Shown one piece after another: positions 1 through 57,897 of a stretch of DNA of 57,897 nucleotides. Position numbers and translations under genes: made by a program. This DNA comes from Promethearchaeia archaeon. Its GTDB lineage: Archaea; Asgardarchaeota; Lokiarchaeia; Sigyniarchaeales; SOKP01. The DNA lies in NCBI GenBank assembly GCA_029856085.1, contig JAHQWI010000034.1, positions 1 to 57,897 of the forward strand, read 5' to 3'. The notes beneath the pieces were generated by a model, which was not told where the DNA came from, did not search any database, and saw only the letters and a list, made by a program, of their open reading frames with translations. Position 1 is the stretch's first letter. The number at the start of each line of letters is the position of its first letter.

Positions 1-462
1 CTCTATATCTAAAAAGAACCTAGCTTCTTCATACACTACTCCTAAATTAGAAGCAAATGCATCCAGAAAATTAGTTAAATTTTCTTCGATTATTTCATAT
101 TTTATAAGCTTTTTACTATCAAACATATCCCAAATCATTTTCATAACTAATGGAGATTTATCATGCCGAATAGTCCATTCCAAAGGTTCTAATCCTTCTT
201 CTAGATGATTTAGGATAATAATTTTTGCTGCAGTAGCTCTAACATACGCATTCTCGTCAGAGACTAAATGATTTTCAAGAATTTTGAAAAACTTTTCATC
301 TTGAAAACCTAATTTTTCCAATGCGACAATGGTTTCTGCTCGAACTTCTGCATCCTCACTTCCATCGATTAATGATATTAAAAGATCAGTGGTATCTTCT
401 CTACTTATATCTCCATTTAGAAAGTTTTTTTGAATTTTTTCTGGAGTTAATTCTTCCTTCAT
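1..462 (-). CDS. HEAT-repeat protein (partial; C-terminal part lies beyond the window start)
   Basis: Not in the supplied track because it runs off the window. A reverse-strand ATG at 462-460 opens MKEELTPEKIQKNFLNGDISREDTTDLLISLIDGSEDAEVRAETIVALEKLGFQDEKFF...NAYVRATAAKIII, and the frame stays open to position 1. The repeated D-x-x-VR-x-x-A helices are typical of HEAT/PBS-lyase repeats. Confidence 0.6.
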   Translation of the reverse strand, partial: MKEELTPEKIQKNFLNGDISREDTTDLLISLIDGSEDAEVRAETIVALEKLGFQDEKFFKILENHLVSDENAYVRATAAKIIILNHLEEGLEPLEWTIRHDKSPLVMKMIWDMFDSKKLIKYEIIEENLTNFLDAFASNLGVVYEEARFFLDIE

Positions 463-741
463 ATATCGGTTATTCTTAATTGAATAGCTAAATTAGGCAA
501 AATCAACTATATGATTTTGTTAATCAACTTATTTCCTAATAATTATATTTTTTAATGAAAATAAGTAAAAATAGTTAATTCTTAATATGCGCATTTATCA
601 TATAAATTTTGAAGTGAACCTAAAACATATTGCGACAATTTTAAAAGAAATGTTTTTAGTATGATAGCATTTAATATTATGGTAGTTTTATTTATAAGGC
701 GAAAATAATTACAATATTTAAATAGAATTTAGGTAAGAAAT

Positions 742-2271
742 ATGCGAACTTATGAACAGTATGTTGAAGATTTAAAGAAAATGAAGCCTAACGTTTGGAT
801 TGGTAAAGAAAAGGTTGATCGTTCTGATCCTAGAATTCATGGAGGAATGCGTATAATAAAAGAGACATTTGATTGTGCATATAATCCTGAATATGAAGAT
901 TTATGTACTGTAACATCACATTTAACGGGTAAAAAGATAAATCGGTTTTGTCATATACATCAGAGTGAAGAAGATTTACTAAATAAACAAAAGATGACAC
1001 GTCTTCTTTGTCACCGAGTGGGTGGTTGTATTCAGCGGTGTATGGGAATTGATGCTTTAAATGCCTTATCAGTTATTACGTATGAAATGGACCAAGCACT
1101 TGGTACAGATCACTATGAAAGATTTAAGAAATATATGGAATATTTTCAAGAGAGAGATTTAGCTGCCAGCTGTGCCCAAACAGACGCTAAAGGAGATCGT
1201 TTAAAAAGACCACATCAACAAGAAGATCCAGATCAATATCTTCGAGTTGTCGAAACTAGAGAAGATGGAATCGTCGTACGAGGTTGCAAGATTAACATTA
1301 CAAATACTCCATACGTTGATGAGCTTATTGCTGTTCCATGTAGATATATGGGACCAGATGATAAAGATTATGCTGTTGCATTTGCGTTGCCAGGAGATTG
1401 GGAAGGTGTGCAACTACTTACTAGACCTGCTTGGGTAAAGGAAAGTAAATTTAATTCACCCCAGAGTCAACTTGGTGATGCTGAAACATTTATTATTTTT
1501 GATGATGTTTTTGTCCCTAATGAAAGAGTTTTCCTGAATGGTCATGGTGATCCTCGTCAAACGCCATATGCCGGCTTTTTAGCACTATTGTTTGCCCATT
1601 ATCATCGTCATAGCTATACAGGATGTAAACCTGCTATGTCAGAAGTGTTAGCAAGTGCAGCAGCTTTAGTTGCAGAATATAATGGTATTGAGAGCACCTC
1701 TCACGTTCGGGACAAACTTTCTCATATTATAGGATGCGCAGAATTAGTTTTTGCTGCTGGTGAATCGAGTGCTAAACATTCTGAGAAATCTCCATCAGGT
1801 ACACAAATTCCAGATGAGATTCTTACTAATGCAGGAAGACGCCTTGCTGGTGAAATGATTTATGAGGAATATAAAATTTTAGCAGATCTTTCTGGAGGAC
1901 TCATCGCTACTTTACCATATGAAGAGTCTTTTTTTAATGAAGAAGTTGGGGATCTTGCCATGAAATATTTAAAGAGAAATCCTCGTGTAAAACCAGAATA
2001 TATATATAAATGCTTTAAAGGTATAGAAACTCTAGTGGTGTCAGATTTAGCTGGTCTGATGCAAGTTGCAGGTTTACACGGAGGCGGAAGTCCGCAAATG
2101 GAAACTATTACGATGATGATGCGTTATGATACTGAAAGGCTAAAAGATATTGCTAAATATCTTTTCGGAATAAAATCTAAATTACGAAGATACGAAAGAC
2201 CAACGGTTACTCCTCGTAAACAGCTTGAAAAATTTAGAATAGCAATGCAAAGAAAGAAGAAAGAAGAATAA
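742..2271 (+). CDS. abfD: 4-hydroxybutyryl-CoA dehydratase / vinylacetyl-CoA delta-isomerase
   Basis: 509-aa ORF with blocks I recognise from Clostridium aminobutyricum AbfD (INRF.HIHQS, KM.RLL, DA.NA, TD.KGDR, LRVVE.REDGIVVRG.K, DKDYAV.F). The [4Fe-4S] ligand pattern is retained: C-x3-C (CIQRC) and H-x6-C (HRHSYTGC). Confidence 0.85.
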   Translation: MRTYEQYVEDLKKMKPNVWIGKEKVDRSDPRIHGGMRIIKETFDCAYNPEYEDLCTVTSHLTGKKINRFCHIHQSEEDLLNKQKMTRLLCHRVGGCIQRCMGIDALNALSVITYEMDQALGTDHYERFKKYMEYFQERDLAASCAQTDAKGDRLKRPHQQEDPDQYLRVVETREDGIVVRGCKINITNTPYVDELIAVPCRYMGPDDKDYAVAFALPGDWEGVQLLTRPAWVKESKFNSPQSQLGDAETFIIFDDVFVPNERVFLNGHGDPRQTPYAGFLALLFAHYHRHSYTGCKPAMSEVLASAAALVAEYNGIESTSHVRDKLSHIIGCAELVFAAGESSAKHSEKSPSGTQIPDEILTNAGRRLAGEMIYEEYKILADLSGGLIATLPYEESFFNEEVGDLAMKYLKRNPRVKPEYIYKCFKGIETLVVSDLAGLMQVAGLHGGGSPQMETITMMMRYDTERLKDIAKYLFGIKSKLRRYERPTVTPRKQLEKFRIAMQRKKKEE

Positions 2272-2277
2272 ACTTAA

Positions 2278-2290
2278 TTTTTTATTTTTT
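2278..2290 (+). terminator. Oligo-T tract (T6-A-T6) just after the abfD stop
   Basis: TTTTTTATTTTTT starts 7 nt after the TAA at 2269-2271. Archaeal termination commonly uses oligo-T. The site sits between convergent genes. Confidence 0.35.
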
Positions 2291-2308
2291 AATTCAAATC
2301 AAGTAACC

Positions 2309-3274
2309 TTACAATACACATAAAGCAAAGGATTGGGCTTCTGTAATAGAATCCATATTTAAACTTTTATCCTTTTGTAAAAATTCTTCGATAGTAATTC
2401 CAGTTTTAAATATCTCATTAAATTTTGTATCGAAGATCTGATAAATATTTCTATTTCGAGAGATATATGCCCCAATTAAGATATTTGTCGGATCAAAACT
2501 TGGTTGAATAATAAATTCACTATCAGAAAGGCTAAAATTACTAAAATTTTCGTCTGTTACATGAATTTTAAGATTTTTAAATTCCATATTCATAGGATCA
2601 ATATGTTTTGTAAGAAGTCCAAATTCTTCACTGCTTATAAGGTCCTTAACTACATCAGAATGAAAAATAACTTGTACCTTAATATTTTTGAGGTTTTCTT
2701 TAATTCTGATCATTCCTGCCTTCATAGATTCACCAATTTCTTCTGGAACACGGGTAAAACCATACTCTTGGATCAAATCGATTAAAGGACTGTGATATCT
2801 GATGCCTATCGCTATTTTACATTCTTTTTCAGCTAAAAATGAATAATAGCTTTCATCAAAATTTTTCACATCATAGTTGACAAATTCAACAGGTTCTTGA
2901 GCCACTTGTTCTTCCAATTTGAAGTTCTTTATAAAACCATCTAGCGAGGTTTCACATTTGTCTCTCTTCTCATTAAATTCATTTTGGAGATTCTCTATTC
3001 TTTTATTAACAAGATTTTGCCATAAACCTAAAATAGGGTTTGCGAGGTGAATTTTCATCGGTCTATCATAAATCTGGATAAGCTCTTTTTCGCTAAGCAC
3101 TGAACAGATTTTATATCCGCGTTTTAAAGAGAGACTAAATTGATTACACACATCTTTTAAATTATCAATTCTTTTGTTAACTAGGAGATAATGGTAAATT
3201 CTTTCTATACCTTTTTCAATAACGCCAATGGAATCAAATAATTGGCTGAGAGATAAATATTTGGTATCTTCCAT
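2309..3274 (-). CDS. TrmB-like winged-helix transcriptional regulator (putative)
   Basis: 321-aa ORF starting 4 nt after the upstream GTPase stop, so probably the same operon. The N-terminus (IEKGIERIYHYLLVNKRIDNLKDVCNQFSLSLKRGYKICSVLSEKELIQIYDRPMKIHLANP) follows the TrmB wHTH pattern. I do not recognise the C-terminal two thirds. Confidence 0.45.
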   Translation of the reverse strand: MEDTKYLSLSQLFDSIGVIEKGIERIYHYLLVNKRIDNLKDVCNQFSLSLKRGYKICSVLSEKELIQIYDRPMKIHLANPILGLWQNLVNKRIENLQNEFNEKRDKCETSLDGFIKNFKLEEQVAQEPVEFVNYDVKNFDESYYSFLAEKECKIAIGIRYHSPLIDLIQEYGFTRVPEEIGESMKAGMIRIKENLKNIKVQVIFHSDVVKDLISSEEFGLLTKHIDPMNMEFKNLKIHVTDENFSNFSLSDSEFIIQPSFDPTNILIGAYISRNRNIYQIFDTKFNEIFKTGITIEEFLQKDKSLNMDSITEAQSFALCVL

Positions 3275-3278
3275 TACA

Positions 3279-3809
3279 TCACCTATTATTAGTCTTATCC
3301 AATGTCAGTTCGGTGAGAACTTTAAAACCTTCATCAACATTAACGTTTTCTTTGGCTGAAATTTCAACAAAACTCGCCATGTTATTTTTTTCAGCGATTT
3401 GAATACCATATTCTCTAGGAACTTTTCGAGAACTTTTCGAAAGATCAATTTTAGAACCAACGAGCATAATAGGTATAGGACCGCCCTTTTGTCTTACTAT
3501 AGTCATCCATTCTGAAATATTATCCAGAGTAGAAGGTCTTGTTATGTCGTAAAGTAGAAATGCAGCATTGGCACCTAAGCAATATGTTGGTAAAAGGAAT
3601 CTAAACCGTTCTTCTCCACCGACATCCCATATTTGAAGTTTTATTTTAGTATCATTCAATTCAATTGTTTTAACATGGAAATCGACACCAATCGTTAATC
3701 TTTCACTTGGGTTGAAAATGTTATAACAATAGCGTTTTGTGAACGATGTTTTACCCACGGATGCATCTCCAAGAAGAAGAATCTTAAATGTGTAATCGTA
3801 ATGAGACAT
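3279..3809 (-). CDS. Ras/Rab-like small GTPase with atypical G3 and G4 motifs
   Basis: G1 GDASVGKT, switch-I T in TIGVDF, G3 WDVGGEERF (canonical WDTAGQERF), G4 GSKID (canonical NKxD), G5 SAK. 176 aa with no CAAX tail. Confidence 0.9.
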   Translation of the reverse strand: MSHYDYTFKILLLGDASVGKTSFTKRYCYNIFNPSERLTIGVDFHVKTIELNDTKIKLQIWDVGGEERFRFLLPTYCLGANAAFLLYDITRPSTLDNISEWMTIVRQKGGPIPIMLVGSKIDLSKSSRKVPREYGIQIAEKNNMASFVEISAKENVNVDEGFKVLTELTLDKTNNR

Positions 3810-4199
3810 TTTTATAAATCCTAATTATAATTAGATATATTAATTATTATTTAATTTAATAAATTTTTATATTATTATACCGCTCGATAATTATAATTCT
3901 AATGGAAATGAATTCTTATAAATGTAGTCTGAAATTTTTTTGTATAAATCATTAGTACAAACATACTTCATTAACTCTTTAGAGAACATAGGGAATTCGA
4001 GTTTTACCACAAAAATTGATAAATCAGTAAATAGATAACTTCCTTTACCTAAGGGTATTCTTAACAACTTTTAACATTAAAACCTATACTTTTGTACGTA
4101 TCATTTAGAAGTAGATTTTCTGAAAAGCTTAAACTTAAAACAATGTGGTTTATTTTTTAATGGGAGCAGCAAAAAACCATATCTATGAGAATAATGTAA

Positions 4200-5252
4200 A
4201 TGAATGACAAGGAAATAATTTTAGGACTATTCTATGCTGACGAGGATAATTTGGTATTTGATAATATTAAATGTTCAGATGATTTTAGTGAGGAGAAAAG
4301 AAATGAGCTGAAAATGCTTTCCTTTAAATTCTTAGGTCCTGTTTTTTTAACCGCCGCGAGTGGAATCGGAAATAATTGGAAAATTGAATCTATCGAAGCT
4401 TCTTTATCTTTGCGCTATTCAAAAGCCATTGAAGCAGATGTAATTCAATCTTTTTTTACTCTCAATTCCTCAATAGACACTTTAGAAGGATCAACAAATC
4501 TTTTTGCTTTAATAAGTACTCCTTTTACAGAAGATATAAAGCTAATTTATGATGAAATTTCAGAATACATTCATCCCAGCATTATGCAAGGTAAAGTAGT
4601 AAACGAAAATTTGTTAGGAAGTCGTTTTAACTTTTCTCGATTCATAGAAGCTGAATTATATAGAGGGATTAATTTAATAGAGTACTCTCTTGGGTCTTCT
4701 AGAAGGATGTATTGGGAAGAAGGGCAAAGATATTATTGTGTGGGATTAATTGAAAGGAAAAACTCTGAAGATATAAGAGTTTCCAACCTTTATACTTTCG
4801 ATAAAAATGATCCTCTCAGAAAAAGATATTTAGATTTTATTCCCTCCTATTACGTTGTGTCAATTCTACCAGATTATTATGAACACTTGATAAGTGAAAC
4901 CCTAGAGTTATATAATAAAAAAGGAGTCTATCCTAGTATTAGATCAATCAATCTATGCTATGAGGATAAAAAAGTTGTTTATTTAGAAGAATTTACTTTA
5001 GATAATGGTATACTTAACAGTTACGGTGTAATTTTAGTTCAAGAAAACGAAGTTACAGAATCGAATAAGAATTTATCATATTTTAGAAAAAAACTAAGGC
5101 TTATATTAGATAGTAAAAAAGATCTAAAAGAATTTCTTAGATTAATAAACCCTCATTTTAAAGAGGAAAGATGGGGAACAATTTTAGATGAGGAACTTAA
5201 TAGAATCGGAGAAGTTCTTGATAGTGATGCTGATTTTGAATTTGAGGTTTGA
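4200..5252 (+). CDS. Hypothetical protein (350 aa)
   Basis: Long ORF divergent from the GTPase operon. Its stop overlaps the start of the next ORF (TGATG). No motif recognised. Confidence 0.6.
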   Translation: MNDKEIILGLFYADEDNLVFDNIKCSDDFSEEKRNELKMLSFKFLGPVFLTAASGIGNNWKIESIEASLSLRYSKAIEADVIQSFFTLNSSIDTLEGSTNLFALISTPFTEDIKLIYDEISEYIHPSIMQGKVVNENLLGSRFNFSRFIEAELYRGINLIEYSLGSSRRMYWEEGQRYYCVGLIERKNSEDIRVSNLYTFDKNDPLRKRYLDFIPSYYVVSILPDYYEHLISETLELYNKKGVYPSIRSINLCYEDKKVVYLEEFTLDNGILNSYGVILVQENEVTESNKNLSYFRKKLRLILDSKKDLKEFLRLINPHFKEERWGTILDEELNRIGEVLDSDADFEFEV

Positions 5253-6295
5253 TGATTAAAATGGAAGAATTGGATTTTGAACAAGTATATAACATTGAAA
5301 AAGATAAAATTTTAAGATATTATGAAAGGCTTAAGAATCAATTCAAAAATTTAAGTCCAATTCAACTTGCGGCAAGGTTTTTATTTAACCAGTCAATAGG
5401 GTCTGATTACAAAGAGGTTTATAACACATTAATATATTTCAGAGATAAAATTGGGAAGGGTAGAAAACTCTTAGATTTGGCATTCGAATGGATAAGAGCT
5501 CAAAAAATCAGATTAGAATATAAGAAATATCTAGTTAGAGCTCAATATCCGTTTAATAATTTAAGTTTAGCTGTTGATGACTGTATTTTTAGATTCTTCT
5601 TAAAGTACGATAAGTATATAAGAAAATTACTTAAATCAGATATTCGCGAATATAATTTTAGTGCGTTGTATGAAATCTTTTTCAGCCCATATGATTCAAA
5701 AAACCTCAATATAAAAGACATTTTAGAAAGGCATATTGATAAAGTACCAACCCACTTTCAAGGATTGGAAAAGTTAAACACCAATATCATAGTATTAAGG
5801 TCTGGTTTATCAGTTATAATTGTAAAAGATTATGAAATCGTCTTATTTGCCAGAAAAGAAGAAAAGATGAGAAAGGAGCTTAAATTTAAAAAAAACAAAG
5901 TTGTTCAATTAGAATTGGAAAAAAAGTTTAATGGATATTTATTAGAAAGAGTAATTAGAACATTTTGCGTAAGAAAAATTGAAATTTCTCAAAAAGAAAT
6001 TGAAAGTGCTATATCTCAATTTTTATCATCATATTTCAAATTCGGAACAATCTATAATTTTGATGATTTTAAAGATTTATTGACCCAAAATTTAGCTGAA
6101 GATATAACTTCAGCTTTATCAGAAAAATTTAGAAAAAATAATACTTTAGACAATATTAAACGCTCAGTATCGAATACTATGAACAGTTTTAATAGGATTA
6201 ATAAAGTGCGAAAATTAGATGGACTTGCATGGAAAAATGATTTGATACCAATTCTTAAAAATTACATGACGAAATTTATTAGTACATTATACTAA
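5249..6295 (+). CDS. Hypothetical protein (about 347 aa, mostly helical and charged)
   Basis: The track start is TTG at 5249. ATG at 5252 overlaps the upstream TGA and follows GAGG at 5244-5247, so it is the more likely start. No motif recognised. Confidence 0.6.
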   Translation: MMIKMEELDFEQVYNIEKDKILRYYERLKNQFKNLSPIQLAARFLFNQSIGSDYKEVYNTLIYFRDKIGKGRKLLDLAFEWIRAQKIRLEYKKYLVRAQYPFNNLSLAVDDCIFRFFLKYDKYIRKLLKSDIREYNFSALYEIFFSPYDSKNLNIKDILERHIDKVPTHFQGLEKLNTNIIVLRSGLSVIIVKDYEIVLFARKEEKMRKELKFKKNKVVQLELEKKFNGYLLERVIRTFCVRKIEISQKEIESAISQFLSSYFKFGTIYNFDDFKDLLTQNLAEDITSALSEKFRKNNTLDNIKRSVSNTMNSFNRINKVRKLDGLAWKNDLIPILKNYMTKFISTLY

Positions 6296-6340
6296 TAAGA
6301 AGTAATTTGGTTTAATAAAAGCTTGAATAAACACAAATTA

Positions 6341-6910
6341 TCATGATTTTTTAAAAACTTCTTTACCCTTTTCTTTAATTATAGGATTTGATTCTTTTTC
6401 TATAAAACATTTTAGTTCTTTACAAACCAAAGGATTTTTTACCATATCAAAGGTATCCAAAAATCGTAATACTGCCCAACGAACAGAATCGTCGGGATCA
6501 TTCAATAACGGTAATATAAATTTTAAATATTTTTTATCTCCAGCTTGTTCAATCTTAAATATTGTTCTGGCTCTAGTAATAAAATCGGGGTCATATAAGT
6601 GTGGAACTAAGAGATATTCAATCTTTTTATTTTTAATGAAATCTAAAATAAAATTAAAAACATCTATTTTAAAATTATGAATTTCATTCGTTTCTCTAAT
6701 ATAAAAATCTAAAACATTTTCTGCTTTCTTACCAATCTTCAATAGACTTTCAAAGGCAATGAAAAAATTATCTGATAAATCGGATTTATCCAATTTTAGG
6801 TTATCAAGTAAATAACTAATAATTTTGTCGTCAACTTTCGAAATTTCTATAACATCCCATTTTAGATCTTCTTCTTCTTCCCAGATTTTATTATCCCTTA
6901 AATAACTCAC
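6341..6910 (-). CDS. Hypothetical protein with a HEAT-like repeat
   Basis: 189-aa ORF. LLNDPDDSVRWAVLRFLDTF resembles a HEAT/PBS-lyase repeat unit. Confidence 0.5.
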   Translation of the reverse strand: MSYLRDNKIWEEEEDLKWDVIEISKVDDKIISYLLDNLKLDKSDLSDNFFIAFESLLKIGKKAENVLDFYIRETNEIHNFKIDVFNFILDFIKNKKIEYLLVPHLYDPDFITRARTIFKIEQAGDKKYLKFILPLLNDPDDSVRWAVLRFLDTFDMVKNPLVCKELKCFIEKESNPIIKEKGKEVFKKS

Positions 6911-7181
6911 TTAATCATCCTATGAATTTTTTTCTTAATAATTAAAAAAAAATAGGATTTCTCTTTTAATTGATTTATTATTAAAATAGAAATAAAAGAT
7001 TGAATACAGTTTAATTATCTCAAATTTTAATAATAAGTTGATAAAAAATTAATTGGTTAATAATTTTAACACTTGAGAAAAGGACTTTGAATTGGATTTA
7101 ATTAAATGATTAACTGTTTGCAAATAATCAAAAAATTTTAAAAAATTAAGATTATTCTGATGTAAAAAGTAAAAGGGAATT

Positions 7182-7994
7182 CTAAGATTTCATTTCCAGT
7201 AAAGTATTCACATTATTATATAATATATCTTGTTTTTCTTCATGAGAGATTCTAGGTAAGGATAGAATTTTCTCAATTTCGATTGGTAATGTAGATGCTG
7301 TAGGTGAATCTGAACCAAACAAGATTTTTTCATGACCAATTGTCTTGATTAGATTATAAATACCAAAAGAAACAGAACAAGATGTTTCAAAATATATATT
7401 TTCATACCTCCTCAATGTCATTCCGACATCGAGTGCATATGACATTGTATTGGCCGCATGACCTACTATAATCCTTAGATTAGGATTTTTTAACGCCAAA
7501 TTCGCAATGTCTCTTGTTGATACACCCCCAAAAAAAGACGTTTTAGGAAGTGAGTGTATGTAAAATATTAAATTTTTATCATAATCTTGCATAAATGAAA
7601 TTAGCTTTTGGATATCATTCGGTACCTTGATAGCGTGAAAACCTGAATGTATCTTAACACCACAAAATCCTTCTTTAAAATGTTCTTCTAAAATTTTATA
7701 ATCTTCTTCTTGTTCTTCTGGATCCATTTTAGGATTAAACCAAAAAAATTTGTAAAAACGATCAGGAGCTTTTTTAGCAATTTCTTTAACATCGGTGTGA
7801 TCAAGTTGACCTTTAGTCATTAATTTCTTAAAATCATCCATAAATTTAGTAATCTTATCCCCTTCACTTATTGTAGAAGCAACCTCTTTCTGTCTTTCAT
7901 GATATTTGGTTCTATTAATTGTTGTAATAATCGCCTTTTCTACATTGTATTGATCCATATAACTTATTATATCTTTATGAGGATTAAGGAACAC
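7182..7994 (-). CDS. Amidohydrolase-family metal-dependent hydrolase (TIM barrel); the true start is probably upstream of the track start
   Basis: The track starts at GTG 7994, but the same frame stays open up to the TGA at 8054-8052 and encodes KIFDAHLHTYG. That is the HxH metal-binding motif found at the N-terminus of amidohydrolases. The rest of the ORF is consistent with the family (H-rich strands, FGSD near the C-terminus). Confidence 0.7.
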   Translation of the reverse strand: MFLNPHKDIISYMDQYNVEKAIITTINRTKYHERQKEVASTISEGDKITKFMDDFKKLMTKGQLDHTDVKEIAKKAPDRFYKFFWFNPKMDPEEQEEDYKILEEHFKEGFCGVKIHSGFHAIKVPNDIQKLISFMQDYDKNLIFYIHSLPKTSFFGGVSTRDIANLALKNPNLRIIVGHAANTMSYALDVGMTLRRYENIYFETSCSVSFGIYNLIKTIGHEKILFGSDSPTASTLPIEIEKILSLPRISHEEKQDILYNNVNTLLEMKS

Positions 7995-8124
7995 ACCATA
8001 AGTGTGAAGATGCGCGTCAAAAATCTTAAAATCATTTCTTAATATTATTTTTCACCTATAAGTTAGGAAATTTTGTTTAATAAAATATGATCAAAAAAGA
8101 ATTTTTCCGAAAAAAAGGGGTATT

Positions 8125-8406
8125 TTACATTGATTTAATTTTTTCCAATATCATTTCTCTATTCTTTTCCCAGAATTTATCAACCCTTCTTTTTACTACT
8201 TTTTTAGCAACCTTTTTGATAATTGTTCTTTTAATTAGAGCACCCAAAATGTTCATAACTTCTTCCACCATAAGTGCTTTAATTATTCCTTCTATTGATT
8301 CGCCCTTAGATGTTTTTTCAAGCCATTTTTCAAAAACTTTATCAACATTCTCATGGATTTTTTCCTTTAATTCTGAAGAGATTTCTTCTTCCATTGTATT
8401 CTTCAC
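8125..8406 (-). CDS. Small charged helical hypothetical protein (93 aa)
   Basis: Preferred over the overlapping plus-strand ORF 8087..8410, which is low-complexity and hydrophobic. No motif recognised. Confidence 0.4.
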   Translation of the reverse strand: MKNTMEEEISSELKEKIHENVDKVFEKWLEKTSKGESIEGIIKALMVEEVMNILGALIKRTIIKKVAKKVVKRRVDKFWEKNREMILEKIKSM

Positions 8407-8495
8407 TTAAATGATTTTGAATAATTGATAATAATCTTGTCATTTAAAATTATACAAATAGAAAATTCTTCTAAATTGGGTAATTACAGGATGTA

Positions 8496-9356
8496 CTATC
8501 GGTGTTTGATAAATGTACCATTCTGATATTCAGTAAAAGCAACAGATAATTCTTCTTCAGAATTCATAACAATTGGTCCACGCCAAGCAACAGGCTCTTT
8601 TAAAGGTTTACCAGATATTAATAAGAATCGAACTCTTTCGTTTTCTGTGCTTATTTTAATTGAATCTCCTTCTTGGTATATTATTAGTGTTTCCTTTCCA
8701 ATTAACTCGCTTTTTGTGTCATCGAAAAATGCTTCTCCTTCAATGGTATAGGCAAAAACATTATGTCCATTTAGTATATGATGAACAAATTCTGAATTTG
8801 GGCTTATAGTAACATCTAGATATTCTGGTTCGGTGACTATATCCTGAACAGGTCCTTTAGTTCCGTATATTTCACCGGAAATTATCTTAATTTTATTATT
8901 GCTATTATTCAAATATATTTCTGGAATTTCATTACTTTTCAGATCTCGATACCTTGGTTCCATCATCTTATGTGTAGCTGGCAGATTTGCCCAAAGCTGA
9001 AATCCCCAAAGTAAGGTATCATTTTCATCTTTTTTAGGCATTTCTTGATGGATGATACCTGATCCAGCTGTCATCCATTGAACATCACCTGCTTCTATAA
9101 CATCCCCATTTCCTAAACTATCACCGTGCTCTACCTTACCATGTAGCATGTAAGTAATAGTTTCTATGCCACGATGAGGATGCCAAGGAAATCCCTTTAT
9201 ATAATCATTAGGGTTGTCAGAATGAAAATCATCAAGAAGCAAAAAAGGGTCTAAAGAAGGATCCGCATATCCGAATGCGCGCTTTAGTCGAACACCAGCA
9301 CCTTCAAAAGTAGGTTTACTTTTTAATGTGACTTTAATTTTTCTAATATTGACCAT
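8496..9356 (-). CDS. Pirin-family protein (bicupin)
   Basis: HPHRGIETITYMLHGKVEHGDSLGN and QWMTAGSGIIHQEMP are the characteristic pirin N-terminal cupin metal-site blocks. Confidence 0.9.
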   Translation of the reverse strand: MVNIRKIKVTLKSKPTFEGAGVRLKRAFGYADPSLDPFLLLDDFHSDNPNDYIKGFPWHPHRGIETITYMLHGKVEHGDSLGNGDVIEAGDVQWMTAGSGIIHQEMPKKDENDTLLWGFQLWANLPATHKMMEPRYRDLKSNEIPEIYLNNSNNKIKIISGEIYGTKGPVQDIVTEPEYLDVTISPNSEFVHHILNGHNVFAYTIEGEAFFDDTKSELIGKETLIIYQEGDSIKISTENERVRFLLISGKPLKEPVAWRGPIVMNSEEELSVAFTEYQNGTFIKHR

Positions 9357-9426
9357 ATTTCATTAAACCTTAATCATACAATTATTTCTTTGCCTTATAA
9401 AAATTAAATTCGGATGAAATAATGTA

Positions 9427-9469
9427 AATAAATCATAAATCAGAACCAATTAATAACTATACTTATTTT
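9427..9469 (+). repeat. 43-bp direct repeat, copy 1 (AATAAATCATAAATCAGAACCAATTAATAACTATACTTATTTT)
   Basis: 40/43 identical to 10378..10420 by my ungapped count. It contains the tandem heptamer ATAAATC-ATAAATC. Weaker similarity extends about 15 nt to the left (TTCGGATGA / TTCGAATCA). Confidence 0.8.
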
Positions 9470-9600
9470 TTAGAAAATACTAATATGTTTTCAAAGGAAA
9501 AATTTATTTTTAATGAATACGAGAATAGGAATTAATCTAAAATTATAAATAAAAACAAGAAAATCGAAAAGAAAAAGATGAATGAAAAAGAGGTATTCAA

Positions 9601-10101
9601 ATGATAAAAAGGATTGTGCATTTTAATGTGGTCTGTTCAGACATTGAAAAATCATTAGAATTCTATTGTGATCTACTAGGAGGGCATCTACTCGGTAATA
9701 GAGAGAAGGAAGCCATTATTAAGAGGAAGACCGAGAGCCATGGCGTCGGGATTGGTCTTGGATTGGGGGAGACGGCCGAATGGAAAGGTTGGCTTATTCG
9801 GTTTGGTTATGATAAGAGTTCTACAGTAATTGATCTTCTTCAATGGACTAAACCACCTTCCACTGGAAAATCTTATGAAAGATTAAACAACGTTGGAATC
9901 ACTCGGTTCGCTCTAGAAGTGGATGATGTTGACAAAATATATAAAGATCTGAAGTCAAAGGGCGTCGAATTCATCAGTCCTCCTCAAGATGCAGACCTAG
10001 CACCTGAGACACCTGGCCAGGGGCTAATAAGACTCGTTACAGCCAAAGATCCAGATGGAATTGGAGTAGAATTCGTAGAATTTATCCGGAATCAGGATTG
10101 A
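9601..10101 (+). CDS. VOC-family (glyoxalase/bleomycin-resistance/dioxygenase) protein
   Basis: The N-terminal IVHFNVVCSDIEKSLEFYCDLLGG and C-terminal DPDGIGVEFVEF blocks are typical of VOC modules. The gene is visibly more GC-rich than its flanks. Confidence 0.85.
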   Translation: MIKRIVHFNVVCSDIEKSLEFYCDLLGGHLLGNREKEAIIKRKTESHGVGIGLGLGETAEWKGWLIRFGYDKSSTVIDLLQWTKPPSTGKSYERLNNVGITRFALEVDDVDKIYKDLKSKGVEFISPPQDADLAPETPGQGLIRLVTAKDPDGIGVEFVEFIRNQD

Positions 10102-10377
10102 ACGACTGGGAAACAGGTAAATGACTCAGTATTTATTTTTCAATATGGTATATATCTATATCCGAGATTGTTGTTACTAAACCATTATTTTCTCCGCTCA
10201 TCTGGTACCTCCACTCTTGGTCTTTTATCTTTGTATTTTATTAGATAGTTTCAGAAATTTCATTTTTCTTTAACATCTAGATAATAATAAAGATATACTA
10301 ATAAATTTTCGAACGAATTGTGGTTTATTTAATCAATAACTTTAGAGTATTTGCCCTTGATCAGTTCGAATCATGCG

Positions 10378-10420
10378 AATAAATCATAAATCATAACCAC
10401 TTAATAACTACACTTATTTT
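10378..10420 (+). repeat. 43-bp direct repeat, copy 2
   Basis: AATAAATCATAAATCATAACCACTTAATAACTACACTTATTTT, 40/43 identical to 9427..9469. It ends 22 nt before the ATG at 10443. Confidence 0.8.
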
Positions 10421-10442
10421 AACATAAATATTAATCAACTCT

Positions 10443-11630
10443 ATGTTAAATCACAGATTAATTAATCCCCCTCGAGAACCCAAGAAGTTTATTAAGGAAG
10501 CAATTAAATTCCTGAATAAGCATGCTAAAGGTAAAAAAGTATTTTGTGCTTTATCAGGGGGAATTGATAGCTCAACGGCGTACCTTTTACTCAAAAAGGC
10601 AAAAATTGATACAATCCCTGTTTTTATTGATCATGGGTTAATGAGAGTTATTAGAGGTGTCGAAGAGAGAGAATATATTAAAAAATTGTTTCCTGATATA
10701 ATTATATTAGATATTCGTGACCAATTTCTTACCAAAATTATAGGTGAAGGAGATGCTGAAAAGAAAAGACATTTATTCAAGGATGCCTATTCTGGTACTA
10801 TTAGTGAAGTTATAAAAGAAGAAAAATGCGATCTTCTCGCAGATGGAACAATACTCCCCGATATAGAGGAAAGTTTTGGGGTGAAAATCACTGATTTAAA
10901 AGAAACTATGACATTAGATGAAGAACTTGCCTTGAAAAATACTCATATGAAAGGGTTTGTAAAAAGTCAGCATAATGTAGAAATTGAATATGAAGTTGAG
11001 GCAACAATTCAACCAGTAGCAAGTTTAACTAAACATGAGATACGTAAAGTGCTTGAATATCTAGGAATGCCAAATGACCTAATTTATAGGAAAGCGTTTC
11101 CAGGACCTGCCTTATCAGCTCGAATCATTGGTCCTGTCACCTTTGAAAACTTAAAATTTGAGAAAAAGGTTCATGACCTCGTCGAATCTCGTGTAGAAGA
11201 TTTCTATAAAAATAAATATGGAAAGACAATGATTATAAACGATTATGGCGAACAGGAACCCTTCCAAGTTTTTGCTGCAATTAGTGAAGGTGTTATTAAT
11301 AAGAAAGTTACTGGATTAGTTGATGGAAGCAGAACTTATCAGACACCTAAAATTGAAAAAGGAGAATGGGATTATAATAGGCTTATTAAAAAAGCTTCAG
11401 TAATAGAAGGTTTTTCTCGGATTTTATTTGAACTAGGTAATAATCCTACAGGTCAATATGATGTAATCATTAGATCAATCAATAGTAGAGATGCCAGAAC
11501 CGCAACAGTCACAAATTTACCACTTGAGCTGTTAAAACAGATAAAACAAGACCTTCTTGAAATTCCTAAAACTAAAATCGTATACTTCGATGTAACTCCA
11601 AAACCACCAGCAACAATAGAATATGTATAA
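10443..11630 (+). CDS. GMP-synthase-like PP-loop ATP pyrophosphatase (GuaA C-terminal type, no glutaminase domain)
   Basis: PP-loop SGGIDSS, FPGPALSARIIGPV, and a GMP-synthase dimerisation-domain ending KPPATIEYV (canonical KPPATIEWE). At 395 aa it is longer than the usual archaeal subunit B. Confidence 0.7.
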   Translation: MLNHRLINPPREPKKFIKEAIKFLNKHAKGKKVFCALSGGIDSSTAYLLLKKAKIDTIPVFIDHGLMRVIRGVEEREYIKKLFPDIIILDIRDQFLTKIIGEGDAEKKRHLFKDAYSGTISEVIKEEKCDLLADGTILPDIEESFGVKITDLKETMTLDEELALKNTHMKGFVKSQHNVEIEYEVEATIQPVASLTKHEIRKVLEYLGMPNDLIYRKAFPGPALSARIIGPVTFENLKFEKKVHDLVESRVEDFYKNKYGKTMIINDYGEQEPFQVFAAISEGVINKKVTGLVDGSRTYQTPKIEKGEWDYNRLIKKASVIEGFSRILFELGNNPTGQYDVIIRSINSRDARTATVTNLPLELLKQIKQDLLEIPKTKIVYFDVTPKPPATIEYV

Positions 11631-11723
11631 ATATTATTACATGGAAATGTCTTGCTTCATCTAACATATAACTCCCATTTTATATTTTATTAAACATTAC
11701 TATGAGTTTATTTTATCTTGAAA

Positions 11724-12521
11724 CTAAGTAAGAAAATCAATAATCATTTTTGCGATTAGCAATGGGTTTGGTGTAAAAAGACCATGTCCAAGGCTATCAA
11801 GTAAAGATAATCTTGCTTCAGGTATGTTTTCTGCTAATAGAATTGAGTTTTCATGAGGAACTAGTATATCTTCCTTCCCGCTTAACACTAAAGTTGGAGC
11901 TTTTATGCCTTTTAGCCTTTCATATGAATTAAAACTAAATGCTGCCATCAATTGACGTCTGTACGCATAGGGTGGTATTGGCGCTAAGAGAGATCTACGT
12001 ATATATTCTTCCACCTCAACGGAGTTATTTTGTATAAAACTTTCAGTGAAATAAATGGGAAGCCAATTTCTGAGTAATTCTTCATCTGATAAGCCTTTCC
12101 GATTACTAGCTAGTCCTTCTCTTACTTCTTCCGATGCAGGAACGCTTTTTGGACCGCCACACCCTGCTGAACATAATATAAGTTTTTTTACTTTTTCAGG
12201 ATAATTTAAAGCGATCTCTTGACCAATTGATCCCCCCATTGAATATCCAAGTATGTGTGCTTTTTCTATATTTAAAACTTTCATTAGACCAGTTGTATCA
12301 TCAGCCATCATCTTAATTGAATATTCGGTATCAGGTTTATCTGTACGACCTGCTCCTCTATTATCGAACAGAACCACTTTAAAATGTTTTGAAATTTCTT
12401 TCACTAAACTCAAAGGCCAACGATATACATCAGAGGATAATCCTCTTATCATTAAAAGCGGAAAACCCTCTCCATGAATCTCGTAATATATATTTATATC
12501 ATTAACTTTTACTTTTGGCAA
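11724..12521 (-). CDS. Alpha/beta-fold hydrolase
   Basis: Nucleophile elbow GYSMGG, an HG oxyanion region (IHGEGFPLLMIRG) and a C-terminal GH (SLGHGLF). Confidence 0.85.
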   Translation of the reverse strand: MPKVKVNDINIYYEIHGEGFPLLMIRGLSSDVYRWPLSLVKEISKHFKVVLFDNRGAGRTDKPDTEYSIKMMADDTTGLMKVLNIEKAHILGYSMGGSIGQEIALNYPEKVKKLILCSAGCGGPKSVPASEEVREGLASNRKGLSDEELLRNWLPIYFTESFIQNNSVEVEEYIRRSLLAPIPPYAYRRQLMAAFSFNSYERLKGIKAPTLVLSGKEDILVPHENSILLAENIPEARLSLLDSLGHGLFTPNPLLIAKMIIDFLT

Positions 12522-12650
12522 AAATGGATTATCTCCAAATATTTTTATTTATTAAATTTTTTAGGAAGTCAAGTTAAAAAAGAATTAGCTTTTTTGGTAT
12601 ATAAAGGCTTATATACTACAAGGTACCATAAGAACTTATTGAATATAATT

Positions 12651-13457
12651 ATGAAAGAAAACCAAAAAATAATAATAACCGCTACCACGGCAAATTCTTT
12701 GGTATATTCTGAAGTAAAAAATTGGGCAGAAACAACTGAGCAACTAATTGAGGATGTAGTCGAATGTTGTGAAGCTGGTGCTGCAGTTGCTCATGTTCAC
12801 TTGCCTCGAGGAGAGGAAATTGAAACAGTCAAAAGGATACGAGAAAGATGTGATATAATTATTCAGGCGGGGCTGTCTAGTGAGTCGATCCAACAAAGAA
12901 AAGGAGATTTTGATGCTAAACCAGAAATGATGTCAGTAATGCTGAATCATGATGCTGAGTATTTTGATCAAGTTAAAGTGGATATTCTACATCCAATAAA
13001 AGAATTGGAAGAATACTGTATGAAATTAAAAAAATATAATATTAAGCCTGATTGGGAATTGTGGCATACGGGATCTTCCTGGAATTTAAATTATTTAATC
13101 GATAAAAGATTAATAGAATGGTCAAATCCGCATATTTTAACTTTATTCTTCAATTGGCCAGGAGGTATGTGGAGTCCAGCAAATTATCAAGAATATATGT
13201 ATAGAAAAAAATTCATACCACAGAAATCTATTCATGGTGTGAGTGTAATGGGAGAAGATCAAATGAAGCTTTTAGTATTTGTTCTTACCCATGATGGAAA
13301 TATAAGGGTTGGTACGGAGGATTACCCGTTCATTAAAAAGGAAAAACCAGCAAAAAATAATGCAGAAATTATAAAAAATTATGTCGATATTTGTAAATAT
13401 GTTCGTCGTGAAATAGCAGATCCATCAGAAGCAAGAGTTATATTAGGATTAAAATAA
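12651..13457 (+). CDS. 3-keto-5-aminohexanoate cleavage enzyme family protein (BKACE/DUF849)
   Basis: KIIITATTANS...EQLIEDVVECCEAGAAVAHVHLP matches the BKACE N-terminal pattern. I moved the start to ATG 12651 (residue 60 of the track ORF). The upstream 59 codons are low-complexity and overlap the convergent hydrolase gene. Confidence 0.75.
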   Translation: MKENQKIIITATTANSLVYSEVKNWAETTEQLIEDVVECCEAGAAVAHVHLPRGEEIETVKRIRERCDIIIQAGLSSESIQQRKGDFDAKPEMMSVMLNHDAEYFDQVKVDILHPIKELEEYCMKLKKYNIKPDWELWHTGSSWNLNYLIDKRLIEWSNPHILTLFFNWPGGMWSPANYQEYMYRKKFIPQKSIHGVSVMGEDQMKLLVFVLTHDGNIRVGTEDYPFIKKEKPAKNNAEIIKNYVDICKYVRREIADPSEARVILGLK

Positions 13458-13567
13458 CAATGGTGAAGGAAGAGAAGTTTATACACATTCTAGTACTGCT
13501 AATTAGCGTTAATTAAAAAAATTAAGAGAATTTAAATTAGTAAAAATATGATATTTAAAATAAATAG

Positions 13568-14266
13568 GTGTTAAATTTGGTAAAGCATATTGGAATTGTT
13601 GCTTGTAGTGCAGAAGGGGCAGCCTTATGTTATACTACAATATGTATAGAAGCGCAAGAAAAATTGTTTAAATATAGACATCCTGAGATCACTATGCATA
13701 CACCACCTCTTTCTGATTATATGCAATACATTTGGAATGGGGATTGGGAAAAAGTAGCAGAGCTAATGCTCACTTCCACGGAAATTGTAGCAAAAGCAGG
13801 AGCTGATTTTGCAATTTGCCCTGATAATACAATACACCAAGCATATAACCTAATGATATCCAGATCACCAATCCCTTGGTTGAATATTGCAGAAGTTGTA
13901 GGAGAAGAAGCTAAAAATAAGAAATTTAAACATTTAGGTATATTGGGAACAAAATATCTTGTCACATCACCAGTTTATCCCGATGCTCTTAAAAAATTTC
14001 GGATTAACTGTGAAATTCTACAAGAAAGAGATCAAGAAAAAATAGATCATATAATTTTTGAAGAATTAGTAAATGGTATTTTTACTGAGAAATCTAGTGT
14101 ATTTTTTAATAAGATACTACAAAAACTTAAAGCTAACGGTTGTGATGCGGTTGTATTAGGATGTACGGAAATACCTCTATTAGTTGATCCAGATAATTCA
14201 CCGTTACCCCTCCTCGATTCTACACGATTGCTCGCAAGAGCTGCTATTAAAAAAGCTCTTGAATAA
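13568..14266 (+). CDS. Aspartate/glutamate racemase family protein
   Basis: Two catalytic-Cys blocks: IGIVACSAEGAALCY near the N-terminus and VVLGCTEIPLL near the C-terminus. GTG start. Confidence 0.8.
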   Translation: MLNLVKHIGIVACSAEGAALCYTTICIEAQEKLFKYRHPEITMHTPPLSDYMQYIWNGDWEKVAELMLTSTEIVAKAGADFAICPDNTIHQAYNLMISRSPIPWLNIAEVVGEEAKNKKFKHLGILGTKYLVTSPVYPDALKKFRINCEILQERDQEKIDHIIFEELVNGIFTEKSSVFFNKILQKLKANGCDAVVLGCTEIPLLVDPDNSPLPLLDSTRLLARAAIKKALE

Positions 14267-14294
14267 AAGTATAATTTTTCAATTTCTTCAATTT

Positions 14295-15365
14295 TTATTT
14301 TATTTCTTTAGGCTTTTCTCTAGGCAATCTTTCATCTATAGGCAGTAATGGGTTAAACTTTTTATGAGGTTCTGTTTGATACCAATATGCAGTTGATGAC
14401 CAATCATCCGAACGTTGATTAGCGTGTCCATGTTCTATTTTTATCTTAATATTTTTATGAAAGTAAATTGGATCCTCAATATGATACCGATAATATGAGA
14501 TCTTTCCACTCCAATTCTTCCCACCAGTTAAAGTTACTCCAAAATAAGGTGAACAATAATATTGAATAGGGCACCACGAGCCACAGAAATAGTCTTCTGT
14601 TCCTGTTCCATAAAGAACGATTTCACCATCATCAATCTCAATGTAATCATCGCCTTCACCTGGCCAATTATGTCTTTCAGTTTCAAATAAGTTGTGGATA
14701 TCTAAATGACACCCCACGTAATGTCCCTCTCCCTCAGCTTCCATAACTAAATAATCTTCTTCATGAGAGGGATTTTTTTTACTAAACATTGATGCTTTAT
14801 AATTTCTTTTCTTTAGATATTCATAGTCTTGACCTTCACAAGGATTTTTTCTTCTCCATAAAGCATGAAATCTTCCATAAGATGGTTCAATTTCAGAATA
14901 TTCCTCATAATCAATATAAAAATAACATATTAATTTGCTTTCATCGCTTTCATTTTCGACTTCGATTCTTGCTCTTCTAGAAAACGGCATGGGGAAAAAG
15001 CAATTAAAGCCCTTGCCATCATTAGGACCCATTGATAGTGGTAAACTCCAAAAATTTACAGTTTTCCCATGTCCAATACCAAAAAAATCACCAATTGGAC
15101 ATTCAACAGAGGGATTTTCTTCATCATCCCACCACATTCGAATAATGACTTTCCTTAAATAATTATTATCTTGGGATGCCAATGTCATCCAAATGTGTTT
15201 TATTATACCCGATCCATGTATATCACATATATTGTATTTTTCCTTGTTTTCTATAAATACAAAATCTGCATTTGCCCCACTTTTATCGTAGCTGGAAATT
15301 CTCTTTCTTTTGACATTTTTTTTAATTTTTGCTAAATTCGAGAGCGAATTAAAACCAAATTCCAT
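14295..15365 (-). CDS. DUF2961 (GH172-like) family protein
   Basis: ISSYDKSGANADFVFIE, GSGIIKHIWMT, WWDDEENPSVECPIGDFFG and NCFFPMPFSRRARIEVENES follow the DUF2961 consensus as I recall it. Confidence 0.7.
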   Translation of the reverse strand: MEFGFNSLSNLAKIKKNVKRKRISSYDKSGANADFVFIENKEKYNICDIHGSGIIKHIWMTLASQDNNYLRKVIIRMWWDDEENPSVECPIGDFFGIGHGKTVNFWSLPLSMGPNDGKGFNCFFPMPFSRRARIEVENESDESKLICYFYIDYEEYSEIEPSYGRFHALWRRKNPCEGQDYEYLKKRNYKASMFSKKNPSHEEDYLVMEAEGEGHYVGCHLDIHNLFETERHNWPGEGDDYIEIDDGEIVLYGTGTEDYFCGSWCPIQYYCSPYFGVTLTGGKNWSGKISYYRYHIEDPIYFHKNIKIKIEHGHANQRSDDWSSTAYWYQTEPHKKFNPLLPIDERLPREKPKEIK

Positions 15366-15454
15366 TTAAATCCCCTATAAATAATTATAAGATTAAATTT
15401 TTGAAATGAATTAAGGTTTATTATAAGCAATATCTAATTTGAGCTCGATTCTTA

Positions 15455-15871
15455 TCATTGCCCCTGAATCTGTACATAAATCCTTCTATTACGAGGACCA
15501 TCAAATTCAGCAAACATTATACCTTGCCATGTTCCAAGCATTAACCTGTTTTCATGGATTAACAATTCAACTGAGTGTCCTATAAGCGAACATTTGATAT
15601 GGGCATCTGAATTTCCTTCTCTATGCTTAAAGGTGTATCCTAATCCTCCTTCATGTGGAATAAGTTTTCCTAAATAGTTACTTATGTCTTTTATTACTGA
15701 AGGATCTGCATTTTCATTAATTGTTATCCCTGCTGTAGTATGAGGTATAAATACTCGACATATACCCTCTTCTATATTTGAATCTCTTACAATTTTATGT
15801 ACTTCATTAGTTACATCTAGAAGTATTTCTCTATCTGGTGTTTTAAGTCCAAATTCTTCAAATTTTATCAT
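15455..15871 (-). CDS. YjbQ/UPF0047 family protein (secondary thiamine-phosphate synthase-like)
   Basis: HTTAGITINENADPSV, HREGNSDAHIKCSL and LGTWQGIMFAEFDGPRNR are the family signature blocks. Confidence 0.85.
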   Translation of the reverse strand: MIKFEEFGLKTPDREILLDVTNEVHKIVRDSNIEEGICRVFIPHTTAGITINENADPSVIKDISNYLGKLIPHEGGLGYTFKHREGNSDAHIKCSLIGHSVELLIHENRLMLGTWQGIMFAEFDGPRNRRIYVQIQGQ

Positions 15872-15916
15872 ATCATCACCAATTATTATTTAATTTGTAA
15901 ATACATAAATTAGTTT

Positions 15917-16684
15917 CTATTCATCAAAAGAGCCATGTTTTCCTTTTCCTTGAATAAAGTCTTTACTCCCTTTTAGATGTTCTCCTGCTTCTAAAGTATT
16001 TAAACCATATTCAAACTCTTGAAGCATTGCATCTTTTATATTCAATCCAAACTGACTATAAGAGGATAATCTGTCATTTCTCATACATATTTGTGGAAAT
16101 TCAGCAATCTGTCTTGCTAATTTCTCAGCTTCTTGTCTTGATTGCCCAATATCAACAATTCGATTTGCTAATCCCCAATTATATGCTTCCTCTGCATTGA
16201 CAGGACGCCCTGTAAGAATCATATCTAAAGCTCGACTTAACCCAATAAGCCTTGGAAGTCGAACTGTACCACCATCAATCAGAGGGACTCCAAATCTTCG
16301 GCAAAATACCCCAAATATGGCATCTCTCTCAACTACTCGCATATCACACCATAAAGCAAGTTCAAGACCCCCTGCAACTGCGTATCCTGCTACTGCAGCA
16401 ATCACTGGTTTGGATAACTGCAGTCTTGATGGACCCATTGGACCATCCCCATCTTTTTCTTTTCGATTTCCCCCTCCCTCAGCAATATTTTTCAAGTTTG
16501 CTCCTGAGCAAAAAGTTTCATTTGCTCCCCATAAGACACCAACTAAAGCTTTTTCATCTAATTCAAATTCTCTAAATGCATTAGCAAGTTGATTAGCAGC
16601 ATCTTTATCTACAGCATTTTTCACTTCTGGATTATCAATTATTACTGTAAAAATTGGATAATTCTTTTCGACTCTAATTACCAT
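15917..16684 (-). CDS. Enoyl-CoA hydratase/isomerase (crotonase fold)
   Basis: FCSGANL, the oxyanion-hole segment PVIAAVAGYAVAGGLELALWCD, and GGTVRLPRLIG. Confidence 0.9.
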   Translation of the reverse strand: MVIRVEKNYPIFTVIIDNPEVKNAVDKDAANQLANAFREFELDEKALVGVLWGANETFCSGANLKNIAEGGGNRKEKDGDGPMGPSRLQLSKPVIAAVAGYAVAGGLELALWCDMRVVERDAIFGVFCRRFGVPLIDGGTVRLPRLIGLSRALDMILTGRPVNAEEAYNWGLANRIVDIGQSRQEAEKLARQIAEFPQICMRNDRLSSYSQFGLNIKDAMLQEFEYGLNTLEAGEHLKGSKDFIQGKGKHGSFDE

Positions 16685-16800
16685 ATAAGAAATAGTAGTT
16701 GAATAAAAAAAAATATTCCTTTAGGAAAAACCAGATTTGTAGAATTAATTTAAAAAATACAGCTGATAATGAAATAAAAAAATGAAATTATAAAAATAAA

Positions 16801-17898
16801 TTATTTTTGATTTGTTAGATACTGATTCATTTCCATGAAACTACTTGTTCTAATAAGTGCTGCTTTAAGAAATTGGAACCCAATATCATATGTAGAGCCA
16901 TCTCCTCCAATATGAATAACCCAGGGGATATCTCTATCATATAGACCCTTAGCTTTCATGATTTTTTTAGCTGTTATTATGCCATCTGCAACTGTGGCAC
17001 CTGATTCAAATAAGTGATGCACCCAGGGAACATTCCAAGAAGTTACGTTATCTTTCGAAGTGGATACTTCAGAGCAGCTTGTATTATTCACATAAATAAT
17101 ATTATTGCCTGCTACAGCTGTAGCAGCAGTAGCCATTTGATTTAACACCATTCCTGCCCCACATCCAGGACAAAGCCCATGACCTCGTTGTAAATGAGTT
17201 TGAGGAACTAATTTTTTTCTATTTACCCTATATAAATCAATTGGCTTTTCAGCTCCGAATTGTTCAATTAATCCTTTTAATTTTTCATTTCTTTTTTCTG
17301 TTAAATAAATGATTTCATTAATTTCTTTTTCCATGAATTTTGGTTTAAATAAATGTCTAAATCTCCCCATTGATTTTAGGTATTCTACAAATTTATCTTT
17401 ATCAAGATCTAATCCTCGGTAATATGTAAAAACTGGAATTCCATCTTCCACTCTAATAGTATATAACGGCCAATAGCCACAGTCTGTTGCTAATTTTGAT
17501 ATTTTGAATGCGTCAGCAGCTTCATGTCTCCAACCTCTCATACAATCTGAATATGCTTGAATGAATGCAGAACCATTTGATTTGAGAGCATCCATCATCT
17601 TTCCCATAAAATCATTAGGATATGCTGGGTTAACTGTAGCTAAGAAAAGTTTTTTAGTCCCATAGAAAGCGAAGGGTGTAACTAAATCTTGTTTTACTCC
17701 AACCTTTCCAGGTATTTTCTCTCCTGCAGGACCAGTTGTTGTAGATGCGTAAGGAGGAGTTGCTCCACTTTCTTGAATTCCCGTGTTCATAAACGCTTCA
17801 TTATCATAGTTAAAGAATAACACATTGCATTTTCCATCTCTTGCTAAAATATCTTCAAAATTAATTATAGTTCTTTCTGGTTTTGACATTCTATTCAC
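16801..17898 (-). CDS. 2-oxoacid:ferredoxin oxidoreductase beta (TPP-binding) subunit, circularly permuted
   Basis: The canonical C-terminal half (NYDNEAFMNTGIQESGATP...YWPLY...YLKSMGRFRHL) comes first. The canonical N-terminal half (GHGLCPGCGAG...TSCSEV...WVHHLFESGA...IGGDGSTYDIG) comes last. An 8-nt overlap with the alpha gene indicates one operon. Confidence 0.85.
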   Translation of the reverse strand: MNRMSKPERTIINFEDILARDGKCNVLFFNYDNEAFMNTGIQESGATPPYASTTTGPAGEKIPGKVGVKQDLVTPFAFYGTKKLFLATVNPAYPNDFMGKMMDALKSNGSAFIQAYSDCMRGWRHEAADAFKISKLATDCGYWPLYTIRVEDGIPVFTYYRGLDLDKDKFVEYLKSMGRFRHLFKPKFMEKEINEIIYLTEKRNEKLKGLIEQFGAEKPIDLYRVNRKKLVPQTHLQRGHGLCPGCGAGMVLNQMATAATAVAGNNIIYVNNTSCSEVSTSKDNVTSWNVPWVHHLFESGATVADGIITAKKIMKAKGLYDRDIPWVIHIGGDGSTYDIGFQFLKAALIRTSSFMEMNQYLTNQK

Positions 17899-19120
17899 TC
17901 ACCCCAAGAATTTTTTCCTTAGTTTCTCTTACCCCGAGATACATATAAAGTGGACCTTTCATATCAGTTATCGAAGCCATTTTCTTTTTCGCAATATCAA
18001 ATTCATCTCTGGTAACATCTCGACCACCTAAACCCACAATAAAACTTCTAAAGATTGTTCCAAGTGGATAAAGTGCAGTAGCTATGGACATTGAAAAGGG
18101 AGGTAACATGCCATTTAAAGAATCGCTTTTTTCTAGCAGAATAAGCTTTTCTATACCATATTCTTCAATAATTTTTCTTAGTTCTTCATAAGGAAATGGT
18201 CTAAAGGCTCGGATTTTGATTAAGCCAATATCCTTATTTTTAGTCATCCAGCTTATTATATTCCCAGACAATGATCCCATAGTACATATTGCTGTTTTTG
18301 ATGAATTATCCAAATTATAAGTTTCAATTAAATTATATTCTCTCCCAGTTTCTTTTTTAAATTTTTTGAACACATCAGTCATTTGACCCAAAACTGGTTC
18401 TTTAGCTTTATCTAAATTAGCTCTGCCTTCCATAAAATAAGCAGGAGTGACTATTCCACCCCAAGTTCCCGGTTTTGAAGGGTCAATTGTCTCTCTTGGT
18501 TTTTTGGGAGTCATTCTTTTTACAATTTCATCAGGAATTAAAGTTAATTTTTGTACAGAATGAGATATTATAAATCCATCATGAACGAAAATTGTTGGGA
18601 ACAAAGAATCTTCGGATATCATAACTGAAAGTATCGCTGCATCATAGGTCTCTTGAACATTTTCAGAAACGATTATATTCCACCCAAGTTCCGAATTAAC
18701 TTGTGTATATTCCCAAGAATTCCAAATAGATAAATTTGGGGAGTTAAAAGCACGAGCGGAAATCATCATCGTTAAGGGTAATCTCCATCCAACTGCCATT
18801 GGTAGAGCCTCTGTCATCAATAAGTACCCTTGACTTGCTGTAGCAGTAAAAGCTCTTGCTCCTGCGGCACACGCTGCAGTTGAGAAACTTATCGCAGCCA
18901 ATTCAGATTCGACATTTACAAAGGCAGCCTTTAATCTACCTTGATGGACTACATCAGATAATCCTTCTACTGATTGGGTTTGTGGTGTAATGGGAAAAGC
19001 ACAGATAACATCTGGGTCAGTTTGAGTAACACCACCAGCAACGGCATAATTTCCTATCATCGTGGTGGTGATTGGCTCTTTAATTTCTTTAAAAAATAAT
19101 TTCATTGGTTCAATACTCAA
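17891..19120 (-). CDS. 2-oxoacid:ferredoxin oxidoreductase alpha subunit
   Basis: GNYAVAGG...AFPITPQT...VESELAAISF..GAARAGARAFTATASQG-type blocks of PorA/KorA. 409 aa. Confidence 0.85.
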   Translation of the reverse strand: MSIEPMKLFFKEIKEPITTTMIGNYAVAGGVTQTDPDVICAFPITPQTQSVEGLSDVVHQGRLKAAFVNVESELAAISFSTAACAAGARAFTATASQGYLLMTEALPMAVGWRLPLTMMISARAFNSPNLSIWNSWEYTQVNSELGWNIIVSENVQETYDAAILSVMISEDSLFPTIFVHDGFIISHSVQKLTLIPDEIVKRMTPKKPRETIDPSKPGTWGGIVTPAYFMEGRANLDKAKEPVLGQMTDVFKKFKKETGREYNLIETYNLDNSSKTAICTMGSLSGNIISWMTKNKDIGLIKIRAFRPFPYEELRKIIEEYGIEKLILLEKSDSLNGMLPPFSMSIATALYPLGTIFRSFIVGLGGRDVTRDEFDIAKKKMASITDMKGPLYMYLGVRETKEKILGVSE

Positions 19121-19134
19121 TTTTATCTACCTCT

Positions 19135-20118
19135 TTATTCTGGTGCGGCACATGACGCCGGACCTTGTTTTAATCTTTTGCTAATAGCTTCAACTGGACA
19201 AATTTCAAGGCAATTTTGACATGATTTACAATGGAGTATATCAATACCCTTCATGTGCCATAATCCATCCTCTCCCTTTTCTCTAATTATAGAAAAGTCT
19301 GGGCAAATATACCAGCACTGAGCGCAGTCTGTACATTTTTCTTCATCCCAAATCATGTCCCATTCACCCCAAGAACCTGTGTTCACTTGATTGCTTCCTA
19401 TCTCTATAACTGTTTCATCGCAATACCAAACACCTGCTTTATCTAATTCTTTAAAGCCCGGTAACCCCGGAAATACTTGCTGCCATGGAATTTTTGTATC
19501 CATAGTAAGATCTGGATCAAGACCAATATCATAAACACATGTTTCTTCGATTGCTTGTTTAATCGCAGCTACATTTTTTCCAGCAATCTCTCCTTTAAAA
19601 CGGCTCAGAATCGCATCGTCTAAAGCTTCTACCGTAAATATTGGCCCAACCCTAAGAAGAGCGCCAAGTATAATAGTGTTTGTTATATTTCTGCCCAAAA
19701 CTTCTAAAGCGATTCTTGTAGCATCAATAGTGGCGACATTTATATCAGTTCTACCTACGATATTTTGAATATCTTCCTGATTTAATGTTGTATTAACGAT
19801 TAACCATCCTCCCTTAGCTAAACCAGCAGTTACGTTAATTTCACCTAGAAGAGAAGGATCTAATACACAAACAAAATGAGGTGAATATACTTGCTCATTG
19901 GACCTTACGAGATCATCATTTGCGCTAAGTCTCACATAACTTTCAGTAGGAGATCCCATTCTTTCTGCACCAAAAAGAGGTTGGCAAACACCATATCCAT
20001 AAAATGCTTCTACGCATAAGTTTGAAGCAGTCACACCTCCTTGTCCACCTCTAGCGTGAAATCGAAGATTTATAACATTATCCTTTAATAATTCTTTAAA
20101 TTGTTCTGGAGTCAACAT
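19135..20118 (-). CDS. 2-oxoacid:ferredoxin oxidoreductase gamma-delta fusion subunit
   Basis: The N-terminal gamma block is RFHARGGQGGVTASNL. The C-terminus has two ferredoxin-type clusters, CTDCAQCWYICP and CKSCQNCLEICP. Confidence 0.85.
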   Translation of the reverse strand: MLTPEQFKELLKDNVINLRFHARGGQGGVTASNLCVEAFYGYGVCQPLFGAERMGSPTESYVRLSANDDLVRSNEQVYSPHFVCVLDPSLLGEINVTAGLAKGGWLIVNTTLNQEDIQNIVGRTDINVATIDATRIALEVLGRNITNTIILGALLRVGPIFTVEALDDAILSRFKGEIAGKNVAAIKQAIEETCVYDIGLDPDLTMDTKIPWQQVFPGLPGFKELDKAGVWYCDETVIEIGSNQVNTGSWGEWDMIWDEEKCTDCAQCWYICPDFSIIREKGEDGLWHMKGIDILHCKSCQNCLEICPVEAISKRLKQGPASCAAPE

Positions 20119-20259
20119 TTTAGAAAACTTCTTTTTTATATTAAATTAAGATCTATAAATTAAATCTTGGAAAATAATTTAAGTTTTATACATTAATTAT
20201 TAAATTTTTACAAGATTTAGCTTTTTTATTATTAATTGAACAAAGGAAGAAATAGATAT

Positions 20260-21507
20260 TTAATTAAACTCATTATCTAATTTCTTAATTACATCAACAC
20301 ATAAAGTAAGAATATTGTTAATACCTTCTTTAGACACTAAGTTCATATTATCTCTCTCTGTATGGACAAATTTCAAACCAGGTTCAGAAGCAAGCCAGCA
20401 TGCTTCAAACCCTTCCTGTACAATGGGCATAAAATCAGACCACACACCAGTGGGAGAATATATATCTTTTATTTTAATATGTTTTTCTTTAGCACTTTCT
20501 AAAAATAGTGTATTCAATTTTTTAGAAGAAGTTTTCCGTGGAATCCCATAAGAACTTGTTAATCTAATTAGCTCTGCGCCTCCAATAAGATCTAGGTTTA
20601 TGAAAAACGTTGAGTTAGTGTTTAATTTGTTTTTAAATTGATGGATAAAATGAATTGCCCCTCCTAAATTTATCTCTTCTGAACCCGGACTTAAAAATGT
20701 TAAATCAATATTGTTAGTTGGATTTGTTTTATAGTATCTTGCGAGCTCTATTATTGATCCTACGGCGGCGGCATTATCGAATGCACCTGGAGAATTATTT
20801 CCTGTTTTGTTAAAATAATTAAGTGCTCCAATTAATGCAATAATTAGACTCACATCTAATAAAATATTGTTCAAAATTGGCAGTTCAAAATTAATTAAAA
20901 TTTTAAGAAGGCTCAAAATACAGTATAGCATATAAAGAATAAGAGAACTAAATATGAATATTAAAAATATCATAATGCGTGTTGATGTTGGAAATACTTG
21001 AGATTTAGAATCCCAATGTCCCATAAAAATTACTTTACATCTAGAATTCTTACTTTTTAAATCAACCCATATATTTTCAGTTTCATAATTATTTTTCATA
21101 TTTTTACATAATTTTATTTTAGTAGAAGTAGCAGTTTGAAGTGCTTTAAATGAAAGGAAGAGTGCTATAGCAATTAAACCTAAAGTTAATAAAGGATTTA
21201 TATAGAGTGAGAGGCTTAATAATATCAATCCCGTTCCTAGTATTAGAAAGATATATCTTGAGTAAATTAAATTATTAAAGGAAGTCATAAACTCATGTCG
21301 ATTTATTGACTCGTATCCTGCATTTTTAAATTCTTCTACTACAGTTTCAATTGCTTTCTTCTCTCCCTCAGAACCTATTAATCGAGGGAATGCCAGCCTT
21401 TCTGTTATTCTATATGCGTTGTCTACTTCAATCAACTTATTAGAACCTTTTTCATCAATAGAATTATGTTTTAATTGATTTTTTTTTGTTTTTGATTTAG
21501 GTATCAT
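20260..21507 (-). CDS. Membrane-embedded M28-family metallopeptidase (putative)
   Basis: GHWDS, FDNAAAVGSIIELARYY and GSEE are M28 zinc-site-like blocks. Several hydrophobic helices (about residues 80-230) interrupt the catalytic domain. Confidence 0.65.
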   Translation of the reverse strand: MIPKSKTKKNQLKHNSIDEKGSNKLIEVDNAYRITERLAFPRLIGSEGEKKAIETVVEEFKNAGYESINRHEFMTSFNNLIYSRYIFLILGTGLILLSLSLYINPLLTLGLIAIALFLSFKALQTATSTKIKLCKNMKNNYETENIWVDLKSKNSRCKVIFMGHWDSKSQVFPTSTRIMIFLIFIFSSLILYMLYCILSLLKILINFELPILNNILLDVSLIIALIGALNYFNKTGNNSPGAFDNAAAVGSIIELARYYKTNPTNNIDLTFLSPGSEEINLGGAIHFIHQFKNKLNTNSTFFINLDLIGGAELIRLTSSYGIPRKTSSKKLNTLFLESAKEKHIKIKDIYSPTGVWSDFMPIVQEGFEACWLASEPGLKFVHTERDNMNLVSKEGINNILTLCVDVIKKLDNEFN

Positions 21508-21823
21508 AAACCATTATAATCTAAAAAATATTTAAACCACTCGATTGGTATGGGCAACTTAAGGTTCAATTTATTTCGCTTTTTATTGCAACCTTTGAAT
21601 AATTGTCAAATATATCTGTTAATAATTTAGTATTATTTAAAAAATGATATTATTATCAAATATTTTTAAAAATTCAGCAAATTACTAGATTAATCCAATA
21701 AGGATTGTCCTTCTCTTTACTTCATGGTAATTTTAAATTTTCTACTGAAAGTAGAGTAGGTATTGGAACAAAATTTAAATTATGTTTCCAACTTTTCATA
21801 ACTCAATATGATAGAACTATCAA

Positions 21824-22324
21824 TTATTTAGATATTTCGTCGACCTTTTTAATATAATCTGGAACAAAATGAGTTTTTAACAGGTTAGAATTTCCAGTAG
21901 ATATCAAATTTCCTTCTAGATCATAAATTTCACCTATAACGTGAATAATATTTCTCCCTTCCCTCATTATTTTCCCAATGACTCTAACATTTTCCCCAAC
22001 TTTTACTTTACCTAAATAATCTACATGAAAATCTATACTAATTGGAAATCCTTCAAATCCTAAAGTAGCTGTAGTCATACCTATTGTATCATCCATCAAA
22101 GCACATTGCATACCCCCGTGTAAAAGCCCAGTTGGATTCGCCATTTCAGGTCTCACTTCGAATTCCAATTCAATTTTGCCATATTGTGCCTTAATTATCT
22201 TTCCATCTAGCCATTTTGAAAAAGGGGGTACTGGAAAATCTTTTAAATTTTTCCCTTTGAATGTGTTGAATAATTTAACCATTTGTTCCGATCTTTTCTT
22301 TATCTTATCTTTATCTTCCATCAT
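21824..22324 (-). CDS. PaaI-family hotdog-fold thioesterase
   Basis: NPTGLLHGGMQCALMDDTIGMT is the PaaI/4HBT-II catalytic block. Confidence 0.85.
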   Translation of the reverse strand: MMEDKDKIKKRSEQMVKLFNTFKGKNLKDFPVPPFSKWLDGKIIKAQYGKIELEFEVRPEMANPTGLLHGGMQCALMDDTIGMTTATLGFEGFPISIDFHVDYLGKVKVGENVRVIGKIMREGRNIIHVIGEIYDLEGNLISTGNSNLLKTHFVPDYIKKVDEISK

Positions 22325-22327
22325 TAC

Positions 22328-22415
22328 ATCCTATCCTGTTCTTAAAATTGTAACATAAGTTTCTTAAACATTAATTATCTTACCACCCTTAATAAAAGTA
22401 CTTAATATTAGAAAA
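22328..22415 (-). repeat. 88-bp duplicated promoter/leader segment, copy A (abuts the thioesterase start)
   Basis: 71/88 identical, ungapped, to 22617..22704. On the coding strand it ends in AGGATAGGAT shortly before the ATG. Confidence 0.75.
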
Positions 22416-22616
22416 CTAGGTCATAATCGAAGACTTAATCATTTTAAAGATAAGGATCATAGTGAACATAATGCTGAATTTTATTAAAAAAAAAAAGTTG
22501 ATAAAATAAATGAGAAATTCATTACAATAATAGTCTTCACTTTTTTAAATGTTGCTAGTATAGAACTGATATCACTTGCATCAATTTTTAGTATAGACAT
22601 TATCTTCAACAACAAG

Positions 22617-22704
22617 ATCCTATCCTATTCTTATAACTGTATAACAAGATTCTTAAGCATTAATTATAATACTACTCTTAATAAAAATACTTGATATCAA
22701 AAAG
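22617..22704 (-). repeat. 88-bp duplicated promoter/leader segment, copy B
   Basis: Same order and orientation as copy A, 289 bp away. It is followed on the minus strand by a 38-codon ORF (22600..22484) that ends in a T-run. Confidence 0.75.
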
Positions 22705-22755
22705 AAATAGAGCATAAGGAATTGTTTAATGTTTACAATTCTATTTTTTAAAGGT

Positions 22756-22769
22756 AAAAAAAAAAAAAA
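22756..22769 (-). terminator. T14 tract on the minus strand downstream of the metalloprotease gene
   Basis: A14 on the plus strand at 22756-22769, which is T14 on the transcribed strand about 40 nt after the stop at 22809. This is an oligo-T archaeal terminator signal. Confidence 0.5.
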
Positions 22770-22808
22770 TTTAGTTATATTTTTTTAGGAATAAATCGAA
22801 CAATATTA

Positions 22809-24947
22809 CTATTTCCAGCATCCTTTCCAGGTATGGTGTTCAACGCCAATTAAATAGTTACCAGTCAAGATATGATCAGCACGGTTACTGACAATAGCCA
22901 TATAGAAGTAATCGCCTTTAGATCTTGTAAGCCACATTCTACCAGTTTGAGTGCCATACCGAACCCACATGCGACGAGCCCACTTCATATCCATAGCTGG
23001 CCACTCGTCATATTGAACGTTTAATACTGTTACTTCCCAATCGTTATAGAGTATCCCATCGGTTACATACCATCCATCTGTTGCCCAACCATCTTCACCT
23101 GCTTCAACATCATCAGAGAATCCAATTTCGGGGATTGAAATATCATCAACATACATATTTTGTAAAGTAAATGCACCATCTTGCCACAAACGGAAGTGTA
23201 CCTCAACTTGATGACCTTTAAAAGCGCTTAAATCCATACTTATTGGTATCCATCCATCACTTGCTCCTGTAAATCCAAACCATGTACCAGCAGCTTCATA
23301 GTCTGTTGGTTCACGACCAGCAGGAGTATATGGATTATCTTGAGGTTGATCAACAAAAGTTCGCATAGGTAAATACTCATAATCACCAAGACTTATATTA
23401 TAAATCCACATTCGAGCATTAGGATCATTCAATGTAACCCATTCACCAGTTGTTAAATCATGGACTTCAACATAGCCATAATCCCAATCATCTTCGATTT
23501 CGAAATATGTCATAAAGTTTAATGTCGCACCGTCATCGGGGATAGTGAAGGTCTGAGAGAAGCTCCTCCATGCCCAAGCATTAGCATCTGAATACCATTC
23601 ATAAGTGCCACTAAATGCTGTAGTACCAGAAAATATATCTCCTTCCATGTACACTTTAGCAAATGTATCAGTTGTAAATCTATAGTAATGTGCGGTATAC
23701 GGTTGTGGAGATCCCCACCAACCAGAGAGCTCCCAATCTCCATAAAAGATTGGTTCTCCCCAGTAATAAGTTAAAGAATCATCCATTGTCCAACCCCAAG
23801 AATCTGGGCCAAGATCCAAGGATTCATAACCATATTTACCTCCCCATTTTTCAGTTTCATCAAGGTAATTCGCTATCGTCCAACGGTCAAACAAACTATC
23901 AAAGGAGATACAATATCCATGGGCATAAAGAGTATTTTGAACTCCCTCGATGCCATTTGCTTGTTCTTGGACTAAATCTTTGATAAAATCTATTCCACCA
24001 TAATGCTCAAAGAGGTAAAGAATGAAAAGATAACTTGCACCATAATCTTCTAATCCTCCGCCCCAGAATGTAAGAGACGTAAGCCAGTGAAAAACTACAT
24101 AGTACGCTAGATGACTAGCCCAATGACCATAACCACACAAATAGATTGCTAAATCAGCACAACCCTCATCCACCCAAGATGGTTCATCTGGATCTTGATC
24201 AAAATGAACAAGATGCTGAAATTCATGAGCAAAAGCGCCCTCCATTGTTCTATCTGAGCCCGGACCAACCCTGTTTTCCCAATCATATGTATCACAGTGA
24301 AAAATATTTTTGTTATATTCTGCGCTAGTACTTGCTGAAAAGTATCCTACAGCATAAGAGGTTTGTGAGTCATCATAATAAGATTCATCGCGAATGTTGA
24401 AAATTAAAACCCAAACTTTTTGTCCTTCATCACCCCGAGGAAGTGGTTCTCCAAAAACGCTAGTAACAGTTGGATAGATATTATCATCAAATTCCTCCAT
24501 CAATCCTTCGAGCTGAGGTATTGAGATTAAATCTCCATATCTGTCCCATGTTCCATAAGGATTAGAAAAATTATAATAAGTCCCATCAAAACTATCGTAT
24601 GCATCTTGTGTGATAAGAATAAGACAATGTAGTCCTTCTAATACAACGATAAAATCTTCATCATATCCTCCATAATAATCATCAGATAACTCAAATGTAA
24701 AAGGATCACCAAGTTCTGCTGGTTCTCCTATTGGTGAAGCTTGAGTCGCGCTTGCTGGTCCAAACTTTGCTGCTTCTTTTCTAATAGCTAATTCATCTTC
24801 ACCAAGCATATCAGGAGTAAAATCCATAGGAACTCGATCTTTTAATATTCTAGGTGTACCACTAGCACTTGTTAGAGGGATAAAAGCCATGAAAGAACCG
24901 CCAAGAAAGCTGAATATGACTAGCATTATTAATATTTTTTTTCTCAT
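22809..24947 (-). CDS. Secreted zinc metalloprotease (gluzincin; HExxH...E, M30/MA-clan-like)
   Basis: N-terminal signal-like segment MRKKILIMLVIFSFLGGSFMAFIPLTSASG. Active-site block FAHEFQHLVHFDQDPDEPSWVDEGCADLA. The large C-terminal region is rich in W, Y and D. Confidence 0.75.
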   Translation of the reverse strand: MRKKILIMLVIFSFLGGSFMAFIPLTSASGTPRILKDRVPMDFTPDMLGEDELAIRKEAAKFGPASATQASPIGEPAELGDPFTFELSDDYYGGYDEDFIVVLEGLHCLILITQDAYDSFDGTYYNFSNPYGTWDRYGDLISIPQLEGLMEEFDDNIYPTVTSVFGEPLPRGDEGQKVWVLIFNIRDESYYDDSQTSYAVGYFSASTSAEYNKNIFHCDTYDWENRVGPGSDRTMEGAFAHEFQHLVHFDQDPDEPSWVDEGCADLAIYLCGYGHWASHLAYYVVFHWLTSLTFWGGGLEDYGASYLFILYLFEHYGGIDFIKDLVQEQANGIEGVQNTLYAHGYCISFDSLFDRWTIANYLDETEKWGGKYGYESLDLGPDSWGWTMDDSLTYYWGEPIFYGDWELSGWWGSPQPYTAHYYRFTTDTFAKVYMEGDIFSGTTAFSGTYEWYSDANAWAWRSFSQTFTIPDDGATLNFMTYFEIEDDWDYGYVEVHDLTTGEWVTLNDPNARMWIYNISLGDYEYLPMRTFVDQPQDNPYTPAGREPTDYEAAGTWFGFTGASDGWIPISMDLSAFKGHQVEVHFRLWQDGAFTLQNMYVDDISIPEIGFSDDVEAGEDGWATDGWYVTDGILYNDWEVTVLNVQYDEWPAMDMKWARRMWVRYGTQTGRMWLTRSKGDYFYMAIVSNRADHILTGNYLIGVEHHTWKGCWK

Positions 24948-25000
24948 TTTTTTATCAACTCATTTTTTTTTAAATTTTTTTAATATTTGTTCTATAAAAT

Positions 25001-25027
25001 TCATTATTTTCCGCGCGGAAAGAATGA
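25001..25027. promoter_or_regulatory. Imperfect 27-bp palindrome with perfect GC-rich core TTCCGCGCGGAA, next to a TATA-like element upstream of the metalloprotease gene
   Basis: TCATTATTTTCCGC|GCGGAAAGAATGA, with the core at 25009-25020. A TTTATA element on the minus strand at about 24993-24998 lies roughly 46-50 nt upstream of the ATG at 24947. The GC core stands out in AT-rich spacer. Confidence 0.35.
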
Positions 25028-25376
25028 AATATTTTGAACATTTCTAAGAAGACTTGAAACTTAAAAATAATTTCAAGGCTTTCTGTGATTGAAATATTTG
25101 AAACCTTGTTATTTAAAATTTTCCCTTTTATCCTGTAAGAAAAGTGAAAAATAGTGGGTCTGTTATCCCATTATATATAAACTTTATTATGGCCTATTTC
25201 AAAGAGAATTAAATTACAGAAATGTAATAAACCGATAATTCCAATAATCTAACGTTTGAATTATCCAGAGAATAAAAAATGAGATTTTTACAAAAATGTA
25301 TTTTCTGATCTTCTTAAAGTGATCCCCGTTTTTTCTAAAATTTCAAATTATTTAATAAAAGGAAAGAAATAATTAT

Positions 25377-27743
25377 CTATTTTAAAGCTATTTTACTTAC
25401 TTGCGAGACTATGTCGGCAAACTTTTTACCTTCTGCTGCAGAGATCCATTCAATGACAAATCTCTCATCAGAAATCTTATTTTTCTTCATCCAGCTTCTA
25501 ATTCTTTTTTCTCGCTTTATGGCAAAATCATTTCCAGTAATATAATGACAATCTTGTGGATGGCATCCAGTCAACATAACAGCTCCTGCTCCACGGTTAA
25601 AACAGTGTTGAATAAAAGAAATATTTACTCGTCCAGAACACATAGTTCTAACAATTCTCGTGTTAGTTGGATATTGGATTCGACTTGTTCCAGCCAAATC
25701 CGCTCCTGCATATGAACACCAATTACAAGCAAAAATTAATACTTTTTTCTTAGCATTTTCACGAAGAGCTATATCAATTTGTCTAAGGATCATGACGTCT
25801 GTAAAATTTGTCATGGTAATAGCATTTGTAGGACAATCTGCGGCACAAGTTCCACAACCTTTACATAACACTGGAATAATTCGTGCAGGTGTTTTTTTTT
25901 CTTGATCAACACTAATAGCACCGTAAGGACAACGAGATACACAAATCCCACAACTAGTACACTTATCTGTATCCACAAATGCATATAAAGGTTCTACATG
26001 GAACTCTTCTTTTGAAAGCAAATTTCCACAGCGTCCTGCAGCAGCACTTGCTTGTGTAACAGTTTCTCTAATATCCTTTGGTGATTCTGCCCCTCCAGCT
26101 ATGAAAATACCATCAGTTGGGGTATCTACTGGTCGAAGTTTAGGATGTGCTTCAATGTAAAATCCATTTGAATCCTTAGCAATAGGAAAAGGAATAGATT
26201 CTGATGAACCTTCAACTCCTATAGAAAGGACTACTAAATCAAATTCTTCAGAAAGGATTGTTCCAGTACTTATATCTTCAACATTGACAATAAGATTATT
26301 AGTAATCGGATTTTCTTTAATTTGACCAGGACGCCCACGTATATATAAAACACCTTCTTCTCTTGATCGTGAATAAAGTTCTTCAAATCCTTTACCAAAA
26401 GCCCTAATATCAATAAAGAATATTGTGACCTCAACATCAGGCCAATGTTCTTTAATTAAAAGGCTATTCTTTATACTTTCCATACAACAGAAGTTAGAAC
26501 AGTATGGATTAAATCTCTTATCACGCGATCCTACACAATTAATAAAAGCAACTTTTTTTGGCTTCTTAAGATCACTGGGACGTACAAGTTCTCCATCTGT
26601 TGGTCCTGCTGCATTAATTAACCTTTCGAATTCAAAAGTTGTTATAACGTTAGAATAATTACCCCATCCATATTCAGGGAGTTTAGAGGCATCAAAAAGT
26701 TCAAAGCCTACTGCGATAATAATAGTTCCAACTTTATAATTAAAGGTTTTTTCGGAATCCTCATAATTTATGGCTTCTTTTTCACATTCAGGAACACACT
26801 TTCCACAGGCCAGAGGAGAGAGACCTAAACAGCTTTTTTCATCAATTATATAACTAGCTGGTACTGCTTGTGGATATGGGATATATATTGCTTTTCTCCA
26901 ACCTAAGTTGCCAGAATACTCATCAACAACGTTTTCAGGGCAGATTGAGACGCAATCCCCGCATGCAGTACAGAGGTTTTCATCTACATAGCGTGGGTAT
27001 TTTTTAATTGTAACTTCAAAATTACCAACATATCCAGATATATCTGTAACTTCAGCACATGAAATTAAATTAATATTTTCATGATTACCTACATCAGCCA
27101 TTTTGGGACCTAAAATACAGATTGAACAATCCATTGTTGGAAAAGTTTTATCGATGAGAGCCATCTTTCCTCCAATAGTAGGTGCTTTTTCAACAAGAAT
27201 AACTTCATTATCATCAGCTAAATCTAATGCAGCTTGAATTCCTGCTACTCCTCCTCCAATGATTAAGGCTCTTCGTGTAATGGGAACAATGATGTCATCA
27301 ATTGCTTCCAATAACTCAGCTTTAGCAATTGCCATTTCAAGGATTTCTTTAGCTTTTTTGGTTGCTTCTTCTTTCTCTGAAAGATGTACCCAACTACATT
27401 GTTCTCGGATATTAGCTACTTCTACTAGCGAAGGATTTATTCCAACTCGTCTTAAAAGCTTTTTCCATGTTGGACCATGCAATCTCGGGGAGCATGCAGC
27501 TATAACTATCTTCTCTATACCTTGCTCTTTAATTGCTGTTTCGATTTCTACTTGCCCGGGATCAGAACAAGTGTAAGAATTAACTTGAACTAGTTTGACT
27601 CTTGTATCTCCTTCTTCAATATCTTTAGCTAATTGATCAATATCAACAGTTCCACCAATATTTTTTCCGCATTTACATAGGAAAACCCCAATTTTAGGTT
27701 CGATTCCAGGTTTATCAGCACTTTCAGTCATATTTTCACTCAC
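25377..27743 (-). CDS. hdrA: Heterodisulfide reductase subunit A fused to an MvhD-like domain
   Basis: N-terminal Cys block GVFLCKCGKNIGG and FAD fold LIIGGGVAGIQAALDLA. Four ferredoxin-type CxxCxxCxxxCP motifs. C-terminal MvhD block IFACNWCSYAGADLAG...RTMCSGRV...GC....CHY. Confidence 0.85.
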   Translation of the reverse strand: MSENMTESADKPGIEPKIGVFLCKCGKNIGGTVDIDQLAKDIEEGDTRVKLVQVNSYTCSDPGQVEIETAIKEQGIEKIVIAACSPRLHGPTWKKLLRRVGINPSLVEVANIREQCSWVHLSEKEEATKKAKEILEMAIAKAELLEAIDDIIVPITRRALIIGGGVAGIQAALDLADDNEVILVEKAPTIGGKMALIDKTFPTMDCSICILGPKMADVGNHENINLISCAEVTDISGYVGNFEVTIKKYPRYVDENLCTACGDCVSICPENVVDEYSGNLGWRKAIYIPYPQAVPASYIIDEKSCLGLSPLACGKCVPECEKEAINYEDSEKTFNYKVGTIIIAVGFELFDASKLPEYGWGNYSNVITTFEFERLINAAGPTDGELVRPSDLKKPKKVAFINCVGSRDKRFNPYCSNFCCMESIKNSLLIKEHWPDVEVTIFFIDIRAFGKGFEELYSRSREEGVLYIRGRPGQIKENPITNNLIVNVEDISTGTILSEEFDLVVLSIGVEGSSESIPFPIAKDSNGFYIEAHPKLRPVDTPTDGIFIAGGAESPKDIRETVTQASAAAGRCGNLLSKEEFHVEPLYAFVDTDKCTSCGICVSRCPYGAISVDQEKKTPARIIPVLCKGCGTCAADCPTNAITMTNFTDVMILRQIDIALRENAKKKVLIFACNWCSYAGADLAGTSRIQYPTNTRIVRTMCSGRVNISFIQHCFNRGAGAVMLTGCHPQDCHYITGNDFAIKREKRIRSWMKKNKISDERFVIEWISAAEGKKFADIVSQVSKIALK

Positions 27744-27753
27744 TATCTTTAAT

Positions 27754-28620
27754 TTATTTTATAATTTTCTTATTTTGTGCTTTAATTCGAACTTGCTCTA
27801 TTTTTTTACTAAATCCTTCCCGCTCCTCTTCAACAAATTCCCCGCATATAACAATCCCTTTCTTGAAATCAAAAGTTGCTTGATGAGGGGGCCAATCAAC
27901 CTTAATCCTAATTTGCTTTTTTAACCATTCTATCATCTCTACAGCATCACCTAATTTATTTTTAGAACCATATTGGACAAAACAAGGAACAAGCACTTCT
28001 ATAAAACTGAATCCTTGATTGTCTATGCATTTAAAAATACTTTTTTGTAATCTAAGTGTGTCATATCCAGGCCATCTAGCGACATATGTCGCTCCTGCCG
28101 CAGCTGCTAGACTTACTAAATTGAAGGGAGGTTCCACATTTCCATATGGTGTTGTTTGAGTAATGTCGCCAACCTGACTTGTAGGGGCTACTTGTCCTCC
28201 AGTCATGCCATATATATTGTTATTAACACAGAGAACAGTTATCTCTACATTCCTTCTAGCAGCATGGATAAAATGATTCCCACCTATAGCAAAAAGATCT
28301 CCATCTCCCGATAAAACTATAACCTTTAATTTAGGATTTGCTAATTTTATACCCGTCGCAAAAGGTATAGCTCTCCCATGTGTAGTATGGAAGGCAGGTG
28401 CTTTAAAACAGCCACTAGATCGACCAGTACATCCTATGCCAGACACAATGGCATAATCCTTAGATGTGAGTCCTCTTTCTTTTAGACAGCTTGTAATTGA
28501 TGTAATTACTGTTCCAATTAAACAACCCGGACAAAAAATGAATCGGTTTAAATTTAACATATCACTTAAGGGATGACCAAGTGCTTCCGGGGGGATTGAT
28601 ATTTGATCTGATGGACTCAT
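27754..28620 (-). CDS. 2-oxoacid:ferredoxin oxidoreductase beta subunit (canonical domain order)
   Basis: CPGC...GIGCTGRS...SGDGDLFAIGGNHFIHAARRNVEITVLCVNNNIYGMTGGQ, with the TPP motif in the normal N-to-C order. Confidence 0.9.
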   Translation of the reverse strand: MSPSDQISIPPEALGHPLSDMLNLNRFIFCPGCLIGTVITSITSCLKERGLTSKDYAIVSGIGCTGRSSGCFKAPAFHTTHGRAIPFATGIKLANPKLKVIVLSGDGDLFAIGGNHFIHAARRNVEITVLCVNNNIYGMTGGQVAPTSQVGDITQTTPYGNVEPPFNLVSLAAAAGATYVARWPGYDTLRLQKSIFKCIDNQGFSFIEVLVPCFVQYGSKNKLGDAVEMIEWLKKQIRIKVDWPPHQATFDFKKGIVICGEFVEEEREGFSKKIEQVRIKAQNKKIIK

Positions 28621-28623
28621 ATT

Positions 28624-29769
28624 TTAAACCTCCTTCATCAACTTCTCATAAATAAATTTAGGACTAAAAGGAATGGTAGTAGGAATTGTAATACCAGAAA
28701 CAGAAAATAAATGTCGAAATCTCTGGACTTCCCTAATCATCATTCCATTGTTCATTTCACAAACGATAACCTTTGAAGCCCCCATTTGTCCAATTCTTTC
28801 CATTAATTCATCAGGGAAGGGCCATAGACTTTTTAATCGTACAAGTCCCACCTTATATCCTTTTTGGCGTGCTTGCTCAACGGCTTCTGGTACGCCTCTT
28901 GCATTAATTCCATAGGCCAAGATAACGATATCAGCATCGTCTAAATGTTTTTCCTCCCAATCATTAATTTGAGGTCTTGCTCTCCTAATTTTTTCACAAA
29001 GCCGTTTAATGAGAACTTCTGCCGCTTCTGGTGTCATTTCTGGATTACCCTCTATATCATGAGTTAAACCTGAAACATAAAAAGAATAGTCCGTTCCTGC
29101 TATTGCCATTCCAGGCACAAGATCATCATCAAAAGCTTCAAAAGGTTTATATTCCTCAGGTGGAACTTGAGGTTTTTTACGCTCTACCAATTCAATATTT
29201 GAATGTATATTAACAACTTCCATCATTTGTCCTAAAATTCCGTCTGAAGCGACAATTACAGGTATACGATATTTCTCAGATAAATTAAATGCTTGTATGG
29301 TAAAATCGTACATTTCTTGAACAGTAGATGGGGCTAATACAATTATTTCATAATCTCCATGAGAAGCATATCTTGTTTGATATACATCAGATTGAGATGC
29401 ATTTGTAGGTTGTCCTGTACTAGGACCTCCTCTCATTATTGTGACGATAACTGCTGGTGCTTCTAACATCATTCCTAAACCTATACTTTCAGCCATAAGT
29501 GAAAGGCCTGGTCCTGAAGTTGCAGTCATAGCTTTCTTTCCAGCATAAGAAGCACCAAAACAACTTGTGATTGAAGCCAGCTCATCTTCCATTTGAACAA
29601 ATGTTCCATTAACTTGAGGAAGACGTCTTGACATGTAAGCAGCAATTTCTGAGGATGGTGTGATAGGATAACCCGCAAAATATAAACATCCTGCCGTAAT
29701 CGCACCTTCTGCACATGCAGAATTTCCAGTAGTTAGTATTCTTTTTTCTTGGAAGTTTGCATTACTCAT
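28624..29769 (-). CDS. 2-oxoacid:ferredoxin oxidoreductase alpha subunit
   Basis: GNSACAEGAI..AGYPITPSSEI...EDELASI...GASYAGKKAMTATSGPG blocks. Sits 3 nt from the beta gene. Confidence 0.9.
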   Translation of the reverse strand: MSNANFQEKRILTTGNSACAEGAITAGCLYFAGYPITPSSEIAAYMSRRLPQVNGTFVQMEDELASITSCFGASYAGKKAMTATSGPGLSLMAESIGLGMMLEAPAVIVTIMRGGPSTGQPTNASQSDVYQTRYASHGDYEIIVLAPSTVQEMYDFTIQAFNLSEKYRIPVIVASDGILGQMMEVVNIHSNIELVERKKPQVPPEEYKPFEAFDDDLVPGMAIAGTDYSFYVSGLTHDIEGNPEMTPEAAEVLIKRLCEKIRRARPQINDWEEKHLDDADIVILAYGINARGVPEAVEQARQKGYKVGLVRLKSLWPFPDELMERIGQMGASKVIVCEMNNGMMIREVQRFRHLFSVSGITIPTTIPFSPKFIYEKLMKEV

Positions 29770-30049
29770 TGTTTATAACCTCCTTAATATCTGTTTCCAA
29801 AATATATAATGAAACTGTAGGACATACTCGTTCACATTGTCCGCATCCTGCACACTCTTCAGGTTTAACCACGATGGCATAGTGGAGCATGCGACTATTG
29901 AACTTATCTTCACTTATTTCTATTAAATCTTTTGGACAGAATGACAAACATAATTCACAGCCATCGCATTGTTCAGAATCTATTACTATTTCATATTTTT
30001 TCTCGGGGGAAGGAGGTGGCAAAATGGGAGTTCGTTTAGATTTTAACAT
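29762..30049 (-). CDS. 2-oxoacid:ferredoxin oxidoreductase delta subunit (2x[4Fe-4S] ferredoxin)
   Basis: CDGCELCLSFCP and CAGCGQCERVCP. Overlaps the alpha gene by 8 nt. Confidence 0.85.
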   Translation of the reverse strand: MLKSKRTPILPPPSPEKKYEIVIDSEQCDGCELCLSFCPKDLIEISEDKFNSRMLHYAIVVKPEECAGCGQCERVCPTVSLYILETDIKEVINNE

Positions 30050-30206
30050 TTTTTTAACCTCTATTATACATTCTGACTATATTTTTTTCTCTTATTCTTA
30101 AAAATAGTAGGTTCTCTTTTAAATTTGCTTTTTAAAAGTATAAGCAACTCATTAAAAAGTGTACTATTCTTAATAAACAGCTCTGTTGAGAATTAGTACA
30201 TACATC

Positions 30207-30773
30207 TTATTGAGATTTATTTATAAATTCTTGATAAAGTGCTTGACCAAGTTGATAACTATGAATATTCACATCTCTAAACCGTTTTGGCATATTATTC
30301 AAGACGTGGTCATAATATTCTTCTTTTAGATCTATTTTTCCATTTTCTTGAAGATATTTAGAAAGGAATCCTAAACAGAGAATATTCGCGCTCTTTGGTA
30401 ATTTATTTTCATCAGCTCGTCTTGTAATTGGAACACGGTGAATTTTCCCTTCCTGAATGATTTCTTCGGCGTTTGAAATTGTATGCTCATCGATAAAAGA
30501 AAAAGTTTTTTCATATATACATTCAGCTGCTCGTTCGAATCCTTTTTGATCTATTGCAATAAAAATATCAGCATCTTTATCGCAGAATGGATATGAAATA
30601 GGATCAGAACCTAAAATAACATCACAGAAAATAGGACCCCCCCTAACAGATGGTGTATAGTCAACGGTGAGTGTTGCATAATAATCAGCAACCATTGCAA
30701 CCCGGACTAATGCACTTCCTAGTGTTTTTATCCCCTGACCACCGCGACCTGAAAATCGTATTTTTAATTTCAT
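30207..30773 (-). CDS. 2-oxoacid:ferredoxin oxidoreductase gamma subunit
   Basis: RFSGRGGQGIKTLG is the N-terminal gamma-subunit signature. 188 aa. Confidence 0.85.
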   Translation of the reverse strand: MKLKIRFSGRGGQGIKTLGSALVRVAMVADYYATLTVDYTPSVRGGPIFCDVILGSDPISYPFCDKDADIFIAIDQKGFERAAECIYEKTFSFIDEHTISNAEEIIQEGKIHRVPITRRADENKLPKSANILCLGFLSKYLQENGKIDLKEEYYDHVLNNMPKRFRDVNIHSYQLGQALYQEFINKSQ

Positions 30774-30896
30774 AGATATCTCTAATAATAGATGTAGCTT
30801 AAATTTTCTTATGATTAATAATTATAAGTAAGTTAACTAACCATTACATAAATAATTAAATAGAAAAAGACAAAAAATAATATAACTATTATGGTT

Positions 30897-32588
30897 TTAA
30901 AATATCTGAGGAGACTGATATTCCCCAAATACATCTCGTAGGACATCACAAATTTCTTGTACAGTGGCGTAAGTTTTAACTGTCTCAATCATAATCGGCA
31001 TAATATTTTTAGAAGAATTAGCAACTTCTTTTAATTGATTTAATTTTTCTTTAACAAGGTTTTCATTTCGGTGTTCCTTTAAATCTCTTAGAGCTTCTTT
31101 GATTCTTCTTTCAGACTCCTTATCATATTTGAAGGTATCTATTTTATATTCGTCATCAGTGCAAAAAATGTTTACTCCGACGACTTTTTTACTCCCATCA
31201 TCAATACGCTTTTGTATCATATAAGCATTATTTAGAATCTCTTTTTGAATGAAAGCATTTTCAATGGCAACAGGCATACCACCCATTTTATCTATTTTAT
31301 CAATATATTCCAATGCCTTTTCTTCTAATTTATTTGTCAAATGTTCAAGATAATAAGATCCACCTAATGGATCAACAACATCCGTAACTCCAGTTTCATA
31401 TGCAAGCACTTGTTGTGTTCGTAATGAAAGTCTAGCTGAGTCTTCAGTAGGAAGAGCTAAAGCCTCATCAGCTCCACAGGTATGAAGAGACTGAGTCCCT
31501 CCTAATATAGCTGCTAAAGATTGAACAGTAGCTCTAATAATATTAACTTGAGGTTGCTGGGCAGTCAATGTGCTCCCACAAGTATGAATGTGAAACCTTA
31601 GCCTTAAAGAGTTAGGATCTTTAGCATTAAACCTATCCCTCATAAGTTTTGCCCATAATCTTCTTGCCGCTCTTAATTTTGCGATCTCCTCAAAAAAATT
31701 ATTATGAACCGTGAAGAAGAAAGATAATCTTGGAGCAAAATCATCAATATCAACACCTCTTTCGAGAACCTCTTCAACATATGAAATACCATCAGCTAAA
31801 GTAAACGCTAATTCATGAACGGCATTACTCCCCGCATCACGCATGTGGTAACCGCATATACTGATTGCATTAAACCTTGGCAAATATTTAGAACAATATT
31901 CAATTACATCTGCAGTTAATCTTAAGGATGGTTTGGGGGGATAGATGTATGCTCCTCTTGCCACATATTCTTTCAAAATATCATTTTGAAGTGTACCGGT
32001 TAATTGTTCTTGTTTAACACCATGTTTTTCTCCTATCGCGATATACATCGCTAATATTATTGATGTTGGTGCGTTTATCGTCATACTAGTTGAAACCTTA
32101 TCTAAGGCTATATCCTGAAAAACTTTTTCGAAATCTTTTAATGAATTAACAGTGACACCAATTCGTCCAACTTCACCTAAACAAATCTTATTATCTGAAT
32201 TATACCCCATTTGAGTAGGAAGATCAAAAGCTATTGAAAGACCTTTTTGACCTTGAGATATTAGATACTTGAATCGCTCATTAGTTTTACTCGCATCAGC
32301 AAAACCACTATACTGTCTCATACTCCAAATCCTTCCTCTATACATATTTGGATACACCCCCCTAGTGAAAGGTGGTGCCCCTGGGAATCCGAGATCCTCT
32401 AGATAATCAGTATTTTCAATATCCTCTGGTCCATACACATGTTTTAGAGGAATTCCTGAAGGTGTTTCAAATTTTTGCTCTCGCTCTCCTTTTTGAACAA
32501 AATTTGATAGATTTTCTTCTTCCCATTCAGACCTTTTGCTTTTAATTTTCTGAAGTTCTTCATTTGTAAACATTATTTTTTTCACCAT
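30897..32588 (-). CDS. Methylmalonyl-CoA mutase family, large (substrate-binding) subunit
   Basis: PFTRGVYPNMYRGRIWSMRQYSGFADASKTNERFKYLISQGQKGLSIAFDLPTQMGYNSD is near-canonical for acyl-CoA mutases. The ORF has no B12-binding domain. Confidence 0.9.
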   Translation of the reverse strand: MVKKIMFTNEELQKIKSKRSEWEEENLSNFVQKGEREQKFETPSGIPLKHVYGPEDIENTDYLEDLGFPGAPPFTRGVYPNMYRGRIWSMRQYSGFADASKTNERFKYLISQGQKGLSIAFDLPTQMGYNSDNKICLGEVGRIGVTVNSLKDFEKVFQDIALDKVSTSMTINAPTSIILAMYIAIGEKHGVKQEQLTGTLQNDILKEYVARGAYIYPPKPSLRLTADVIEYCSKYLPRFNAISICGYHMRDAGSNAVHELAFTLADGISYVEEVLERGVDIDDFAPRLSFFFTVHNNFFEEIAKLRAARRLWAKLMRDRFNAKDPNSLRLRFHIHTCGSTLTAQQPQVNIIRATVQSLAAILGGTQSLHTCGADEALALPTEDSARLSLRTQQVLAYETGVTDVVDPLGGSYYLEHLTNKLEEKALEYIDKIDKMGGMPVAIENAFIQKEILNNAYMIQKRIDDGSKKVVGVNIFCTDDEYKIDTFKYDKESERRIKEALRDLKEHRNENLVKEKLNQLKEVANSSKNIMPIMIETVKTYATVQEICDVLRDVFGEYQSPQIF

Positions 32589-32593
32589 AAATT

Positions 32594-32950
32594 TTATAAA
32601 TTTGGTTCGAATACATAATTGTATATTTCTTTTCCATCTAAATTATCGCAAATTTTAGTGTATATAGGTTTTAATTCCATTCCAGTTTTTAAATTATCTT
32701 GTGTTGATATTTGCCCAAGTGCTTTTACTCCATTTTCAAATTCAACAAGTCCTAGCGCATATGAAGGATTTTTCCTAAATTCAGCAGGAGGTGCTTTTAA
32801 GATAGTAAAAGTAAGAAGCTTGCATGTTCCTGAAGCGTCTATGCTTTCAAATTTACTATTTTTACATTTTAAACATCTTAAATGAGATTTATATTGTATA
32901 TATCCACATTTTTTGCATTTTATCCAGTGATATTTTTCTTCTCTTTCCAT
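32594..32950 (-). CDS. Zn-ribbon / OB-fold protein (DUF35 family)
   Basis: Rubredoxin-like CKKCGY...CLKCKN followed by an OB-like segment (GTCKLLTFTIL...ALGLVEFENGVKALGQI). Ends 5 nt upstream of the mutase gene. Confidence 0.7.
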   Translation of the reverse strand: MEREEKYHWIKCKKCGYIQYKSHLRCLKCKNSKFESIDASGTCKLLTFTILKAPPAEFRKNPSYALGLVEFENGVKALGQISTQDNLKTGMELKPIYTKICDNLDGKEIYNYVFEPNL

Positions 32951-33090
32951 TGTTTCTCATCTTCTCGAACAATAATTATTCTAAAATGCTTATTAGTATT
33001 AAAATAAACTCAATAATATTTATTTCGAGATAATTGAGTTGAATTATCAATAATTATCTAAGCTCAGTAAATCTTTTTTTGAATGATAAT

Positions 33091-33654
33091 TCAATCTTGT
33101 AACTCTACAGATAATGTTTTAAACTTGTTATATAACTCATCAATTATCATATTAAATGCTGTAATTACACCCTTCCCTGTTTTTGCTGATGTTATATAAT
33201 ACCCAAGAAAATTATTTTCTTTAACTATTTCTTTAATATCTGAATCGTCTAAGTTATCCTCGTCTACTAGATCAACCTTATTTGCAAATACAACTATCGG
33301 AATATCTCCACAATGTTTTATAATGTCTTCGTGCCAATCTAATAAATGCTTAAAACTCTCTTCACCAAGTTTATTATCCTCAAGACTATATACAATAATA
33401 GCAGCTTTGCTGTTCTTAAAGAAAGAAGGACGTAAAAAGTGGAAGGTATCCTGCCCAGCAATATCCCAAAATAATAATCTGATTTTATCTCCTTCTAATT
33501 CTTTATTGTACACCGAGAATTGTGCACCTATTGTCTTAACATAATCCCGCTTAAATGATCCTTGAGTGAACTTCTTAATAAGCGAAGTTTTTCCCACTCT
33601 CCCGTCACCGATCAGCGTAACCTTAAAACGGAACCTACGCCCTTCATCACTCAT
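33091..33654 (-). CDS. Ras/Rab-like small GTPase (cassette copy A)
   Basis: G1 GDGRVGKTS, switch-I TIGAQF, G3 WDIAGQD, G4 ANKVD, G5 TSAK. Clearly paralogous to 38515..39054. Confidence 0.9.
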   Translation of the reverse strand: MSDEGRRFRFKVTLIGDGRVGKTSLIKKFTQGSFKRDYVKTIGAQFSVYNKELEGDKIRLLFWDIAGQDTFHFLRPSFFKNSKAAIIVYSLEDNKLGEESFKHLLDWHEDIIKHCGDIPIVVFANKVDLVDEDNLDDSDIKEIVKENNFLGYYITSAKTGKGVITAFNMIIDELYNKFKTLSVELQD

Positions 33655-33825
33655 AGAATTTTTAGAAGAAATAAAATAAGTATATATTCTTTTTAAAAAA
33701 TGTAATTAAACTAAGATCAGTTATTTTTTAATATAAAATTTTTGTTTCTGCTTAAAAGTAATCGAAAAATGTACGAAATTGAAAAAATGTATGAATAATT
33801 TGAAATTAAAAAAAAAGTTTGAATT

Positions 33826-33921
33826 TTATTTAAGATCTTTTAATCCAAATTTATATTTTTCTGGATTTAAAAGAAAATTTCCCATCGAATATTTCCACTT
33901 ATCCTTTTTTTGTTCTTTCAT
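33826..33921 (-). CDS. Conserved micropeptide sA (31 aa: MKEQKKDKWKYSMGNFLLNPEKYKFGLKDLK)
   Basis: Not in the track because it is too short. GAGGT lies about 10 nt upstream of the ATG. A paralogue sits at 39283..39375 in the same position relative to GTPase B. Differences between the two are mostly conservative (S/T, M/I, N/D, E/K, Y/F) plus one synonymous change (TTA/TTG). Confidence 0.55.
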   Translation of the reverse strand: MKEQKKDKWKYSMGNFLLNPEKYKFGLKDLK

Positions 33922-33976
33922 TTTTTGACAACCTCTATTAAATTTTTTTTTATTTTGAGAAATTTGAAAAAATTAA

Positions 33977-34069
33977 TCATTTTATTATACGATTAGTGAG
34001 CTCCCTATGCTCTTCCAAATCGTTCTTTATCTTAAACCTTTCAAATCTCTCCAATTTTTTGTTTTTCAT
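33977..34069 (-). CDS. Possible small ORF (30 aa: MKNKKLERFERFKIKNDLEEHRELTNRIIK)
   Basis: ATG preceded by GGGAGGGCG and an AT-rich TATA-like stretch plus a CTCCATTT element. No paralogue in the second cassette. Confidence 0.3.
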   Translation of the reverse strand: MKNKKLERFERFKIKNDLEEHRELTNRIIK

Positions 34070-34107
34070 TCTTTTTCGCCCTCCCTTTATTTAAATATAT
34101 ATCAAAT

Positions 34108-34134
34108 GGAGGGGGATAATAAAGGTCCCCCTCC
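34108..34134. other. GC-rich hairpin: 9-bp perfect stem GGAGGGGGA / TCCCCCTCC with a 9-nt loop
   Basis: Read directly at 34108-34116 and 34126-34134. It is flanked by the direct repeat CCCTGATTTTA x2 (about 34135-34161). It lies between the 84-aa gene stop and the sORF promoter region and is very atypical for this AT-rich sequence. Confidence 0.5.
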
Positions 34135-34214
34135 CCCTGATTTTATTTCTCCCTGATTTTACTACTTCGGCTTGTCGGATGAATTAAATCAGCGTTATGA
34201 TGATAGAATGTTTT

Positions 34215-34469
34215 TTAGAAATTTCCATAGTTCCTGTAGTGAATATTTCTTCTGATCTTATCCACAGGAATTTTCTCTTCTAAATACTTAGCATTATATT
34301 TAGCTTTCTTCAATAATTTTAATAAAGCATTTTTAACTGGTTTCTCCTCTGCTTTTACTCTCACTATCGTATAATCTTCCTCAATAGCAGGGAGCTCTTC
34401 TAAAATAATTACATGTTCTATTTCAAAAGGTTCCTCAAATTCCTTTCTCTTAACTAATACTTGAACCAT
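34215..34469 (-). CDS. Hypothetical small protein (84 aa)
   Basis: ORF preceded by GAGGTGGTGG a few nt upstream of the ATG. No motif recognised. Confidence 0.55.
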   Translation of the reverse strand: MVQVLVKRKEFEEPFEIEHVIILEELPAIEEDYTIVRVKAEEKPVKNALLKLLKKAKYNAKYLEEKIPVDKIRRNIHYRNYGNF

Positions 34470-34504
34470 TTATTCCACCACCTCTCAATTCTTATTTTTG
34501 TAAA

Positions 34505-34762
34505 TTAATAAACCCTAAAAATATCGAATTTGGAACTAAAAATAATATCTGACGTATATGGCTTTTGTAATGCTTCTTTTAAGGGAATTCCTTCTTCAAA
34601 GTATCTAGGATTTAAGTTCTTATATAGATCATTTTGTTTTTTAGCTTCATCAATATCTTTTTGCTCTGATTTTGAAGTTTCTTTCAACAGAATTATATAT
34701 AGATCTTCAAGTTCGAAAAGGGAATCTTCCTTTACTGTGACTTGTTTCATTTTATTTTTCAC
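34505..34762 (-). CDS. Small protein (85 aa), paralogue of 35485..35712
   Basis: The C-terminal half NLNPRYFEEGIPLKEALQKPYTSDIIFSSKFDIFRVY aligns with DLNPRYFEETTHFKEAIERVYTSDINVGSKFNFFSVF in the 75-aa ORF. GTG at 34762 or ATG at 34750 could be the start. Confidence 0.65.
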   Translation of the reverse strand: MKNKMKQVTVKEDSLFELEDLYIILLKETSKSEQKDIDEAKKQNDLYKNLNPRYFEEGIPLKEALQKPYTSDIIFSSKFDIFRVY

Positions 34763-34799
34763 ACTCTCATATTTTTTCTCATAAGTTTAGTTAGAGCAA

Positions 34800-34857
34800 G
34801 GTTTAATTTATAGTTTAACGTTGCGAAGTTTAAATGGAGTTTAAGACTTGTTTTAGA
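34800..34857 (-). promoter_or_regulatory. Conserved upstream block U1 (TATA-like element plus ACTCCATT motif) for the 85-aa gene
   Basis: 44/58 identical, ungapped, to U2 (35747..35804). On the coding strand it reads ACTCCATTTAAAC...AAACTATAAATTAAACC, ending about 38 nt before the start codon. Confidence 0.5.
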
Positions 34858-34981
34858 CTCTCCTCATCTCTTCTTAAAATGTGTCTCTGTTTAATATAAG
34901 TTCATTCCTAAGAAGAAGTTATAGAGTTTATCACATTACTAGAATAGTTAAAAAAATCGTAAAGACTCAGCTCATCAGGTA

Positions 34982-35344
34982 TTAAAAATTTCTTGACCAA
35001 TATTCTTCGTAAGTTAAATTGTTCGGGATATCTCTGTTCCCCTTATAAATTCGAGGAACTGCTCTAGAATCTATTAAGATCCTGATGAATTTATAATTGG
35101 TTAAATGATCGAGAGCATCCTTAAATTGATAATAAGTCTTAAAATCTTGGATTTTTCCAGTGATATCTATTAAATCGTAATCATATAGAAATTGATCAAT
35201 ATTCGGAAATTGATCTTGAAGCCAATAGTCCTTACAATCTTCAATAATTTTTATAGCATATTGATAGTTACTAAAATGAGTTTTTGAGGAGAAATTTTTC
35301 ATAGTCGCATAAATGATAAAATAATTTGCTTTTAAGGATTTCAA
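34982..35344 (-). CDS. Hypothetical protein (120 aa; alternative start at 35302)
   Basis: ORF rich in Y, F and D. No motif recognised and no paralogue in the window. Confidence 0.5.
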   Translation of the reverse strand: MKSLKANYFIIYATMKNFSSKTHFSNYQYAIKIIEDCKDYWLQDQFPNIDQFLYDYDLIDITGKIQDFKTYYQFKDALDHLTNYKFIRILIDSRAVPRIYKGNRDIPNNLTYEEYWSRNF

Positions 35345-35484
35345 AAACAGAAAATTTTTATATGAAAATTAGTGAAACTGCGAAAATAAGATTAAAACTG
35401 AAAAAAAAAGCATAAATGAATCATTTAAAGTTGTAATAACAGATGAAACAGATAAAATAAGAATAAAAAAATTATTAAATAATT

Positions 35485-35712
35485 CTAAAAAACACTAAAG
35501 AAATTGAATTTAGAACCGACATTAATATCTGAGGTATAAACTCTTTCAATCGCCTCTTTAAAATGAGTAGTTTCCTCAAAATATCTTGGATTTAAATCTC
35601 CAAGTAATTCATCCATTTCACTTTCTATTGGTGTTTGAATTTCAGGTTCTTCAACTTCATGACTTTTCAATATTATTATTTTTTGATAAGTTTGGGTCAT
35701 CTTTTTTACCAC
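35485..35712 (-). CDS. Small protein (75 aa), paralogue of 34505..34762
   Basis: Shares the LNPRYFEE...KEA...YTSDI...SKF.F..V[FY] C-terminal module. GTG at 35712 or ATG at 35700 could be the start. Confidence 0.65.
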   Translation of the reverse strand: MVKKMTQTYQKIIILKSHEVEEPEIQTPIESEMDELLGDLNPRYFEETTHFKEAIERVYTSDINVGSKFNFFSVF

Positions 35713-35746
35713 TTTTTTATTTTATTATTAAGAATAATTAGAATAT

Positions 35747-35804
35747 GGTTTAATATATAGTTTAATCTCGTAAACTCTGAATGGAGTCTTAGATCTTTTT
35801 TAGA
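35747..35804 (-). promoter_or_regulatory. Conserved upstream block U2, in the divergent region between the 75-aa gene and the 840-aa wHTH-TPR gene
   Basis: The coding strand reads ACTCCATTCAGAG...AAACTATATATTAAACC. Same spacing to its gene as U1. Confidence 0.5.
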
Positions 35805-35955
35805 TAATATTTTTTTCTTCACACAATTACATTCATTTTCATCCATAAATAGTATTAATTTTAGAACTCTAATTAGAGTTTGAATCAAAAAGTATAAATA
35901 AACCCCTTCTATATATTAATTATAAGTATATTATCTATTGGTAAATGAATGAATT

Positions 35956-38478
35956 TTGGATACGCCTTGTAATTATCCCCCTGACGAGATTCTAAATCCT
36001 ATAATTGGTAAACCCAATTATGAGTATATTATTCTTTGGATATTGAGTAATAATGAAGTATGCTCTTGGTCAGATTTAAAAGAAAAAGTGAATCGATCAA
36101 CACTATCTATTTATTTGAATAGACTTAAGAGCAATGGGCATATTTTGAAAAGTGAGTTCAATCAGTATCGTATTACATCTAAAGGAAGAGAAAGATACTA
36201 CGAATTAGGTCAATCCAAGAAGGGTAGAAGGAAATTAAGTTATCCTCCAAAGGTAATTCTTGAAAAAAGGAATTATGATCACACTATCCTATGGATGGTC
36301 TATAATAATAATTATTGCAAATGGGGAAATTTCCTTGAAGAACCACTCTCTATTAATCAATCCTCCTTATCAAAGAATATGAATAAATTAATGGAAAAAA
36401 CATTTGTAATAAAGGAAGATAAAGAATATAGAATTACTCGATTGGGTAAATCAGAGTATTCTAAAATGTTAACTTATTATGATTTAGATAGACAGTCGAT
36501 ATTAGAAGAAGAGAGTAAACGAATAACAGAACTAACACAAAAAACACTGAATTTTTTTGAAAGTTTTGAAATCAGTGAGAGGGATATTCAATTTCGATTC
36601 CTTAATAGTGTTTTGAGGTTAGACTATGAAAAAATTAAACCGGTATTAAGGGATGAGGAAGATTTTCATAAAATATTACTTCTTCTTTCGATTAACCATC
36701 CAAATGATTATCCCAAGTACATGTTTCCTGAAGAATTCTCTGAAAAATATGGAATTAAAAAAACTACTCTTGATTATTATATTGATGAAATAGTTGAAAA
36801 CCAAATTTTTCCAATAAGATTTTTTAAATTAGAGGTGCTCCCAGATAAATTTTATTATTTTCAATCAGATGAAAAAGTAGAGATGATGCTTAGGATTATT
36901 ACAGAGGAACATATTACAAAGTTTACCTACTTGAATAAGCTTTTTGAGGGCTCCTCAGATTTAATTCTCCCTCTGAATATGAGTTCTACTGTAAATGCTA
37001 TTTTGGACGAAGCTTGCCAAAATATATTCGATGAAGGATTAAAAAAATCATTAAGAAAATTTTTACCTGGATATATCAATTATTTAGCATATAAAATTGA
37101 GAAAGAAAAGAAGTTAGTTGGTGTTTCTGATAAATTAGAAGGAATTATTTGGCAAAACATTCCTGAAATATTGCAATCAGACATTTATAAAACTTCTCAA
37201 TATCAATTTATCGGTGAAAGCGACATGAATTATTATTTAGATACCTCAATATTAGAAGTACTACAACCATACTTAGCTTTCTGGTTTAAACCAGAAGAAT
37301 TAAATTTAAAGATCCAAGATTATTTAAAATCGAAAGAATATGATAAAGCTTTAAGATTGGAAGAATTGGGCAAAGCTTTTGCTAATTCTAAATCGAAGAT
37401 AAAGAATTTAGATCTCATTATTGTTAAAGGAATTATTCTTAGTCATTTAAATCGGAATAAAGAATCAATAGAATTCTTAAGGAGTAACGTAGATTTATCT
37501 CTTATTAATAAAGAAGATGAAATATATGCTCCTTATCTTTTTGTGTTAGCTTTTTCATATATGACTCTTGGAGATATTGAAAATGCTCTAAATATGACAA
37601 ATAAAGCAATAGAAATATATCCTAAACTACCTCTTTCTCTTGTTTTAAAGGGACTAGTGCTTGGTTATAATAGTATTTATACATTCGATGCAGAAAAAGC
37701 CGATAAAGAAAATGGAATAAGTTATATCGAGAAAGCTATTAATTTAGAATCAAATAAAACCAATAAAGCAAGATATTATCAGTTAAAAAGCCAAATCTTA
37801 CTAGATTTGAATAATTATGAAGATGCTCTAGAATCGATTGATAATGCTATTAAATTAAATTCTAAAACACTAGATTTGTACAATTCTAAAATTAGGATTT
37901 TAGTTTATTTTGACCAGTTCAACGAAATAATAGCCATATTGGACAAATTACTAGTTGATTTTCCTGAAGCGGAAAAGAATCTTAAGATTAAAAAAGCGTA
38001 TATTCTTAAAGAAATGAAAAATATTGAAGCAGGTTTAGAGATAATTAATGAATTAATCGAAAAATATCCCGAAGATAATAGTCTCATACTTAATAAAATT
38101 TATTGGTTACAATATTTAGATGAAAAAGAAAAGGTATTAACAACTATCGAGAAAGTTATAGAAAAAAATCCCGAGTTGGGAATATACCATGACACATATG
38201 GAGAAATTTTAATGAACTTCGAGGAGTATGAAAAAGCTATAAAAGAATTCCTAAAAACAATAGAATTAGCTAGTCATGAGTGGTATATCAACCAGACTTT
38301 TATAAAGTTAGCTATATGTTATAAGGAGGAGGAAAATTATGATTTAGCAATTGATTATCTTAAGAAAGGTCAAGAATTTACAAACAAATGTTTTTGTGAT
38401 CTTGATACAAAAAGAAAATGGCTAGCAATAGTAAATCTTTATCTAGCAGAGATTGAGCAACTAGAAGAGGAATTTTAA
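35956..38478 (+). CDS. Double winged-helix plus TPR-repeat protein (840 aa), putative regulator/receptor
   Basis: TTG start, with an in-frame TGA 6 nt upstream. Two tandem wHTH-like units (NYEYIILWILSNNEVCSWSDL...YRITSKGRERY and NYDHTILWMVYNNNYCKWGNF...YRITRLGKSEY), a conserved middle domain, and a long C-terminal TPR-like array (...YHDTYGEILMNFEEYEKAIKEFLKTIELAS...). Confidence 0.8.
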   Translation: MDTPCNYPPDEILNPIIGKPNYEYIILWILSNNEVCSWSDLKEKVNRSTLSIYLNRLKSNGHILKSEFNQYRITSKGRERYYELGQSKKGRRKLSYPPKVILEKRNYDHTILWMVYNNNYCKWGNFLEEPLSINQSSLSKNMNKLMEKTFVIKEDKEYRITRLGKSEYSKMLTYYDLDRQSILEEESKRITELTQKTLNFFESFEISERDIQFRFLNSVLRLDYEKIKPVLRDEEDFHKILLLLSINHPNDYPKYMFPEEFSEKYGIKKTTLDYYIDEIVENQIFPIRFFKLEVLPDKFYYFQSDEKVEMMLRIITEEHITKFTYLNKLFEGSSDLILPLNMSSTVNAILDEACQNIFDEGLKKSLRKFLPGYINYLAYKIEKEKKLVGVSDKLEGIIWQNIPEILQSDIYKTSQYQFIGESDMNYYLDTSILEVLQPYLAFWFKPEELNLKIQDYLKSKEYDKALRLEELGKAFANSKSKIKNLDLIIVKGIILSHLNRNKESIEFLRSNVDLSLINKEDEIYAPYLFVLAFSYMTLGDIENALNMTNKAIEIYPKLPLSLVLKGLVLGYNSIYTFDAEKADKENGISYIEKAINLESNKTNKARYYQLKSQILLDLNNYEDALESIDNAIKLNSKTLDLYNSKIRILVYFDQFNEIIAILDKLLVDFPEAEKNLKIKKAYILKEMKNIEAGLEIINELIEKYPEDNSLILNKIYWLQYLDEKEKVLTTIEKVIEKNPELGIYHDTYGEILMNFEEYEKAIKEFLKTIELASHEWYINQTFIKLAICYKEEENYDLAIDYLKKGQEFTNKCFCDLDTKRKWLAIVNLYLAEIEQLEEEF

Positions 38479-38514
38479 AGATAGTACTATATTATGATCC
38501 TATAATACTCATGG

Positions 38515-39054
38515 CTAAGTCTTGGATTTATAGTACAATTCGTTAATAAGAGTATTAAAAGCATCATGAACACCATGCCCTGTTTTTGCTGAGGTCAAGT
38601 AATATCCCAGAAAACCTTGTTTTTCTACCATTTTTTGAATTTTAGAATTATCTAGATTATCTTCCTCAACTAGGTCTATTTTATTAGCAAATAGAATTAT
38701 TGGTATTTCACCACAGAATTTTTTAATATTCTCATACCAATTATCTATATGCTCAAAACTCCGTTTACCTAACTCATTTTCTTCAAGGCTAAAGACAATA
38801 ATTGCTGCTCCACTTTCTTTATAAAATGAAGGTCGTAGAAAAAGAAAATCATCCTGACCGGCTATATCCCAGAATATCAATCTAATCTCATCTCCTTCTA
38901 TTTCTCTTTCAAACTTAGAGAATTGGGCACCTATAGTCTTAACATAATCTGTCTCAAAACCACCCTTTGTGTAATTCTTAATCAATGATGTTTTACCCAC
39001 TTGCCCGTCTCCTATCACTGATATTTTAAATCTGAATTTTTGAGCAGCGGTCAT
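38515..39054 (-). CDS. Ras/Rab-like small GTPase (cassette copy B)
   Basis: GDGQVGKTS, TIGAQF, WDIAGQD, ANKID, TSAK. Well over half of positions look identical to GTPase A by eye. Confidence 0.9.
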   Translation of the reverse strand: MTAAQKFRFKISVIGDGQVGKTSLIKNYTKGGFETDYVKTIGAQFSKFEREIEGDEIRLIFWDIAGQDDFLFLRPSFYKESGAAIIVFSLEENELGKRSFEHIDNWYENIKKFCGEIPIILFANKIDLVEEDNLDNSKIQKMVEKQGFLGYYLTSAKTGHGVHDAFNTLINELYYKSKT

Positions 39055-39282
39055 TAATTAATTATAGAAAACAAATTTTCATAATTTATTTAATAGTAGA
39101 TTAGATGTTTTGTAATTTAAAATTTTAGTTATTAATGAAATCTAGTTAATACAAATTTCTATTGTTAAAGACTATAAGATTTGAAATAAGGTAAATATCG
39201 AATATAACTCTAATTAAAATAGAATTTTAAATAAAATTTAAGAATTAAAAAAGAAAAATTTAAAAAAAAATTTTGAATATTA

Positions 39283-39375
39283 TTAAAGATCTTTCAATCC
39301 AAATTTGAATTTCTTTGGATTTAAAAGAAAATCTTCTATCGTATATTTCCACTTATCGTCTTTACTTTTTTTCAT
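39283..39375 (-). CDS. Conserved micropeptide sB (30 aa: MKKSKDDKWKYTIEDFLLNPKKFKFGLKDL)
   Basis: Paralogue of sA. AAGGT lies about 9 nt upstream of the ATG. It has the same position and orientation relative to its GTPase and directly faces the 633-aa wHTH-TPR gene. Confidence 0.55.
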   Translation of the reverse strand: MKKSKDDKWKYTIEDFLLNPKKFKFGLKDL

Positions 39376-39427
39376 TTTTTTTTACCTTCTAATAAGTTTT
39401 TTCTTAATTTTAATTTAGTTTGTATCC

Positions 39428-39477
39428 TATATTTAGTTTTATTACATGAACTTCAAATGAAGTTCGAATTTTAAAGG
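39428..39477 (-). promoter_or_regulatory. Upstream block U3 (diverged copy of U1/U2) between sB and the 633-aa gene
   Basis: TATATTTAGTTTTATTACATGAACTTCAAATGAAGTTCGAATTTTAAAGGA shares the TAGTTT..AACT..AATGnAGT core with U1 and U2. About 60% identical by eye. Confidence 0.35.
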
Positions 39478-39547
39478 AAGCTCGCGAAATTTATATAGTA
39501 TTAAAAACTATATATAACTAAAGATAAAGACTTTTAGAGAAAATATC

Positions 39548-41449
39548 ATGAGTCAAATAAATTTACCTCCTAAAGAGATTTATAATCCTCCAGCCCTGGA
39601 GAAAAAAAATTTTGAACATATCATTCTTTGGATGTTATATAATAATGAAGAATGTGAGTGGTCAAATTTTACTCAAAAACCGCTTGAACTTCGGTTATCT
39701 ACTCTCTCAAAATATCTATCATTATTAAAGGGGAAAGGATACGCTGAGAATATTTCAAGAGGGCACTATAAAATTACTTCAGAAGGCAGAAAGAGATATC
39801 TTGAATTATCACAAGCTAAAGAAAAAAAAAGAACTCTAAGTTATCCCCCTACTATAATTAAAAGAAGGAGAAATTACGATCATTGGATTCTTTGGATGGT
39901 TTATAACAATAATTATTGCAAATGGGCTAATTTCCTAGCAGAACCTCTTTCTATCAATCAATCTTCCTTGTCTAAGAATATAAACTTATTACTCGATAAA
40001 GGATTTATAGAAAAAGAAGAAAAGAAATATAGGATTACCCGCTCAGGTAAAATAGAGTATTCTAGAATATTACAAGAATATGATTTAGATAAACAATCAA
40101 TTTTGGAGGAAGAAAGTAAGAGAATTGAAGAGATTACAATAAAAACTATCAAATTTTTTAATAAATATAACATTGAAAATAAAGACATACAATTTAGGTT
40201 ACTCAACAATATGCTGAAATTGGATTATACCAGAGTTGAAGCAATGCTAACAAATGAGGAAGATTTTGACAAAATCCTACTCTTTATCTCAATTAATCAC
40301 CCAAGTCAATATCCTAATTATCTTTCCGTAGAGGAGTTCTCGAATACTTATGGAATTAAAGAATCTAAAGTGGATTATTATATTGATGAAATTATTGAAA
40401 ATCAAATTTTCCCTATTAAATTTTTTAAAATTATCGTTCAACCAGATATGTGTTATTACTTTCAGGAGGAAGAAAGATTAGAAATAATGCTTCGAGCTAT
40501 CACAGAAGATCATATCACCAAATTTACCTATCTAAATAAGTTGTTTTCAAGATCATTAGACATAAGTAGCACCATAAATGATATATTAGAAGATATTTGT
40601 CAAATATTATTTCCTATTGGTTTAAAAGAATCCTTACATATTTTTTTACCAGAATATATTAACTATTTAGCTTACAAAATTGAAGCAAAAGTTGAATTTA
40701 AAGAGACGTATGATAAATTAGAGGGCATTATTTGGCAAGATATGATAGATATATTTCAATCAAGAAGTATCGAAGAGTTACAAGATGATTATAAAGAAGA
40801 AATTAAAAAACTTGATATAAAAATTGAATCAAATCCAGAGAATCTTGATTTATACTATTCAAAGATAAGAATTTTAATTTATTATAATCAATTCGATGAT
40901 GTATTGAATTTATTAGACGAGATGCTGGTAATATTTCCTGAGAGTGAACTTGATATTAAAATGAAAAAGGCGTCTGTTCTTAGAAGGATGCAAGAAGTAA
41001 AAGCCGGTTTAGACATAATTAATGAATTGATTGAAAAATATCCTCAAAACAATGATCTTATTAATTACAAAGCTTATTGGCTTCAATATTTAGATAAAAA
41101 AGAAGAATCTCTGAAAATAATCCAGGATCTTGTAGAGAAAATTCCTGATAATGCAATGTATCATGATACATATGGAGAAATTCTAATGTATTTTGAACAG
41201 TATGAAGAAGGGATACAAAAATTCTTAAAAGCTATAGAATTAGCTAGCGATGAGTGGTACATCAACCAGACCTATATAAAGCTCGGTATATGTTATAAGG
41301 AGGAGGAAAATTTCGACTTAGCTCTCGAAAATCTTAAAAAAGGGAAAGAATTAACCGAGAACAGCTCTATAGACGAAGAAACAAAACAAAAATGGCTTAT
41401 AATCACAGATCTTTTTCTTGCAGAGATTACGCAGATTGACGAAGAATAA
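39548..41449 (+). CDS. Double winged-helix plus TPR-repeat protein (633 aa), paralogue of 35956..38478
   Basis: Collinear with the 840-aa protein (for example NYDHWILWMVYNNNYCKWANFLAEPLSINQSSLSKN, ENQIFPIKFFK, HITKFTYLNKLF, YHDTYGEILMYFEQYEEGIQKFLKAIELAS). It lacks roughly 200 aa of the TPR region present in the longer copy. Confidence 0.85.
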   Translation: MSQINLPPKEIYNPPALEKKNFEHIILWMLYNNEECEWSNFTQKPLELRLSTLSKYLSLLKGKGYAENISRGHYKITSEGRKRYLELSQAKEKKRTLSYPPTIIKRRRNYDHWILWMVYNNNYCKWANFLAEPLSINQSSLSKNINLLLDKGFIEKEEKKYRITRSGKIEYSRILQEYDLDKQSILEEESKRIEEITIKTIKFFNKYNIENKDIQFRLLNNMLKLDYTRVEAMLTNEEDFDKILLFISINHPSQYPNYLSVEEFSNTYGIKESKVDYYIDEIIENQIFPIKFFKIIVQPDMCYYFQEEERLEIMLRAITEDHITKFTYLNKLFSRSLDISSTINDILEDICQILFPIGLKESLHIFLPEYINYLAYKIEAKVEFKETYDKLEGIIWQDMIDIFQSRSIEELQDDYKEEIKKLDIKIESNPENLDLYYSKIRILIYYNQFDDVLNLLDEMLVIFPESELDIKMKKASVLRRMQEVKAGLDIINELIEKYPQNNDLINYKAYWLQYLDKKEESLKIIQDLVEKIPDNAMYHDTYGEILMYFEQYEEGIQKFLKAIELASDEWYINQTYIKLGICYKEEENFDLALENLKKGKELTENSSIDEETKQKWLIITDLFLAEITQIDEE

Positions 41450-41554
41450 AAATAATCTATCTCTCTGAAGATAACGCTTTATATTAGCATTAAAAGCTTC
41501 ATGAACTCTTTGCCTAAGTTAATATAAATCCCCAAACCAAGTAAATATTTTTAA

Positions 41555-41971
41555 ATGTTTTCGCATTATTATATTACGAAAAAAGAATATTTTAGAAGCA
41601 TGAGTAAATTTGAAAATCATAAAAAATTGTATCTGAATTTTAAAAAAGATGCTGAAAATGAAGAAAATTCAAAACCATCTAGAGCAGAATTATACTTTCT
41701 TTCGATATTTCATTTAATTGAAGGTTGTGCTGCAAAATATCGGATACATATTAATAAACATCAAAAAGTAAGAATATTTTTGGAAAATAATCCCAATATC
41801 TTTGATATAAAAACGGAAAATGTATGGCGATTATTTCAAGATATTGAAAATAAAATTCGCCCAAAATTTACTTATGGGTTTAGTTGGACGGATGAAGATT
41901 TTAATGAATTAAAGGAAAAATATTATAGATTAGAAGAAATATGTATTAAAGTGTTAACAGATGAGCCTTAA
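41555..41971 (+). CDS. HEPN-like protein (putative partner of the adjacent nucleotidyltransferase)
   Basis: A small helical protein overlapping the MNT gene by 11 nt. AAKYRIHINKHQKVRIFL resembles the HEPN (PF05168-type) helix-H segment. This is a weak call based on motif and context. Confidence 0.45.
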   Translation: MFSHYYITKKEYFRSMSKFENHKKLYLNFKKDAENEENSKPSRAELYFLSIFHLIEGCAAKYRIHINKHQKVRIFLENNPNIFDIKTENVWRLFQDIENKIRPKFTYGFSWTDEDFNELKEKYYRLEEICIKVLTDEP

Positions 41972-42653
41972 TATAAAATTAGAAAAAAGTCAAATGAAAA
42001 ATTCAAGAAAAGAGGTAAAATTGCAAAAGATAATAAATAAAATTAGGATTTATATAGACACTAATCTCTCAAAATATGAAGATATTGAAAATATTATATT
42101 ATTTGGCTCTTTAGCTTCTGGAAAATTTCATGAAAATAGTGATATTGACATCTGTATTTTATTTAAGCCTAATACTCCTAAAAATATGGAAACAACTATT
42201 TTTAATAATTTCTTAAGCCTAGGGAAGGAATTAGATCGCTCCATTCAATGTATTTTCTTTTTTCCAGAGGATATAAATAACTGGGATACTATTTTTGTTG
42301 AAAATATTCTAGCTGAAGGACATTTATTATCTGGAAATTCTAATTTCTTCGAAACTCTAATAAAAGCTTTAGAATTTAAACCATATCAAATAATAACTTT
42401 AAATCTAAGAGCATTAAATAGTTCTGCTAAAATGAAATTAAAAAGGATATTATATGGATATAGAACTAGCAAGAAATATTCTGAAAAAATATATAGATAT
42501 CAAAAAAAAGGATTAGTGAAAGAATTACAGGGTATAAAATTAGGACGGGGATCATTTGTTATACCTGAAAAATTCTTATTACTTGTCGAAACTAAGTTAA
42601 AAGAATTTGATGTTAAATTTTCTAACTTTAGAGTATGGATGCAAGAAATATAG
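41961..42653 (+). CDS. Minimal nucleotidyltransferase (MNT) domain protein with a C-terminal extension of about 110 aa
   Basis: ILFGSLASGKFHENSDIDICILF is the GS-x(n)-D-x-D Pol-beta-type NTase signature. I do not recognise the C-terminal half (YQIITLNLRALNSSAKMKLKRILYGYR...GRGSFVIP...). Confidence 0.75.
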   Translation: MSLNIKLEKSQMKNSRKEVKLQKIINKIRIYIDTNLSKYEDIENIILFGSLASGKFHENSDIDICILFKPNTPKNMETTIFNNFLSLGKELDRSIQCIFFFPEDINNWDTIFVENILAEGHLLSGNSNFFETLIKALEFKPYQIITLNLRALNSSAKMKLKRILYGYRTSKKYSEKIYRYQKKGLVKELQGIKLGRGSFVIPEKFLLLVETKLKEFDVKFSNFRVWMQEI

Positions 42654-42765
42654 TTATGAGTTAACAATTCTTCTTTTCTAGATTCTTTCTACTAAGATTG
42701 AAAAAATGTTATTCTAATTTCCAAAATAGAAAACATTCTTTTAAAATCGTAGTTATATTTACATA

Positions 42766-43428
42766 ATGATTAAAGAAATTGAGATACAATATCAAAATAT
42801 TATAGAACATTTTCCTAACGCTGAAACTATTGAAAATAAAATTTCACATATTAAAATTGGATTAATAAAGGGGATTATGTTAGAAATTAACTATTCTAAA
42901 TATCCTAAAAAACCAAAAGTTAAGCTTATTAGATCTGGGACAGTTTATAAAAAATTAAATAATGATATCACTTCTTTAAAAAATTGGAAAATAATTAAGA
43001 TTAAGTCTATATTAAATGTTATTAATGAAATTATTTTTATTTTAGAGGATCTACAATCAAATACGGTCAAAATAAAAAGGGATTTATTAGAGGGGTTTTT
43101 AGCGTTATGTCGGGCGCATCATCCAAAAGAATTTTTAGGAATCCTTGAAATGGATAAAAATGTATTTACAGAATTTATATTACCTCCAGGCGCAATTACT
43201 TCAAGAAATTCAGGAGTATTTTTTCCGAGTAGAATTCCAATAAATCGATATTATCAAGGAACTATTCATTCACATCCATCTGGAAATGTGTTCCCTTCTT
43301 TACAAGATTTAAATAGTGTATTTAAAGGAAACAGATTTCATTTTATTGTAGGTTTTCCATATAGTATAAACCATATTAAATGTTTTGATAAAAATGGCAC
43401 AGAACTTCGATTTAAAGTGATTAACTAA
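42766..43428 (+). CDS. JAB/MPN (JAMM) metalloprotease with an N-terminal RWD/E2-variant-like domain (candidate)
   Basis: Intact JAMM motif: E in PKEFLGIL, then HSHPSGNVFPSLQD (H-x-H-x7-S-x2-D). The N-terminal ~100 aa contain LEINYSKYPKKPKVKLI, which resembles the YP..PPKV flap of UBC/RWD folds. No HPN-Cys is present. Confidence 0.7.
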   Translation: MIKEIEIQYQNIIEHFPNAETIENKISHIKIGLIKGIMLEINYSKYPKKPKVKLIRSGTVYKKLNNDITSLKNWKIIKIKSILNVINEIIFILEDLQSNTVKIKRDLLEGFLALCRAHHPKEFLGILEMDKNVFTEFILPPGAITSRNSGVFFPSRIPINRYYQGTIHSHPSGNVFPSLQDLNSVFKGNRFHFIVGFPYSINHIKCFDKNGTELRFKVIN

Positions 43429-43468
43429 TATACAATTACTTATTCAAGATTAAAATTAAGATAAACTA

Positions 43469-44698
43469 TTACATTCTCTCTGTAAGTATTGAAATTATAT
43501 TATTCCCAAATCCACCAAAGTTGCATGTAATTCCTGTTTCGGCACCTTCAACTTGTCTTCTACCTGCTTCTCCTCTTAATTGCCAAAATAACTCTACAAC
43601 TTGAGCAACTCCAGTAGCACCTAAGGGATGGCCTCGTGCTTTCAATCCACCCGAGGGATTAATCGGAATTTTTCCACCGATTTCTGTCACCCCTTCATGG
43701 GCGGCTTTAGCCCCTTCTCCTTTTTTAAAGAAACCAATATCTTCTGATTGAACGGCTTCAAGGATCTCAAATGCATCATGCAGTTCTGCTATATCTATAT
43801 CTTCAGGGGTTTTTTTTGCCATTTTATATGCTTGCTCTGAACATAATCTTAATGCTTTCAAGGTGGTAAGATCTTCGCGTTCAAAAACTATTTGAGTATC
43901 AGTTGCTTGGCCTATACCAGAAATTAAAATAGGATCATCACAATATTCTTTGGATTTTTCAGCATTACATAAAACCAAAGCTGCTGCCCCATCCGAGATG
44001 GGACAAATATGAAAAAGTCTTAATGGGTCAGCAATTATAGGATTGGATTTATCATCTTTAAGGAAATCATAAACATTATCCCAATTTCCTCTACCTTTTT
44101 GAATAGCGCTTTCCATAAAGCTCTTAATAGTCCGCTGAAAATGCGCATTCGGATTCATTGCTCCATTTTTATGATTTTTAATTGCTATATCTGAAATCCA
44201 ATCAAGTTTAGCATCGTATTTTTCTAGATAAGCTCGTGTTAATAATCCGGCAAAGGATGGAAGGGAAACACCATGAGGCCGTTCTGCTTCGGGATGGGTC
44301 AAAGTAGCTACATTTGAAGTAACATAACCAGGAGTTGTAATATGAGTCATTTTTTCACCTCCGACCACTAATACAAAATCACTAATTCCGGAAGCAATTG
44401 CTTGAAAACCAGCTTTAACTGCTGACCCTCCACTCGCAGGTCCATTTTTAATATGATCTGCAGCGGCAGGAATTAAACTAATTCTATCAACAAGAGCACT
44501 TGCAATACCTGAGGTTTGATTAAAGATTTCTGGACTCATTGCTCCAACATATACTGAATCAAAATCTTTGTTACTAGTATTAGAATTTTCAATAGCTTCT
44601 AGAGATGCTTCACATAAAAGATCCATCAATCCTTTATCTTGCAATCTTCCAAATTTGGTATGTCCTACTCCAATTATTGCGACTTTATTCATAGTCAA
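43469..44698 (-). CDS. Thiolase-like protein (SCP-x / archaeal acetoacetyl-CoA thiolase type)
   Basis: VAIIGVGHTKFG, GGSAV, NPSGGLKARGHPLGATG and NFGGFG. The track start is TTG at 44698, but ATG at 44692 (MNKVAIIG) is more likely. Confidence 0.85.
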   Translation of the reverse strand: MTMNKVAIIGVGHTKFGRLQDKGLMDLLCEASLEAIENSNTSNKDFDSVYVGAMSPEIFNQTSGIASALVDRISLIPAAADHIKNGPASGGSAVKAGFQAIASGISDFVLVVGGEKMTHITTPGYVTSNVATLTHPEAERPHGVSLPSFAGLLTRAYLEKYDAKLDWISDIAIKNHKNGAMNPNAHFQRTIKSFMESAIQKGRGNWDNVYDFLKDDKSNPIIADPLRLFHICPISDGAAALVLCNAEKSKEYCDDPILISGIGQATDTQIVFEREDLTTLKALRLCSEQAYKMAKKTPEDIDIAELHDAFEILEAVQSEDIGFFKKGEGAKAAHEGVTEIGGKIPINPSGGLKARGHPLGATGVAQVVELFWQLRGEAGRRQVEGAETGITCNFGGFGNNIISILTERM

Positions 44699-44836
44699 AA
44701 TGAATTATAGGTATTTAAAAAATCTTCTTAGACTTTTTTAATCTTCTAAAACTCAAATAACTTAAGATCATTTCATAAAATTTAATATTCTAAGAAAGAA
44801 ATCTAATTTAAAAGCGCTTAAAAGTGGTTTATACAA

Positions 44837-46549
44837 TTGAGATTAAAGTATATTTATCCATTATTTGCATTTTTAATTTTTATGGTTTTAACTACGATTT
44901 TTTTAATACAAGAATATATCTGGATAATAATCCCTTCTTTCATAATATTTTACCCTATGCCATATCTTTCTGGGCTTAAAGAGACAGCACAGAACAAAAG
45001 TGTGGTTGTTAAAATAAAAAATAAATCACCATTCATGATCCCGATTTTGTTCTTCTCATTACCTACAATTATAATCAATAGCATTTTTCTTTTTGCAAAT
45101 GTAATTGCCTTATTACTATTCTTTATGATTTATTTCATTAGTTTGTTGTTTTACTTCTCAGGAATTTACATTTTAATTCGAGATCTAAAAAAACAATTTG
45201 AAATTACGATAGGCCCTATTGAAATTGATGAAAAACGAGACAAAAAGAAACTCTTATTAATAAATCCTGTAAATAAAGATGTAGCAGGATTAACAATAAA
45301 TCCATCCTCAACATTTCCACCTTTAGGTTTAGGAATAATAGCCGCCTTAACTCCCAACATCTTTAAAATTAAATTAATTGATGAAAATTTTGAAAATTTT
45401 GAGTATGAAGAAGCCGATCTTGTTGGGATAACAGCATTTACTTCAGTGGCGAACCGTGCCTATGAAATTGCTGCTCTTTATAAAAATATACCTGTTATTA
45501 TGGGGGGAATACATGCTTCAATGGTTCCCGAAGAAGCTTTGGAGTACGTTGACTCTGTTGTGATAGGTGAAGCAGAGAGTATTTGGCCTACAGTTATAAA
45601 TGATTTTCTTAATAATAAATTAAAAAAGAAATATGAAGGTGTTCACTTAGACTTAGAGAATACTGTTATCCCTAATAGAAAGATATATAGTAATAAATAT
45701 TTATTTGGGACTTTACAAACTTCAAGAGGTTGTCCTATGGATTGTTACTTCTGTTCGGTAAGTGTATTTAATGGAAGAAAATACAGGCAACGTCCCTACG
45801 AAGAAGTATTAGATGAATTGGAACAAATACCTCAAAGAATGATTTTCTTTGTGGATGATAATATTCTTGGATATGGTAAAGGCGCTGAAGAGAGAGCAAT
45901 TAACCTTTTTAAAGGAATGGTGGAGAGAAAATTGAATAAAACATGGTTCTGCCAAGCTTCATTAAATTTTGGAAGCAATGAAGAAGTCATAAAATGGGCA
46001 GCGAAAGCAGGATGTAAAATGGTATTCTTAGGATTAGAATCCGCTGATCCCGAAGAACTTAAAGTAATGGATAAAAAATTGAACCTCCAACTTGATTATG
46101 AAAGAGCTTTCAACAAAATTAATAAATACAAAATCGCAGTTTTAGGAGCATTCATTTTTGGTTCTGATTCGGAAACAAAAGAAAGTATGTATAGGAAAGT
46201 CAAATACATATTAAAAAATCGTATTGATGTTATCCAAACTACTACTTTAACCCCTTTACCTGGAACAAGATTGTTTAAGGAATTACAGCAAAATGAAAGA
46301 CTCATTTATACTAATTTTCCTCAAGATTGGAATCTCTATGATATGGGACATTTAACTTATAAGGTTAATAATATGGAAAATGAAGAATTTCTGAGAAGAA
46401 ATAGAAAATGTTCAAGAAAACTTTATTCTAAATTTTCATTGTATAAAAAATTCTTTAAGACGTGGATTCATTGTAAAAGTTTACAGACCGCAATGTGGGC
46501 TTATAGTTCTAATAAAAATTATAGGAATGTTTCTTTATCAAGTCCCTAA
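44837..46549 (+). CDS. B12-binding-domain radical SAM protein with an N-terminal membrane domain of about 4 TM helices
   Basis: The first ~120 aa are hydrophobic helices. They are followed by a B12-binding-like Rossmann segment (PPLGLGIIAALTP...ADLVGITAFTS...VIMGGIHAS) and the radical SAM cluster motif CPMDCYFC. Confidence 0.8.
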   Translation: MRLKYIYPLFAFLIFMVLTTIFLIQEYIWIIIPSFIIFYPMPYLSGLKETAQNKSVVVKIKNKSPFMIPILFFSLPTIIINSIFLFANVIALLLFFMIYFISLLFYFSGIYILIRDLKKQFEITIGPIEIDEKRDKKKLLLINPVNKDVAGLTINPSSTFPPLGLGIIAALTPNIFKIKLIDENFENFEYEEADLVGITAFTSVANRAYEIAALYKNIPVIMGGIHASMVPEEALEYVDSVVIGEAESIWPTVINDFLNNKLKKKYEGVHLDLENTVIPNRKIYSNKYLFGTLQTSRGCPMDCYFCSVSVFNGRKYRQRPYEEVLDELEQIPQRMIFFVDDNILGYGKGAEERAINLFKGMVERKLNKTWFCQASLNFGSNEEVIKWAAKAGCKMVFLGLESADPEELKVMDKKLNLQLDYERAFNKINKYKIAVLGAFIFGSDSETKESMYRKVKYILKNRIDVIQTTTLTPLPGTRLFKELQQNERLIYTNFPQDWNLYDMGHLTYKVNNMENEEFLRRNRKCSRKLYSKFSLYKKFFKTWIHCKSLQTAMWAYSSNKNYRNVSLSSP

Positions 46550-46565
46550 GCTCTTTCAGATTATT

Positions 46566-47567
46566 TTAATCTTGAGACAATTTTTCCTTTAAAGCTTCTG
46601 TTAATAGCGGGACAATAACTTTATAATCGCCTACAATACCATAATCACACACATCAAATATGGGCGCATTAGGATCTTTATTAATCGCAATAATCTTTTT
46701 ACTGCTTTTCATACCCACTAAATGTTGTGTTGTGCCAGATATCCCACATGCAATATAGATGTTTGGGCATACAACTGTGCCACTTTGTCCTACTTGACAT
46801 GATTTAGAGATCCAACCCGCATCAACTGCGGCTCTACTCGCACCTACCGCAGCATTCAAAACACCTGCTAATTCATCAATGATTTTAAAATTTTCTTTAC
46901 TCCCAATTCCTCTACCCCCCGATACAATGACATCTGCCTCATCAATTGGTTTTATATCTATTACTGTTGTTTCAATTTTTTCAGTTACTTTTGTTTTAAG
47001 TTGATTAGGATCTATATCTATAGGAACATTAATAATTTCAGGCTGATTTTTCTCTAGTGCTTCTGATCTCTCCATTACATTCGGTCTCACAGTTGCCATT
47101 TGAGGTCTGTTTTTGGGGCATATTATATCTGCTAAATAATTTCCCCCATATACTGTACGAGTTTGCACTAAATTACCATCTTGAATATCTAACTCAATGC
47201 AATCTGCTGTTAAACCTGTCTCCAACGCAGCTGCGATTCTTGGTGCTAAATCCCGTCCAAGCTTAGTTGCAGGAAATAATAGTATACTTGGTATATATTC
47301 CTTAATTAGGTTTATAAGTATTGAAGAAAATGTTTCAGTAAGGTACTCCCCTAGTATCGAATCCTCACATAGATAAATTCTGTCTATACCATGATAGGAG
47401 AAATCTTCACAGAATTTCGATACATTGCTACCAAGAAGAACAACACATACCTTCTCATTAGATTTTTTTGCCAGTTCTTTAGCCTTTCCTATAATTTCAA
47501 AAGAAACACCTCTAATACTATTCTTCTTAAACTCTATAAATACCCATATATCTTTATTGTCTGCCAT
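46566..47567 (-). CDS. etfA: Electron transfer flavoprotein alpha subunit
   Basis: The C-terminal FAD block VSGGRGIG...LAGVLNAAVGASRAAVDAGW...QVGQSGTVV.P..YIACGISG..QH..G is canonical EtfA. Confidence 0.9.
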   Translation of the reverse strand: MADNKDIWVFIEFKKNSIRGVSFEIIGKAKELAKKSNEKVCVVLLGSNVSKFCEDFSYHGIDRIYLCEDSILGEYLTETFSSILINLIKEYIPSILLFPATKLGRDLAPRIAAALETGLTADCIELDIQDGNLVQTRTVYGGNYLADIICPKNRPQMATVRPNVMERSEALEKNQPEIINVPIDIDPNQLKTKVTEKIETTVIDIKPIDEADVIVSGGRGIGSKENFKIIDELAGVLNAAVGASRAAVDAGWISKSCQVGQSGTVVCPNIYIACGISGTTQHLVGMKSSKKIIAINKDPNAPIFDVCDYGIVGDYKVIVPLLTEALKEKLSQD

Positions 47568-47569
47568 AA

Positions 47570-48355
47570 TTAAATCACCTTATCTTTATTTAATAGTTCC
47601 ATTAATTTTTCTATTGCTGCTTTTGGCTCATCAGTAATTACAATACCTTGCTCTCTCTTTGGAGGTTTATAGAGCTTTATAATTTTTATTAAGGATCCAG
47701 CAGAACCAAATTTACTCTTATCGCCTTTTATATCCTCTGCATTCCAAACCTCAAACGGTTTTTTTTGAGCGGCAATTATTTTTGGTAATGGGGGTATGCT
47801 TGGTTGATAATATGATGGTGGAATTCCAGCAATAACTAAAGGAAGCTCTGATTCTATTATGCTATACCCTTCATCTGTTTGGACTTTTATTTTAATTTTT
47901 CCAATTTCTACATTCTCAATGCTCTCGGTATACGTCACTTGTGGAAGATCTAATCTCTCAGCGATTTCTGGTCCAACTTGACCTGAACCAGTATCAAGAG
48001 AAGAATTACCACAAAAAATAATATCATAATCACCAATTTTCTTTAAAGCCGCAGCAAGGATATTGGATGTTCCAAAAGTGTCGGATTCTAGAAATTTTTC
48101 ATCATTGAGCAGTATTGCTTTATCAGCACCTAAGGCTAAACATCTCATCAGTGTGCTTTTTGTTTCCGAATCACCCATAGAAATTGCTATAATCTCATCT
48201 CCTTCTTTTCTTATTTTACTAGCTTCTTCTAAAACAAATTGATCAAAAAAATTTATAATTGTTGAGACTCCTTTTTTCAATACTCTATTTGCATTCGGAT
48301 CGATTTTAAGGTCGTTTGATTCAGGGACCTGCTTTACACATACGATAAATCTCAT
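47570..48355 (-). CDS. etfB: Electron transfer flavoprotein beta subunit
   Basis: IVCVKQVP..N..D..ALE.A......GDEIIAISMG, DIIFCGNSSLDTGSGQVGP.IAERL. Sits 2 nt from etfA. Confidence 0.9.
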   Translation of the reverse strand: MRFIVCVKQVPESNDLKIDPNANRVLKKGVSTIINFFDQFVLEEASKIRKEGDEIIAISMGDSETKSTLMRCLALGADKAILLNDEKFLESDTFGTSNILAAALKKIGDYDIIFCGNSSLDTGSGQVGPEIAERLDLPQVTYTESIENVEIGKIKIKVQTDEGYSIIESELPLVIAGIPPSYYQPSIPPLPKIIAAQKKPFEVWNAEDIKGDKSKFGSAGSLIKIIKLYKPPKREQGIVITDEPKAAIEKLMELLNKDKVI

Positions 48356-48451
48356 AGTTCTAAAAAAAGGTTAATTGATATAAAATATTTAATTTAAATC
48401 TTTGAAGATTTAATTTATTTTTTATGAAAAATAAAAAAAAAGTTATTGAAA

Positions 48452-49642
48452 TTATTTGTAGGATATTAATTCCTTACCAAGAAGTTCTCTGGCAACAATC
48501 ATTTTCATAACTTCACGAGTGCCCTCAGCTAACGAAAAGGATCTTACCGCCCTCCATGCTGCTTGGTCTGGGCATTCTCTAGAATATCCAAATGCTCCTT
48601 GCCACTGAAGTGCATCATTAATAGCTTCGCAAGCCCAGTCCGAAGCGAACATCTTTGCCATTGCTACAATTTTACTCGTTTCAAATCTGTTTCCTTTTCC
48701 TTCTTGCTCTAAGTCAATAGCCCTTAACGCTTCATAACCAAGACGCTTTAACATTTCTAATTTTGTATAGTGTTCTGCTAATCTAAAATTAATCTCCTGA
48801 AATTTAGCCAATGGTTGTCCAAATACCTTTCTCTCTTTCGCATAATTCATACCATTCTCTAGTGATTTCAGACCAGCAGCAGCACAGATTACAGCAATTA
48901 ATGCTCTAGCATACTCATAGCCTTCATGAATGATGTAAAATCCTTTATTTTCTTCACCGAGTATATAGTGTTTAGGAATTTTTACATTATCGATCGAAAA
49001 TCCCCCGCATGAAATACCTTCACGACCTAAATCTTCGATATAAGTGGGTGTAATTCCCTCAGCTGTTAAAGGTAAGTAAAACACAGTCATTCCTCTTGAG
49101 CCTAACTCAGGAGTTTGATGAGCAATAGTAATATGACCTCCTCCATTAGTAGCTGCTTCTCGTACGCCACTGATATACATTTTTTCACCATTAACTATAA
49201 AGAAATCTCCATCCTTCTTAATATTCGTTTTTCCACCTACAACATCAGTTCCACCACCACTTTCGGTAGTAGCAATTCCTAGAAACCAATCCCCTGCGGT
49301 AGCTTTAGGAAATATTTCTTTTTTTGCTTCTTCAGTCCCATATTTGTTTAGTAGAAAACCCCACGCAGCTTGAACTAGATAAAACACGCATGTCGAACCT
49401 GTACAGTCTCCTTTAGCTAATTCTTCTGCGATAACTCCTGCTGTAACGGCATTTAATCCAGAACCTCCATAGGCAGGATCTGCTGTACATGCAAGTAAAC
49501 CTAATTCTGCCATACCTTTTATAACGTCTTGCGGAATCTCCTTGTTTTTTTCCATCTCAAGTGCAATTGGAGCAATTTTTCTTTGGGCAAATTCTGAAAC
49601 ACTCTGCTTAATTAATTTTTGCTCTTCTGTAAATTCTATCAT
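48452..49642 (-). CDS. Acyl-CoA dehydrogenase (butyryl-CoA dehydrogenase-like)
   Basis: GIATTESGGGTDV, FIVNGEKMYISG, QPLAKFQ, and the C-terminal catalytic-base region LAEGTREVMKMIVAREL. Confidence 0.9.
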   Translation of the reverse strand: MIEFTEEQKLIKQSVSEFAQRKIAPIALEMEKNKEIPQDVIKGMAELGLLACTADPAYGGSGLNAVTAGVIAEELAKGDCTGSTCVFYLVQAAWGFLLNKYGTEEAKKEIFPKATAGDWFLGIATTESGGGTDVVGGKTNIKKDGDFFIVNGEKMYISGVREAATNGGGHITIAHQTPELGSRGMTVFYLPLTAEGITPTYIEDLGREGISCGGFSIDNVKIPKHYILGEENKGFYIIHEGYEYARALIAVICAAAGLKSLENGMNYAKERKVFGQPLAKFQEINFRLAEHYTKLEMLKRLGYEALRAIDLEQEGKGNRFETSKIVAMAKMFASDWACEAINDALQWQGAFGYSRECPDQAAWRAVRSFSLAEGTREVMKMIVARELLGKELISYK

Positions 49643-49761
49643 AAGATTTATACCTTTAAATTAATTTTTTTAAGTTTTTATAAGATTAAAATTCAATCGT
49701 AAACTTTAAACTTATTCAATTTGATAGCGCACGAGAAAAAAATAAAAAGTTATTGACATTC

Positions 49762-51108
49762 TTATTTTGGATGCTCATTTCGTATAATTGTGGCAGCACC
49801 CATACCTAACCCTACACACATTGAAGATATTGCATATTCTTTGCCAGATTCTTCCAATTGGTGAAGATTTGAACCTATTAAACGGGTTCCAGTCATCCCT
49901 GTTGGATGCCCCAAAGCAATTGCCCCACCCCATGGGTTAAATCGTTCATCTTTCCAATCTAATCCTAAATCATAGCAACTAGCATATACAACAGGGCTAA
50001 AGGCTTCATTTACTTCAATAAAAGCCATGTCATCTAAAGTCATATTTGCCCGTTTTAAAGCTTCTGGGATTGCTTTTATCGGTCCAGTTAGCATGAGAAC
50101 TGGATCAGTTCCAACAACCGCGAAGTTAACTATACTTGCTCTTATTTTAAGGCCATATTCTTCGGCTAGCTCTCTTGTCATCCATAATTGTGCAGCAGCA
50201 CCATCAGTTGTAGGACAACTATTACCTGCAGTTAGAAAAGCCTTACTTTTTCTTCCAGCTATTGTTCTTAAGCTTGTTAATTTTTCCATCGATGTGGTAG
50301 GGCGGGGAGTTTCATCTTTTTCAGTTAGTACTGACAAACTTGGATCTTTCGCGATCTCTTTTTTTTCATTTAACATAGGATTTCCATTCTCATCAATTTT
50401 AGGACACCATATAGGTTCGATTTCTTTTCCTCTTTTATCCCATGTGGAGCATGCTTTCTTATGAGAATGTAGAGATAAGCCATCTAATTCATTTCTAAAT
50501 TCTTCCAAGGTTTTACCAGATTTATCCCTCCATACTGCACCAAGGTAATGAGCAGCAGTAATCTGATCTGCCATTTGAGCTTTATATTCTTGTGCTTTTC
50601 GTACTACCTCAGGGTTTGATTGGATCTTTTTATTTGGTGGTATCATTACAGCTTTATTTTGTTCTCTATCAAATATATACGTATCTGACATTATGGGATA
50701 CTTATTTTGAACTTCTACACCTCCACATATTACGCAATCATGGATTCCTGATGCAATTGCCTGCCATGAAGACATCACAGCTTGAGCTCCACCAGCACAT
50801 TGACGATTTATAGACATCCCTGGTACACTTACAGGTAAATGAGCGGCTAATGCTGCAGTTCTTCCAATATCTAAAGCACAATCACCAATTTGACTATTAC
50901 ATGCAACGATAGAGTCTCCTATTGAGCTTAGATCAAATTTATTGCGTTTTAATATGGTTTCATAGCAATGAACAACAAGATCATCTCCTCTATGCCATAC
51001 AATAGTACCTCTTCTTTTACCCATAGGTGTTCTAACATAATCTACAAGTACAGGCACCCGTTTAGGGTCTTTGAAGTATTTTTCATACATACTTACTGGT
51101 TCAGCCAT
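49762..51108 (-). CDS. Acetyl-CoA C-acyltransferase (thiolase) with an internal insertion
   Basis: INRQCAGGAQAV (active-site Cys), NEAFSPV, GGAIALGHPTG and CVGLGMGAAT. About 60 extra residues sit in the middle compared with compact thiolases. Confidence 0.85.
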   Translation of the reverse strand: MAEPVSMYEKYFKDPKRVPVLVDYVRTPMGKRRGTIVWHRGDDLVVHCYETILKRNKFDLSSIGDSIVACNSQIGDCALDIGRTAALAAHLPVSVPGMSINRQCAGGAQAVMSSWQAIASGIHDCVICGGVEVQNKYPIMSDTYIFDREQNKAVMIPPNKKIQSNPEVVRKAQEYKAQMADQITAAHYLGAVWRDKSGKTLEEFRNELDGLSLHSHKKACSTWDKRGKEIEPIWCPKIDENGNPMLNEKKEIAKDPSLSVLTEKDETPRPTTSMEKLTSLRTIAGRKSKAFLTAGNSCPTTDGAAAQLWMTRELAEEYGLKIRASIVNFAVVGTDPVLMLTGPIKAIPEALKRANMTLDDMAFIEVNEAFSPVVYASCYDLGLDWKDERFNPWGGAIALGHPTGMTGTRLIGSNLHQLEESGKEYAISSMCVGLGMGAATIIRNEHPK

Positions 51109-51181
51109 TATATCTCAATTTATTTGAAATTTTCTAGAGTTTAATGAAATCTAATTAATTAATTTTTTTTAAGATTGAAAA

Positions 51182-52114
51182 TTGTTTGATATGAAAATAT
51201 CCTTAATATTAAGTGAAAAAAAAATGCTGAAAGGAATCCATTTCTTATTAACCTATACATGTAATTATTCATGTGATCACTGTTTTTTATATTGCAGCCC
51301 AAGTTCTCAAGGAACATTCACTTTAAAACAAATCAAAGAAGTTCTTCATGAAGCAAAGAAAATTGAAACCGTGGAATGGATCTATTTCGAAGGTGGTGAA
51401 CCATTTCTTTATTATCCAATAATGGTCGAAGGTGCAAAACTCGCGAAAGAGAAGGGATTTAAGGTAGGAATAGTAACCAACTCATATTGGGCAACTAGTA
51501 TTGAAGATGCTGAAATTTGGCTCATACCGTTTTCAAAATTGGGTGTAGATAATATTAGTATAAGTGATGACACATTTCACTACGAAGATGAAAAACAGAA
51601 TCTATCAAAAATTGCCAAGAAAGCTTCTAAGAATCTAAAGCTACCTGCAATGACCATAAGCATTGAGGAACCAATAGTTAAGAAAGAACAAGAAAAGGGA
51701 AAGCCTGTTATTAGCGGTGGAGCTATGTTCAAAGGGAGAGCTGTTGAAAATTTGATTGAAGGTTTACCAAAAAGACCATGGGAAGATTTGAATGAATGTC
51801 CATATGAAGATTTTAAAGAACTTGGGAGAATTCATGTTGATCCGTTTGGAAACGCACACATTTGTCAAGGATTAAGCATAGGTAACTTTTGGGAAACCCC
51901 ACTATCAGAATTAATCAAGAATTATAATGCAAATTCACACCCAATATGCGATCCATTAATTCGAGGAGGTCCTACTCAATTAGTTAAGGAATTTGATATT
52001 AGGCATGAGAAGGAGTATGTGGATGAATGTCATCTCTGTTATCTTGCTAGGTTGAGTTTAATAGACAGATTTCCAAAATATCTTGCACCAAGGCAAGTCT
52101 ATGGACTAGATTAA
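51182..52114 (+). CDS. Radical SAM protein with a Cys-rich C-terminal (SPASM-like) region
   Basis: CNYSCDHC (CxxxCxxC) near the N-terminus, and C-terminal cysteines (CPYED..., HICQG, HPICD, CHLCY). The start is uncertain: TTG 51182, ATG 51191, or the ATG encoding MLKGIHF. Confidence 0.75.
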   Translation: MFDMKISLILSEKKMLKGIHFLLTYTCNYSCDHCFLYCSPSSQGTFTLKQIKEVLHEAKKIETVEWIYFEGGEPFLYYPIMVEGAKLAKEKGFKVGIVTNSYWATSIEDAEIWLIPFSKLGVDNISISDDTFHYEDEKQNLSKIAKKASKNLKLPAMTISIEEPIVKKEQEKGKPVISGGAMFKGRAVENLIEGLPKRPWEDLNECPYEDFKELGRIHVDPFGNAHICQGLSIGNFWETPLSELIKNYNANSHPICDPLIRGGPTQLVKEFDIRHEKEYVDECHLCYLARLSLIDRFPKYLAPRQVYGLD

Positions 52115-52268
52115 ATGATAAAATCGTATTTTTTACTTTTCTTACGTTTTTGTCGATATTTTTCGCTAACGAAAGTGTTAAATACAACTTTTTATGTAAT
52201 TTAATGGTATAAATTAGGTTCAGAATTATTAATTTCTCTTCTTTAAAATCTAACAGGGATGATTAGAT

Positions 52269-55200
52269 ATGATTGAATCAAAAGAAAGATCTAAAATTTT
52301 TCAAGAAAATTGTGAATTAATTACAGAAAACATAAATGAATTAATTATAATTATAAATCAAGTAGGTGAAATTGAATCCATTAACAATTTACCCTTGATA
52401 AAGTCTTTAGGGTATGAAAGTGATGATATAATAGGAAAATCTTGGTTAAATTATGTACATAGTGAAGACCTCGAAACTGCAATTAATGTATTAGAGAATT
52501 GTACTGAAGGTAAGCCAGTTGTTCAAGAGTTAAGATTAAAACATGCGAATGGGAGCTATAAAAATTTTAAATTTTTCTGTAAATTAACAAAAAATTTTAA
52601 TGAATCGAATGGTTTTTTAATTTTTTTAAGACCTGAACAACGATTAAAAGAATCAAATGAGTTTTATAAAACCATATTGGATTGTGTCATTAATGGTGTC
52701 TGGGTAACTAATAAGGATGACATAATTTTTTTTACCAATAAAGGCATGGAAACAATTGCGGGAATAGCAGCAGCTCAAATTGTTGATGTCAGAGTTTTGA
52801 AAGATTTTCCTGAGAGTACATTGAAATATTTTAGATCTTACTATCTAAAAGCTAAAGAAGCATTAGAACCAGTTTATTATAATGCAGTACCTGTTAAAAC
52901 ACCTGGGGGTAGACAAAGCTATCAATCTGGATGGTTAATTCCAAGGACTCAAGATGGTAAATATGATGGGATGATATGTACGGTTGAAGATGTTACTGAA
53001 CGCATAGAATATGAACAAGAATTAAAGGAATCAAAAGTACAATTAGGGAAATTTAATAAAGAGTTAGAACAAAAAGTTGAAGAAAGAACTAGTGCATTAA
53101 AAGAATCTGAAGAAAAATATCGCATGTTGATTGATAGTATTTCAGATGTTATTTTTGAAATTGATTTAGATGGGAAGATTATCTATTTAAGCCCTCAGAC
53201 AACTTATATGTTAGGTTATCGACCAGAACATTTAATTAATAAAAATTCATTTACATTCATCCATCCTGATGATCAAGAAAAAGTGTTAGAACACCATAAT
53301 TATATTATAAATTCTGGAGGAATTGGCTCTGTAGAATTCCGAATTCGTCATAAAAAAGGTTATTTTATTTCAGTTTCTTCAAGAGGTCAATTAACTAAAA
53401 AGGATAATGAAAAGAGAATTGTAGGTTCATTTAGAGATATAACAGAGTGTAATAAAATTAAGGAAAAGGTACAACTAGAACGAGAGAAAGCTGAATTGTA
53501 TTTAAATCTTGTAAATGTACTCATCGTTGCGCTAGATAGAGATGGACATATTTCAATGATAAACCAAAAAGGAAGAGAGATTTTAGGATGGAATGAAGGA
53601 GAATTAATTGGTAAGAATTGGTTTGAAAACTGTCTTCCTTTAGTTGATCGCGATAAAGTATATAGTTATTATAATCAACTCATGAAAGGAACAATTGGGG
53701 TAAAACCGTTCTATGAAAATTCAGTAATTACTAAAAATGGAGAGGAAAGGTTAATTGCATGGTCTACCATATTGGTCAGAGATTCAAATGGTAATATAAC
53801 AGGAGCTTTAAGTTCGGGAGAAGATATCACAGAACGCGAAAAGGCTGAACAAGAATTGAGAAAGTCTGAAGAACGACTAAAATATCTCGCATCCTCAGGA
53901 CCTACAGTTATTTACACAGCCAAAGCCTCAGGAGATTATGGAAGAACTTTTTTTAGTGAAAATGTAAAAGATTTAACTGGTTGCGACCCTGATGACTTCA
54001 TTAATAATTCTGAATTATGGATTAACAATATCCATCCAGAGGATAAGGATTTAGTATTGTCAAGACTTTCAAAAATATCAAAAAAGAAAAGTATAGGGTA
54101 TGAATATCGATTTAAATTTAAAAACGAGACATATCATTGGATACGTGATGAATCTAAATTAATTACTGATGATAAAGGAAATCCAGTTGAATTAATTGGT
54201 TTTTGGTCAGATATAACATGGAGTAAAAAATCAGAAGAAAAAATACAATATCAAGCTAAACTAGTTGAAAATGTGTCCGATGCGATTATTTCTACAGATC
54301 TAGACTTTAAAATAATTACGTGGAATAAAGCTGCTGAATCTATATATGGTTGGAAAGCAGATGAAACAATAGGAAAGTACATCATTGATATAATTCCAAC
54401 TGAATACTCCAATGGTGACACAAGAACTGTAACAAAACAATTACTTGAAGAAGGTTTTTGGAATGGTGAAGTTATTCAACCACATAAAGACGGCACTCAA
54501 ATTAATATTTTGGAATCAGTTTCTATTCTTAAAGATCTTACCGGAAACCCAATAGGAGTTATAGCAATCAATCATAATATTACAGAGCGTAAAAAAGCAG
54601 AACAAAAATTAAAAGAATCAGAAGAGAAATTTAGAACAATTGCAGAACAATCTTCATTAGGGATGATTATTCAACAAGATGGATTAATTAAATTTGCGAA
54701 TTCAGCTGTTTCAGATATCATTGAGTATCAATTGGAAGATATTCACAAATGGACTGCAGAAGATACTCTTAAATTCATATATAAAGAAGATTTGCAGTTA
54801 ATAATTGAAAAATTAAAACAAAGACAGGATGGTGATTTTGAGTCTATAAATCAATATGAATGTAGAGCAATTACAAAATCAGAGAAAATCAAATGGATAG
54901 ATGTCTACACAAAACCTATTATTTATCAAGGGAAGAATGCAGTTTTATCAACATTTATAGATATCACAGAGAAAAAGAAAGTAGAAGAAGAACTAAAAGA
55001 AATAAGTAGATTAAAATCCGAACTTTTAAGCAGAACTTCTCATGAATTAAAAACACCTTTAGTTTCAATAAAAGGTTATGCAGATTTATTATTAAGTCAA
55101 CACTATGAAGAACTTGATTTTTATACTATCTCTGTTTTACATGAAATCAAGCAAGGTTGTTCTCGGCTTGAATCTTTGATAAAAGATCTATTAGAAACTT

Positions 55201-55706
55201 CGAAACTTGAATCTGGTGAAATTGAATTAAATAAGGCTGAAGATGATTTAGCGTTTTTAATTAGATTTTGTGTTAGAGATTTAAAGGGGCTAGTAGAAAC
55301 TCGAAATCATGAATTAATCTTAGATATAAAAAATAAAATGATAACATATTTTGAAAAAGAAAAAATTTACGAAGTACTTATGAATTTAATAAGTAATGCA
55401 ATTAAATATACTCCTACAAATGGCAAGATTATACTTAGTTCGAAAGTTCAGAATGGGAATTATGTTATATCTGTTCAAGATACTGGTATCGGTTTAACAG
55501 ATGAAGAAAAAGCGAAGATTTTCAAAAAGTTTGGAAAAATAGAGCGTTATGGAAAAGGATTGGATGTTGTTTCTGAAGGTTCTGGTCTAGGTCTTTATAT
55601 TTCAAAAAAAATTATTGAACTTCATAAAGGTAATATATGGGTAGAATCTGAAGGGAGAAAAAAAGGCTCGATATTCTATTTCTCTTTACCAATAATAAAT
55701 AATTAA
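52269..55706 (+). CDS. Multi-PAS sensor histidine kinase (1145 aa)
   Basis: Repeated PAS/PAC units separated by coiled E/K-rich linkers. H-box SHELKTPL, N-box NLISNAIKYT, G1 DTGIGL and G2 GSGLGL. Confidence 0.95.
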   Translation: MIESKERSKIFQENCELITENINELIIIINQVGEIESINNLPLIKSLGYESDDIIGKSWLNYVHSEDLETAINVLENCTEGKPVVQELRLKHANGSYKNFKFFCKLTKNFNESNGFLIFLRPEQRLKESNEFYKTILDCVINGVWVTNKDDIIFFTNKGMETIAGIAAAQIVDVRVLKDFPESTLKYFRSYYLKAKEALEPVYYNAVPVKTPGGRQSYQSGWLIPRTQDGKYDGMICTVEDVTERIEYEQELKESKVQLGKFNKELEQKVEERTSALKESEEKYRMLIDSISDVIFEIDLDGKIIYLSPQTTYMLGYRPEHLINKNSFTFIHPDDQEKVLEHHNYIINSGGIGSVEFRIRHKKGYFISVSSRGQLTKKDNEKRIVGSFRDITECNKIKEKVQLEREKAELYLNLVNVLIVALDRDGHISMINQKGREILGWNEGELIGKNWFENCLPLVDRDKVYSYYNQLMKGTIGVKPFYENSVITKNGEERLIAWSTILVRDSNGNITGALSSGEDITEREKAEQELRKSEERLKYLASSGPTVIYTAKASGDYGRTFFSENVKDLTGCDPDDFINNSELWINNIHPEDKDLVLSRLSKISKKKSIGYEYRFKFKNETYHWIRDESKLITDDKGNPVELIGFWSDITWSKKSEEKIQYQAKLVENVSDAIISTDLDFKIITWNKAAESIYGWKADETIGKYIIDIIPTEYSNGDTRTVTKQLLEEGFWNGEVIQPHKDGTQINILESVSILKDLTGNPIGVIAINHNITERKKAEQKLKESEEKFRTIAEQSSLGMIIQQDGLIKFANSAVSDIIEYQLEDIHKWTAEDTLKFIYKEDLQLIIEKLKQRQDGDFESINQYECRAITKSEKIKWIDVYTKPIIYQGKNAVLSTFIDITEKKKVEEELKEISRLKSELLSRTSHELKTPLVSIKGYADLLLSQHYEELDFYTISVLHEIKQGCSRLESLIKDLLETSKLESGEIELNKAEDDLAFLIRFCVRDLKGLVETRNHELILDIKNKMITYFEKEKIYEVLMNLISNAIKYTPTNGKIILSSKVQNGNYVISVQDTGIGLTDEEKAKIFKKFGKIERYGKGLDVVSEGSGLGLYISKKIIELHKGNIWVESEGRKKGSIFYFSLPIINN

Positions 55707-55838
55707 AAAAAAGATTATCATCATCTTCTTTTATCTTTTGTTTTAAAAGAATTCAAATAATCAAACTCTATTACTCTATTATAATCACTATTATTTTAGT
55801 AATAATAATAATTAACAAAAGATTAAGGCTGGTATATA

Positions 55839-57032
55839 ATGGTATATATTGATAAGGCTAAATTACAAGCTTTATTTAGATGGTACATGCAGGAAGTGGG
55901 GGAATCCTTAATATCAGTGCTTATAGTAGGTCATGATGGTTTAGTAGTAGAAATTTTAACACGGGATCCAGAGAATGTAGATGAGAAAAAATTTGTAGGA
56001 GCATTTAGTGCCTTAGTTGAATTAATACTTAAGAAAATAACTCAAGACTTTGATATTGGTACTTTTGGTGCCGGTACTTTTGATACAGACAAATTTCGTT
56101 TTATCTTTTGCGAATCTGGATCAGATCATGTATTAGTGTCTATCCTTCATCCTAACGCTTTTGTTGATGACATTTTTCCATATACTTATTTAGCAGCGGA
56201 TAAAGTAGCACGAATAATTGATGGTGAATTGCCTGTTAGCCCAGTTATTCCTAAGATTAAGAGACAGACCGAAGTAGAAAAAATCAAACATAAAATGGAA
56301 TATTATCAGAAAGCACCTCTTTCATCTAATTATGTTTATAAATTGAGCTTAATTGGTGATGGTGGTGTAGGAAAAACCAGCATGGCACAAAGATATGTTC
56401 ATGGAATATTTAAAGCAGATTATAAAGCTACTATTGGAACTTTTATTTCTAAAAAAGAATGTCAATTTGATGAATTAAATACTACTGTAAGATTCATGAT
56501 TTGGGATTTAGCAGGTCAAAGTCAATTTCAACGCCTTTGGCCAGATTATCTAACTGATTCACGTGCAGGTATTATAGTTTTTGATATAACAAATCGAGAG
56601 TCATTTGAAAATGTGAAAAAATGGTATGATATTATTACAGAAGTAGCTTTTCAAAACATAGTGTTAATATTGGTAGGAAATAAAGTAGACTTAGGTAACT
56701 CAAGAGAAATTACTACTGAAGAAGGCATGGAATTGGCAAAAGAATTAGATTTATATTATATGGAAACCTCAGCAAAAACAAGTGAAAACATTGATGATGT
56801 TTTCGAATGGATAGCACTCCAAATAATTAATATGAATATTGAAGAAGTAAAGGATACTATACTAGATAAACAAATTGAGGAGGGTAATAAATTTGTAATT
56901 TCAAGCCCTCAATTAAAAATTTTAACCCAGTTTTTTACTAAACAGTTAGACTATTGTATCGGTAAAAGCGATACTAAAGAAATTATAAAATACTTAGATA
57001 TTTTAAAGTCGATACAAAAAAATATGTTATAA
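55839..57032 (+). CDS. Roadblock/LC7-domain - Ras/Rab-like small GTPase fusion protein
   Basis: Residues ~1-125 look Roadblock/MglB-like (SVLIVGHDGLVVEIL...FIFCESGSDHVLVSIL). Residues ~166-335 carry G1 GDGGVGKTS, TIGT, G3 WDLAGQ, G4 GNKVD and G5 TSAK. There is also a C-terminal tail of about 60 aa. Confidence 0.85.
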   Translation: MVYIDKAKLQALFRWYMQEVGESLISVLIVGHDGLVVEILTRDPENVDEKKFVGAFSALVELILKKITQDFDIGTFGAGTFDTDKFRFIFCESGSDHVLVSILHPNAFVDDIFPYTYLAADKVARIIDGELPVSPVIPKIKRQTEVEKIKHKMEYYQKAPLSSNYVYKLSLIGDGGVGKTSMAQRYVHGIFKADYKATIGTFISKKECQFDELNTTVRFMIWDLAGQSQFQRLWPDYLTDSRAGIIVFDITNRESFENVKKWYDIITEVAFQNIVLILVGNKVDLGNSREITTEEGMELAKELDLYYMETSAKTSENIDDVFEWIALQIINMNIEEVKDTILDKQIEEGNKFVISSPQLKILTQFFTKQLDYCIGKSDTKEIIKYLDILKSIQKNML

Positions 57033-57247
57033 GTTATCCCAAAAGATTTTATGAATCAATATATAGACTCGGTTTAAATGGTTTTGCCTTATTCGATTTC
57101 ATTTTTGGATTAAATTCGAATTTTTAACTATTCTCTAAATAAAACTTATGGAATGTAAATTGTTAAATATAATCCTTTTTTTCTAAAATTTACATTTAAT
57201 TAACTTATTAAATCTAATAAATTTTAATAAGTGGGGATGAGAATTGT

Positions 57248-57897
57248 TTGAAAGAAAATACTGATAGCTATAAACTTTTAAATGAATCTGAAGAAATGTA
57301 TAAAAATATCATCAGTAACCTTATAGACATAATAGTAGTGTTAGATTTAAAAGGAAATTTCTTATATGTCAGTCCTCAAATTTATGATATTTCCGGATTT
57401 AAACAAGAGGAGCTAATAGGCAAAAGCGGTTTTAAATTTATGCATCCTGATGATATAAAAAAAGCCGTTGATGTATTAAAGGAAGCAATAGAAAAGGGGA
57501 AGAAAATGTACATTGAATATCGAACTATACATAAAAAAGGACATTATATAGATGTGTCTGCAAATGGGAGAATAGTAAATATGGAAGGAGAAGACAGAGT
57601 TTACGCAATTGTAAGGGATATCTCTGGGCAAAAAAGCTCTGAACAAAAATTGAAAGAATCTGAAAATATGTATAAAACTCTAAGTAATGAATTAGAGGAT
57701 ATATTCGATAGAATCCCAGATAAGATTTTCTGTAAAAATAGAAAGGGTGAATATACTCAAGTAAACCAAGCTTTTGCGGATACATTCAATCTTAATAAAG
57801 AAGAGATTATTGGAAAAACTTCGTTTGATTTTTTCCCATCAGATCATGCAGAAATATTTCATGAAAATGATTTAAAAGTAATGCGAAGTGGTAAACC
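57248..57897 (+). CDS. PAS-domain sensor protein (partial; continues beyond the window end)
   Basis: The frame is open from 57221 to the window end. TTG at 57248 lies about 10 nt after GGGGAT; ATG at 57296 is an alternative start. Two PAS units are visible (NLIDIIVVLDLKGNFLYVSPQIYDISGFKQEELIGKSGFKFMHPDD, then FDRIPDKIFCKNRKGEYTQVNQAFADTFN). Not in the track because it is truncated. Confidence 0.8.
   Translation, partial: MKENTDSYKLLNESEEMYKNIISNLIDIIVVLDLKGNFLYVSPQIYDISGFKQEELIGKSGFKFMHPDDIKKAVDVLKEAIEKGKKMYIEYRTIHKKGHYIDVSANGRIVNMEGEDRVYAIVRDISGQKSSEQKLKESENMYKTLSNELEDIFDRIPDKIFCKNRKGEYTQVNQAFADTFNLNKEEIIGKTSFDFFPSDHAEIFHENDLKVMRSGK

Follow-up and report, generated by a model that had tools for sequence, protein, structure and literature searches.

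In ThDP enzymes the order of the PYR and PP domains, or the chain on which each of them lies, varies among transketolases, decarboxylases, 2-oxoacid dehydrogenases and 2-oxoacid:ferredoxin oxidoreductases (OFORs); this variation has reportedly been reviewed by Duggleby (2006) and by Vogel and Pleiss (2014). Three described systems are closest to the locus considered here. They are the four-subunit archaeal PFOR of Methanosarcina acetivorans, whose beta subunit PorB is known from 9bt4 (chain C; family model NF008819), the oxalate oxidoreductase (OOR) of Moorella thermoacetica (5c4i/5exd; models NF045790-92) and the homodimeric PFORs of Desulfovibrio africanus (1b0p) and Moorella (6cin). The canonical order of motifs in PorB is CxxC - C - GDG - DNE..NTG - C - YWPL/GRF.HL. 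A review of PFOR diversity (November 2026) knows characterised archaeal PFORs only as two- or four-subunit enzymes and mentions neither Asgard archaea nor any permutation.

We analysed a window of 57,897 nucleotides, the whole stretch of contig JAHQWI010000034.1 presented above. The ORF at 16801..17898 on the minus strand (365 codons) is a clean circular permutant of a PorB-type beta subunit (COG1013, arCOG01601). We believe that it very probably encodes the beta subunit (domain VI) of a three-subunit OFOR, with a chain order that is a circular permutation of the one in all described PorB, VorB and OOR-beta chains.

Chain order and cofactor residues of the beta subunit

A circular permutation had been claimed in the earlier note on this window, and two lines of evidence bear it out: a PorB match in two swapped pieces and a collinear alignment to the doubled sequence. 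In phmmer against PDB chains, the top sequence match of the permuted beta is 9bt4_C, PorB of M. acetivorans; query residues 229-350 match its residues 3-115 (i-E 4e-18), and query residues 26-196 match its residues 119-282 (i-E 4e-25). The oxalate oxidoreductase beta (5c4i_C) likewise matches in two swapped pieces. The HMM scan for reversed domain order, which the note had proposed, also yields swapped pieces instead of a collinear match: the NCBIfam PorB model NF008819 gives two separate pieces, and of Pfam TPP_enzyme_C only the second half (profile 72-150) matches, at residues 23-114. When the sequence is doubled (P0001+P0001), canonical PorBs run collinearly across the C-to-N junction over nearly their full length (for example, 15-303 of 305 residues aligned, 38% identity, E 9e-61). 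The order of motifs in the permuted chain, DNE..NTG - C - YWPL/GRFRHL - CxxC - C - GDG, departs from the canonical one accordingly. The swapped alignments also confirm that the GDG...N motif for TPP is split between the chain ends. In the KorB-like gene at 27754..28620 the domains stand in normal order, as had been stated.

All parts of the gene lie on the minus strand. The chain begins with a new N-terminal extension (residues 1-24; 17827..17898), which has no canonical PorB counterpart and stays unaligned. The former back half of PorB follows (residues 25-196; 17311..17826; matching NF008819 positions 119-285). It comprises the ThDP (PP) fold's second half with N30-Y-D-N-E-A..N38-T-G, C119 as the fourth ligand of the cluster, and the C-terminal domain with YWPL...GRFRHL. 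Residues 197-228 (17215..17310) belong to the former C-terminal helix (~190-214) and a very short connector. In the former front half (residues 229-350; 16849..17214; matching NF008819 positions 5-121) lie C243, C246 and C275 as ligands of the cluster, the PP fold's first half, and G332-D-G with the helix after it, DIGFQFLKAALIR. Here the earlier note needs correction: the protein does not end "just after" KAALIR, and a tail of 15 residues follows (residues 351-365, with the stop codon 16801..16848), conserved in the family alignment with the consensus R-[ST]-S-S-F-x-x-[MQ]-N-x-Y. A T-rich, terminator-like tract is seen downstream of the stop codon.

The GTG at 17898, from which 365 aa are read, is probably a wrong start, because the homologues begin at MSKPER and the ATG at 17889 has a GGGGTGA element in front of it; the protein is then probably 362 aa long. 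The 8-nt overlap with the alpha gene, described previously, exists for GTG 17898 only, since ATG 17889 lies 1 nt past the alpha stop.

In 20 diverse members of the family, with identity down to 50%, C119, C243, C246 and C275 are invariant, and so are GDG 332-334 and N30-Y-D-N-E-A..N38-T-G. The ThDP-Mg motif residues align with the PorB and PFOR motifs. The cysteines C243, C246, C275 and C119 align with C812, C815, C840 and C1071 of D. africanus PFOR, and N38 aligns with its N996. Selection is expressed here as pN/pS, since saturation of the synonymous sites (pS ~0.73) makes dN/dS proper unreliable. The ratio is 0.13-0.16 in the cores, 0.29 in the N-terminal extension, 0.23 in the connector and 0.22 in the C-terminal tail; the new tails, too, show suppressed non-synonymous change. 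The MK-D1 orthologue has expression values of 286/372/314, and those tabulated with it for other catabolic genes are comparable (PMC7015854, Suppl. Table 4). The invariant motifs, the low pN/pS, the intact frames and this expression agree with the remark of the note that the gene is "not obviously a pseudogene"; to us it looks functional.

The AlphaFold model of the permuted beta is one compact globule (pTM 0.82). The N-terminal extension is modelled as a short strand (9-13) and a helix (14-18), with pLDDT ~92 for residues 11-20, and a helix (190-214) and a strand (215-224) lie at the junction of the old termini; the cofactor loops have low confidence (pLDDT <50 at residues 34-76, 243-246, 275-284 and 334-336). 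Foldseek against the PDB gives PorB 9bt4_C as the top match and also returns OOR and PFOR. Because Foldseek respects sequence order, its top match covers one half only (189 columns), and the rotated superposition is not visible to it. Once folded, the protein is expected to adopt the PorB fold, in which both chain ends would make up the Mg-ThDP site. The chain opens in the loop that normally comes after the GDG helix and continues with the PP fold's second half, where DNE..NTG and the fourth cluster cysteine lie, the C-terminal YWPL/GRFRHL domain and the terminal helix. The former N-terminus (CxxC...C and the first half of the PP fold) is then joined almost directly, and the chain closes after GDG and its helix, plus the 15-residue tail.

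Operon, distribution and annotation

The alpha subunit gene (17891..19120, minus strand) has POR_N and PFOR_II domains by Pfam and NCBIfam matches. It is preceded by a fused gamma-delta gene (19135..20118, minus strand; Pfam POR and Fer4, NCBIfam PorC/PorD/OOR-delta), in which a POR gamma domain is combined with a 2x[4Fe-4S] ferredoxin domain. Alpha stands directly upstream of the permuted beta on the same strand in all 66 of 66 loci, the gamma-delta fusion adjoins alpha in 59 of 61, and an enoyl-CoA hydratase gene is found downstream in 45 of 80. Alpha matches PorA best, beta PorB and gamma PorC. The active site of alpha was read from the alignment to 9bt4_B, 5c4i_A and 1b0p_A: T45, E73, R123 and I132 align with T31, E64, R114 and I123 of D. 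africanus PFOR, the motif FPITPQT is like that of M. acetivorans PorA, its Thr45 is as in PFOR, and residues 135-138 are SWEY (SWE[FY] in the family) in place of the canonical DHQD of PFORs.

The search of other Asgard genomes, recommended in the note, returned full-length collinear homologues (50-99% identity) in 130 of the 400 sampled genomes of the phylum, all but one of them in a single class (Loki-type). Homologues are collinear over residues 1-365 in each of the 80 best species genomes; the frames are intact in nearly all carriers, with lengths of 356-414 aa. More than 100 collinear full-length protein clusters (53-98% identity) come from JGI, ENA, NCBI and Logan. Three closed genomes, of which two come from cultures, have the same operon: Ca. 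Harpocratesius repetitus, Lokiarchaeum ossiferum B-35 (NEF87_002873) and Promethearchaeum syntrophicum MK-D1 (DSAG12_00808). Across the 400 genomes the partner alpha is distributed identically to the permuted beta. The enzyme is not indispensable, since several near-complete genomes of the same genus have no such operon and each Loki genome checked also carries two canonical PorB-like genes.

In the ML tree the permuted betas form one clade (100/100 support) on a long stem, and among 1.84 billion representatives they make up a single 50%-identity cluster. We infer a single origin of the permutation, at the base of the Loki-type class or close to it. No supported canonical sister of the clade appears in the ML tree, and no non-permuted orthologue was found in other classes of the phylum via the partner alpha at E <= 1e-70. 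The canonical representative that comes closest, P0126 (taken without its intein), was considered as a sister and rejected, as its relatives in the phylum are only ordinary PorBs (at most 59% identity, in 302 of 400 genomes).

The profile scores are roughly halved because the match splits into two pieces. The curated cut-offs are missed for NF008819 PorB (204.9 vs 405 bits), NF008818 VorB (170.4 vs 405), NF045792 OOR-beta (175.6 vs 590) and Pfam PF02775 TPP_enzyme_C (21.1 vs 21.9); the lineage is therefore divergent, and its substrate is not readable from homology. In NCBI records the permuted beta is labelled "hypothetical protein", and in MK-D1 alpha is as well. With such labels and scores below the Pfam and NCBIfam cut-offs, automated reconstructions from Asgard MAGs can miss an OFOR, and Asgard metabolic reconstructions feed syntrophy models of eukaryogenesis. 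Literature searches on circular permutation in OFORs, ThDP enzymes or Asgard archaea and on the MK-D1 locus tags turned up no relevant main text, and no family model was found to have the permuted order. The note had allowed that the form might already be a described subfamily; none was found in the literature or among the family models.

Origin of the permutation and nature of the enzyme

The connector between the old C- and N-termini amounts to -3 to +5 residues, as extrapolated from six canonical PorBs; canonical PorBs align through to ~216-223 and restart at ~217-227 of the permuted beta. Such a near-seamless junction is what a fusion of adjacent copies would give, and for this reason tandem duplication followed by truncation, also the origin proposed in the note, is the best model. 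Probably the beta gene was duplicated in tandem, the two copies were fused in frame when the stop that separated them was lost, and their outer halves were trimmed away. Our support for this origin is the seamless junction; the EDILAR/KAALIR footprint does not reach significance and is not used for it. The note had described a short L..A/I-L-x-R helix at both ends; the letters F/L-x3-L-x-R are indeed present there, but not above chance, and a profile-profile scan of the N-terminal extension and C-terminal tail against the rest of the alignment gives top z of 2.9-4.3, with best windows that are not the predicted ones. The letters x-N-[EQ]-x-hydrophobic also recur, not above chance.

It is conceivable that the beta gene was instead split into half-genes that were reordered and fused again, or that some other recombination route was taken. 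We consider this rather unlikely. It agrees with the lack of a significant duplicated remnant at the new termini and of any tandem beta-beta fusion among the best 150 representatives, and with the inteins in close canonical relatives, whose position within 6-10 residues of the break suggests that this region tolerates interruption. An intein-mediated route to the permutation is speculation, and no intein remnant is visible in the new tails. On the other hand, fission would have to be reconciled with old termini joined with essentially no linker, and no split half-genes occur in the 130 carrier genomes, where all frames have 356-414 aa. We thus keep to tandem duplication and truncation.

Most likely, the enzyme oxidises a small 2-oxoacid with CoA and reduces ferredoxin; this is predicted because all cofactor ligands of beta and the catalytic residues of alpha are retained. 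Three subunits, the gamma-delta fusion, alpha and beta, would take part; the permuted beta would bind ThDP and [4Fe-4S], and electrons would reach ferredoxin by way of three [4Fe-4S] clusters. Among candidate substrates pyruvate comes first, and 2-oxobutyrate or a branched-chain 2-oxoacid may also be considered. That the enzyme is not a pyruvate enzyme at all and acts on another 2-oxoacid (2-oxobutyrate, branched-chain, aromatic, glyoxylate) or on oxalate is quite possible, though we lean the other way. No subunit reaches an equivalog cut-off, the subunits are laid out as in Moorella OOR, OOR-beta ranks second among the families (175.6 bits), and both the downstream enoyl-CoA hydratase gene and the SWE[FY] in alpha, where PFORs have DHQD, fit such a reading. 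It is opposed by the best matches of the three subunits to PorA, PorB and PorC and, as to oxalate, by FPITPQT of alpha, which lacks the arginine of OOR YPIRPYT. Imachi et al. also assigned the MK-D1 genes to pyruvate/2-oxoacid oxidation, by annotation only (PMC7015854).

The source is a fragmented MAG (214 contigs, 80% complete), in which a mis-join or rearrangement might be suspected. However, 130 species genomes assembled independently of each other agree in order, frame and length, as do three closed genomes of one contig each; with more than 100 collinear protein clusters from four sources besides, an assembly artefact is next to impossible. A decaying or non-catalytic relic, that is, a pseudogene or a structural partner binding neither ThDP nor a cluster while canonical PorAB does the work, is very improbable. 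The canonical PorB-like genes in each Loki genome checked, the missing operon in some complete genomes of the genus and the scores below all curated cut-offs would suit it. A relic would hardly keep its four cluster cysteines, GDG and DNE..NTG invariant down to 50% identity, and its replacement changes strongly suppressed; moreover, the frames are intact in nearly all genomes, alpha retains its catalytic residues, and MK-D1 expresses the gene as strongly as other catabolic genes.

It is tempting to go further and to regard the permutation as non-neutral, so that the conserved tails, the fused gamma-delta and the DHQD to SWE[FY] change in alpha would define a distinct Lokiarchaeial OFOR class. 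The new termini at the base of the ThDP beta-alpha-beta unit would then make up a surface peculiar to the lineage, which might serve, for instance, assembly, the control of cofactor loading or the docking of a partner redox protein. We hold this to be improbable; if true, the probable main pyruvate oxidiser of cultured Asgard archaea would be unlike every characterised PFOR in its mechanism or regulation.

In any case, the circular permutation lies inside the ThDP-binding fold and is natural, ancient and under selection. The split of the GDG...N motif between the chain ends makes it a ready test case for chain connectivity in ThDP/Fe-S enzymes and for protein evolution. It is placed in central catabolism (2-oxoacid to acyl-CoA and reduced ferredoxin) of the archaea closest to eukaryotes, and it is directly testable because the cultured MK-D1 and L. 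ossiferum both carry the gene.

Comparison with known systems

The PorB of M. acetivorans is the best match of the permuted beta both in sequence and in predicted fold. The two share the four cysteines, GDG, DNE..NTG and the C-terminal YWPL/GRF.HL domain, and the partner alpha has FPITPQT and the active-site Glu and Arg of M. acetivorans PorA. They differ in that PorB residues 119 to the end come first in the permuted chain and 1-115 second, with a gain of ~21-24 residues at the N-terminus and 15 at the C-terminus; the permuted beta reaches half the PorB equivalog cut-off. Unlike in the four-subunit PFOR, gamma and delta are fused here.

The OOR of M. thermoacetica has the same three-subunit layout and the same order, gamma-delta, alpha, beta. 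Its beta, the second-best match of the permuted beta in two swapped pieces, is itself collinear, and the cut-offs of the OOR models are all missed by a wide margin. OOR alpha carries Arg in YPIRPYT, where the alpha of the permuted system has Thr. This Arg binds the second carboxylate. In the homodimeric PFORs of D. africanus and Moorella, the domain VI cluster ligands and N996 align with the permuted beta; unlike it, these enzymes are single chains (domains I-II-III-IV-V-VI-VII) with a collinear domain VI.

As in the domain-order variants of ThDP enzymes, a conserved ThDP core is rearranged here without loss of the cofactor site. Those variants, however, shuffle whole domains, whereas the permuted beta is cut inside the PP domain, within GDG-x(25-30)-N.

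Order of the beta chain and its operon

The beta gene closes an operon of three minus-strand genes, in which it follows the fused gamma-delta subunit gene (19135..20118(-), carrying POR gamma and 2x[4Fe-4S] ferredoxin domains) and the alpha subunit gene (17891..19120(-), with POR_N and PFOR_II domains). The beta frame spans 16801..17898(-), i.e., 365 codons from GTG, and a T-rich tract lies 3' of its stop codon. Translation probably begins from the ATG at 17889 rather than the GTG at 17898, since homologues begin MSKPER and GGGGTGA is found 8-12 nt 5' of the ATG. This ATG is 1 nt past the alpha stop; the 8-nt alpha/beta overlap described in the earlier note would then disappear, although the coupling is tight from either start. 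Just 3' of the operon there are genes for an enoyl-CoA hydratase (15917..16684(-)) and a YjbQ/UPF0047 protein (15455..15871(-)). This pair (15455..16684(-)) is also found just downstream in 45/80 related loci, and may be a hint that the operon is tied to acyl-CoA metabolism.

In a phmmer search of all PDB chains, beta matches PorB of Methanosarcina acetivorans (9bt4_C, 296 aa) in two significant stretches whose order is swapped: beta residues 229-350 (numbered from GTG) correspond to 9bt4_C residues 3-115 (i-E 4e-18), and 26-196 to 119-282 (i-E 4e-25). The same swapped two-stretch match is obtained with the beta subunit of oxalate oxidoreductase (OOR; 5c4i_C). The HMM scan gives the reversed domain order: the NCBIfam PorB profile falls into two pieces, positions 119-285 preceding positions 5-121, and only the second half of Pfam TPP_enzyme_C is matched (beta residues 23-114, slightly below the cut-off). 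If the protein is doubled, canonical PorBs, including two paralogues from its own genome, become collinear with it over almost their whole length, passing from the back half to the front half by way of the C-to-N junction. In the best case, residues 15-303 of 305 of P0126 (a nearest canonical representative, intein removed) align to doubled positions 239-583 with 38% identity (E 9e-61). Such alignments have a single large gap, where the C tail and N extension form an insert of 34-37 residues at the junction. The swapped order proposed in the earlier note is thus borne out by phmmer, both profiles and the doubled sequence; domain matches also confirm the canonical order in the KorB-like gene at 27754..28620. 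We consider the frame, at the level of sequence comparison, a confirmed circular permutant of PorB.

The homology of both halves leads us to infer a PorB fold. The AlphaFold2 model (20-sequence alignment) is one compact body (mean pLDDT 73.8, pTM 0.82) where confidence is low in the cofactor loops only; it has a long helix 190-214, a strand 215-224, C-terminal helices 341-352 and 354-362 and, near the N-terminus, a strand and helix (9-18) predicted with confidence. Foldseek against the PDB places PorB 9bt4_C first (E 1e-10), followed by OOR beta and single-chain pyruvate:ferredoxin oxidoreductases (PFORs). The matched span is ~190-235 columns; the aligner is order-dependent, so a partial span is expected of a permutant.

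Distribution and conservation

Among 5.8 billion clustered proteins there are >100 full-length collinear homologues (359-368 aa, 53-98% identity) from JGI, ENA, NCBI and Logan assemblies, labelled 'hypothetical protein' at NCBI and 'pyruvate/2-oxoacid:ferredoxin oxidoreductase beta subunit' at JGI. In one-genome-per-species collections, relatives are encoded by 140 species, and the best 80 of the 140 are all collinear over residues 1-365. The search of other Asgard genomes found the permuted beta in 130/400 genomes of the phylum (E <= 1e-80), all but one from the class of the window (families f1-f7). The exception (G075:C23/C29) is an 8%-contaminated genome with copies 89% identical on short contigs, and is probably due to contamination. 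The submitter labels of the 140 relatives spread widely (Thor-, Hermod-, Hod-, Odin-); considering that, in the kinship coding of the genome collection, all carriers save this probable contaminant belong to one class, these labels overstate the range. The Asgard operon also occurs, at 82% identity, on a contig (DATKTW010000155.1, locus L055) of a MAG labelled 'Candidatus Nanopelagicaceae bacterium'; like the G075 copies, it looks like binning contamination.

The distribution of the partner alpha in the 400 genomes is exactly that of the permuted beta. Alpha is directly upstream of beta on the same strand in all 66 loci with sufficient flank (66/66), and the gamma-delta fusion adjoins alpha in 59/61. 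The operon is present in the closed genomes of Ca. Harpocratesius repetitus (MCF2138868.1), Lokiarchaeum ossiferum B-35 (NEF87_002873, UYP46588.1) and Promethearchaeum syntrophicum MK-D1 (DSAG12_00808, QEE14985.1); therefore, misassembly as the source of the swapped order is ruled out.

Some members deviate. In these three organisms, the C-terminal domain of beta contains an additional acidic stretch of ~12 residues (e.g. TVPGMAKPENEEDFIGTDDE; L089:4807-5922, L090:3166-4404(-) and L091:3426-4565(-), respectively), which the window's beta lacks. In a closed genome of family f4 (G279), the permuted beta and the alpha-like gene are not neighbours but ~540 kb apart (C1:1502548-1503600; C1:2045952-2047169). 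In a 715-aa open frame (G258:C34:1148-3226), alpha residues 1-320 run straight into beta residues 22-363, through either an assembly error or a deletion-fusion.

The alignment of 20 beta members (down to 53% identity) has 100 invariant columns, including C119, C243, C246, C275, G332-D-G and N30-Y-D-N-E-A..N38-T-G. By alignment to the Desulfovibrio africanus PFOR, the four cysteines correspond to the proximal-cluster ligands C1071/C812/C815/C840 and N38 to the active-site N996. For 300 pairs drawn at random from 81 coding sequences, both cores have a pN/pS of 0.13-0.16, against 0.29 in the N extension, 0.23 in the connector and 0.22 in the C tail; these are ratios of proportions at saturated synonymous sites, not true dN/dS. 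In MK-D1, DSAG12_00808/00809/00810 are listed as PFOR beta/alpha/delta-gamma under '2-oxoacid/pyruvate degradation' with expression of 286/372/314, like other catabolic genes of the table (Imachi et al., PMC7015854, Suppl. Table 4); the order of beta is left there without remark. The invariant motifs, low pN/pS and this expression agree with the earlier view that the gene is not an obvious pseudogene.

In a maximum-likelihood tree of 24 de-permuted members and 37 canonical betas, every permuted beta falls into one clade (support 100/100) whose stem is long (1.27 + 0.27 substitutions per site), and no canonical sister is supported. In a profile-free scan of 1.84 billion 50%-identity representatives, only one was full-length and collinear (412 bits); it was accompanied by fragments, and the top canonical protein scored 195 bits. 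The single clade and single representative point to a tight family of single origin.

Break, junction and possible origin

The break that gives the new termini is located between the helix after GDG and the strand leading to DNE, i.e., within the GDG-x(n)-N motif in sequence; in the fold, the cut loop is presumably at the sheet end remote from the cofactor. By extrapolating six canonical PorB alignments to their ends, the old C-terminus is placed at ~ residues 216-223 and the old N-terminus at ~217-227. The connector is only -3 to +5 residues long; therefore, helix 190-214 is the ordinary PorB C-terminal helix and not a linker.

A seamless head-to-tail junction is what would arise if a tandem copy of the beta gene fused to its neighbour by loss of a stop codon, after which trimming of the outer halves would leave the present order. 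On this ground we presume, with a modest preference, that duplication, fusion and trimming is the likeliest route. The earlier note saw its footprint in the terminal helices EDILAR and KAALIR. The pair does share the spacing F/L-x3-L-x-R; nevertheless, a profile-profile scan of the family alignment does not support a duplication remnant, as the predicted duplicated partner is not the best window for either the N extension or the C tail (top z-scores 2.9-4.3). Nor does the protein end just after KAALIR, where a conserved 15-residue tail follows in the 20-member alignment. Fission of beta with subsequent re-fusion is a possible alternative, consistent with the finding of neither a duplication remnant nor an intermediate; the seamless junction still inclines us to tandem duplication.

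The canonical PorBs nearest to the permuted beta contain inteins inside the ThDP motif. In P0126 and P0132, one of about 545 aa lies between '...FTYV' and 'CYDNEAYMNTG'; P0142 has two, after GGDGA and inside YMN|TGIQ. The three sites are 6-30 residues from the permutation break (beta residues ~25-40 and 332-340). We found no evidence of a causal tie between these inteins and the permutation.

Predicted activity and relation to known enzymes

The three subunits best match the PorA, PorB and PorC/PorD families, and none reaches an equivalog cut-off. Most likely, judging from sequence, the enzyme would oxidise pyruvate or another small 2-oxoacid in a CoA-dependent manner and reduce ferredoxin; for pyruvate itself the chances seem about even. 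A Kor-type enzyme and a pair of canonical PorB-like genes occur in every Loki genome checked; such a pair is present in MK-D1, L. ossiferum and Harpocratesius, and the two PorB-like genes of the window's genome (G000:C148:19533-20411(-) and G000:C31:3083-3961(-)) score 384 and 371 bits on NF008819 (cut-off 405). Considering also that the permuted operon is missing from several near-complete genomes of the same genus, the permuted enzyme is one of several 2-oxoacid:ferredoxin oxidoreductases (OFORs).

In the literature we found no permuted OFOR beta described, nor any ThDP enzyme with a permutation inside a domain. A review of PFOR diversity dated 14 Nov 2026 describes characterised archaeal PFORs as two- or four-subunit enzymes, and 'permut', 'Asgard' and 'Loki' never occur in it. 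We consider the enzyme type already known and its chain order new, which is of moderate interest for ThDP/Fe-S enzymology, protein evolution and the annotation of Asgard metabolism.

By alignment, alpha retains T45, E73, R123 and I132, corresponding to T31, E64, R114 and I123 of D. africanus PFOR. The FPITPQT around T45 is identical in M. acetivorans PorA, whereas Moorella OOR has YPIRPYT with an Arg that the window's alpha lacks. Right after the substrate-contacting Ile, the D-H-Q-D of M. acetivorans PorA and D. africanus PFOR is replaced by [ST]-W-E-[FY] in the alphas that accompany the permuted beta, in about 70 loci (18707..18718(-) in the window, residues 135-138). As a whole, the permuted enzyme shares its predicted mode of action with the PorABCD-type PFOR and its subunit layout with Moorella OOR; its beta is homologous to PorB over the whole chain, yet fails the PorB family models on collinearity and score.

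Follow-up and report, generated by a model that had tools for sequence, protein, structure and literature searches.

The systems closest to the locus described here are the conservons of actinobacteria (CvnA-D / MfpB-E), the RRNPP(A) receptors, the STAND proteins and the Asgard GTPases with roadblock or longin partners. In conservons, the DUF742 HTH protein MfpC is the GEF of the Ras-like MfpB, so an HTH domain alone is no proof of DNA binding. TPR arrays are common effector or scaffold domains of GTPases (e.g., Rac-p67phox), and peptidases of the PepF type degrade signalling peptides in Firmicutes. According to Tran et al. 2024 (PMC10933270), the GTPase genes of the Asgard archaeon MK-D1 are generally not in operons with RB, longin or TRAPPC3, and genome layout is a poor guide to their partners. 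The window analyzed here (the whole stretch of DNA, 57,897 nt) carries, in tandem, two copies of a probable regulatory module that is specific to Lokiarchaeia-type Asgard archaea and has expanded there by duplication. Each copy combines a Rab-like GTPase, genes for tiny proteins and a large probable DNA-binding regulator. The module recurs across many genomes, is known only from Asgard (Loki-type) archaea, and suggests cognate partners for one particular clade of small GTPases in archaea. The first-pass annotation knew of no described system with this composition, and our literature search likewise found no prior description of a GTPase/wH-TPR/micro-protein module.

All open reading frames of that annotation are present at the coordinates it gave, and its view that the three part types are paralogous between units A and B was borne out by sequence comparison. 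GTPase A (33091-33654, minus strand) and GTPase B (38515-39054, minus strand) share 65% identity (E=1e-89), while the large proteins align at 60% over 410 aa (E=2e-165) and at 57% over 221 aa. The micro-proteins sA (33826-33921) and sB (39283-39375), both on the minus strand, are 70% identical at the amino acid level (E=3e-15), within a direct repeat (D3) with 82% nucleotide identity over 154 nt. Since the GTPase clades are congruent with the partner paralogue, the module was duplicated as a unit, as had been proposed.

Both GTPases are stand-alone, Rab-like proteins confirmed as Ras/Roc by Pfam (Ras E=3.6e-39 for A and 6.7e-40 for B). GTPase A has canonical G1-G5 motifs, lacks a C-terminal Cys and falls into the clade whose members are encoded divergently from A-type large genes. 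The nearest solved structures to GTPase B are Rab23 and Rab21 (E=6e-31); its gene converges on large gene A across a 37-bp gap and diverges from large gene B. Conserved promoter/leader blocks precede the two genes on the minus strand (33692-33746 for A and 39076-39130 for B). These are paralogous (direct repeat D8, 73% identity), and that of GTPase B is nearly invariant in loci L001-L005 (alignment A1). Fusions of GTPase and regulator were found neither among the scanned outliers of the 190 large-protein family representatives nor among the top 120 GTPase relatives.

Large protein B (633 aa; 39548-41449, plus strand) was modeled with AF2 (mean pLDDT 82.9) as wH1 (residues 22-76), wH2 (110-163), a helix (182-224), a wH3-like domain (237-306), further helices (310-406) and a TPR array (409-632). 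Large protein A (840 aa; 35956-38478, plus strand) has the layout wH1-wH2-helix-wH3-like-helical linker, followed by a long TPR array with about 210 more residues, and a TTG start that is kept in orthologs. Two winged helices plus TPR and no NTPase had been read from the sequence, and Pfam agreed, matching HTH_45 (39 bits; cut-off 25.5), HTH_34 and TPR, with no NTPase domain. Below-threshold wH matches in NCBIfam, PADLOC and PHROG were to Sso10a, Sta1, ArsR, Csa3 and transcriptional regulators, and the closest folds were winged helices of the MarR, PadR and PhiH1-repressor type. No characterised family was matched in searches that included Foldseek, NCBIfam and PADLOC, in line with the initial reading. 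The family counts 190 representatives in total among 1.84 billion proteins, and in some sister proteins the same wH module is joined to LRR in place of TPR. The wH1 recognition helix differs by orthogroup, namely LSTLSKYL (B), [RH]STLSIYL (A/D) and TGTLSRHL (C).

The micro-proteins sA (31 aa; …FLLNPEKYKFGLKDLK) and sB (30 aa) are both of the T1 type, and each is followed by an oligo-T run, in sB after the stop. The micro-ORFs carry a GAGGT-like SD motif about 7-9 nt upstream (in sB, GAAGGT 8 nt 5' of the ATG), their dN/dS ranges from 0.22 to 0.44, and third-position changes are in excess. Orthologs of sA occur in many loci (dN/dS 0.40), and the sB ortholog of locus L006 is 83% identical. The T1 motif doubles as the C-terminal tail of the c9 proteins (45-94 aa). 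By these coding signatures sA and sB look translated, consistent with the proposal that the micro-ORFs are genuine conserved genes. They are Lys-rich and have no hydrophobic segment, which agrees with their earlier description as hydrophilic and free of a signal sequence. The assignment of sB to unit B stands for the window but not for slot B among relatives. Specifically, L001, the closest relative (95-97% identical), has a different micro-ORF there, and sB-type micropeptides are swapped for, or lost to, another type among close relatives. This variation argues against a strict pairing of one peptide with one receptor.

A second micro-protein family, T2/3, was found alongside T1. Unit A had been credited with four small genes, all of which were recovered, but a fifth conserved micro-ORF had been missed. 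It lies between p84 and sA (33977-34069, minus strand; 30 aa, MKNKKLERFERFKIKNDLEEHRELTNRIIK), has conserved counterparts in L001, L002, L003 and L040 (phmmer E=7e-11 to 5e-7), and is a possible T2/3 member, given that the T3 profile matches its L003 ortholog at E=0.03. Three of the other genes form one paralogous family (hhalign 95%, E=2e-8; alignment), all on the minus strand: p75 (35485-35712; likely ATG 35700), the first gene divergent from large gene A; p85 (34505-34762; likely ATG start 34750); and p84 (34215-34469), with a central YN[AP]KYLEE motif and an aromatic C-terminus, present in 14 loci. Upstream of p85 lie a degenerate operator-like site (34826-34841) and a TATA-like AAACTATAAAT. 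The accessory gene p120 (34982-35344, minus strand; 120 aa) is confined to about 5 loci and had no match in Pfam, NCBIfam, PADLOC or PHROG. After p84, a GC-rich hairpin with a 9-bp G/C stem (34108-34134, minus strand; -23.1 kcal/mol, z=-2.2) is likely a transcript boundary.

The spacer between sB and large gene B measures 172 bp (39376-39547), as first noted, and contains a conserved bidirectional promoter block (39401-39498, minus strand; nhmmer, consensus). This block comprises the TATA-like AAACTAAATATAG of the sORF (39427-39439), the B-type palindrome AACTTCAAATGAAGTT (39449-39464) and the BRE/TATA CGAAATTTATATAG of large gene B (39485-39498, plus strand). It was found by nhmmer in 35 copies across the window and related loci, with a micro-ORF or small ORF behind every copy. 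In unit A, the p75 TATA-like element (35748-35767) lies beside the imperfect palindrome O2 (AACTCTGAATGGAGTC; 35773-35788), the two together spanning 35748-35788. Next comes the perfect A-type palindrome AACTCTAATTAGAGTT (35865-35880), whose position is conserved. This candidate operator precedes large gene A by about 90 nt, with a TATA-like element behind it at about 35888-35904. The palindrome lies between two archaeal-type BRE/TATA elements. The 58-kb window contains each perfect palindrome, of A type and of B type, only once, at the promoter of the large gene to which it belongs, and allowing up to 3 mismatches reveals no enrichment of matches in the window. Across 7 orthologous loci the A-type palindrome does not vary in any of its 16 columns, which places it among the longest invariant runs of an intergenic alignment with 74% mean identity. 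Four palindrome types follow the large-protein orthogroups, and the wH1 recognition helix changes in step. Judged from sequence and position, the paralogue-specific perfect palindrome between the divergent promoters is a likely operator, though one perfect 7+7 palindrome is not improbable in itself in such an AT-rich spacer, and conservation of the perfect form is limited to subclades. This architecture indirectly supports the transcriptional role originally suggested for the large proteins.

A neighbourhood survey, as had been recommended, showed linkage of the three part types in many genomes and in both directions. The large genes were surveyed in 69 species-level Asgard loci, which fall into five main orthogroups (A, B, D, C1, and C2). 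A divergent GTPase almost always accompanies orthogroups A, B and D: at 1.5-2.3 kb, with small genes between, in 6 of 7 A-type loci, at 420-833 bp in 11 of the 15 B-type loci with flank, and at 254-740 bp in all 9 D-type loci. A-type genes also have a convergent GTPase 9-45 bp away (12/13 loci). Orthogroups C1 and C2 (20/69 loci) have no adjacent Ras-like GTPase, showing that the large-protein family as such does not need one; in C2 a fusion of a longin-like domain and a GTPase comes next. Anchoring on the GTPase, 29 of 34 metagenome loci with at least 2.5 kb upstream had a large wH-TPR or TPR-longin gene nearby (divergent large gene in 19, convergent only in 3, TPR-longin gene in 7). Places anchored on c9 had a GTPase immediately upstream in 4/4 cases, and the sole long contig among them had the large gene divergent from it. 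The partner type agrees with the GTPase clade, a sister clade in the same neighbourhoods being paired with TPR-longin proteins. The linkage of GTPase and regulator that the first-pass annotation had assumed therefore held for orthogroups A, B, and D, but is not obligatory, as C1, C2 and the GTPases paired with TPR-longin proteins show. An M3 oligoendopeptidase F gene lies beside the large gene in 17 loci, convergent wherever orientation was resolved; there is none in the window, and no recurrent transporter was found in the module neighbourhoods.

The large protein is most likely an autoregulated transcription factor functionally coupled to its own GTPase. A more detailed account, which we favor tentatively and at somewhat less than an even chance, is a GTPase-gated transcriptional switch with small-protein feedback, whose regulator binds the palindrome of its own promoter. 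Each copy has at its core a probable one-component regulator with two N-terminal winged helices of DNA-binding type, a third wH-like/helical linker and a C-terminal TPR array, transcribed divergently from the genes for T1, T2/3, p75/p84 and a dedicated Rab-like GTPase. The regulator is predicted to bind the paralogue-specific palindrome that separates its BRE/TATA from the one serving the first small gene, with wH1 setting specificity and the invariant wH2 contributing affinity, and would thereby control both its own promoter and that of the small proteins. Input would enter through the TPR array, which may sense the cognate GTPase's nucleotide state, the C-terminal tails conserved in the micro-proteins, or both.

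All of the promoter and palindrome evidence would also fit an ordinary local transcription factor that binds the palindrome and has the neighbouring small-protein genes and the GTPase as outputs, its TPR array sensing an unrelated ligand or protein with no feedback from the GTPase or the micro-proteins. This is a rather unlikely reading. The C-type paralogues work without an adjacent Ras-like GTPase, the LRR-bearing sister proteins suggest a generic sensor-plus-wH design, and micro-ORF content turns over between relatives. On the other hand, the GTPases have a conserved promoter and leader of their own that lack the palindrome, and their clades have diversified along with the regulator paralogues over long times, even where gene order was rearranged, which exceeds what is expected of a mere target gene. 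The pairing of the sister GTPase clade with another TPR protein, TPR-longin, also hints at a direct TPR-GTPase relationship. That pairing (longin being a GEF platform), the tight, reciprocal and co-diversifying linkage, the MfpC precedent and the common use of TPR arrays as GTPase effectors or scaffolds would also suit a large protein that does not bind DNA. It would then be a GEF, GAP or effector scaffold of the GTPase whose winged helices contact proteins, with the small proteins as adaptors or co-regulators and the palindromes bound by another factor. The invariance of the wH2 recognition helix (INQSSLSKN) across paralogues with different palindromes points the same way. We consider this reading improbable: in Pfam, both wH1 and wH2 score above threshold with wHTH families that bind DNA, and DUF742 is unmatched; the palindrome type shifts together with the recognition helix of wH1; divergent promoters are a typical layout for repressors and activators that regulate themselves; and the C-type paralogues lack an adjacent Ras-like GTPase.

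Two further explanations concern the micro-proteins, and both seem very remote. Quorum sensing of the RRNPP kind, with micro-proteins exported, processed, re-imported and bound by the TPR receptor, would account for a small peptide gene adjacent to an HTH-TPR protein and for the recurrent oligoendopeptidase F gene (17 loci). Against it, neither a hydrophobic segment nor a signal sequence occurs in the peptides, which are hydrophilic and rich in Lys, the HTH belongs to the winged-helix kind rather than the XRE type, the T1 motif also forms the tail of cytoplasmic-looking proteins of 45-94 aa, recurrent transporters are absent from the neighbourhoods, and PepF is absent from the window. Just as implausible is that sA and sB owe their conservation only to a role as untranslated leader or regulatory DNA, leaving a module of GTPase and large protein. 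Their 82% nucleotide identity over 154 nt does exceed that of the flanking genes, and a dN/dS of 0.2-0.44 is only moderate for such short sequences. Nevertheless, ORF, ATG and stop are kept at 40-97% amino acid identity across many loci, the SD motif sits at a fixed distance, third-position changes are in excess, longer called proteins contain the motif in frame at their C-terminus, and the conserved upstream promoter block is followed by ORFs that differ by family.

The RRNPP and STAND precedents put forward at the outset hold as analogies only, their defining features being absent. Like RRNPP(A) proteins (Rap, Rgg, NprR, PlcR, PrgX, and AimR of Firmicutes and phages), the large proteins fuse an HTH to a TPR ligand-binding array, have a very small peptide gene adjacent and are multiplied as paralogues. 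Unlike them, they have two winged helices, belong to an archaeal lineage and have a GTPase as a conserved member, and the hydrophilic peptides look unprocessed and are interchangeable between close relatives. We rejected RRNPP membership because the winged helix is not XRE-type and the peptides have no export signals. The wH-helical-TPR order of residues 237-632 recalls the WHD-HD2-sensor portion of STAND proteins (MalT, AfsR/SARP-TPR, Apaf-1-like), where an NTPase also acts as a switch in the same pathway. However, the NTPase is here a separate Rab-like GTPase of the TRAFAC class and not an AAA+-like STAND ATPase; the large protein has no NACHT/NB-ARC P-loop domain and Foldseek gave no STAND match, hence this membership was also rejected. 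With conservons the module shares a stand-alone Ras-like GTPase conserved beside an HTH-containing protein and dedicated regulators, a regulatory role and paralogous copies multiplied per genome. It was not classed among them, as the units lack the histidine-kinase-like CvnA, the roadblock CvnB and DUF742. Moreover, the partner is here a tandem-wH + TPR protein of 630-1340 aa, the genes are divergent with separate promoters rather than in one operon, micro-protein genes belong to the set, and the GTPase, encoded in an Asgard archaeon, is of the Rab-like kind. Finally, Rab-like Asgard GTPases are shared with the roadblock/longin pairs (Rag-like, Rab-like; MglA/MglB-type), and in the same neighbourhoods the partner of the sister clade is a TPR protein that ends in a longin-like domain. 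In the window, by contrast, the units have no roadblock or longin protein, and the conserved partner of the GTPase is the wH-TPR protein.

All open reading frames (ORFs) named in the first-pass annotation were found in the window. Two of them encode Rab-like GTPases on the minus strand, GTPase A (33091-33654) and GTPase B (38515-39054), which match Pfam Ras/Roc and are 65% identical to each other (E=1e-89). Both carry the canonical G1-G5 motifs (GDGxVGKT, DIAGQD, NKxD, SAK), and their nearest solved structures are Rab23 (E=5.8e-31), Rab21, and a Thorarchaeota Rab. The G domain has the Ras-superfamily fold with Rabs closest, as in eukaryote-type Rab GTPases, and NCBI labels its relatives 'Rab family GTPase'. 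However, eukaryote-type Rabs carry a C-terminal Cys prenylation motif on a hypervariable tail, which is missing here: C-terminal Cys is absent from GTPases A and B, whose tails are …LYYKSKT and …KTLSVELQD. The Rab-like clade comprises at least 1,799 protein clusters (90% identity) at E<=1e-40. The best 120 relatives are all stand-alone proteins of 166-193 aa, and a Rosetta-stone search found no GTPase-regulator fusion among them or among the scanned outliers of the large-protein family.

Linkage was analyzed in 69 loci from species-representative genomes, in which the parts were mapped by tblastn and all neighbouring ORFs were clustered without selection. The closest public contig (JAUVXW010000003.1) encodes proteins 95-97% identical to those of the window. 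The commonest neighbour family was the Ras-like GTPase (62 ORFs in 41 of the 69 loci). The large winged-helix (wH)-TPR protein falls into five main orthogroups, A, B, C1, C2, and D. A divergent GTPase gene was found in group B (18 loci) at 420-833 bp in 11 of the 15 loci with flank, in group D (10 loci) at 254-740 bp in 9 of 9 with flank, and in group A (13 loci) beyond the small genes, at 1.5-2.3 kb in 6 of 7 with flank; in 12 of the 13 group A loci, a convergent GTPase gene also follows at a distance of 9-45 bp. Groups C1 (14 loci) and C2 (6 loci) have no adjacent Ras-like GTPase, so the pairing stands for groups A, B, and D and not as a universal partnership. In a distance tree, GTPases with D, A, and B partners form distinct clades congruent with partner type, and a further clade always adjoins a second TPR family, TPR2. 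Reciprocal anchoring on c9 (proteins of 45-94 aa) placed a GTPase immediately upstream at 4 of 4 places, with the large gene divergent from it on the single long contig. Anchored on the GTPase, 34 metagenome loci with at least 2.5 kb upstream comprised 19 with a divergent large gene, 7 with a TPR-longin gene directly upstream, 3 with a convergent large gene only, and 5 with neither partner. About 85% of adequately flanked loci of the Rab-like clade have a specific neighbour, either a tandem-wH/TPR or a TPR-longin protein. The orthogroup, tree, and reciprocal-anchor results therefore favour the earlier claims of duplication of the entire module and of linkage among its parts in other genomes; the observation is real, and the linkage held in the 69-locus survey, groups C1 and C2 aside, and in both anchorings.

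TPR2 is a ~650-aa protein whose final ~135 residues bear a weak but consistent resemblance to longin domains (VAMP7 longin, E about 0.01; Pfam Fuz/MON1 longin). The sister-clade GTPase always lies directly downstream (L009, L010, L028, L031-L033, L038, L046-L048, L053, L056, L059, L069, and 7 metagenome loci), and the two are a candidate GTPase-GEF pair. The N-terminus of another protein, c14 (~290 aa), is homologous to this longin-like domain, and its C-terminus is a divergent P-loop GTPase domain (GEAGVGKT; hhalign 82%, E=1e-5, to the Ras-like family). The c14 gene is co-directional after C2-type large genes and follows in all 6 group C2 loci of the orthogroup set (c14 loci: L014, L015, L018, L019, L021, L027, L035).

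Large proteins A (840 aa) and B (633 aa) each contain two winged helices (HTH_45 and HTH_34) and TPRs by Pfam. They are 60% identical over the first 410 residues and 57% over the last 221, and the longer one has ~210 additional TPR residues. Protein B scores 39.0 bits for HTH_45 (cut-off 25.5) and 27.6 bits for HTH_34 (cut-off 27). Both proteins have the profile of winged-helix regulators (ArsR/PadR/MarR/Sso10a-like class), and the earlier remark that they lack an NTPase motif of their own agrees with the absence of any P-loop NTPase domain by Pfam. The AlphaFold2 model of protein B (mean pLDDT 82.9) consists of wH1 (residues 22-76), wH2 (110-163), a long helix (182-224), a third wH-like unit (237-306), a helical linker (310-406), and the TPR array (409-632). 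A PDB profile search and Foldseek with the full-length model returned generic TPR proteins alone. Foldseek with the N-terminal model (moderate confidence, pLDDT 69) gave nothing significant (best E=0.02), the nearest folds, below significance, being MarR, PadR, the PhiH1 repressor, Sso10a-type wH, and the multi-wH subunit RPC3; the proposed Foldseek check thus led to no characterised family. Sub-threshold HTH matches were to Sso10a, Sta1, ArsR, and Csa3. NCBIfam, PADLOC, and PHROGs gave no system-level match, the large proteins reaching only sub-threshold wH-regulator matches; PADLOC defence models matched them weakly through generic wH/TPR and did not match the GTPases or small proteins.

The family is narrow, with 190 cluster representatives among 1.84 billion proteins matching the N-terminal 410 residues at E<=0.001. 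The variable TPR array makes members span 630-1340 aa in length, and long members differ only in having longer TPR arrays. In seven representatives (P0188, P0214, P0228, P0234, P0254, P0261, P0269), LRR repeats precede the same wH module with no TPR behind, an arrangement that points to a modular 'repeat sensor plus wH' design in these archaea. One typical large wH-TPR protein, 60% identical, is encoded on a contig labelled 'Candidatus Nanopelagicaceae bacterium' (L065, DATKTW010000095.1), which is probably Asgard DNA that was binned by mistake into an actinobacterial MAG. Looking up the window protein by exact sequence returned no record.

Both units share the same promoter design. Unit B has a TATA-like element for the micro-ORF sB (39427-39439, minus), the B-type perfect palindrome AACTTCAAATGAAGTT (39449-39464), and, ~50 nt upstream of the start of large gene B, the sequence CGAAATTTATATAG (39485-39498, plus), which reads as a textbook archaeal BRE/TATA. 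Unit A has a TATA-like element for the small gene p75 (35748-35767), an imperfect palindromic site (35773-35788), the A-type perfect palindrome AACTCTAATTAGAGTT (35865-35880), and, before large gene A, a further TATA-like element. The 58-kb window has a single copy of each perfect palindrome; the A-type is invariant in seven orthologous loci and is among the longest invariant runs of a spacer with 74% mean identity. Palindrome type tracks orthogroup: AACTCTA-AT-TAGAGTT in group A, GAACTTC-N4-GAAGTTC in group B, ATCATC-N5-GATGAT in groups C1 and C2, and TACTTTC-N6-GAAAGTA in some of group D. The wH1 recognition helix varies in step (LSTLSKYL, [RH]STLSIYL, TGTLSRHL), the wH2 helix INQSSLSKN is invariant, and conservation of the perfect palindromes is restricted to subclades. 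These paralogue-specific palindromes between divergent promoters are candidate operators for the wH domains of the large protein, and this evidence for a transcription factor and its operator strengthens the finding. No wider regulon could be called, because palindrome matches with up to three mismatches were not enriched in the window.

When slot B (the spacer between GTPase B and large gene B) was aligned across relatives, conservation peaked in ~100 nt upstream of the small ORF and not in the ORF itself. This block has 35 nhmmer copies in the window and the 69 loci, each with a micro-ORF or small ORF behind it, and its most conserved parts are TTCGAACTT…AAGTT, AAACTAtATA, and ATTAAAATTAA. 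Promoter/leader blocks of the two GTPases (33692-33746 in unit A and 39076-39130 in unit B, both minus) are 73% identical to each other, and the unit-B block is nearly invariant across the relatives L001-L005 (…AAAATTTTATATTACA…CTAATCTACTATTAAATA…). Neither contains a palindrome. Since conservation of the unit-B block is far above that of the surrounding spacer, it may be a regulatory leader or binding site.

The micro-ORFs sA and sB are 70% identical as peptides, with 82% nucleotide identity over 154 nt, and belong to family T1 (consensus …[DN][FY]LL[NH]P.K[FY]KFGLKDL). The T1 ORF, with its ATG and stop, is preserved in many loci at 40-97% identity, with a GAGGT-like Shine-Dalgarno motif ~7-9 nt upstream and an oligo-T run after the stop. 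Substitutions are biased to third codon positions (median dN/dS 0.40), and the ~25-residue motif recurs in other loci as the C-terminal tail of c9 proteins. Together, these features are evidence for translation of sA and sB. A second family, T2/3 (M[KR]K…KG[LI]IK[IV][NR]N…; dN/dS 0.22-0.44), has two sub-types that cross-match each other. A 30-aa ORF of unit A (33977-34069, minus) matches it weakly (E=0.03) and is kept in L001, L002, L003, and L040; the earlier unit A gene list was correct in the ORFs it named and overlooked this one. As had been claimed, the peptides are hydrophilic without a signal sequence: T1 and T2/3 are Lys-rich, with no hydrophobic stretch or export signal in their sequences.

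Slot B contains T1 and T2 in L003-L006, T2 alone in L001 and L002, and T1 alone in the window, and at least one T1-type and at least one T2/3-type ORF were retained in the loci checked. Gene conversion from sA into slot B was considered for the 82% nucleotide identity and dropped; since an sB ortholog (83% identity) persists beside T2 in L006, we prefer differential loss from a presumed ancestral T1+T2 slot. Among the small genes of unit A, p75, p85, and p84 form one family, sharing an LNP.YFEE/YNAKYLEE segment whose N..Y is invariant and having an aromatic C-terminus, and p120 is limited to a few close relatives. No relatives of the four were found by Pfam, PADLOC, NCBIfam, or PHROGs, nor in PDB with the p75/p84 profile. 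No relationship was found between c9 and p75 or p84, and c9 as a fusion of T3-like and T1 motifs was rejected, as the T2 and T3 profiles miss it. Against surroundings of ~27% GC, a GC-rich hairpin (34108-34134, minus; 9-bp G/C stem, -23.1 kcal/mol, z=-2.2) stands between p84 and the 30-aa ORF and is probably a transcript boundary. The window, which derives from an Asgard archaeon of Lokiarchaeia type, is AT-rich, with about 27-29% GC in the module region, and Rfam and tRNA scans of it found nothing.

Downstream of large gene B, the plus-strand stretch 41555-43428 encodes first a 138-aa ORF without Pfam match, then a nucleotidyltransferase (Polbeta/NTP_transf_2, 41961-42653) and a Prok-JAB protein (42766-43428). 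M3 oligoendopeptidase F (PepF) occupies that position in relatives such as L002, L004, L006-L008, and L011, and adjoins large genes in 17 loci; the stretch looks like an insertion or replacement, possibly with a toxin-antitoxin-like pair. After a thiolase, 3.4 kb downstream of large gene B, comes a 570-aa B12-binding radical SAM protein (44837-46549, plus). L001, L004, and L006 share the order large gene-(PepF)-thiolase-radical SAM, which may reflect inherited synteny rather than function. D-type loci and some A-type ones (L047, L048, L050, L054, L063, L071) carry a recurrent co-directional array, absent from the window, of GTPase, c9 with its T1 tail, p84, c15 (a ~84-aa Cys-rich protein ending GHWVTAG), and a 745-aa B12-binding radical SAM enzyme; the array is reminiscent of a RiPP-like maturation cluster joined to the module. 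About 11 kb downstream is a 1145-aa histidine kinase rich in PAS domains (HisKA and HATPase_c; 52269-55706, plus), and no link between it and the module was seen.

The best-supported reading, which we hold tentatively, is that the large protein is an autoregulated one-component transcription factor. It would act at the putative operator between the divergent promoters, would control at least the adjacent small-protein genes, and would be functionally coupled to the co-diversifying Rab-like GTPase, with the TPR array as an input domain sensing the state of the GTPase, the C-terminal micro-protein tails, or both. Taken as a whole, this reading could well be right, and we stop short of calling it probable. 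That the neighbours are merely the regulon of the large protein we consider somewhat unlikely; the placement of the palindromes fits it, and the congruent GTPase clades speak against it. The large protein might instead be a GTPase regulator or effector and not a DNA binder, as the HTH-containing DUF742 protein MfpC of conservons acts as a GEF; set against the covariation of recognition helix and palindrome, this appears quite unlikely. An extracellular peptide system of RRNPP-like kind would share the HTH-TPR protein and adjacent peptide gene, and with Lys-rich peptides devoid of export signals it is highly improbable. Equally hard to credit are non-coding small ORFs, for the codon-position bias and reuse of the T1 motif speak for translation.

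Within the transcription-factor reading, the Rab-like GTPase might gate the regulator directly: the GTP-bound GTPase and the 22-31-aa micro-proteins, their tails docked in the TPR array, would switch the tandem-wH regulator on its palindromic operator. We regard this version as rather unlikely. If true, it would be a prokaryotic pathway from G protein to gene expression, of a composition undescribed in any domain, and would assign part of the large Asgard GTPase repertoire to transcriptional signalling instead of to membrane traffic. Small GTPases of eukaryote-like type number in the dozens in Asgard archaea. Genome layout usually does not reveal their partners (PMC10933270). The linkage offers directly testable GTPase-partner pairs for a large Asgard Rab-like clade, along with candidate operators and two micro-protein families that are conserved. 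Should the regulator be GTPase-gated, gene regulation would be a role of some Asgard GTPases, the expansion of these GTPases would be read less readily in terms of membrane trafficking, and prokaryotic G-protein signalling would gain a new design.

The precedents first proposed, RRNPP and STAND, resemble the module but differ in their defining features. In RRNPP receptors, the TPR peptide-binding domain comes straight after an N-terminal XRE-type HTH (or phosphatase domain). Beside them lies a propeptide gene; its product has a signal sequence or export route and is processed to a short mature peptide, which switches DNA binding from the TPR groove. The module likewise pairs an HTH-TPR protein with a peptide gene, but its two winged helices are HTH_45 and HTH_34 with no XRE/HTH_3 match by Pfam, ~230 residues (wH3-like unit and helical linker) intervene before the TPRs, and its peptides have no export signal in sequence. 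STAND NTPases (MalT/AfsR/Apaf-1 type) share the wH-helical-TPR order with an NTPase switch; they carry a NACHT/NB-ARC P-loop domain N-terminal to wH and sensor repeats in the same polypeptide, whereas here NACHT/NB-ARC is absent by Pfam and the AlphaFold2 model holds wH, helical, and TPR elements alone. Actinobacterial conservons also combine a Ras-like GTPase (CvnD/MfpB; Pfam Ras E about 1e-39 for the GTPases here) with an HTH protein, in operons encoding the DUF742 HTH protein (CvnC/MfpC), roadblock (CvnB/MfpD), and the histidine-kinase-like CvnA. DUF742, Robl_LC7, and HATPase matched no protein of either unit, and no DUF742, roadblock, or kinase component was among the recurrent neighbour families. 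In keeping with the earlier claim, we found no description of a GTPase/micro-protein/wH-TPR module in the literature. The composition of the module is new, sharing single features with RRNPP, STAND, and conservon systems, and the mechanism is one we propose.

Follow-up and report, generated by a model that had tools for sequence, protein, structure and literature searches.

Sequence comparison identifies sA and sB, two small genes in the window (here, the whole stretch of DNA that was analysed, 57,897 nucleotides long), as minimal, module-only members of a lineage-specific and previously uncharacterised family of small proteins, with a narrow distribution and a link to an Asgard GTPase/TPR cassette. 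What had been two anonymous 30-codon frames can now be assigned to a defined family, recognisable by its motif, its translation signals, a promoter block common to many members and a constant set of neighbours. Both are, with high confidence, separately translated protein-coding small genes, and the explanation that we consider the best as a whole, with a probability of roughly 0.38, combines such translation with docking of the encoded proteins onto TPR proteins through their conserved module. Genes under 50 codons are rarely examined, and Asgard genomes encode dozens of Ras-, Rab- and Arf-like GTPases, the partners and inputs of which are almost entirely unknown. If the peptide binds either the TPR regulator or the GTPase of its cassette, it would be among the first concrete regulatory inputs to an Asgard small-GTPase module; if there is no such binding, what has been gained is a clean annotation of a family of small proteins particular to this lineage.

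sA, sB and the family to which they belong

The two genes lie on the minus strand, sA at positions 33826-33921 (31 codons plus stop; start codon at 33921-33919) and its paralogue sB at 39283-39375 (30 codons plus stop; start codon at 39375-39373), and their translations match the family profile with E-values of 1e-19 and 2e-20, respectively. The first-pass annotation had described a conserved gene of ~30 codons in both cassettes, preceded by a GAGGT/AAGGT element: both frames are present, the peptides that it quoted were reproduced, the strand is the minus strand, and the Shine-Dalgarno-like sequences GAGGT (33931-33935, minus strand) and AAGGT (39384-39388, minus strand) were found 9 nt ahead of the sA ATG and 8 nt ahead of the sB ATG. 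Its remark that nucleotide similarity continues past the ends of the frame is likewise borne out, the nearest 30 nt on each side being 67%-73% identical. The peptides are 70% identical, and the two copies share a ~150-nt island of 81% identity (80.6% over the ORF DNA alone), beyond which the next 100 nt on each side are only 47%-52% identical; this is the level of shuffled sequences (55 +/- 3%), so that the conservation island is sharp and is not explained by chance. A run of nine T residues stands 10 nt past the sA stop codon (33808-33816, minus strand) and, in a conserved arrangement, another 13 nt past that of sB (39262-39270, minus strand). The run after sA resembles an archaeal oligo-T terminator, and runs of at least five T residues within 60 nt of the stop were found in 43 of 63 family members. 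The encoded peptides are basic (pI ~9.7, with Lys or Arg at 9 of 30 residues), include several aromatic residues and are hydrophilic overall (GRAVY -1.1 to -1.4); neither GRAVY values nor Kyte-Doolittle plots with 9-residue windows, the highest of which scored 0.3, revealed a hydrophobic stretch or an export signal in sA or sB.

The family module, ~30 residues at the C-terminus, consists of a basic helix (..KKR..K.WK.S.G.Y/F) followed by the tail L-N/H-P-x-K-F/Y-x-F-G-L-K/R-D-L(-K). Both sA and sB conform to the module consensus ..WK.S.G(Y/F)(Y/F).L(N/H)P.K(F/Y).FG(L/F)(K/R)DL(K), which ends at the stop codon or one residue before it, and both align with the long-form profile over its positions 47-76 (E = 1.7e-7). 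When the three copies of the window's genome were combined into a profile, matches that preserve the frame were obtained (E <= 1e-3) in 31 of 36 genomes of the window's genus, with no convincing match in 24 genomes from other families of the order or class. Across 301 Asgard genomes representing 70 genera, the family was confined to the window's genus (16/22) and one sister genus (19/27), which belong to the same taxonomic family. Seventy ORFs were gathered from the matched loci, and the motif occupies the extreme C-terminus in all of them. Short forms comprise 24-31 aa; in the long forms, of 74-90 aa, the last ~33 residues represent the conserved part and are preceded by a variable helical part of 45-60 aa. 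Although short, sA and sB carry the version of the module typical of long forms (..K.WK.S...). An origin of the two by truncation of a long form gained no backing from the upstream frames, which contain stops and show only Lys-rich similarity. In rare cases, the module is fused to a winged-helix domain (P0123, 161 aa; P0117, 104 aa) or to a domain of ~270 aa (L022). The P0123 fusion is encoded at L098:8001-8486, where the next gene but one encodes a 187-aa paralogue of its winged-helix part that has transmembrane helices at its end and lacks the module.

The third copy of the window's genome, on contig C135, is preceded by GAGGT 8 nt ahead of the ATG and is flanked by genes for a vWA protein and a luciferase-like oxidoreductase; its nearest GTPase gene is 2.5 kb away, with three to four ORFs intervening, and no regulator is adjacent. 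Public resources contain the family under no name. The exact sA and sB peptides are both present, nameless, in a public protein collection, the 159 matches to long forms in public protein sets are all 'hypothetical proteins' of Asgard MAGs devoid of Pfam domains, and a profile run exhaustively against 1.84 billion cluster representatives recovered just 51 clusters, all of small proteins. Searches of Pfam, NCBIfam and PADLOC with sA, sB and one long form gave no usable match, and neither a sequence-profile search of the PDB nor a search of the ESM Atlas returned a relative of the family.

The proposal that the frame is translated and that purifying selection acts on the peptide is upheld by the ~70 homologues, which keep the frame, the Shine-Dalgarno-like site and the motif while the DNA diverges, and the dN/dS check suggested along with that proposal gave a pairwise median of 0.31. 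A GGAGG/GAGGT-type site is located 5-18 nt ahead of the start in 63 of the 70 members, against baselines in the window's genome of 7% for random ATGs and 17% for the ATGs that come first in long ORFs. The entropy of the three codon positions, taken over the 18 codons that align best, amounts to 0.75, 0.60 and 1.02, the third position being the most variable. The pooled pN/pS of the family is 0.41; for sA versus sB, pS is 0.31 and pN is 0.11. The long forms prolong the same frame by 45-60 codons.

Several observations concern translation starts more broadly. Throughout the window's genome (G000), a Shine-Dalgarno-like site (-18 to -5) precedes ~17% of the first ATGs of ORFs of at least 250 codons; compared with 90% in the small-protein family, this makes Shine-Dalgarno-led translation look like a minority mode in that genome. 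In one long-form subfamily, the position homologous to the ATG is occupied by CTG in 15 and by TTG in 2 of the 17 sequences checked, with GAGGTG 6-8 nt ahead of this codon and, frequently, a stop in the same frame two codons earlier. The CTG codons of this subfamily (CTG/TTG-type forms include L040, L046, L024, L047, L052-L054, L056, L059, L060 and L062-L064) look like start codons; CTG starts are unusual for archaea. The sA orthologue of genome G002 (L004:1440-1700, minus strand) has ACG at the position of the sA ATG, and TTG, immediately behind GGAGG, is its sole NTG codon in frame. Otherwise, both frame and peptide have remained intact, all changes being conservative, and this orthologue would represent either a near-cognate start or a recently silenced copy.

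Cassettes, recurrent neighbours and a shared promoter block

Each of the two small genes directly precedes a Ras-family small GTPase gene on its own strand: GTPase A (33091-33654, minus strand; Pfam Ras, E = 4e-39) begins 171 nt downstream of sA and GTPase B (38515-39054, minus strand; Pfam Ras, E = 7e-40) 228 nt downstream of sB. Divergent from sB is the gene for a 633-aa wHTH-TPR protein (39548-41449, plus strand), with two winged-helix domains and a C-terminal TPR array (Pfam HTH_45 and TPR), and an 840-aa paralogue detected with Pfam and tblastn (35956-38478, plus strand) represents the divergent regulator of cassette A. The first-pass annotation had located both small genes between the GTPase gene and the divergent regulator, a description that applies directly to sB and fails for sA, where several small genes intervene before 35956-38478. 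The AF2 model of the 633-aa protein includes confidently predicted wHTH domains at residues ~20-90 and 108-178 and a TPR array at 412-632 (pLDDT ~90). Neither a Roadblock nor a longin protein was recognised in the two cassettes of the window.

The intervening genes of cassette A include those for proteins of 84, 85 and 75 aa (34215-34469, 34505-34762 and 35485-35712, respectively, all on the minus strand). The 84-aa group and the 85-/75-aa group are related to each other (hhalign 90%, E = 1.5e-6) and share the core N-P-(K/R)-Y-(L/F)-E-E, whereas common descent of the 'LNP' motif of sA and sB with these neighbours, another earlier suggestion, received no support from hhalign, which gave the family a probability of 0.3% against either group. 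Members of this superfamily are frequent neighbours of the sORF family in other genomes, and one follows the P0123 fusion on L098. A further ORF of 30 codons (33977-34069, minus strand), 55 nt upstream of sA, has GGGAGGG ahead of its ATG and a TATA-like stretch further up, encodes a peptide conserved in genome G002 and may be co-transcribed with sA. In the very A/T-rich spacer between the 84-aa gene and this ORF at 34069, a terminator-like scan located a G/C-rich 10-bp hairpin with a T-rich tail (34108-34134, plus strand).

For a survey of neighbourhoods, ORFs within 3.5 kb of 71 members were clustered, and the clusters were named by Pfam and NCBIfam. Type I context, represented by ~40 loci including both cassettes of the window, features the wHTH-TPR gene in 31 loci (36 genes), which is always divergent, with 0 of 36 on the strand of the family member; the Ras-like GTPase in 36 loci, with 42 of 43 genes on that strand; and, without exception on that strand, a TPR_12/TPR_MalT protein of ~540 aa in 15 loci. 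Also part of this context are the small orf84 and orf75/85 proteins and, in 11 loci, a co-directional gene for a 724-aa B12/radical-SAM enzyme, which is found at the cassette end and has as its immediate neighbour another small protein rather than the family member. In six cassettes (L083, L096, L057, L043, L034 and L050), a gene for an M3 oligoendopeptidase, PepF-like with 500 bits to TIGR02290 (below the cut-off of 562), stands beside wHTH-TPR or TPR genes. At four loci (L070, L074, L079 and L083), short forms lie beside a wHTH-TPR gene and a TPR protein gene with no adjacent GTPase.

Two other contexts account for about a third of the family members and have no TPR gene nearby. In Type II, forms of 87-92 aa are accompanied by an AbrB-like protein, a UbiA-type prenyltransferase and a radical SAM enzyme that is the housekeeping AmmeMemoRadiSam (269 bits, cut-off 220). 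In Type III, forms of 76 aa occur with two 347-aa Ras-family GTPases, encoded 0.7-1.8 kb upstream, a nitroreductase and a Ubl/E2/E1/JAB set. At four loci (L075, L077, L078 and L073), the 76-aa members are two genes away from a compact set of this kind, with a Ubl ending in GG-x, E2, E1 and JAB, and just before these members are the tandem GTPases, the N-terminal domain of which (~175 aa) received no assignment. It is precisely in the two genera carrying the family that the wHTH-TPR paralogues reach their highest numbers (2-9 matches per genome); in sister genera, they are sparser or not found. Match counts of the family and of the wHTH-TPR proteins correlate in 11 genomes of the same genus with rho 0.72, which is weak support because the genomes are relatives and matches are not copy numbers; likewise, given that all genomes come from two genera, the conserved gene order is partly a matter of common descent.

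Upstream of sB is a promoter block (39426-39468, minus strand) composed of the palindrome GAACTTCA-TT-TGAAGTTC at 39448-39465 and an A/T-rich, TATA-like stretch. The palindrome is situated in the middle of the 172-bp divergent spacer common to sB and the wHTH-TPR gene, a geometry typical of an auto-regulated pair. On the coding strand, the block reads ATTCGAACTTC-N5-RAGTTYC, then AATAAAAACTATATA, a second A/T-rich stretch, AGAGGT and the ATG. Among 12 short-form genes from 8 genomes, 10 are preceded by it, the C135 copy being one of them, and it is absent ahead of sA. The core pattern TTCGAACTT-N4-9-AGTT occurs three times in the window's genome, twice upstream of family members. As a DNA motif, TTAAATCCA has 5 matches in the window versus 2.5 expected, which is not significant, and the loose palindrome GAACTT..AAGTT is not enriched genome-wide (17 versus ~22 expected); judging from these counts, only the longer promoter block is specific, unlike the loose palindrome. 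The palindrome may represent an operator-like site, with the wHTH-TPR protein as the candidate to bind it. The block with its palindrome and the T-runs beyond the stop codons are evidence for a separate transcription unit. Among sequencing runs, two metatranscriptomes contain ~10% of the sampled words of window positions 32500-41500.

A candidate docking peptide and competing readings

Our tentative reading of the module is that of a docking peptide for the TPR proteins of the cassette, and we place its chances well below even. The occurrence of a conserved C-terminal module behind interchangeable N-termini (none, helical, winged-helix or the 270-aa domain) corresponds to the design of a docking tag, and the AF2 model of one long form (mean pLDDT 66; 78-83 for residues 41-70) depicts a helix with a loose tail, which is what a segment that acquires its fold on a partner should look like. 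TPR arrays are classic receptors for C-terminal docking tags and, as the cassette encodes two kinds of TPR protein, an interaction between peptide and TPR array is favoured. A link to the cassette is indicated by the constant orientation of the wHTH-TPR and TPR_MalT genes and the nearly constant one of the GTPase genes, by the short forms that adjoin TPR genes and no GTPase, and by the restriction of the family to the genera richest in wHTH-TPR paralogues. The array recognising the module would be that of the divergent wHTH-TPR regulator or that of the co-directional MalT-like TPR protein. By way of the module, the variable N-terminal part of long and fused forms would be delivered to the TPR scaffold. 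The module-only sA and sB would fill the same TPR site, or vie for it, and in doing so tune the regulator; this tuning would affect the cassette, including its Ras-like GTPase, and the palindrome-bearing promoter would close a feedback loop. A more elaborate version, which we regard as doubtful, envisages an intracellular peptide-receptor circuit in which the wHTH-TPR factor binds the promoter palindrome and senses module peptides, or proteins tagged with the module, via its TPR array; if true, such a circuit would couple transcription to a Ras-like GTPase switch. Docking onto TPR proteins is opposed by the third of the family members that have no TPR gene nearby and by the generic, not RRNPP-specific, nature of the TPR fold. 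A complex prediction that combined three chains, those of the 633-aa wHTH-TPR protein, GTPase B and sB, with a separate alignment for every chain, returned a score of 0.00, with no controls folded, and counts neither for nor against any of the readings.

Foremost among the rivals, though unlikely, is a module whose target is the Ras-like GTPase, on which it would act as small effector, as GDI-like clamp or as cofactor of a GAP/GEF, much like the small helical partners found in bacterial MglA modules, leaving the TPR proteins with a separate role. The GTPase genes are the commonest neighbours of the family and are almost always oriented as the family member is, sA and sB immediately precede GTPase genes of their own, and Type III loci, an unrelated context in which Ras-family GTPases are encoded within 2 kb and TPR genes are missing, fit this rival better than they fit TPR docking. 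It accounts poorly for the four loci at which short forms adjoin wHTH-TPR and TPR protein genes and no GTPase, as well as for the distance of the C135 copy from the nearest GTPase gene; moreover, Asgard genomes carry many small GTPases, so that some proximity is expected. Weighing these points, we infer that the interaction between peptide and TPR protein ranks above direct GTPase binding.

Also improbable, and next in rank, is the view that these are small basic proteins acting outside the cassette, on a nucleic acid, the ribosome or a membrane, in which case the neighbourhood would reflect only shared regulation or descent. The basic and aromatic composition of the peptides, the three different conserved contexts and the promoter block common to copies in unrelated places would all agree with an outside target, but the same partners recur time and again in paralogous cassettes, although their gene order differs, and the fusion to a DNA-binding winged helix hints that nucleic acid is not bound by the module itself.

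Very unlikely in comparison is a RiPP-like pathway, in which the small proteins would serve as precursors: the B12-binding radical SAM enzyme would modify them at a conserved C-terminal site, and the TPR protein and the M3 oligopeptidase would handle them. Such a scheme would make use of the co-directional 724-aa enzyme of 11 loci and the M3 oligoendopeptidase of six, and the MalT-like TPR protein weakly matches, below the cut-off, TPR proteins of FxSxx-COOH and cyclophane RiPP systems. A radical SAM gene is, however, absent from both cassettes of the window and is not adjacent to the family member in the 11 related loci, so that the pairing of a precursor with an adjacent radical SAM maturase and its partners was not found; the 724-aa enzyme has a different small protein next to it, the AmmeMemoRadiSam enzyme of Type II loci is a housekeeping one, and no RiPP recognition element was identified.

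The remaining rival concerns the nucleic acid rather than the protein. A 14-bp hairpin, in which the codons for L-L-N-P pair with those for F-G-L-K, can be folded within sA (33836-33874, minus strand), and the same hairpin within sB (39290-39328, minus strand). Across 66 distinct sequences, pairing is retained in 78.2% of cells and, after shuffling of the 3' partners among sequences, in 76.8%; as the shuffling scarcely lowers the value, the pairing mostly follows from the conserved codons. Of the 14 pairs, 10.95 were observed versus 9.3 expected from synonymous recoding with the codon usage of the window's genome, an excess that could stem from selection on RNA or DNA or from inherited codon choice among related sequences. 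The hairpin being more stable than such recoding predicts, the conservation may in part be directed at something other than the peptide, and a secondary role of the ORF hairpin at the RNA or DNA level may exist. The caveat of the first-pass annotation that the similarity might reflect a conserved sRNA or a 5' leader of the GTPase mRNA can be largely set aside, given that gene order relative to the GTPase varies and that the Rfam 15 covariance models have no match at the sORFs at E <= 1. With fold z-scores of 0.06 for sA and -1.3 for sB, the two regions fold no better than shuffled sequences. Codon periodicity in the conserved loop and flanks of the hairpin, the toleration of broken pairs (several are disrupted in L005, L018, L021 and others, where the peptide is kept), the extension of the frame in long forms and the conservation of the start and Shine-Dalgarno-like site indicate that the hairpin is not the main object of selection. 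Thus, an RNA or DNA element as the sole conserved object, be it the hairpin followed by a T-run or a 5' leader or uORF controlling the GTPase in cis, with the peptide irrelevant, is most improbable: sA and sB do lie upstream of GTPase genes, but homologues occur before, after or far from them instead of holding a fixed 5' position, and the C135 copy, with no adjacent GTPase, argues against a leader peptide in particular.

Comparison with known systems

The proposed docking of the module onto TPR proteins has precedents among TPR receptors of C-terminal tags, such as Hop and CHIP, which bind the EEVD tail of Hsp70/Hsp90, and PEX5, which binds PTS1. The likeness consists in an extreme C-terminal motif behind interchangeable N-termini and in TPR proteins encoded alongside; the family motif is much longer, basic and aromatic and has no sequence relation to those tags. 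A second parallel is offered by the MglA-MglB-RomR/RomX small-GTPase modules, with their small helical accessory proteins and TPR partners (PMC13408092; bioRxiv 10.1101/2022.03.17.484758). Here, too, a Ras-like GTPase is encoded together with small helical accessory proteins and TPR partners; the differences are the lack of sequence similarity to RomX or MglB and the presence of a divergent wHTH-TPR regulator.

The third comparison, and the closest in logic, is with RRNPP quorum-sensing systems, which are recognised by a propeptide of 10-100 aa, its export, a receptor of ~250-500 aa, TPRs in the receptor and direct neighbourhood of the two genes (PMC10075063). RRNPP(A) pairs known from Bacillota and their phages are Rap-Phr, PlcR-PapR, NprR-NprX and AimR-AimP. 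Three of these five features are found for sB (PMC10075063), that is, a small peptide (30 aa, with 31 aa in sA), a TPR receptor and direct neighbourhood; the last of these applies to sB, across the 172-bp divergent spacer, and not to sA, which is separated from its regulator by small genes. The resemblance extends to the arrangement of a small gene with a strong ribosome-binding site next to a gene for a DNA-binding TPR protein and to the C-terminal location of the conserved part of the peptide. By contrast, the sA and sB peptides have no secretion signal, the candidate receptors, with 633-840 aa and two winged-helix domains, exceed the 250-500 aa of RRNPP receptors, the module of ~30 residues is far longer than the mature RRNPP peptides of 5-10 residues, the host is an archaeon and a Ras-like GTPase forms part of the unit. 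The wHTH-TPR fold is a generic match as well, in that Foldseek searches with the model of the 633-aa protein retrieved only generic TPR superhelices and nothing specific to RRNPP receptors. Given the absence of export and the size of the receptor, sB and its wHTH-TPR neighbour are not a member of the RRNPP group and would at most work in a similar manner intracellularly. Peptides devoid of an export signal would place an RRNPP-like logic inside the cell and, if the peptide-receptor circuit considered above is true, it would constitute an archaeal counterpart of that logic without secretion, wired to a eukaryote-like small GTPase.
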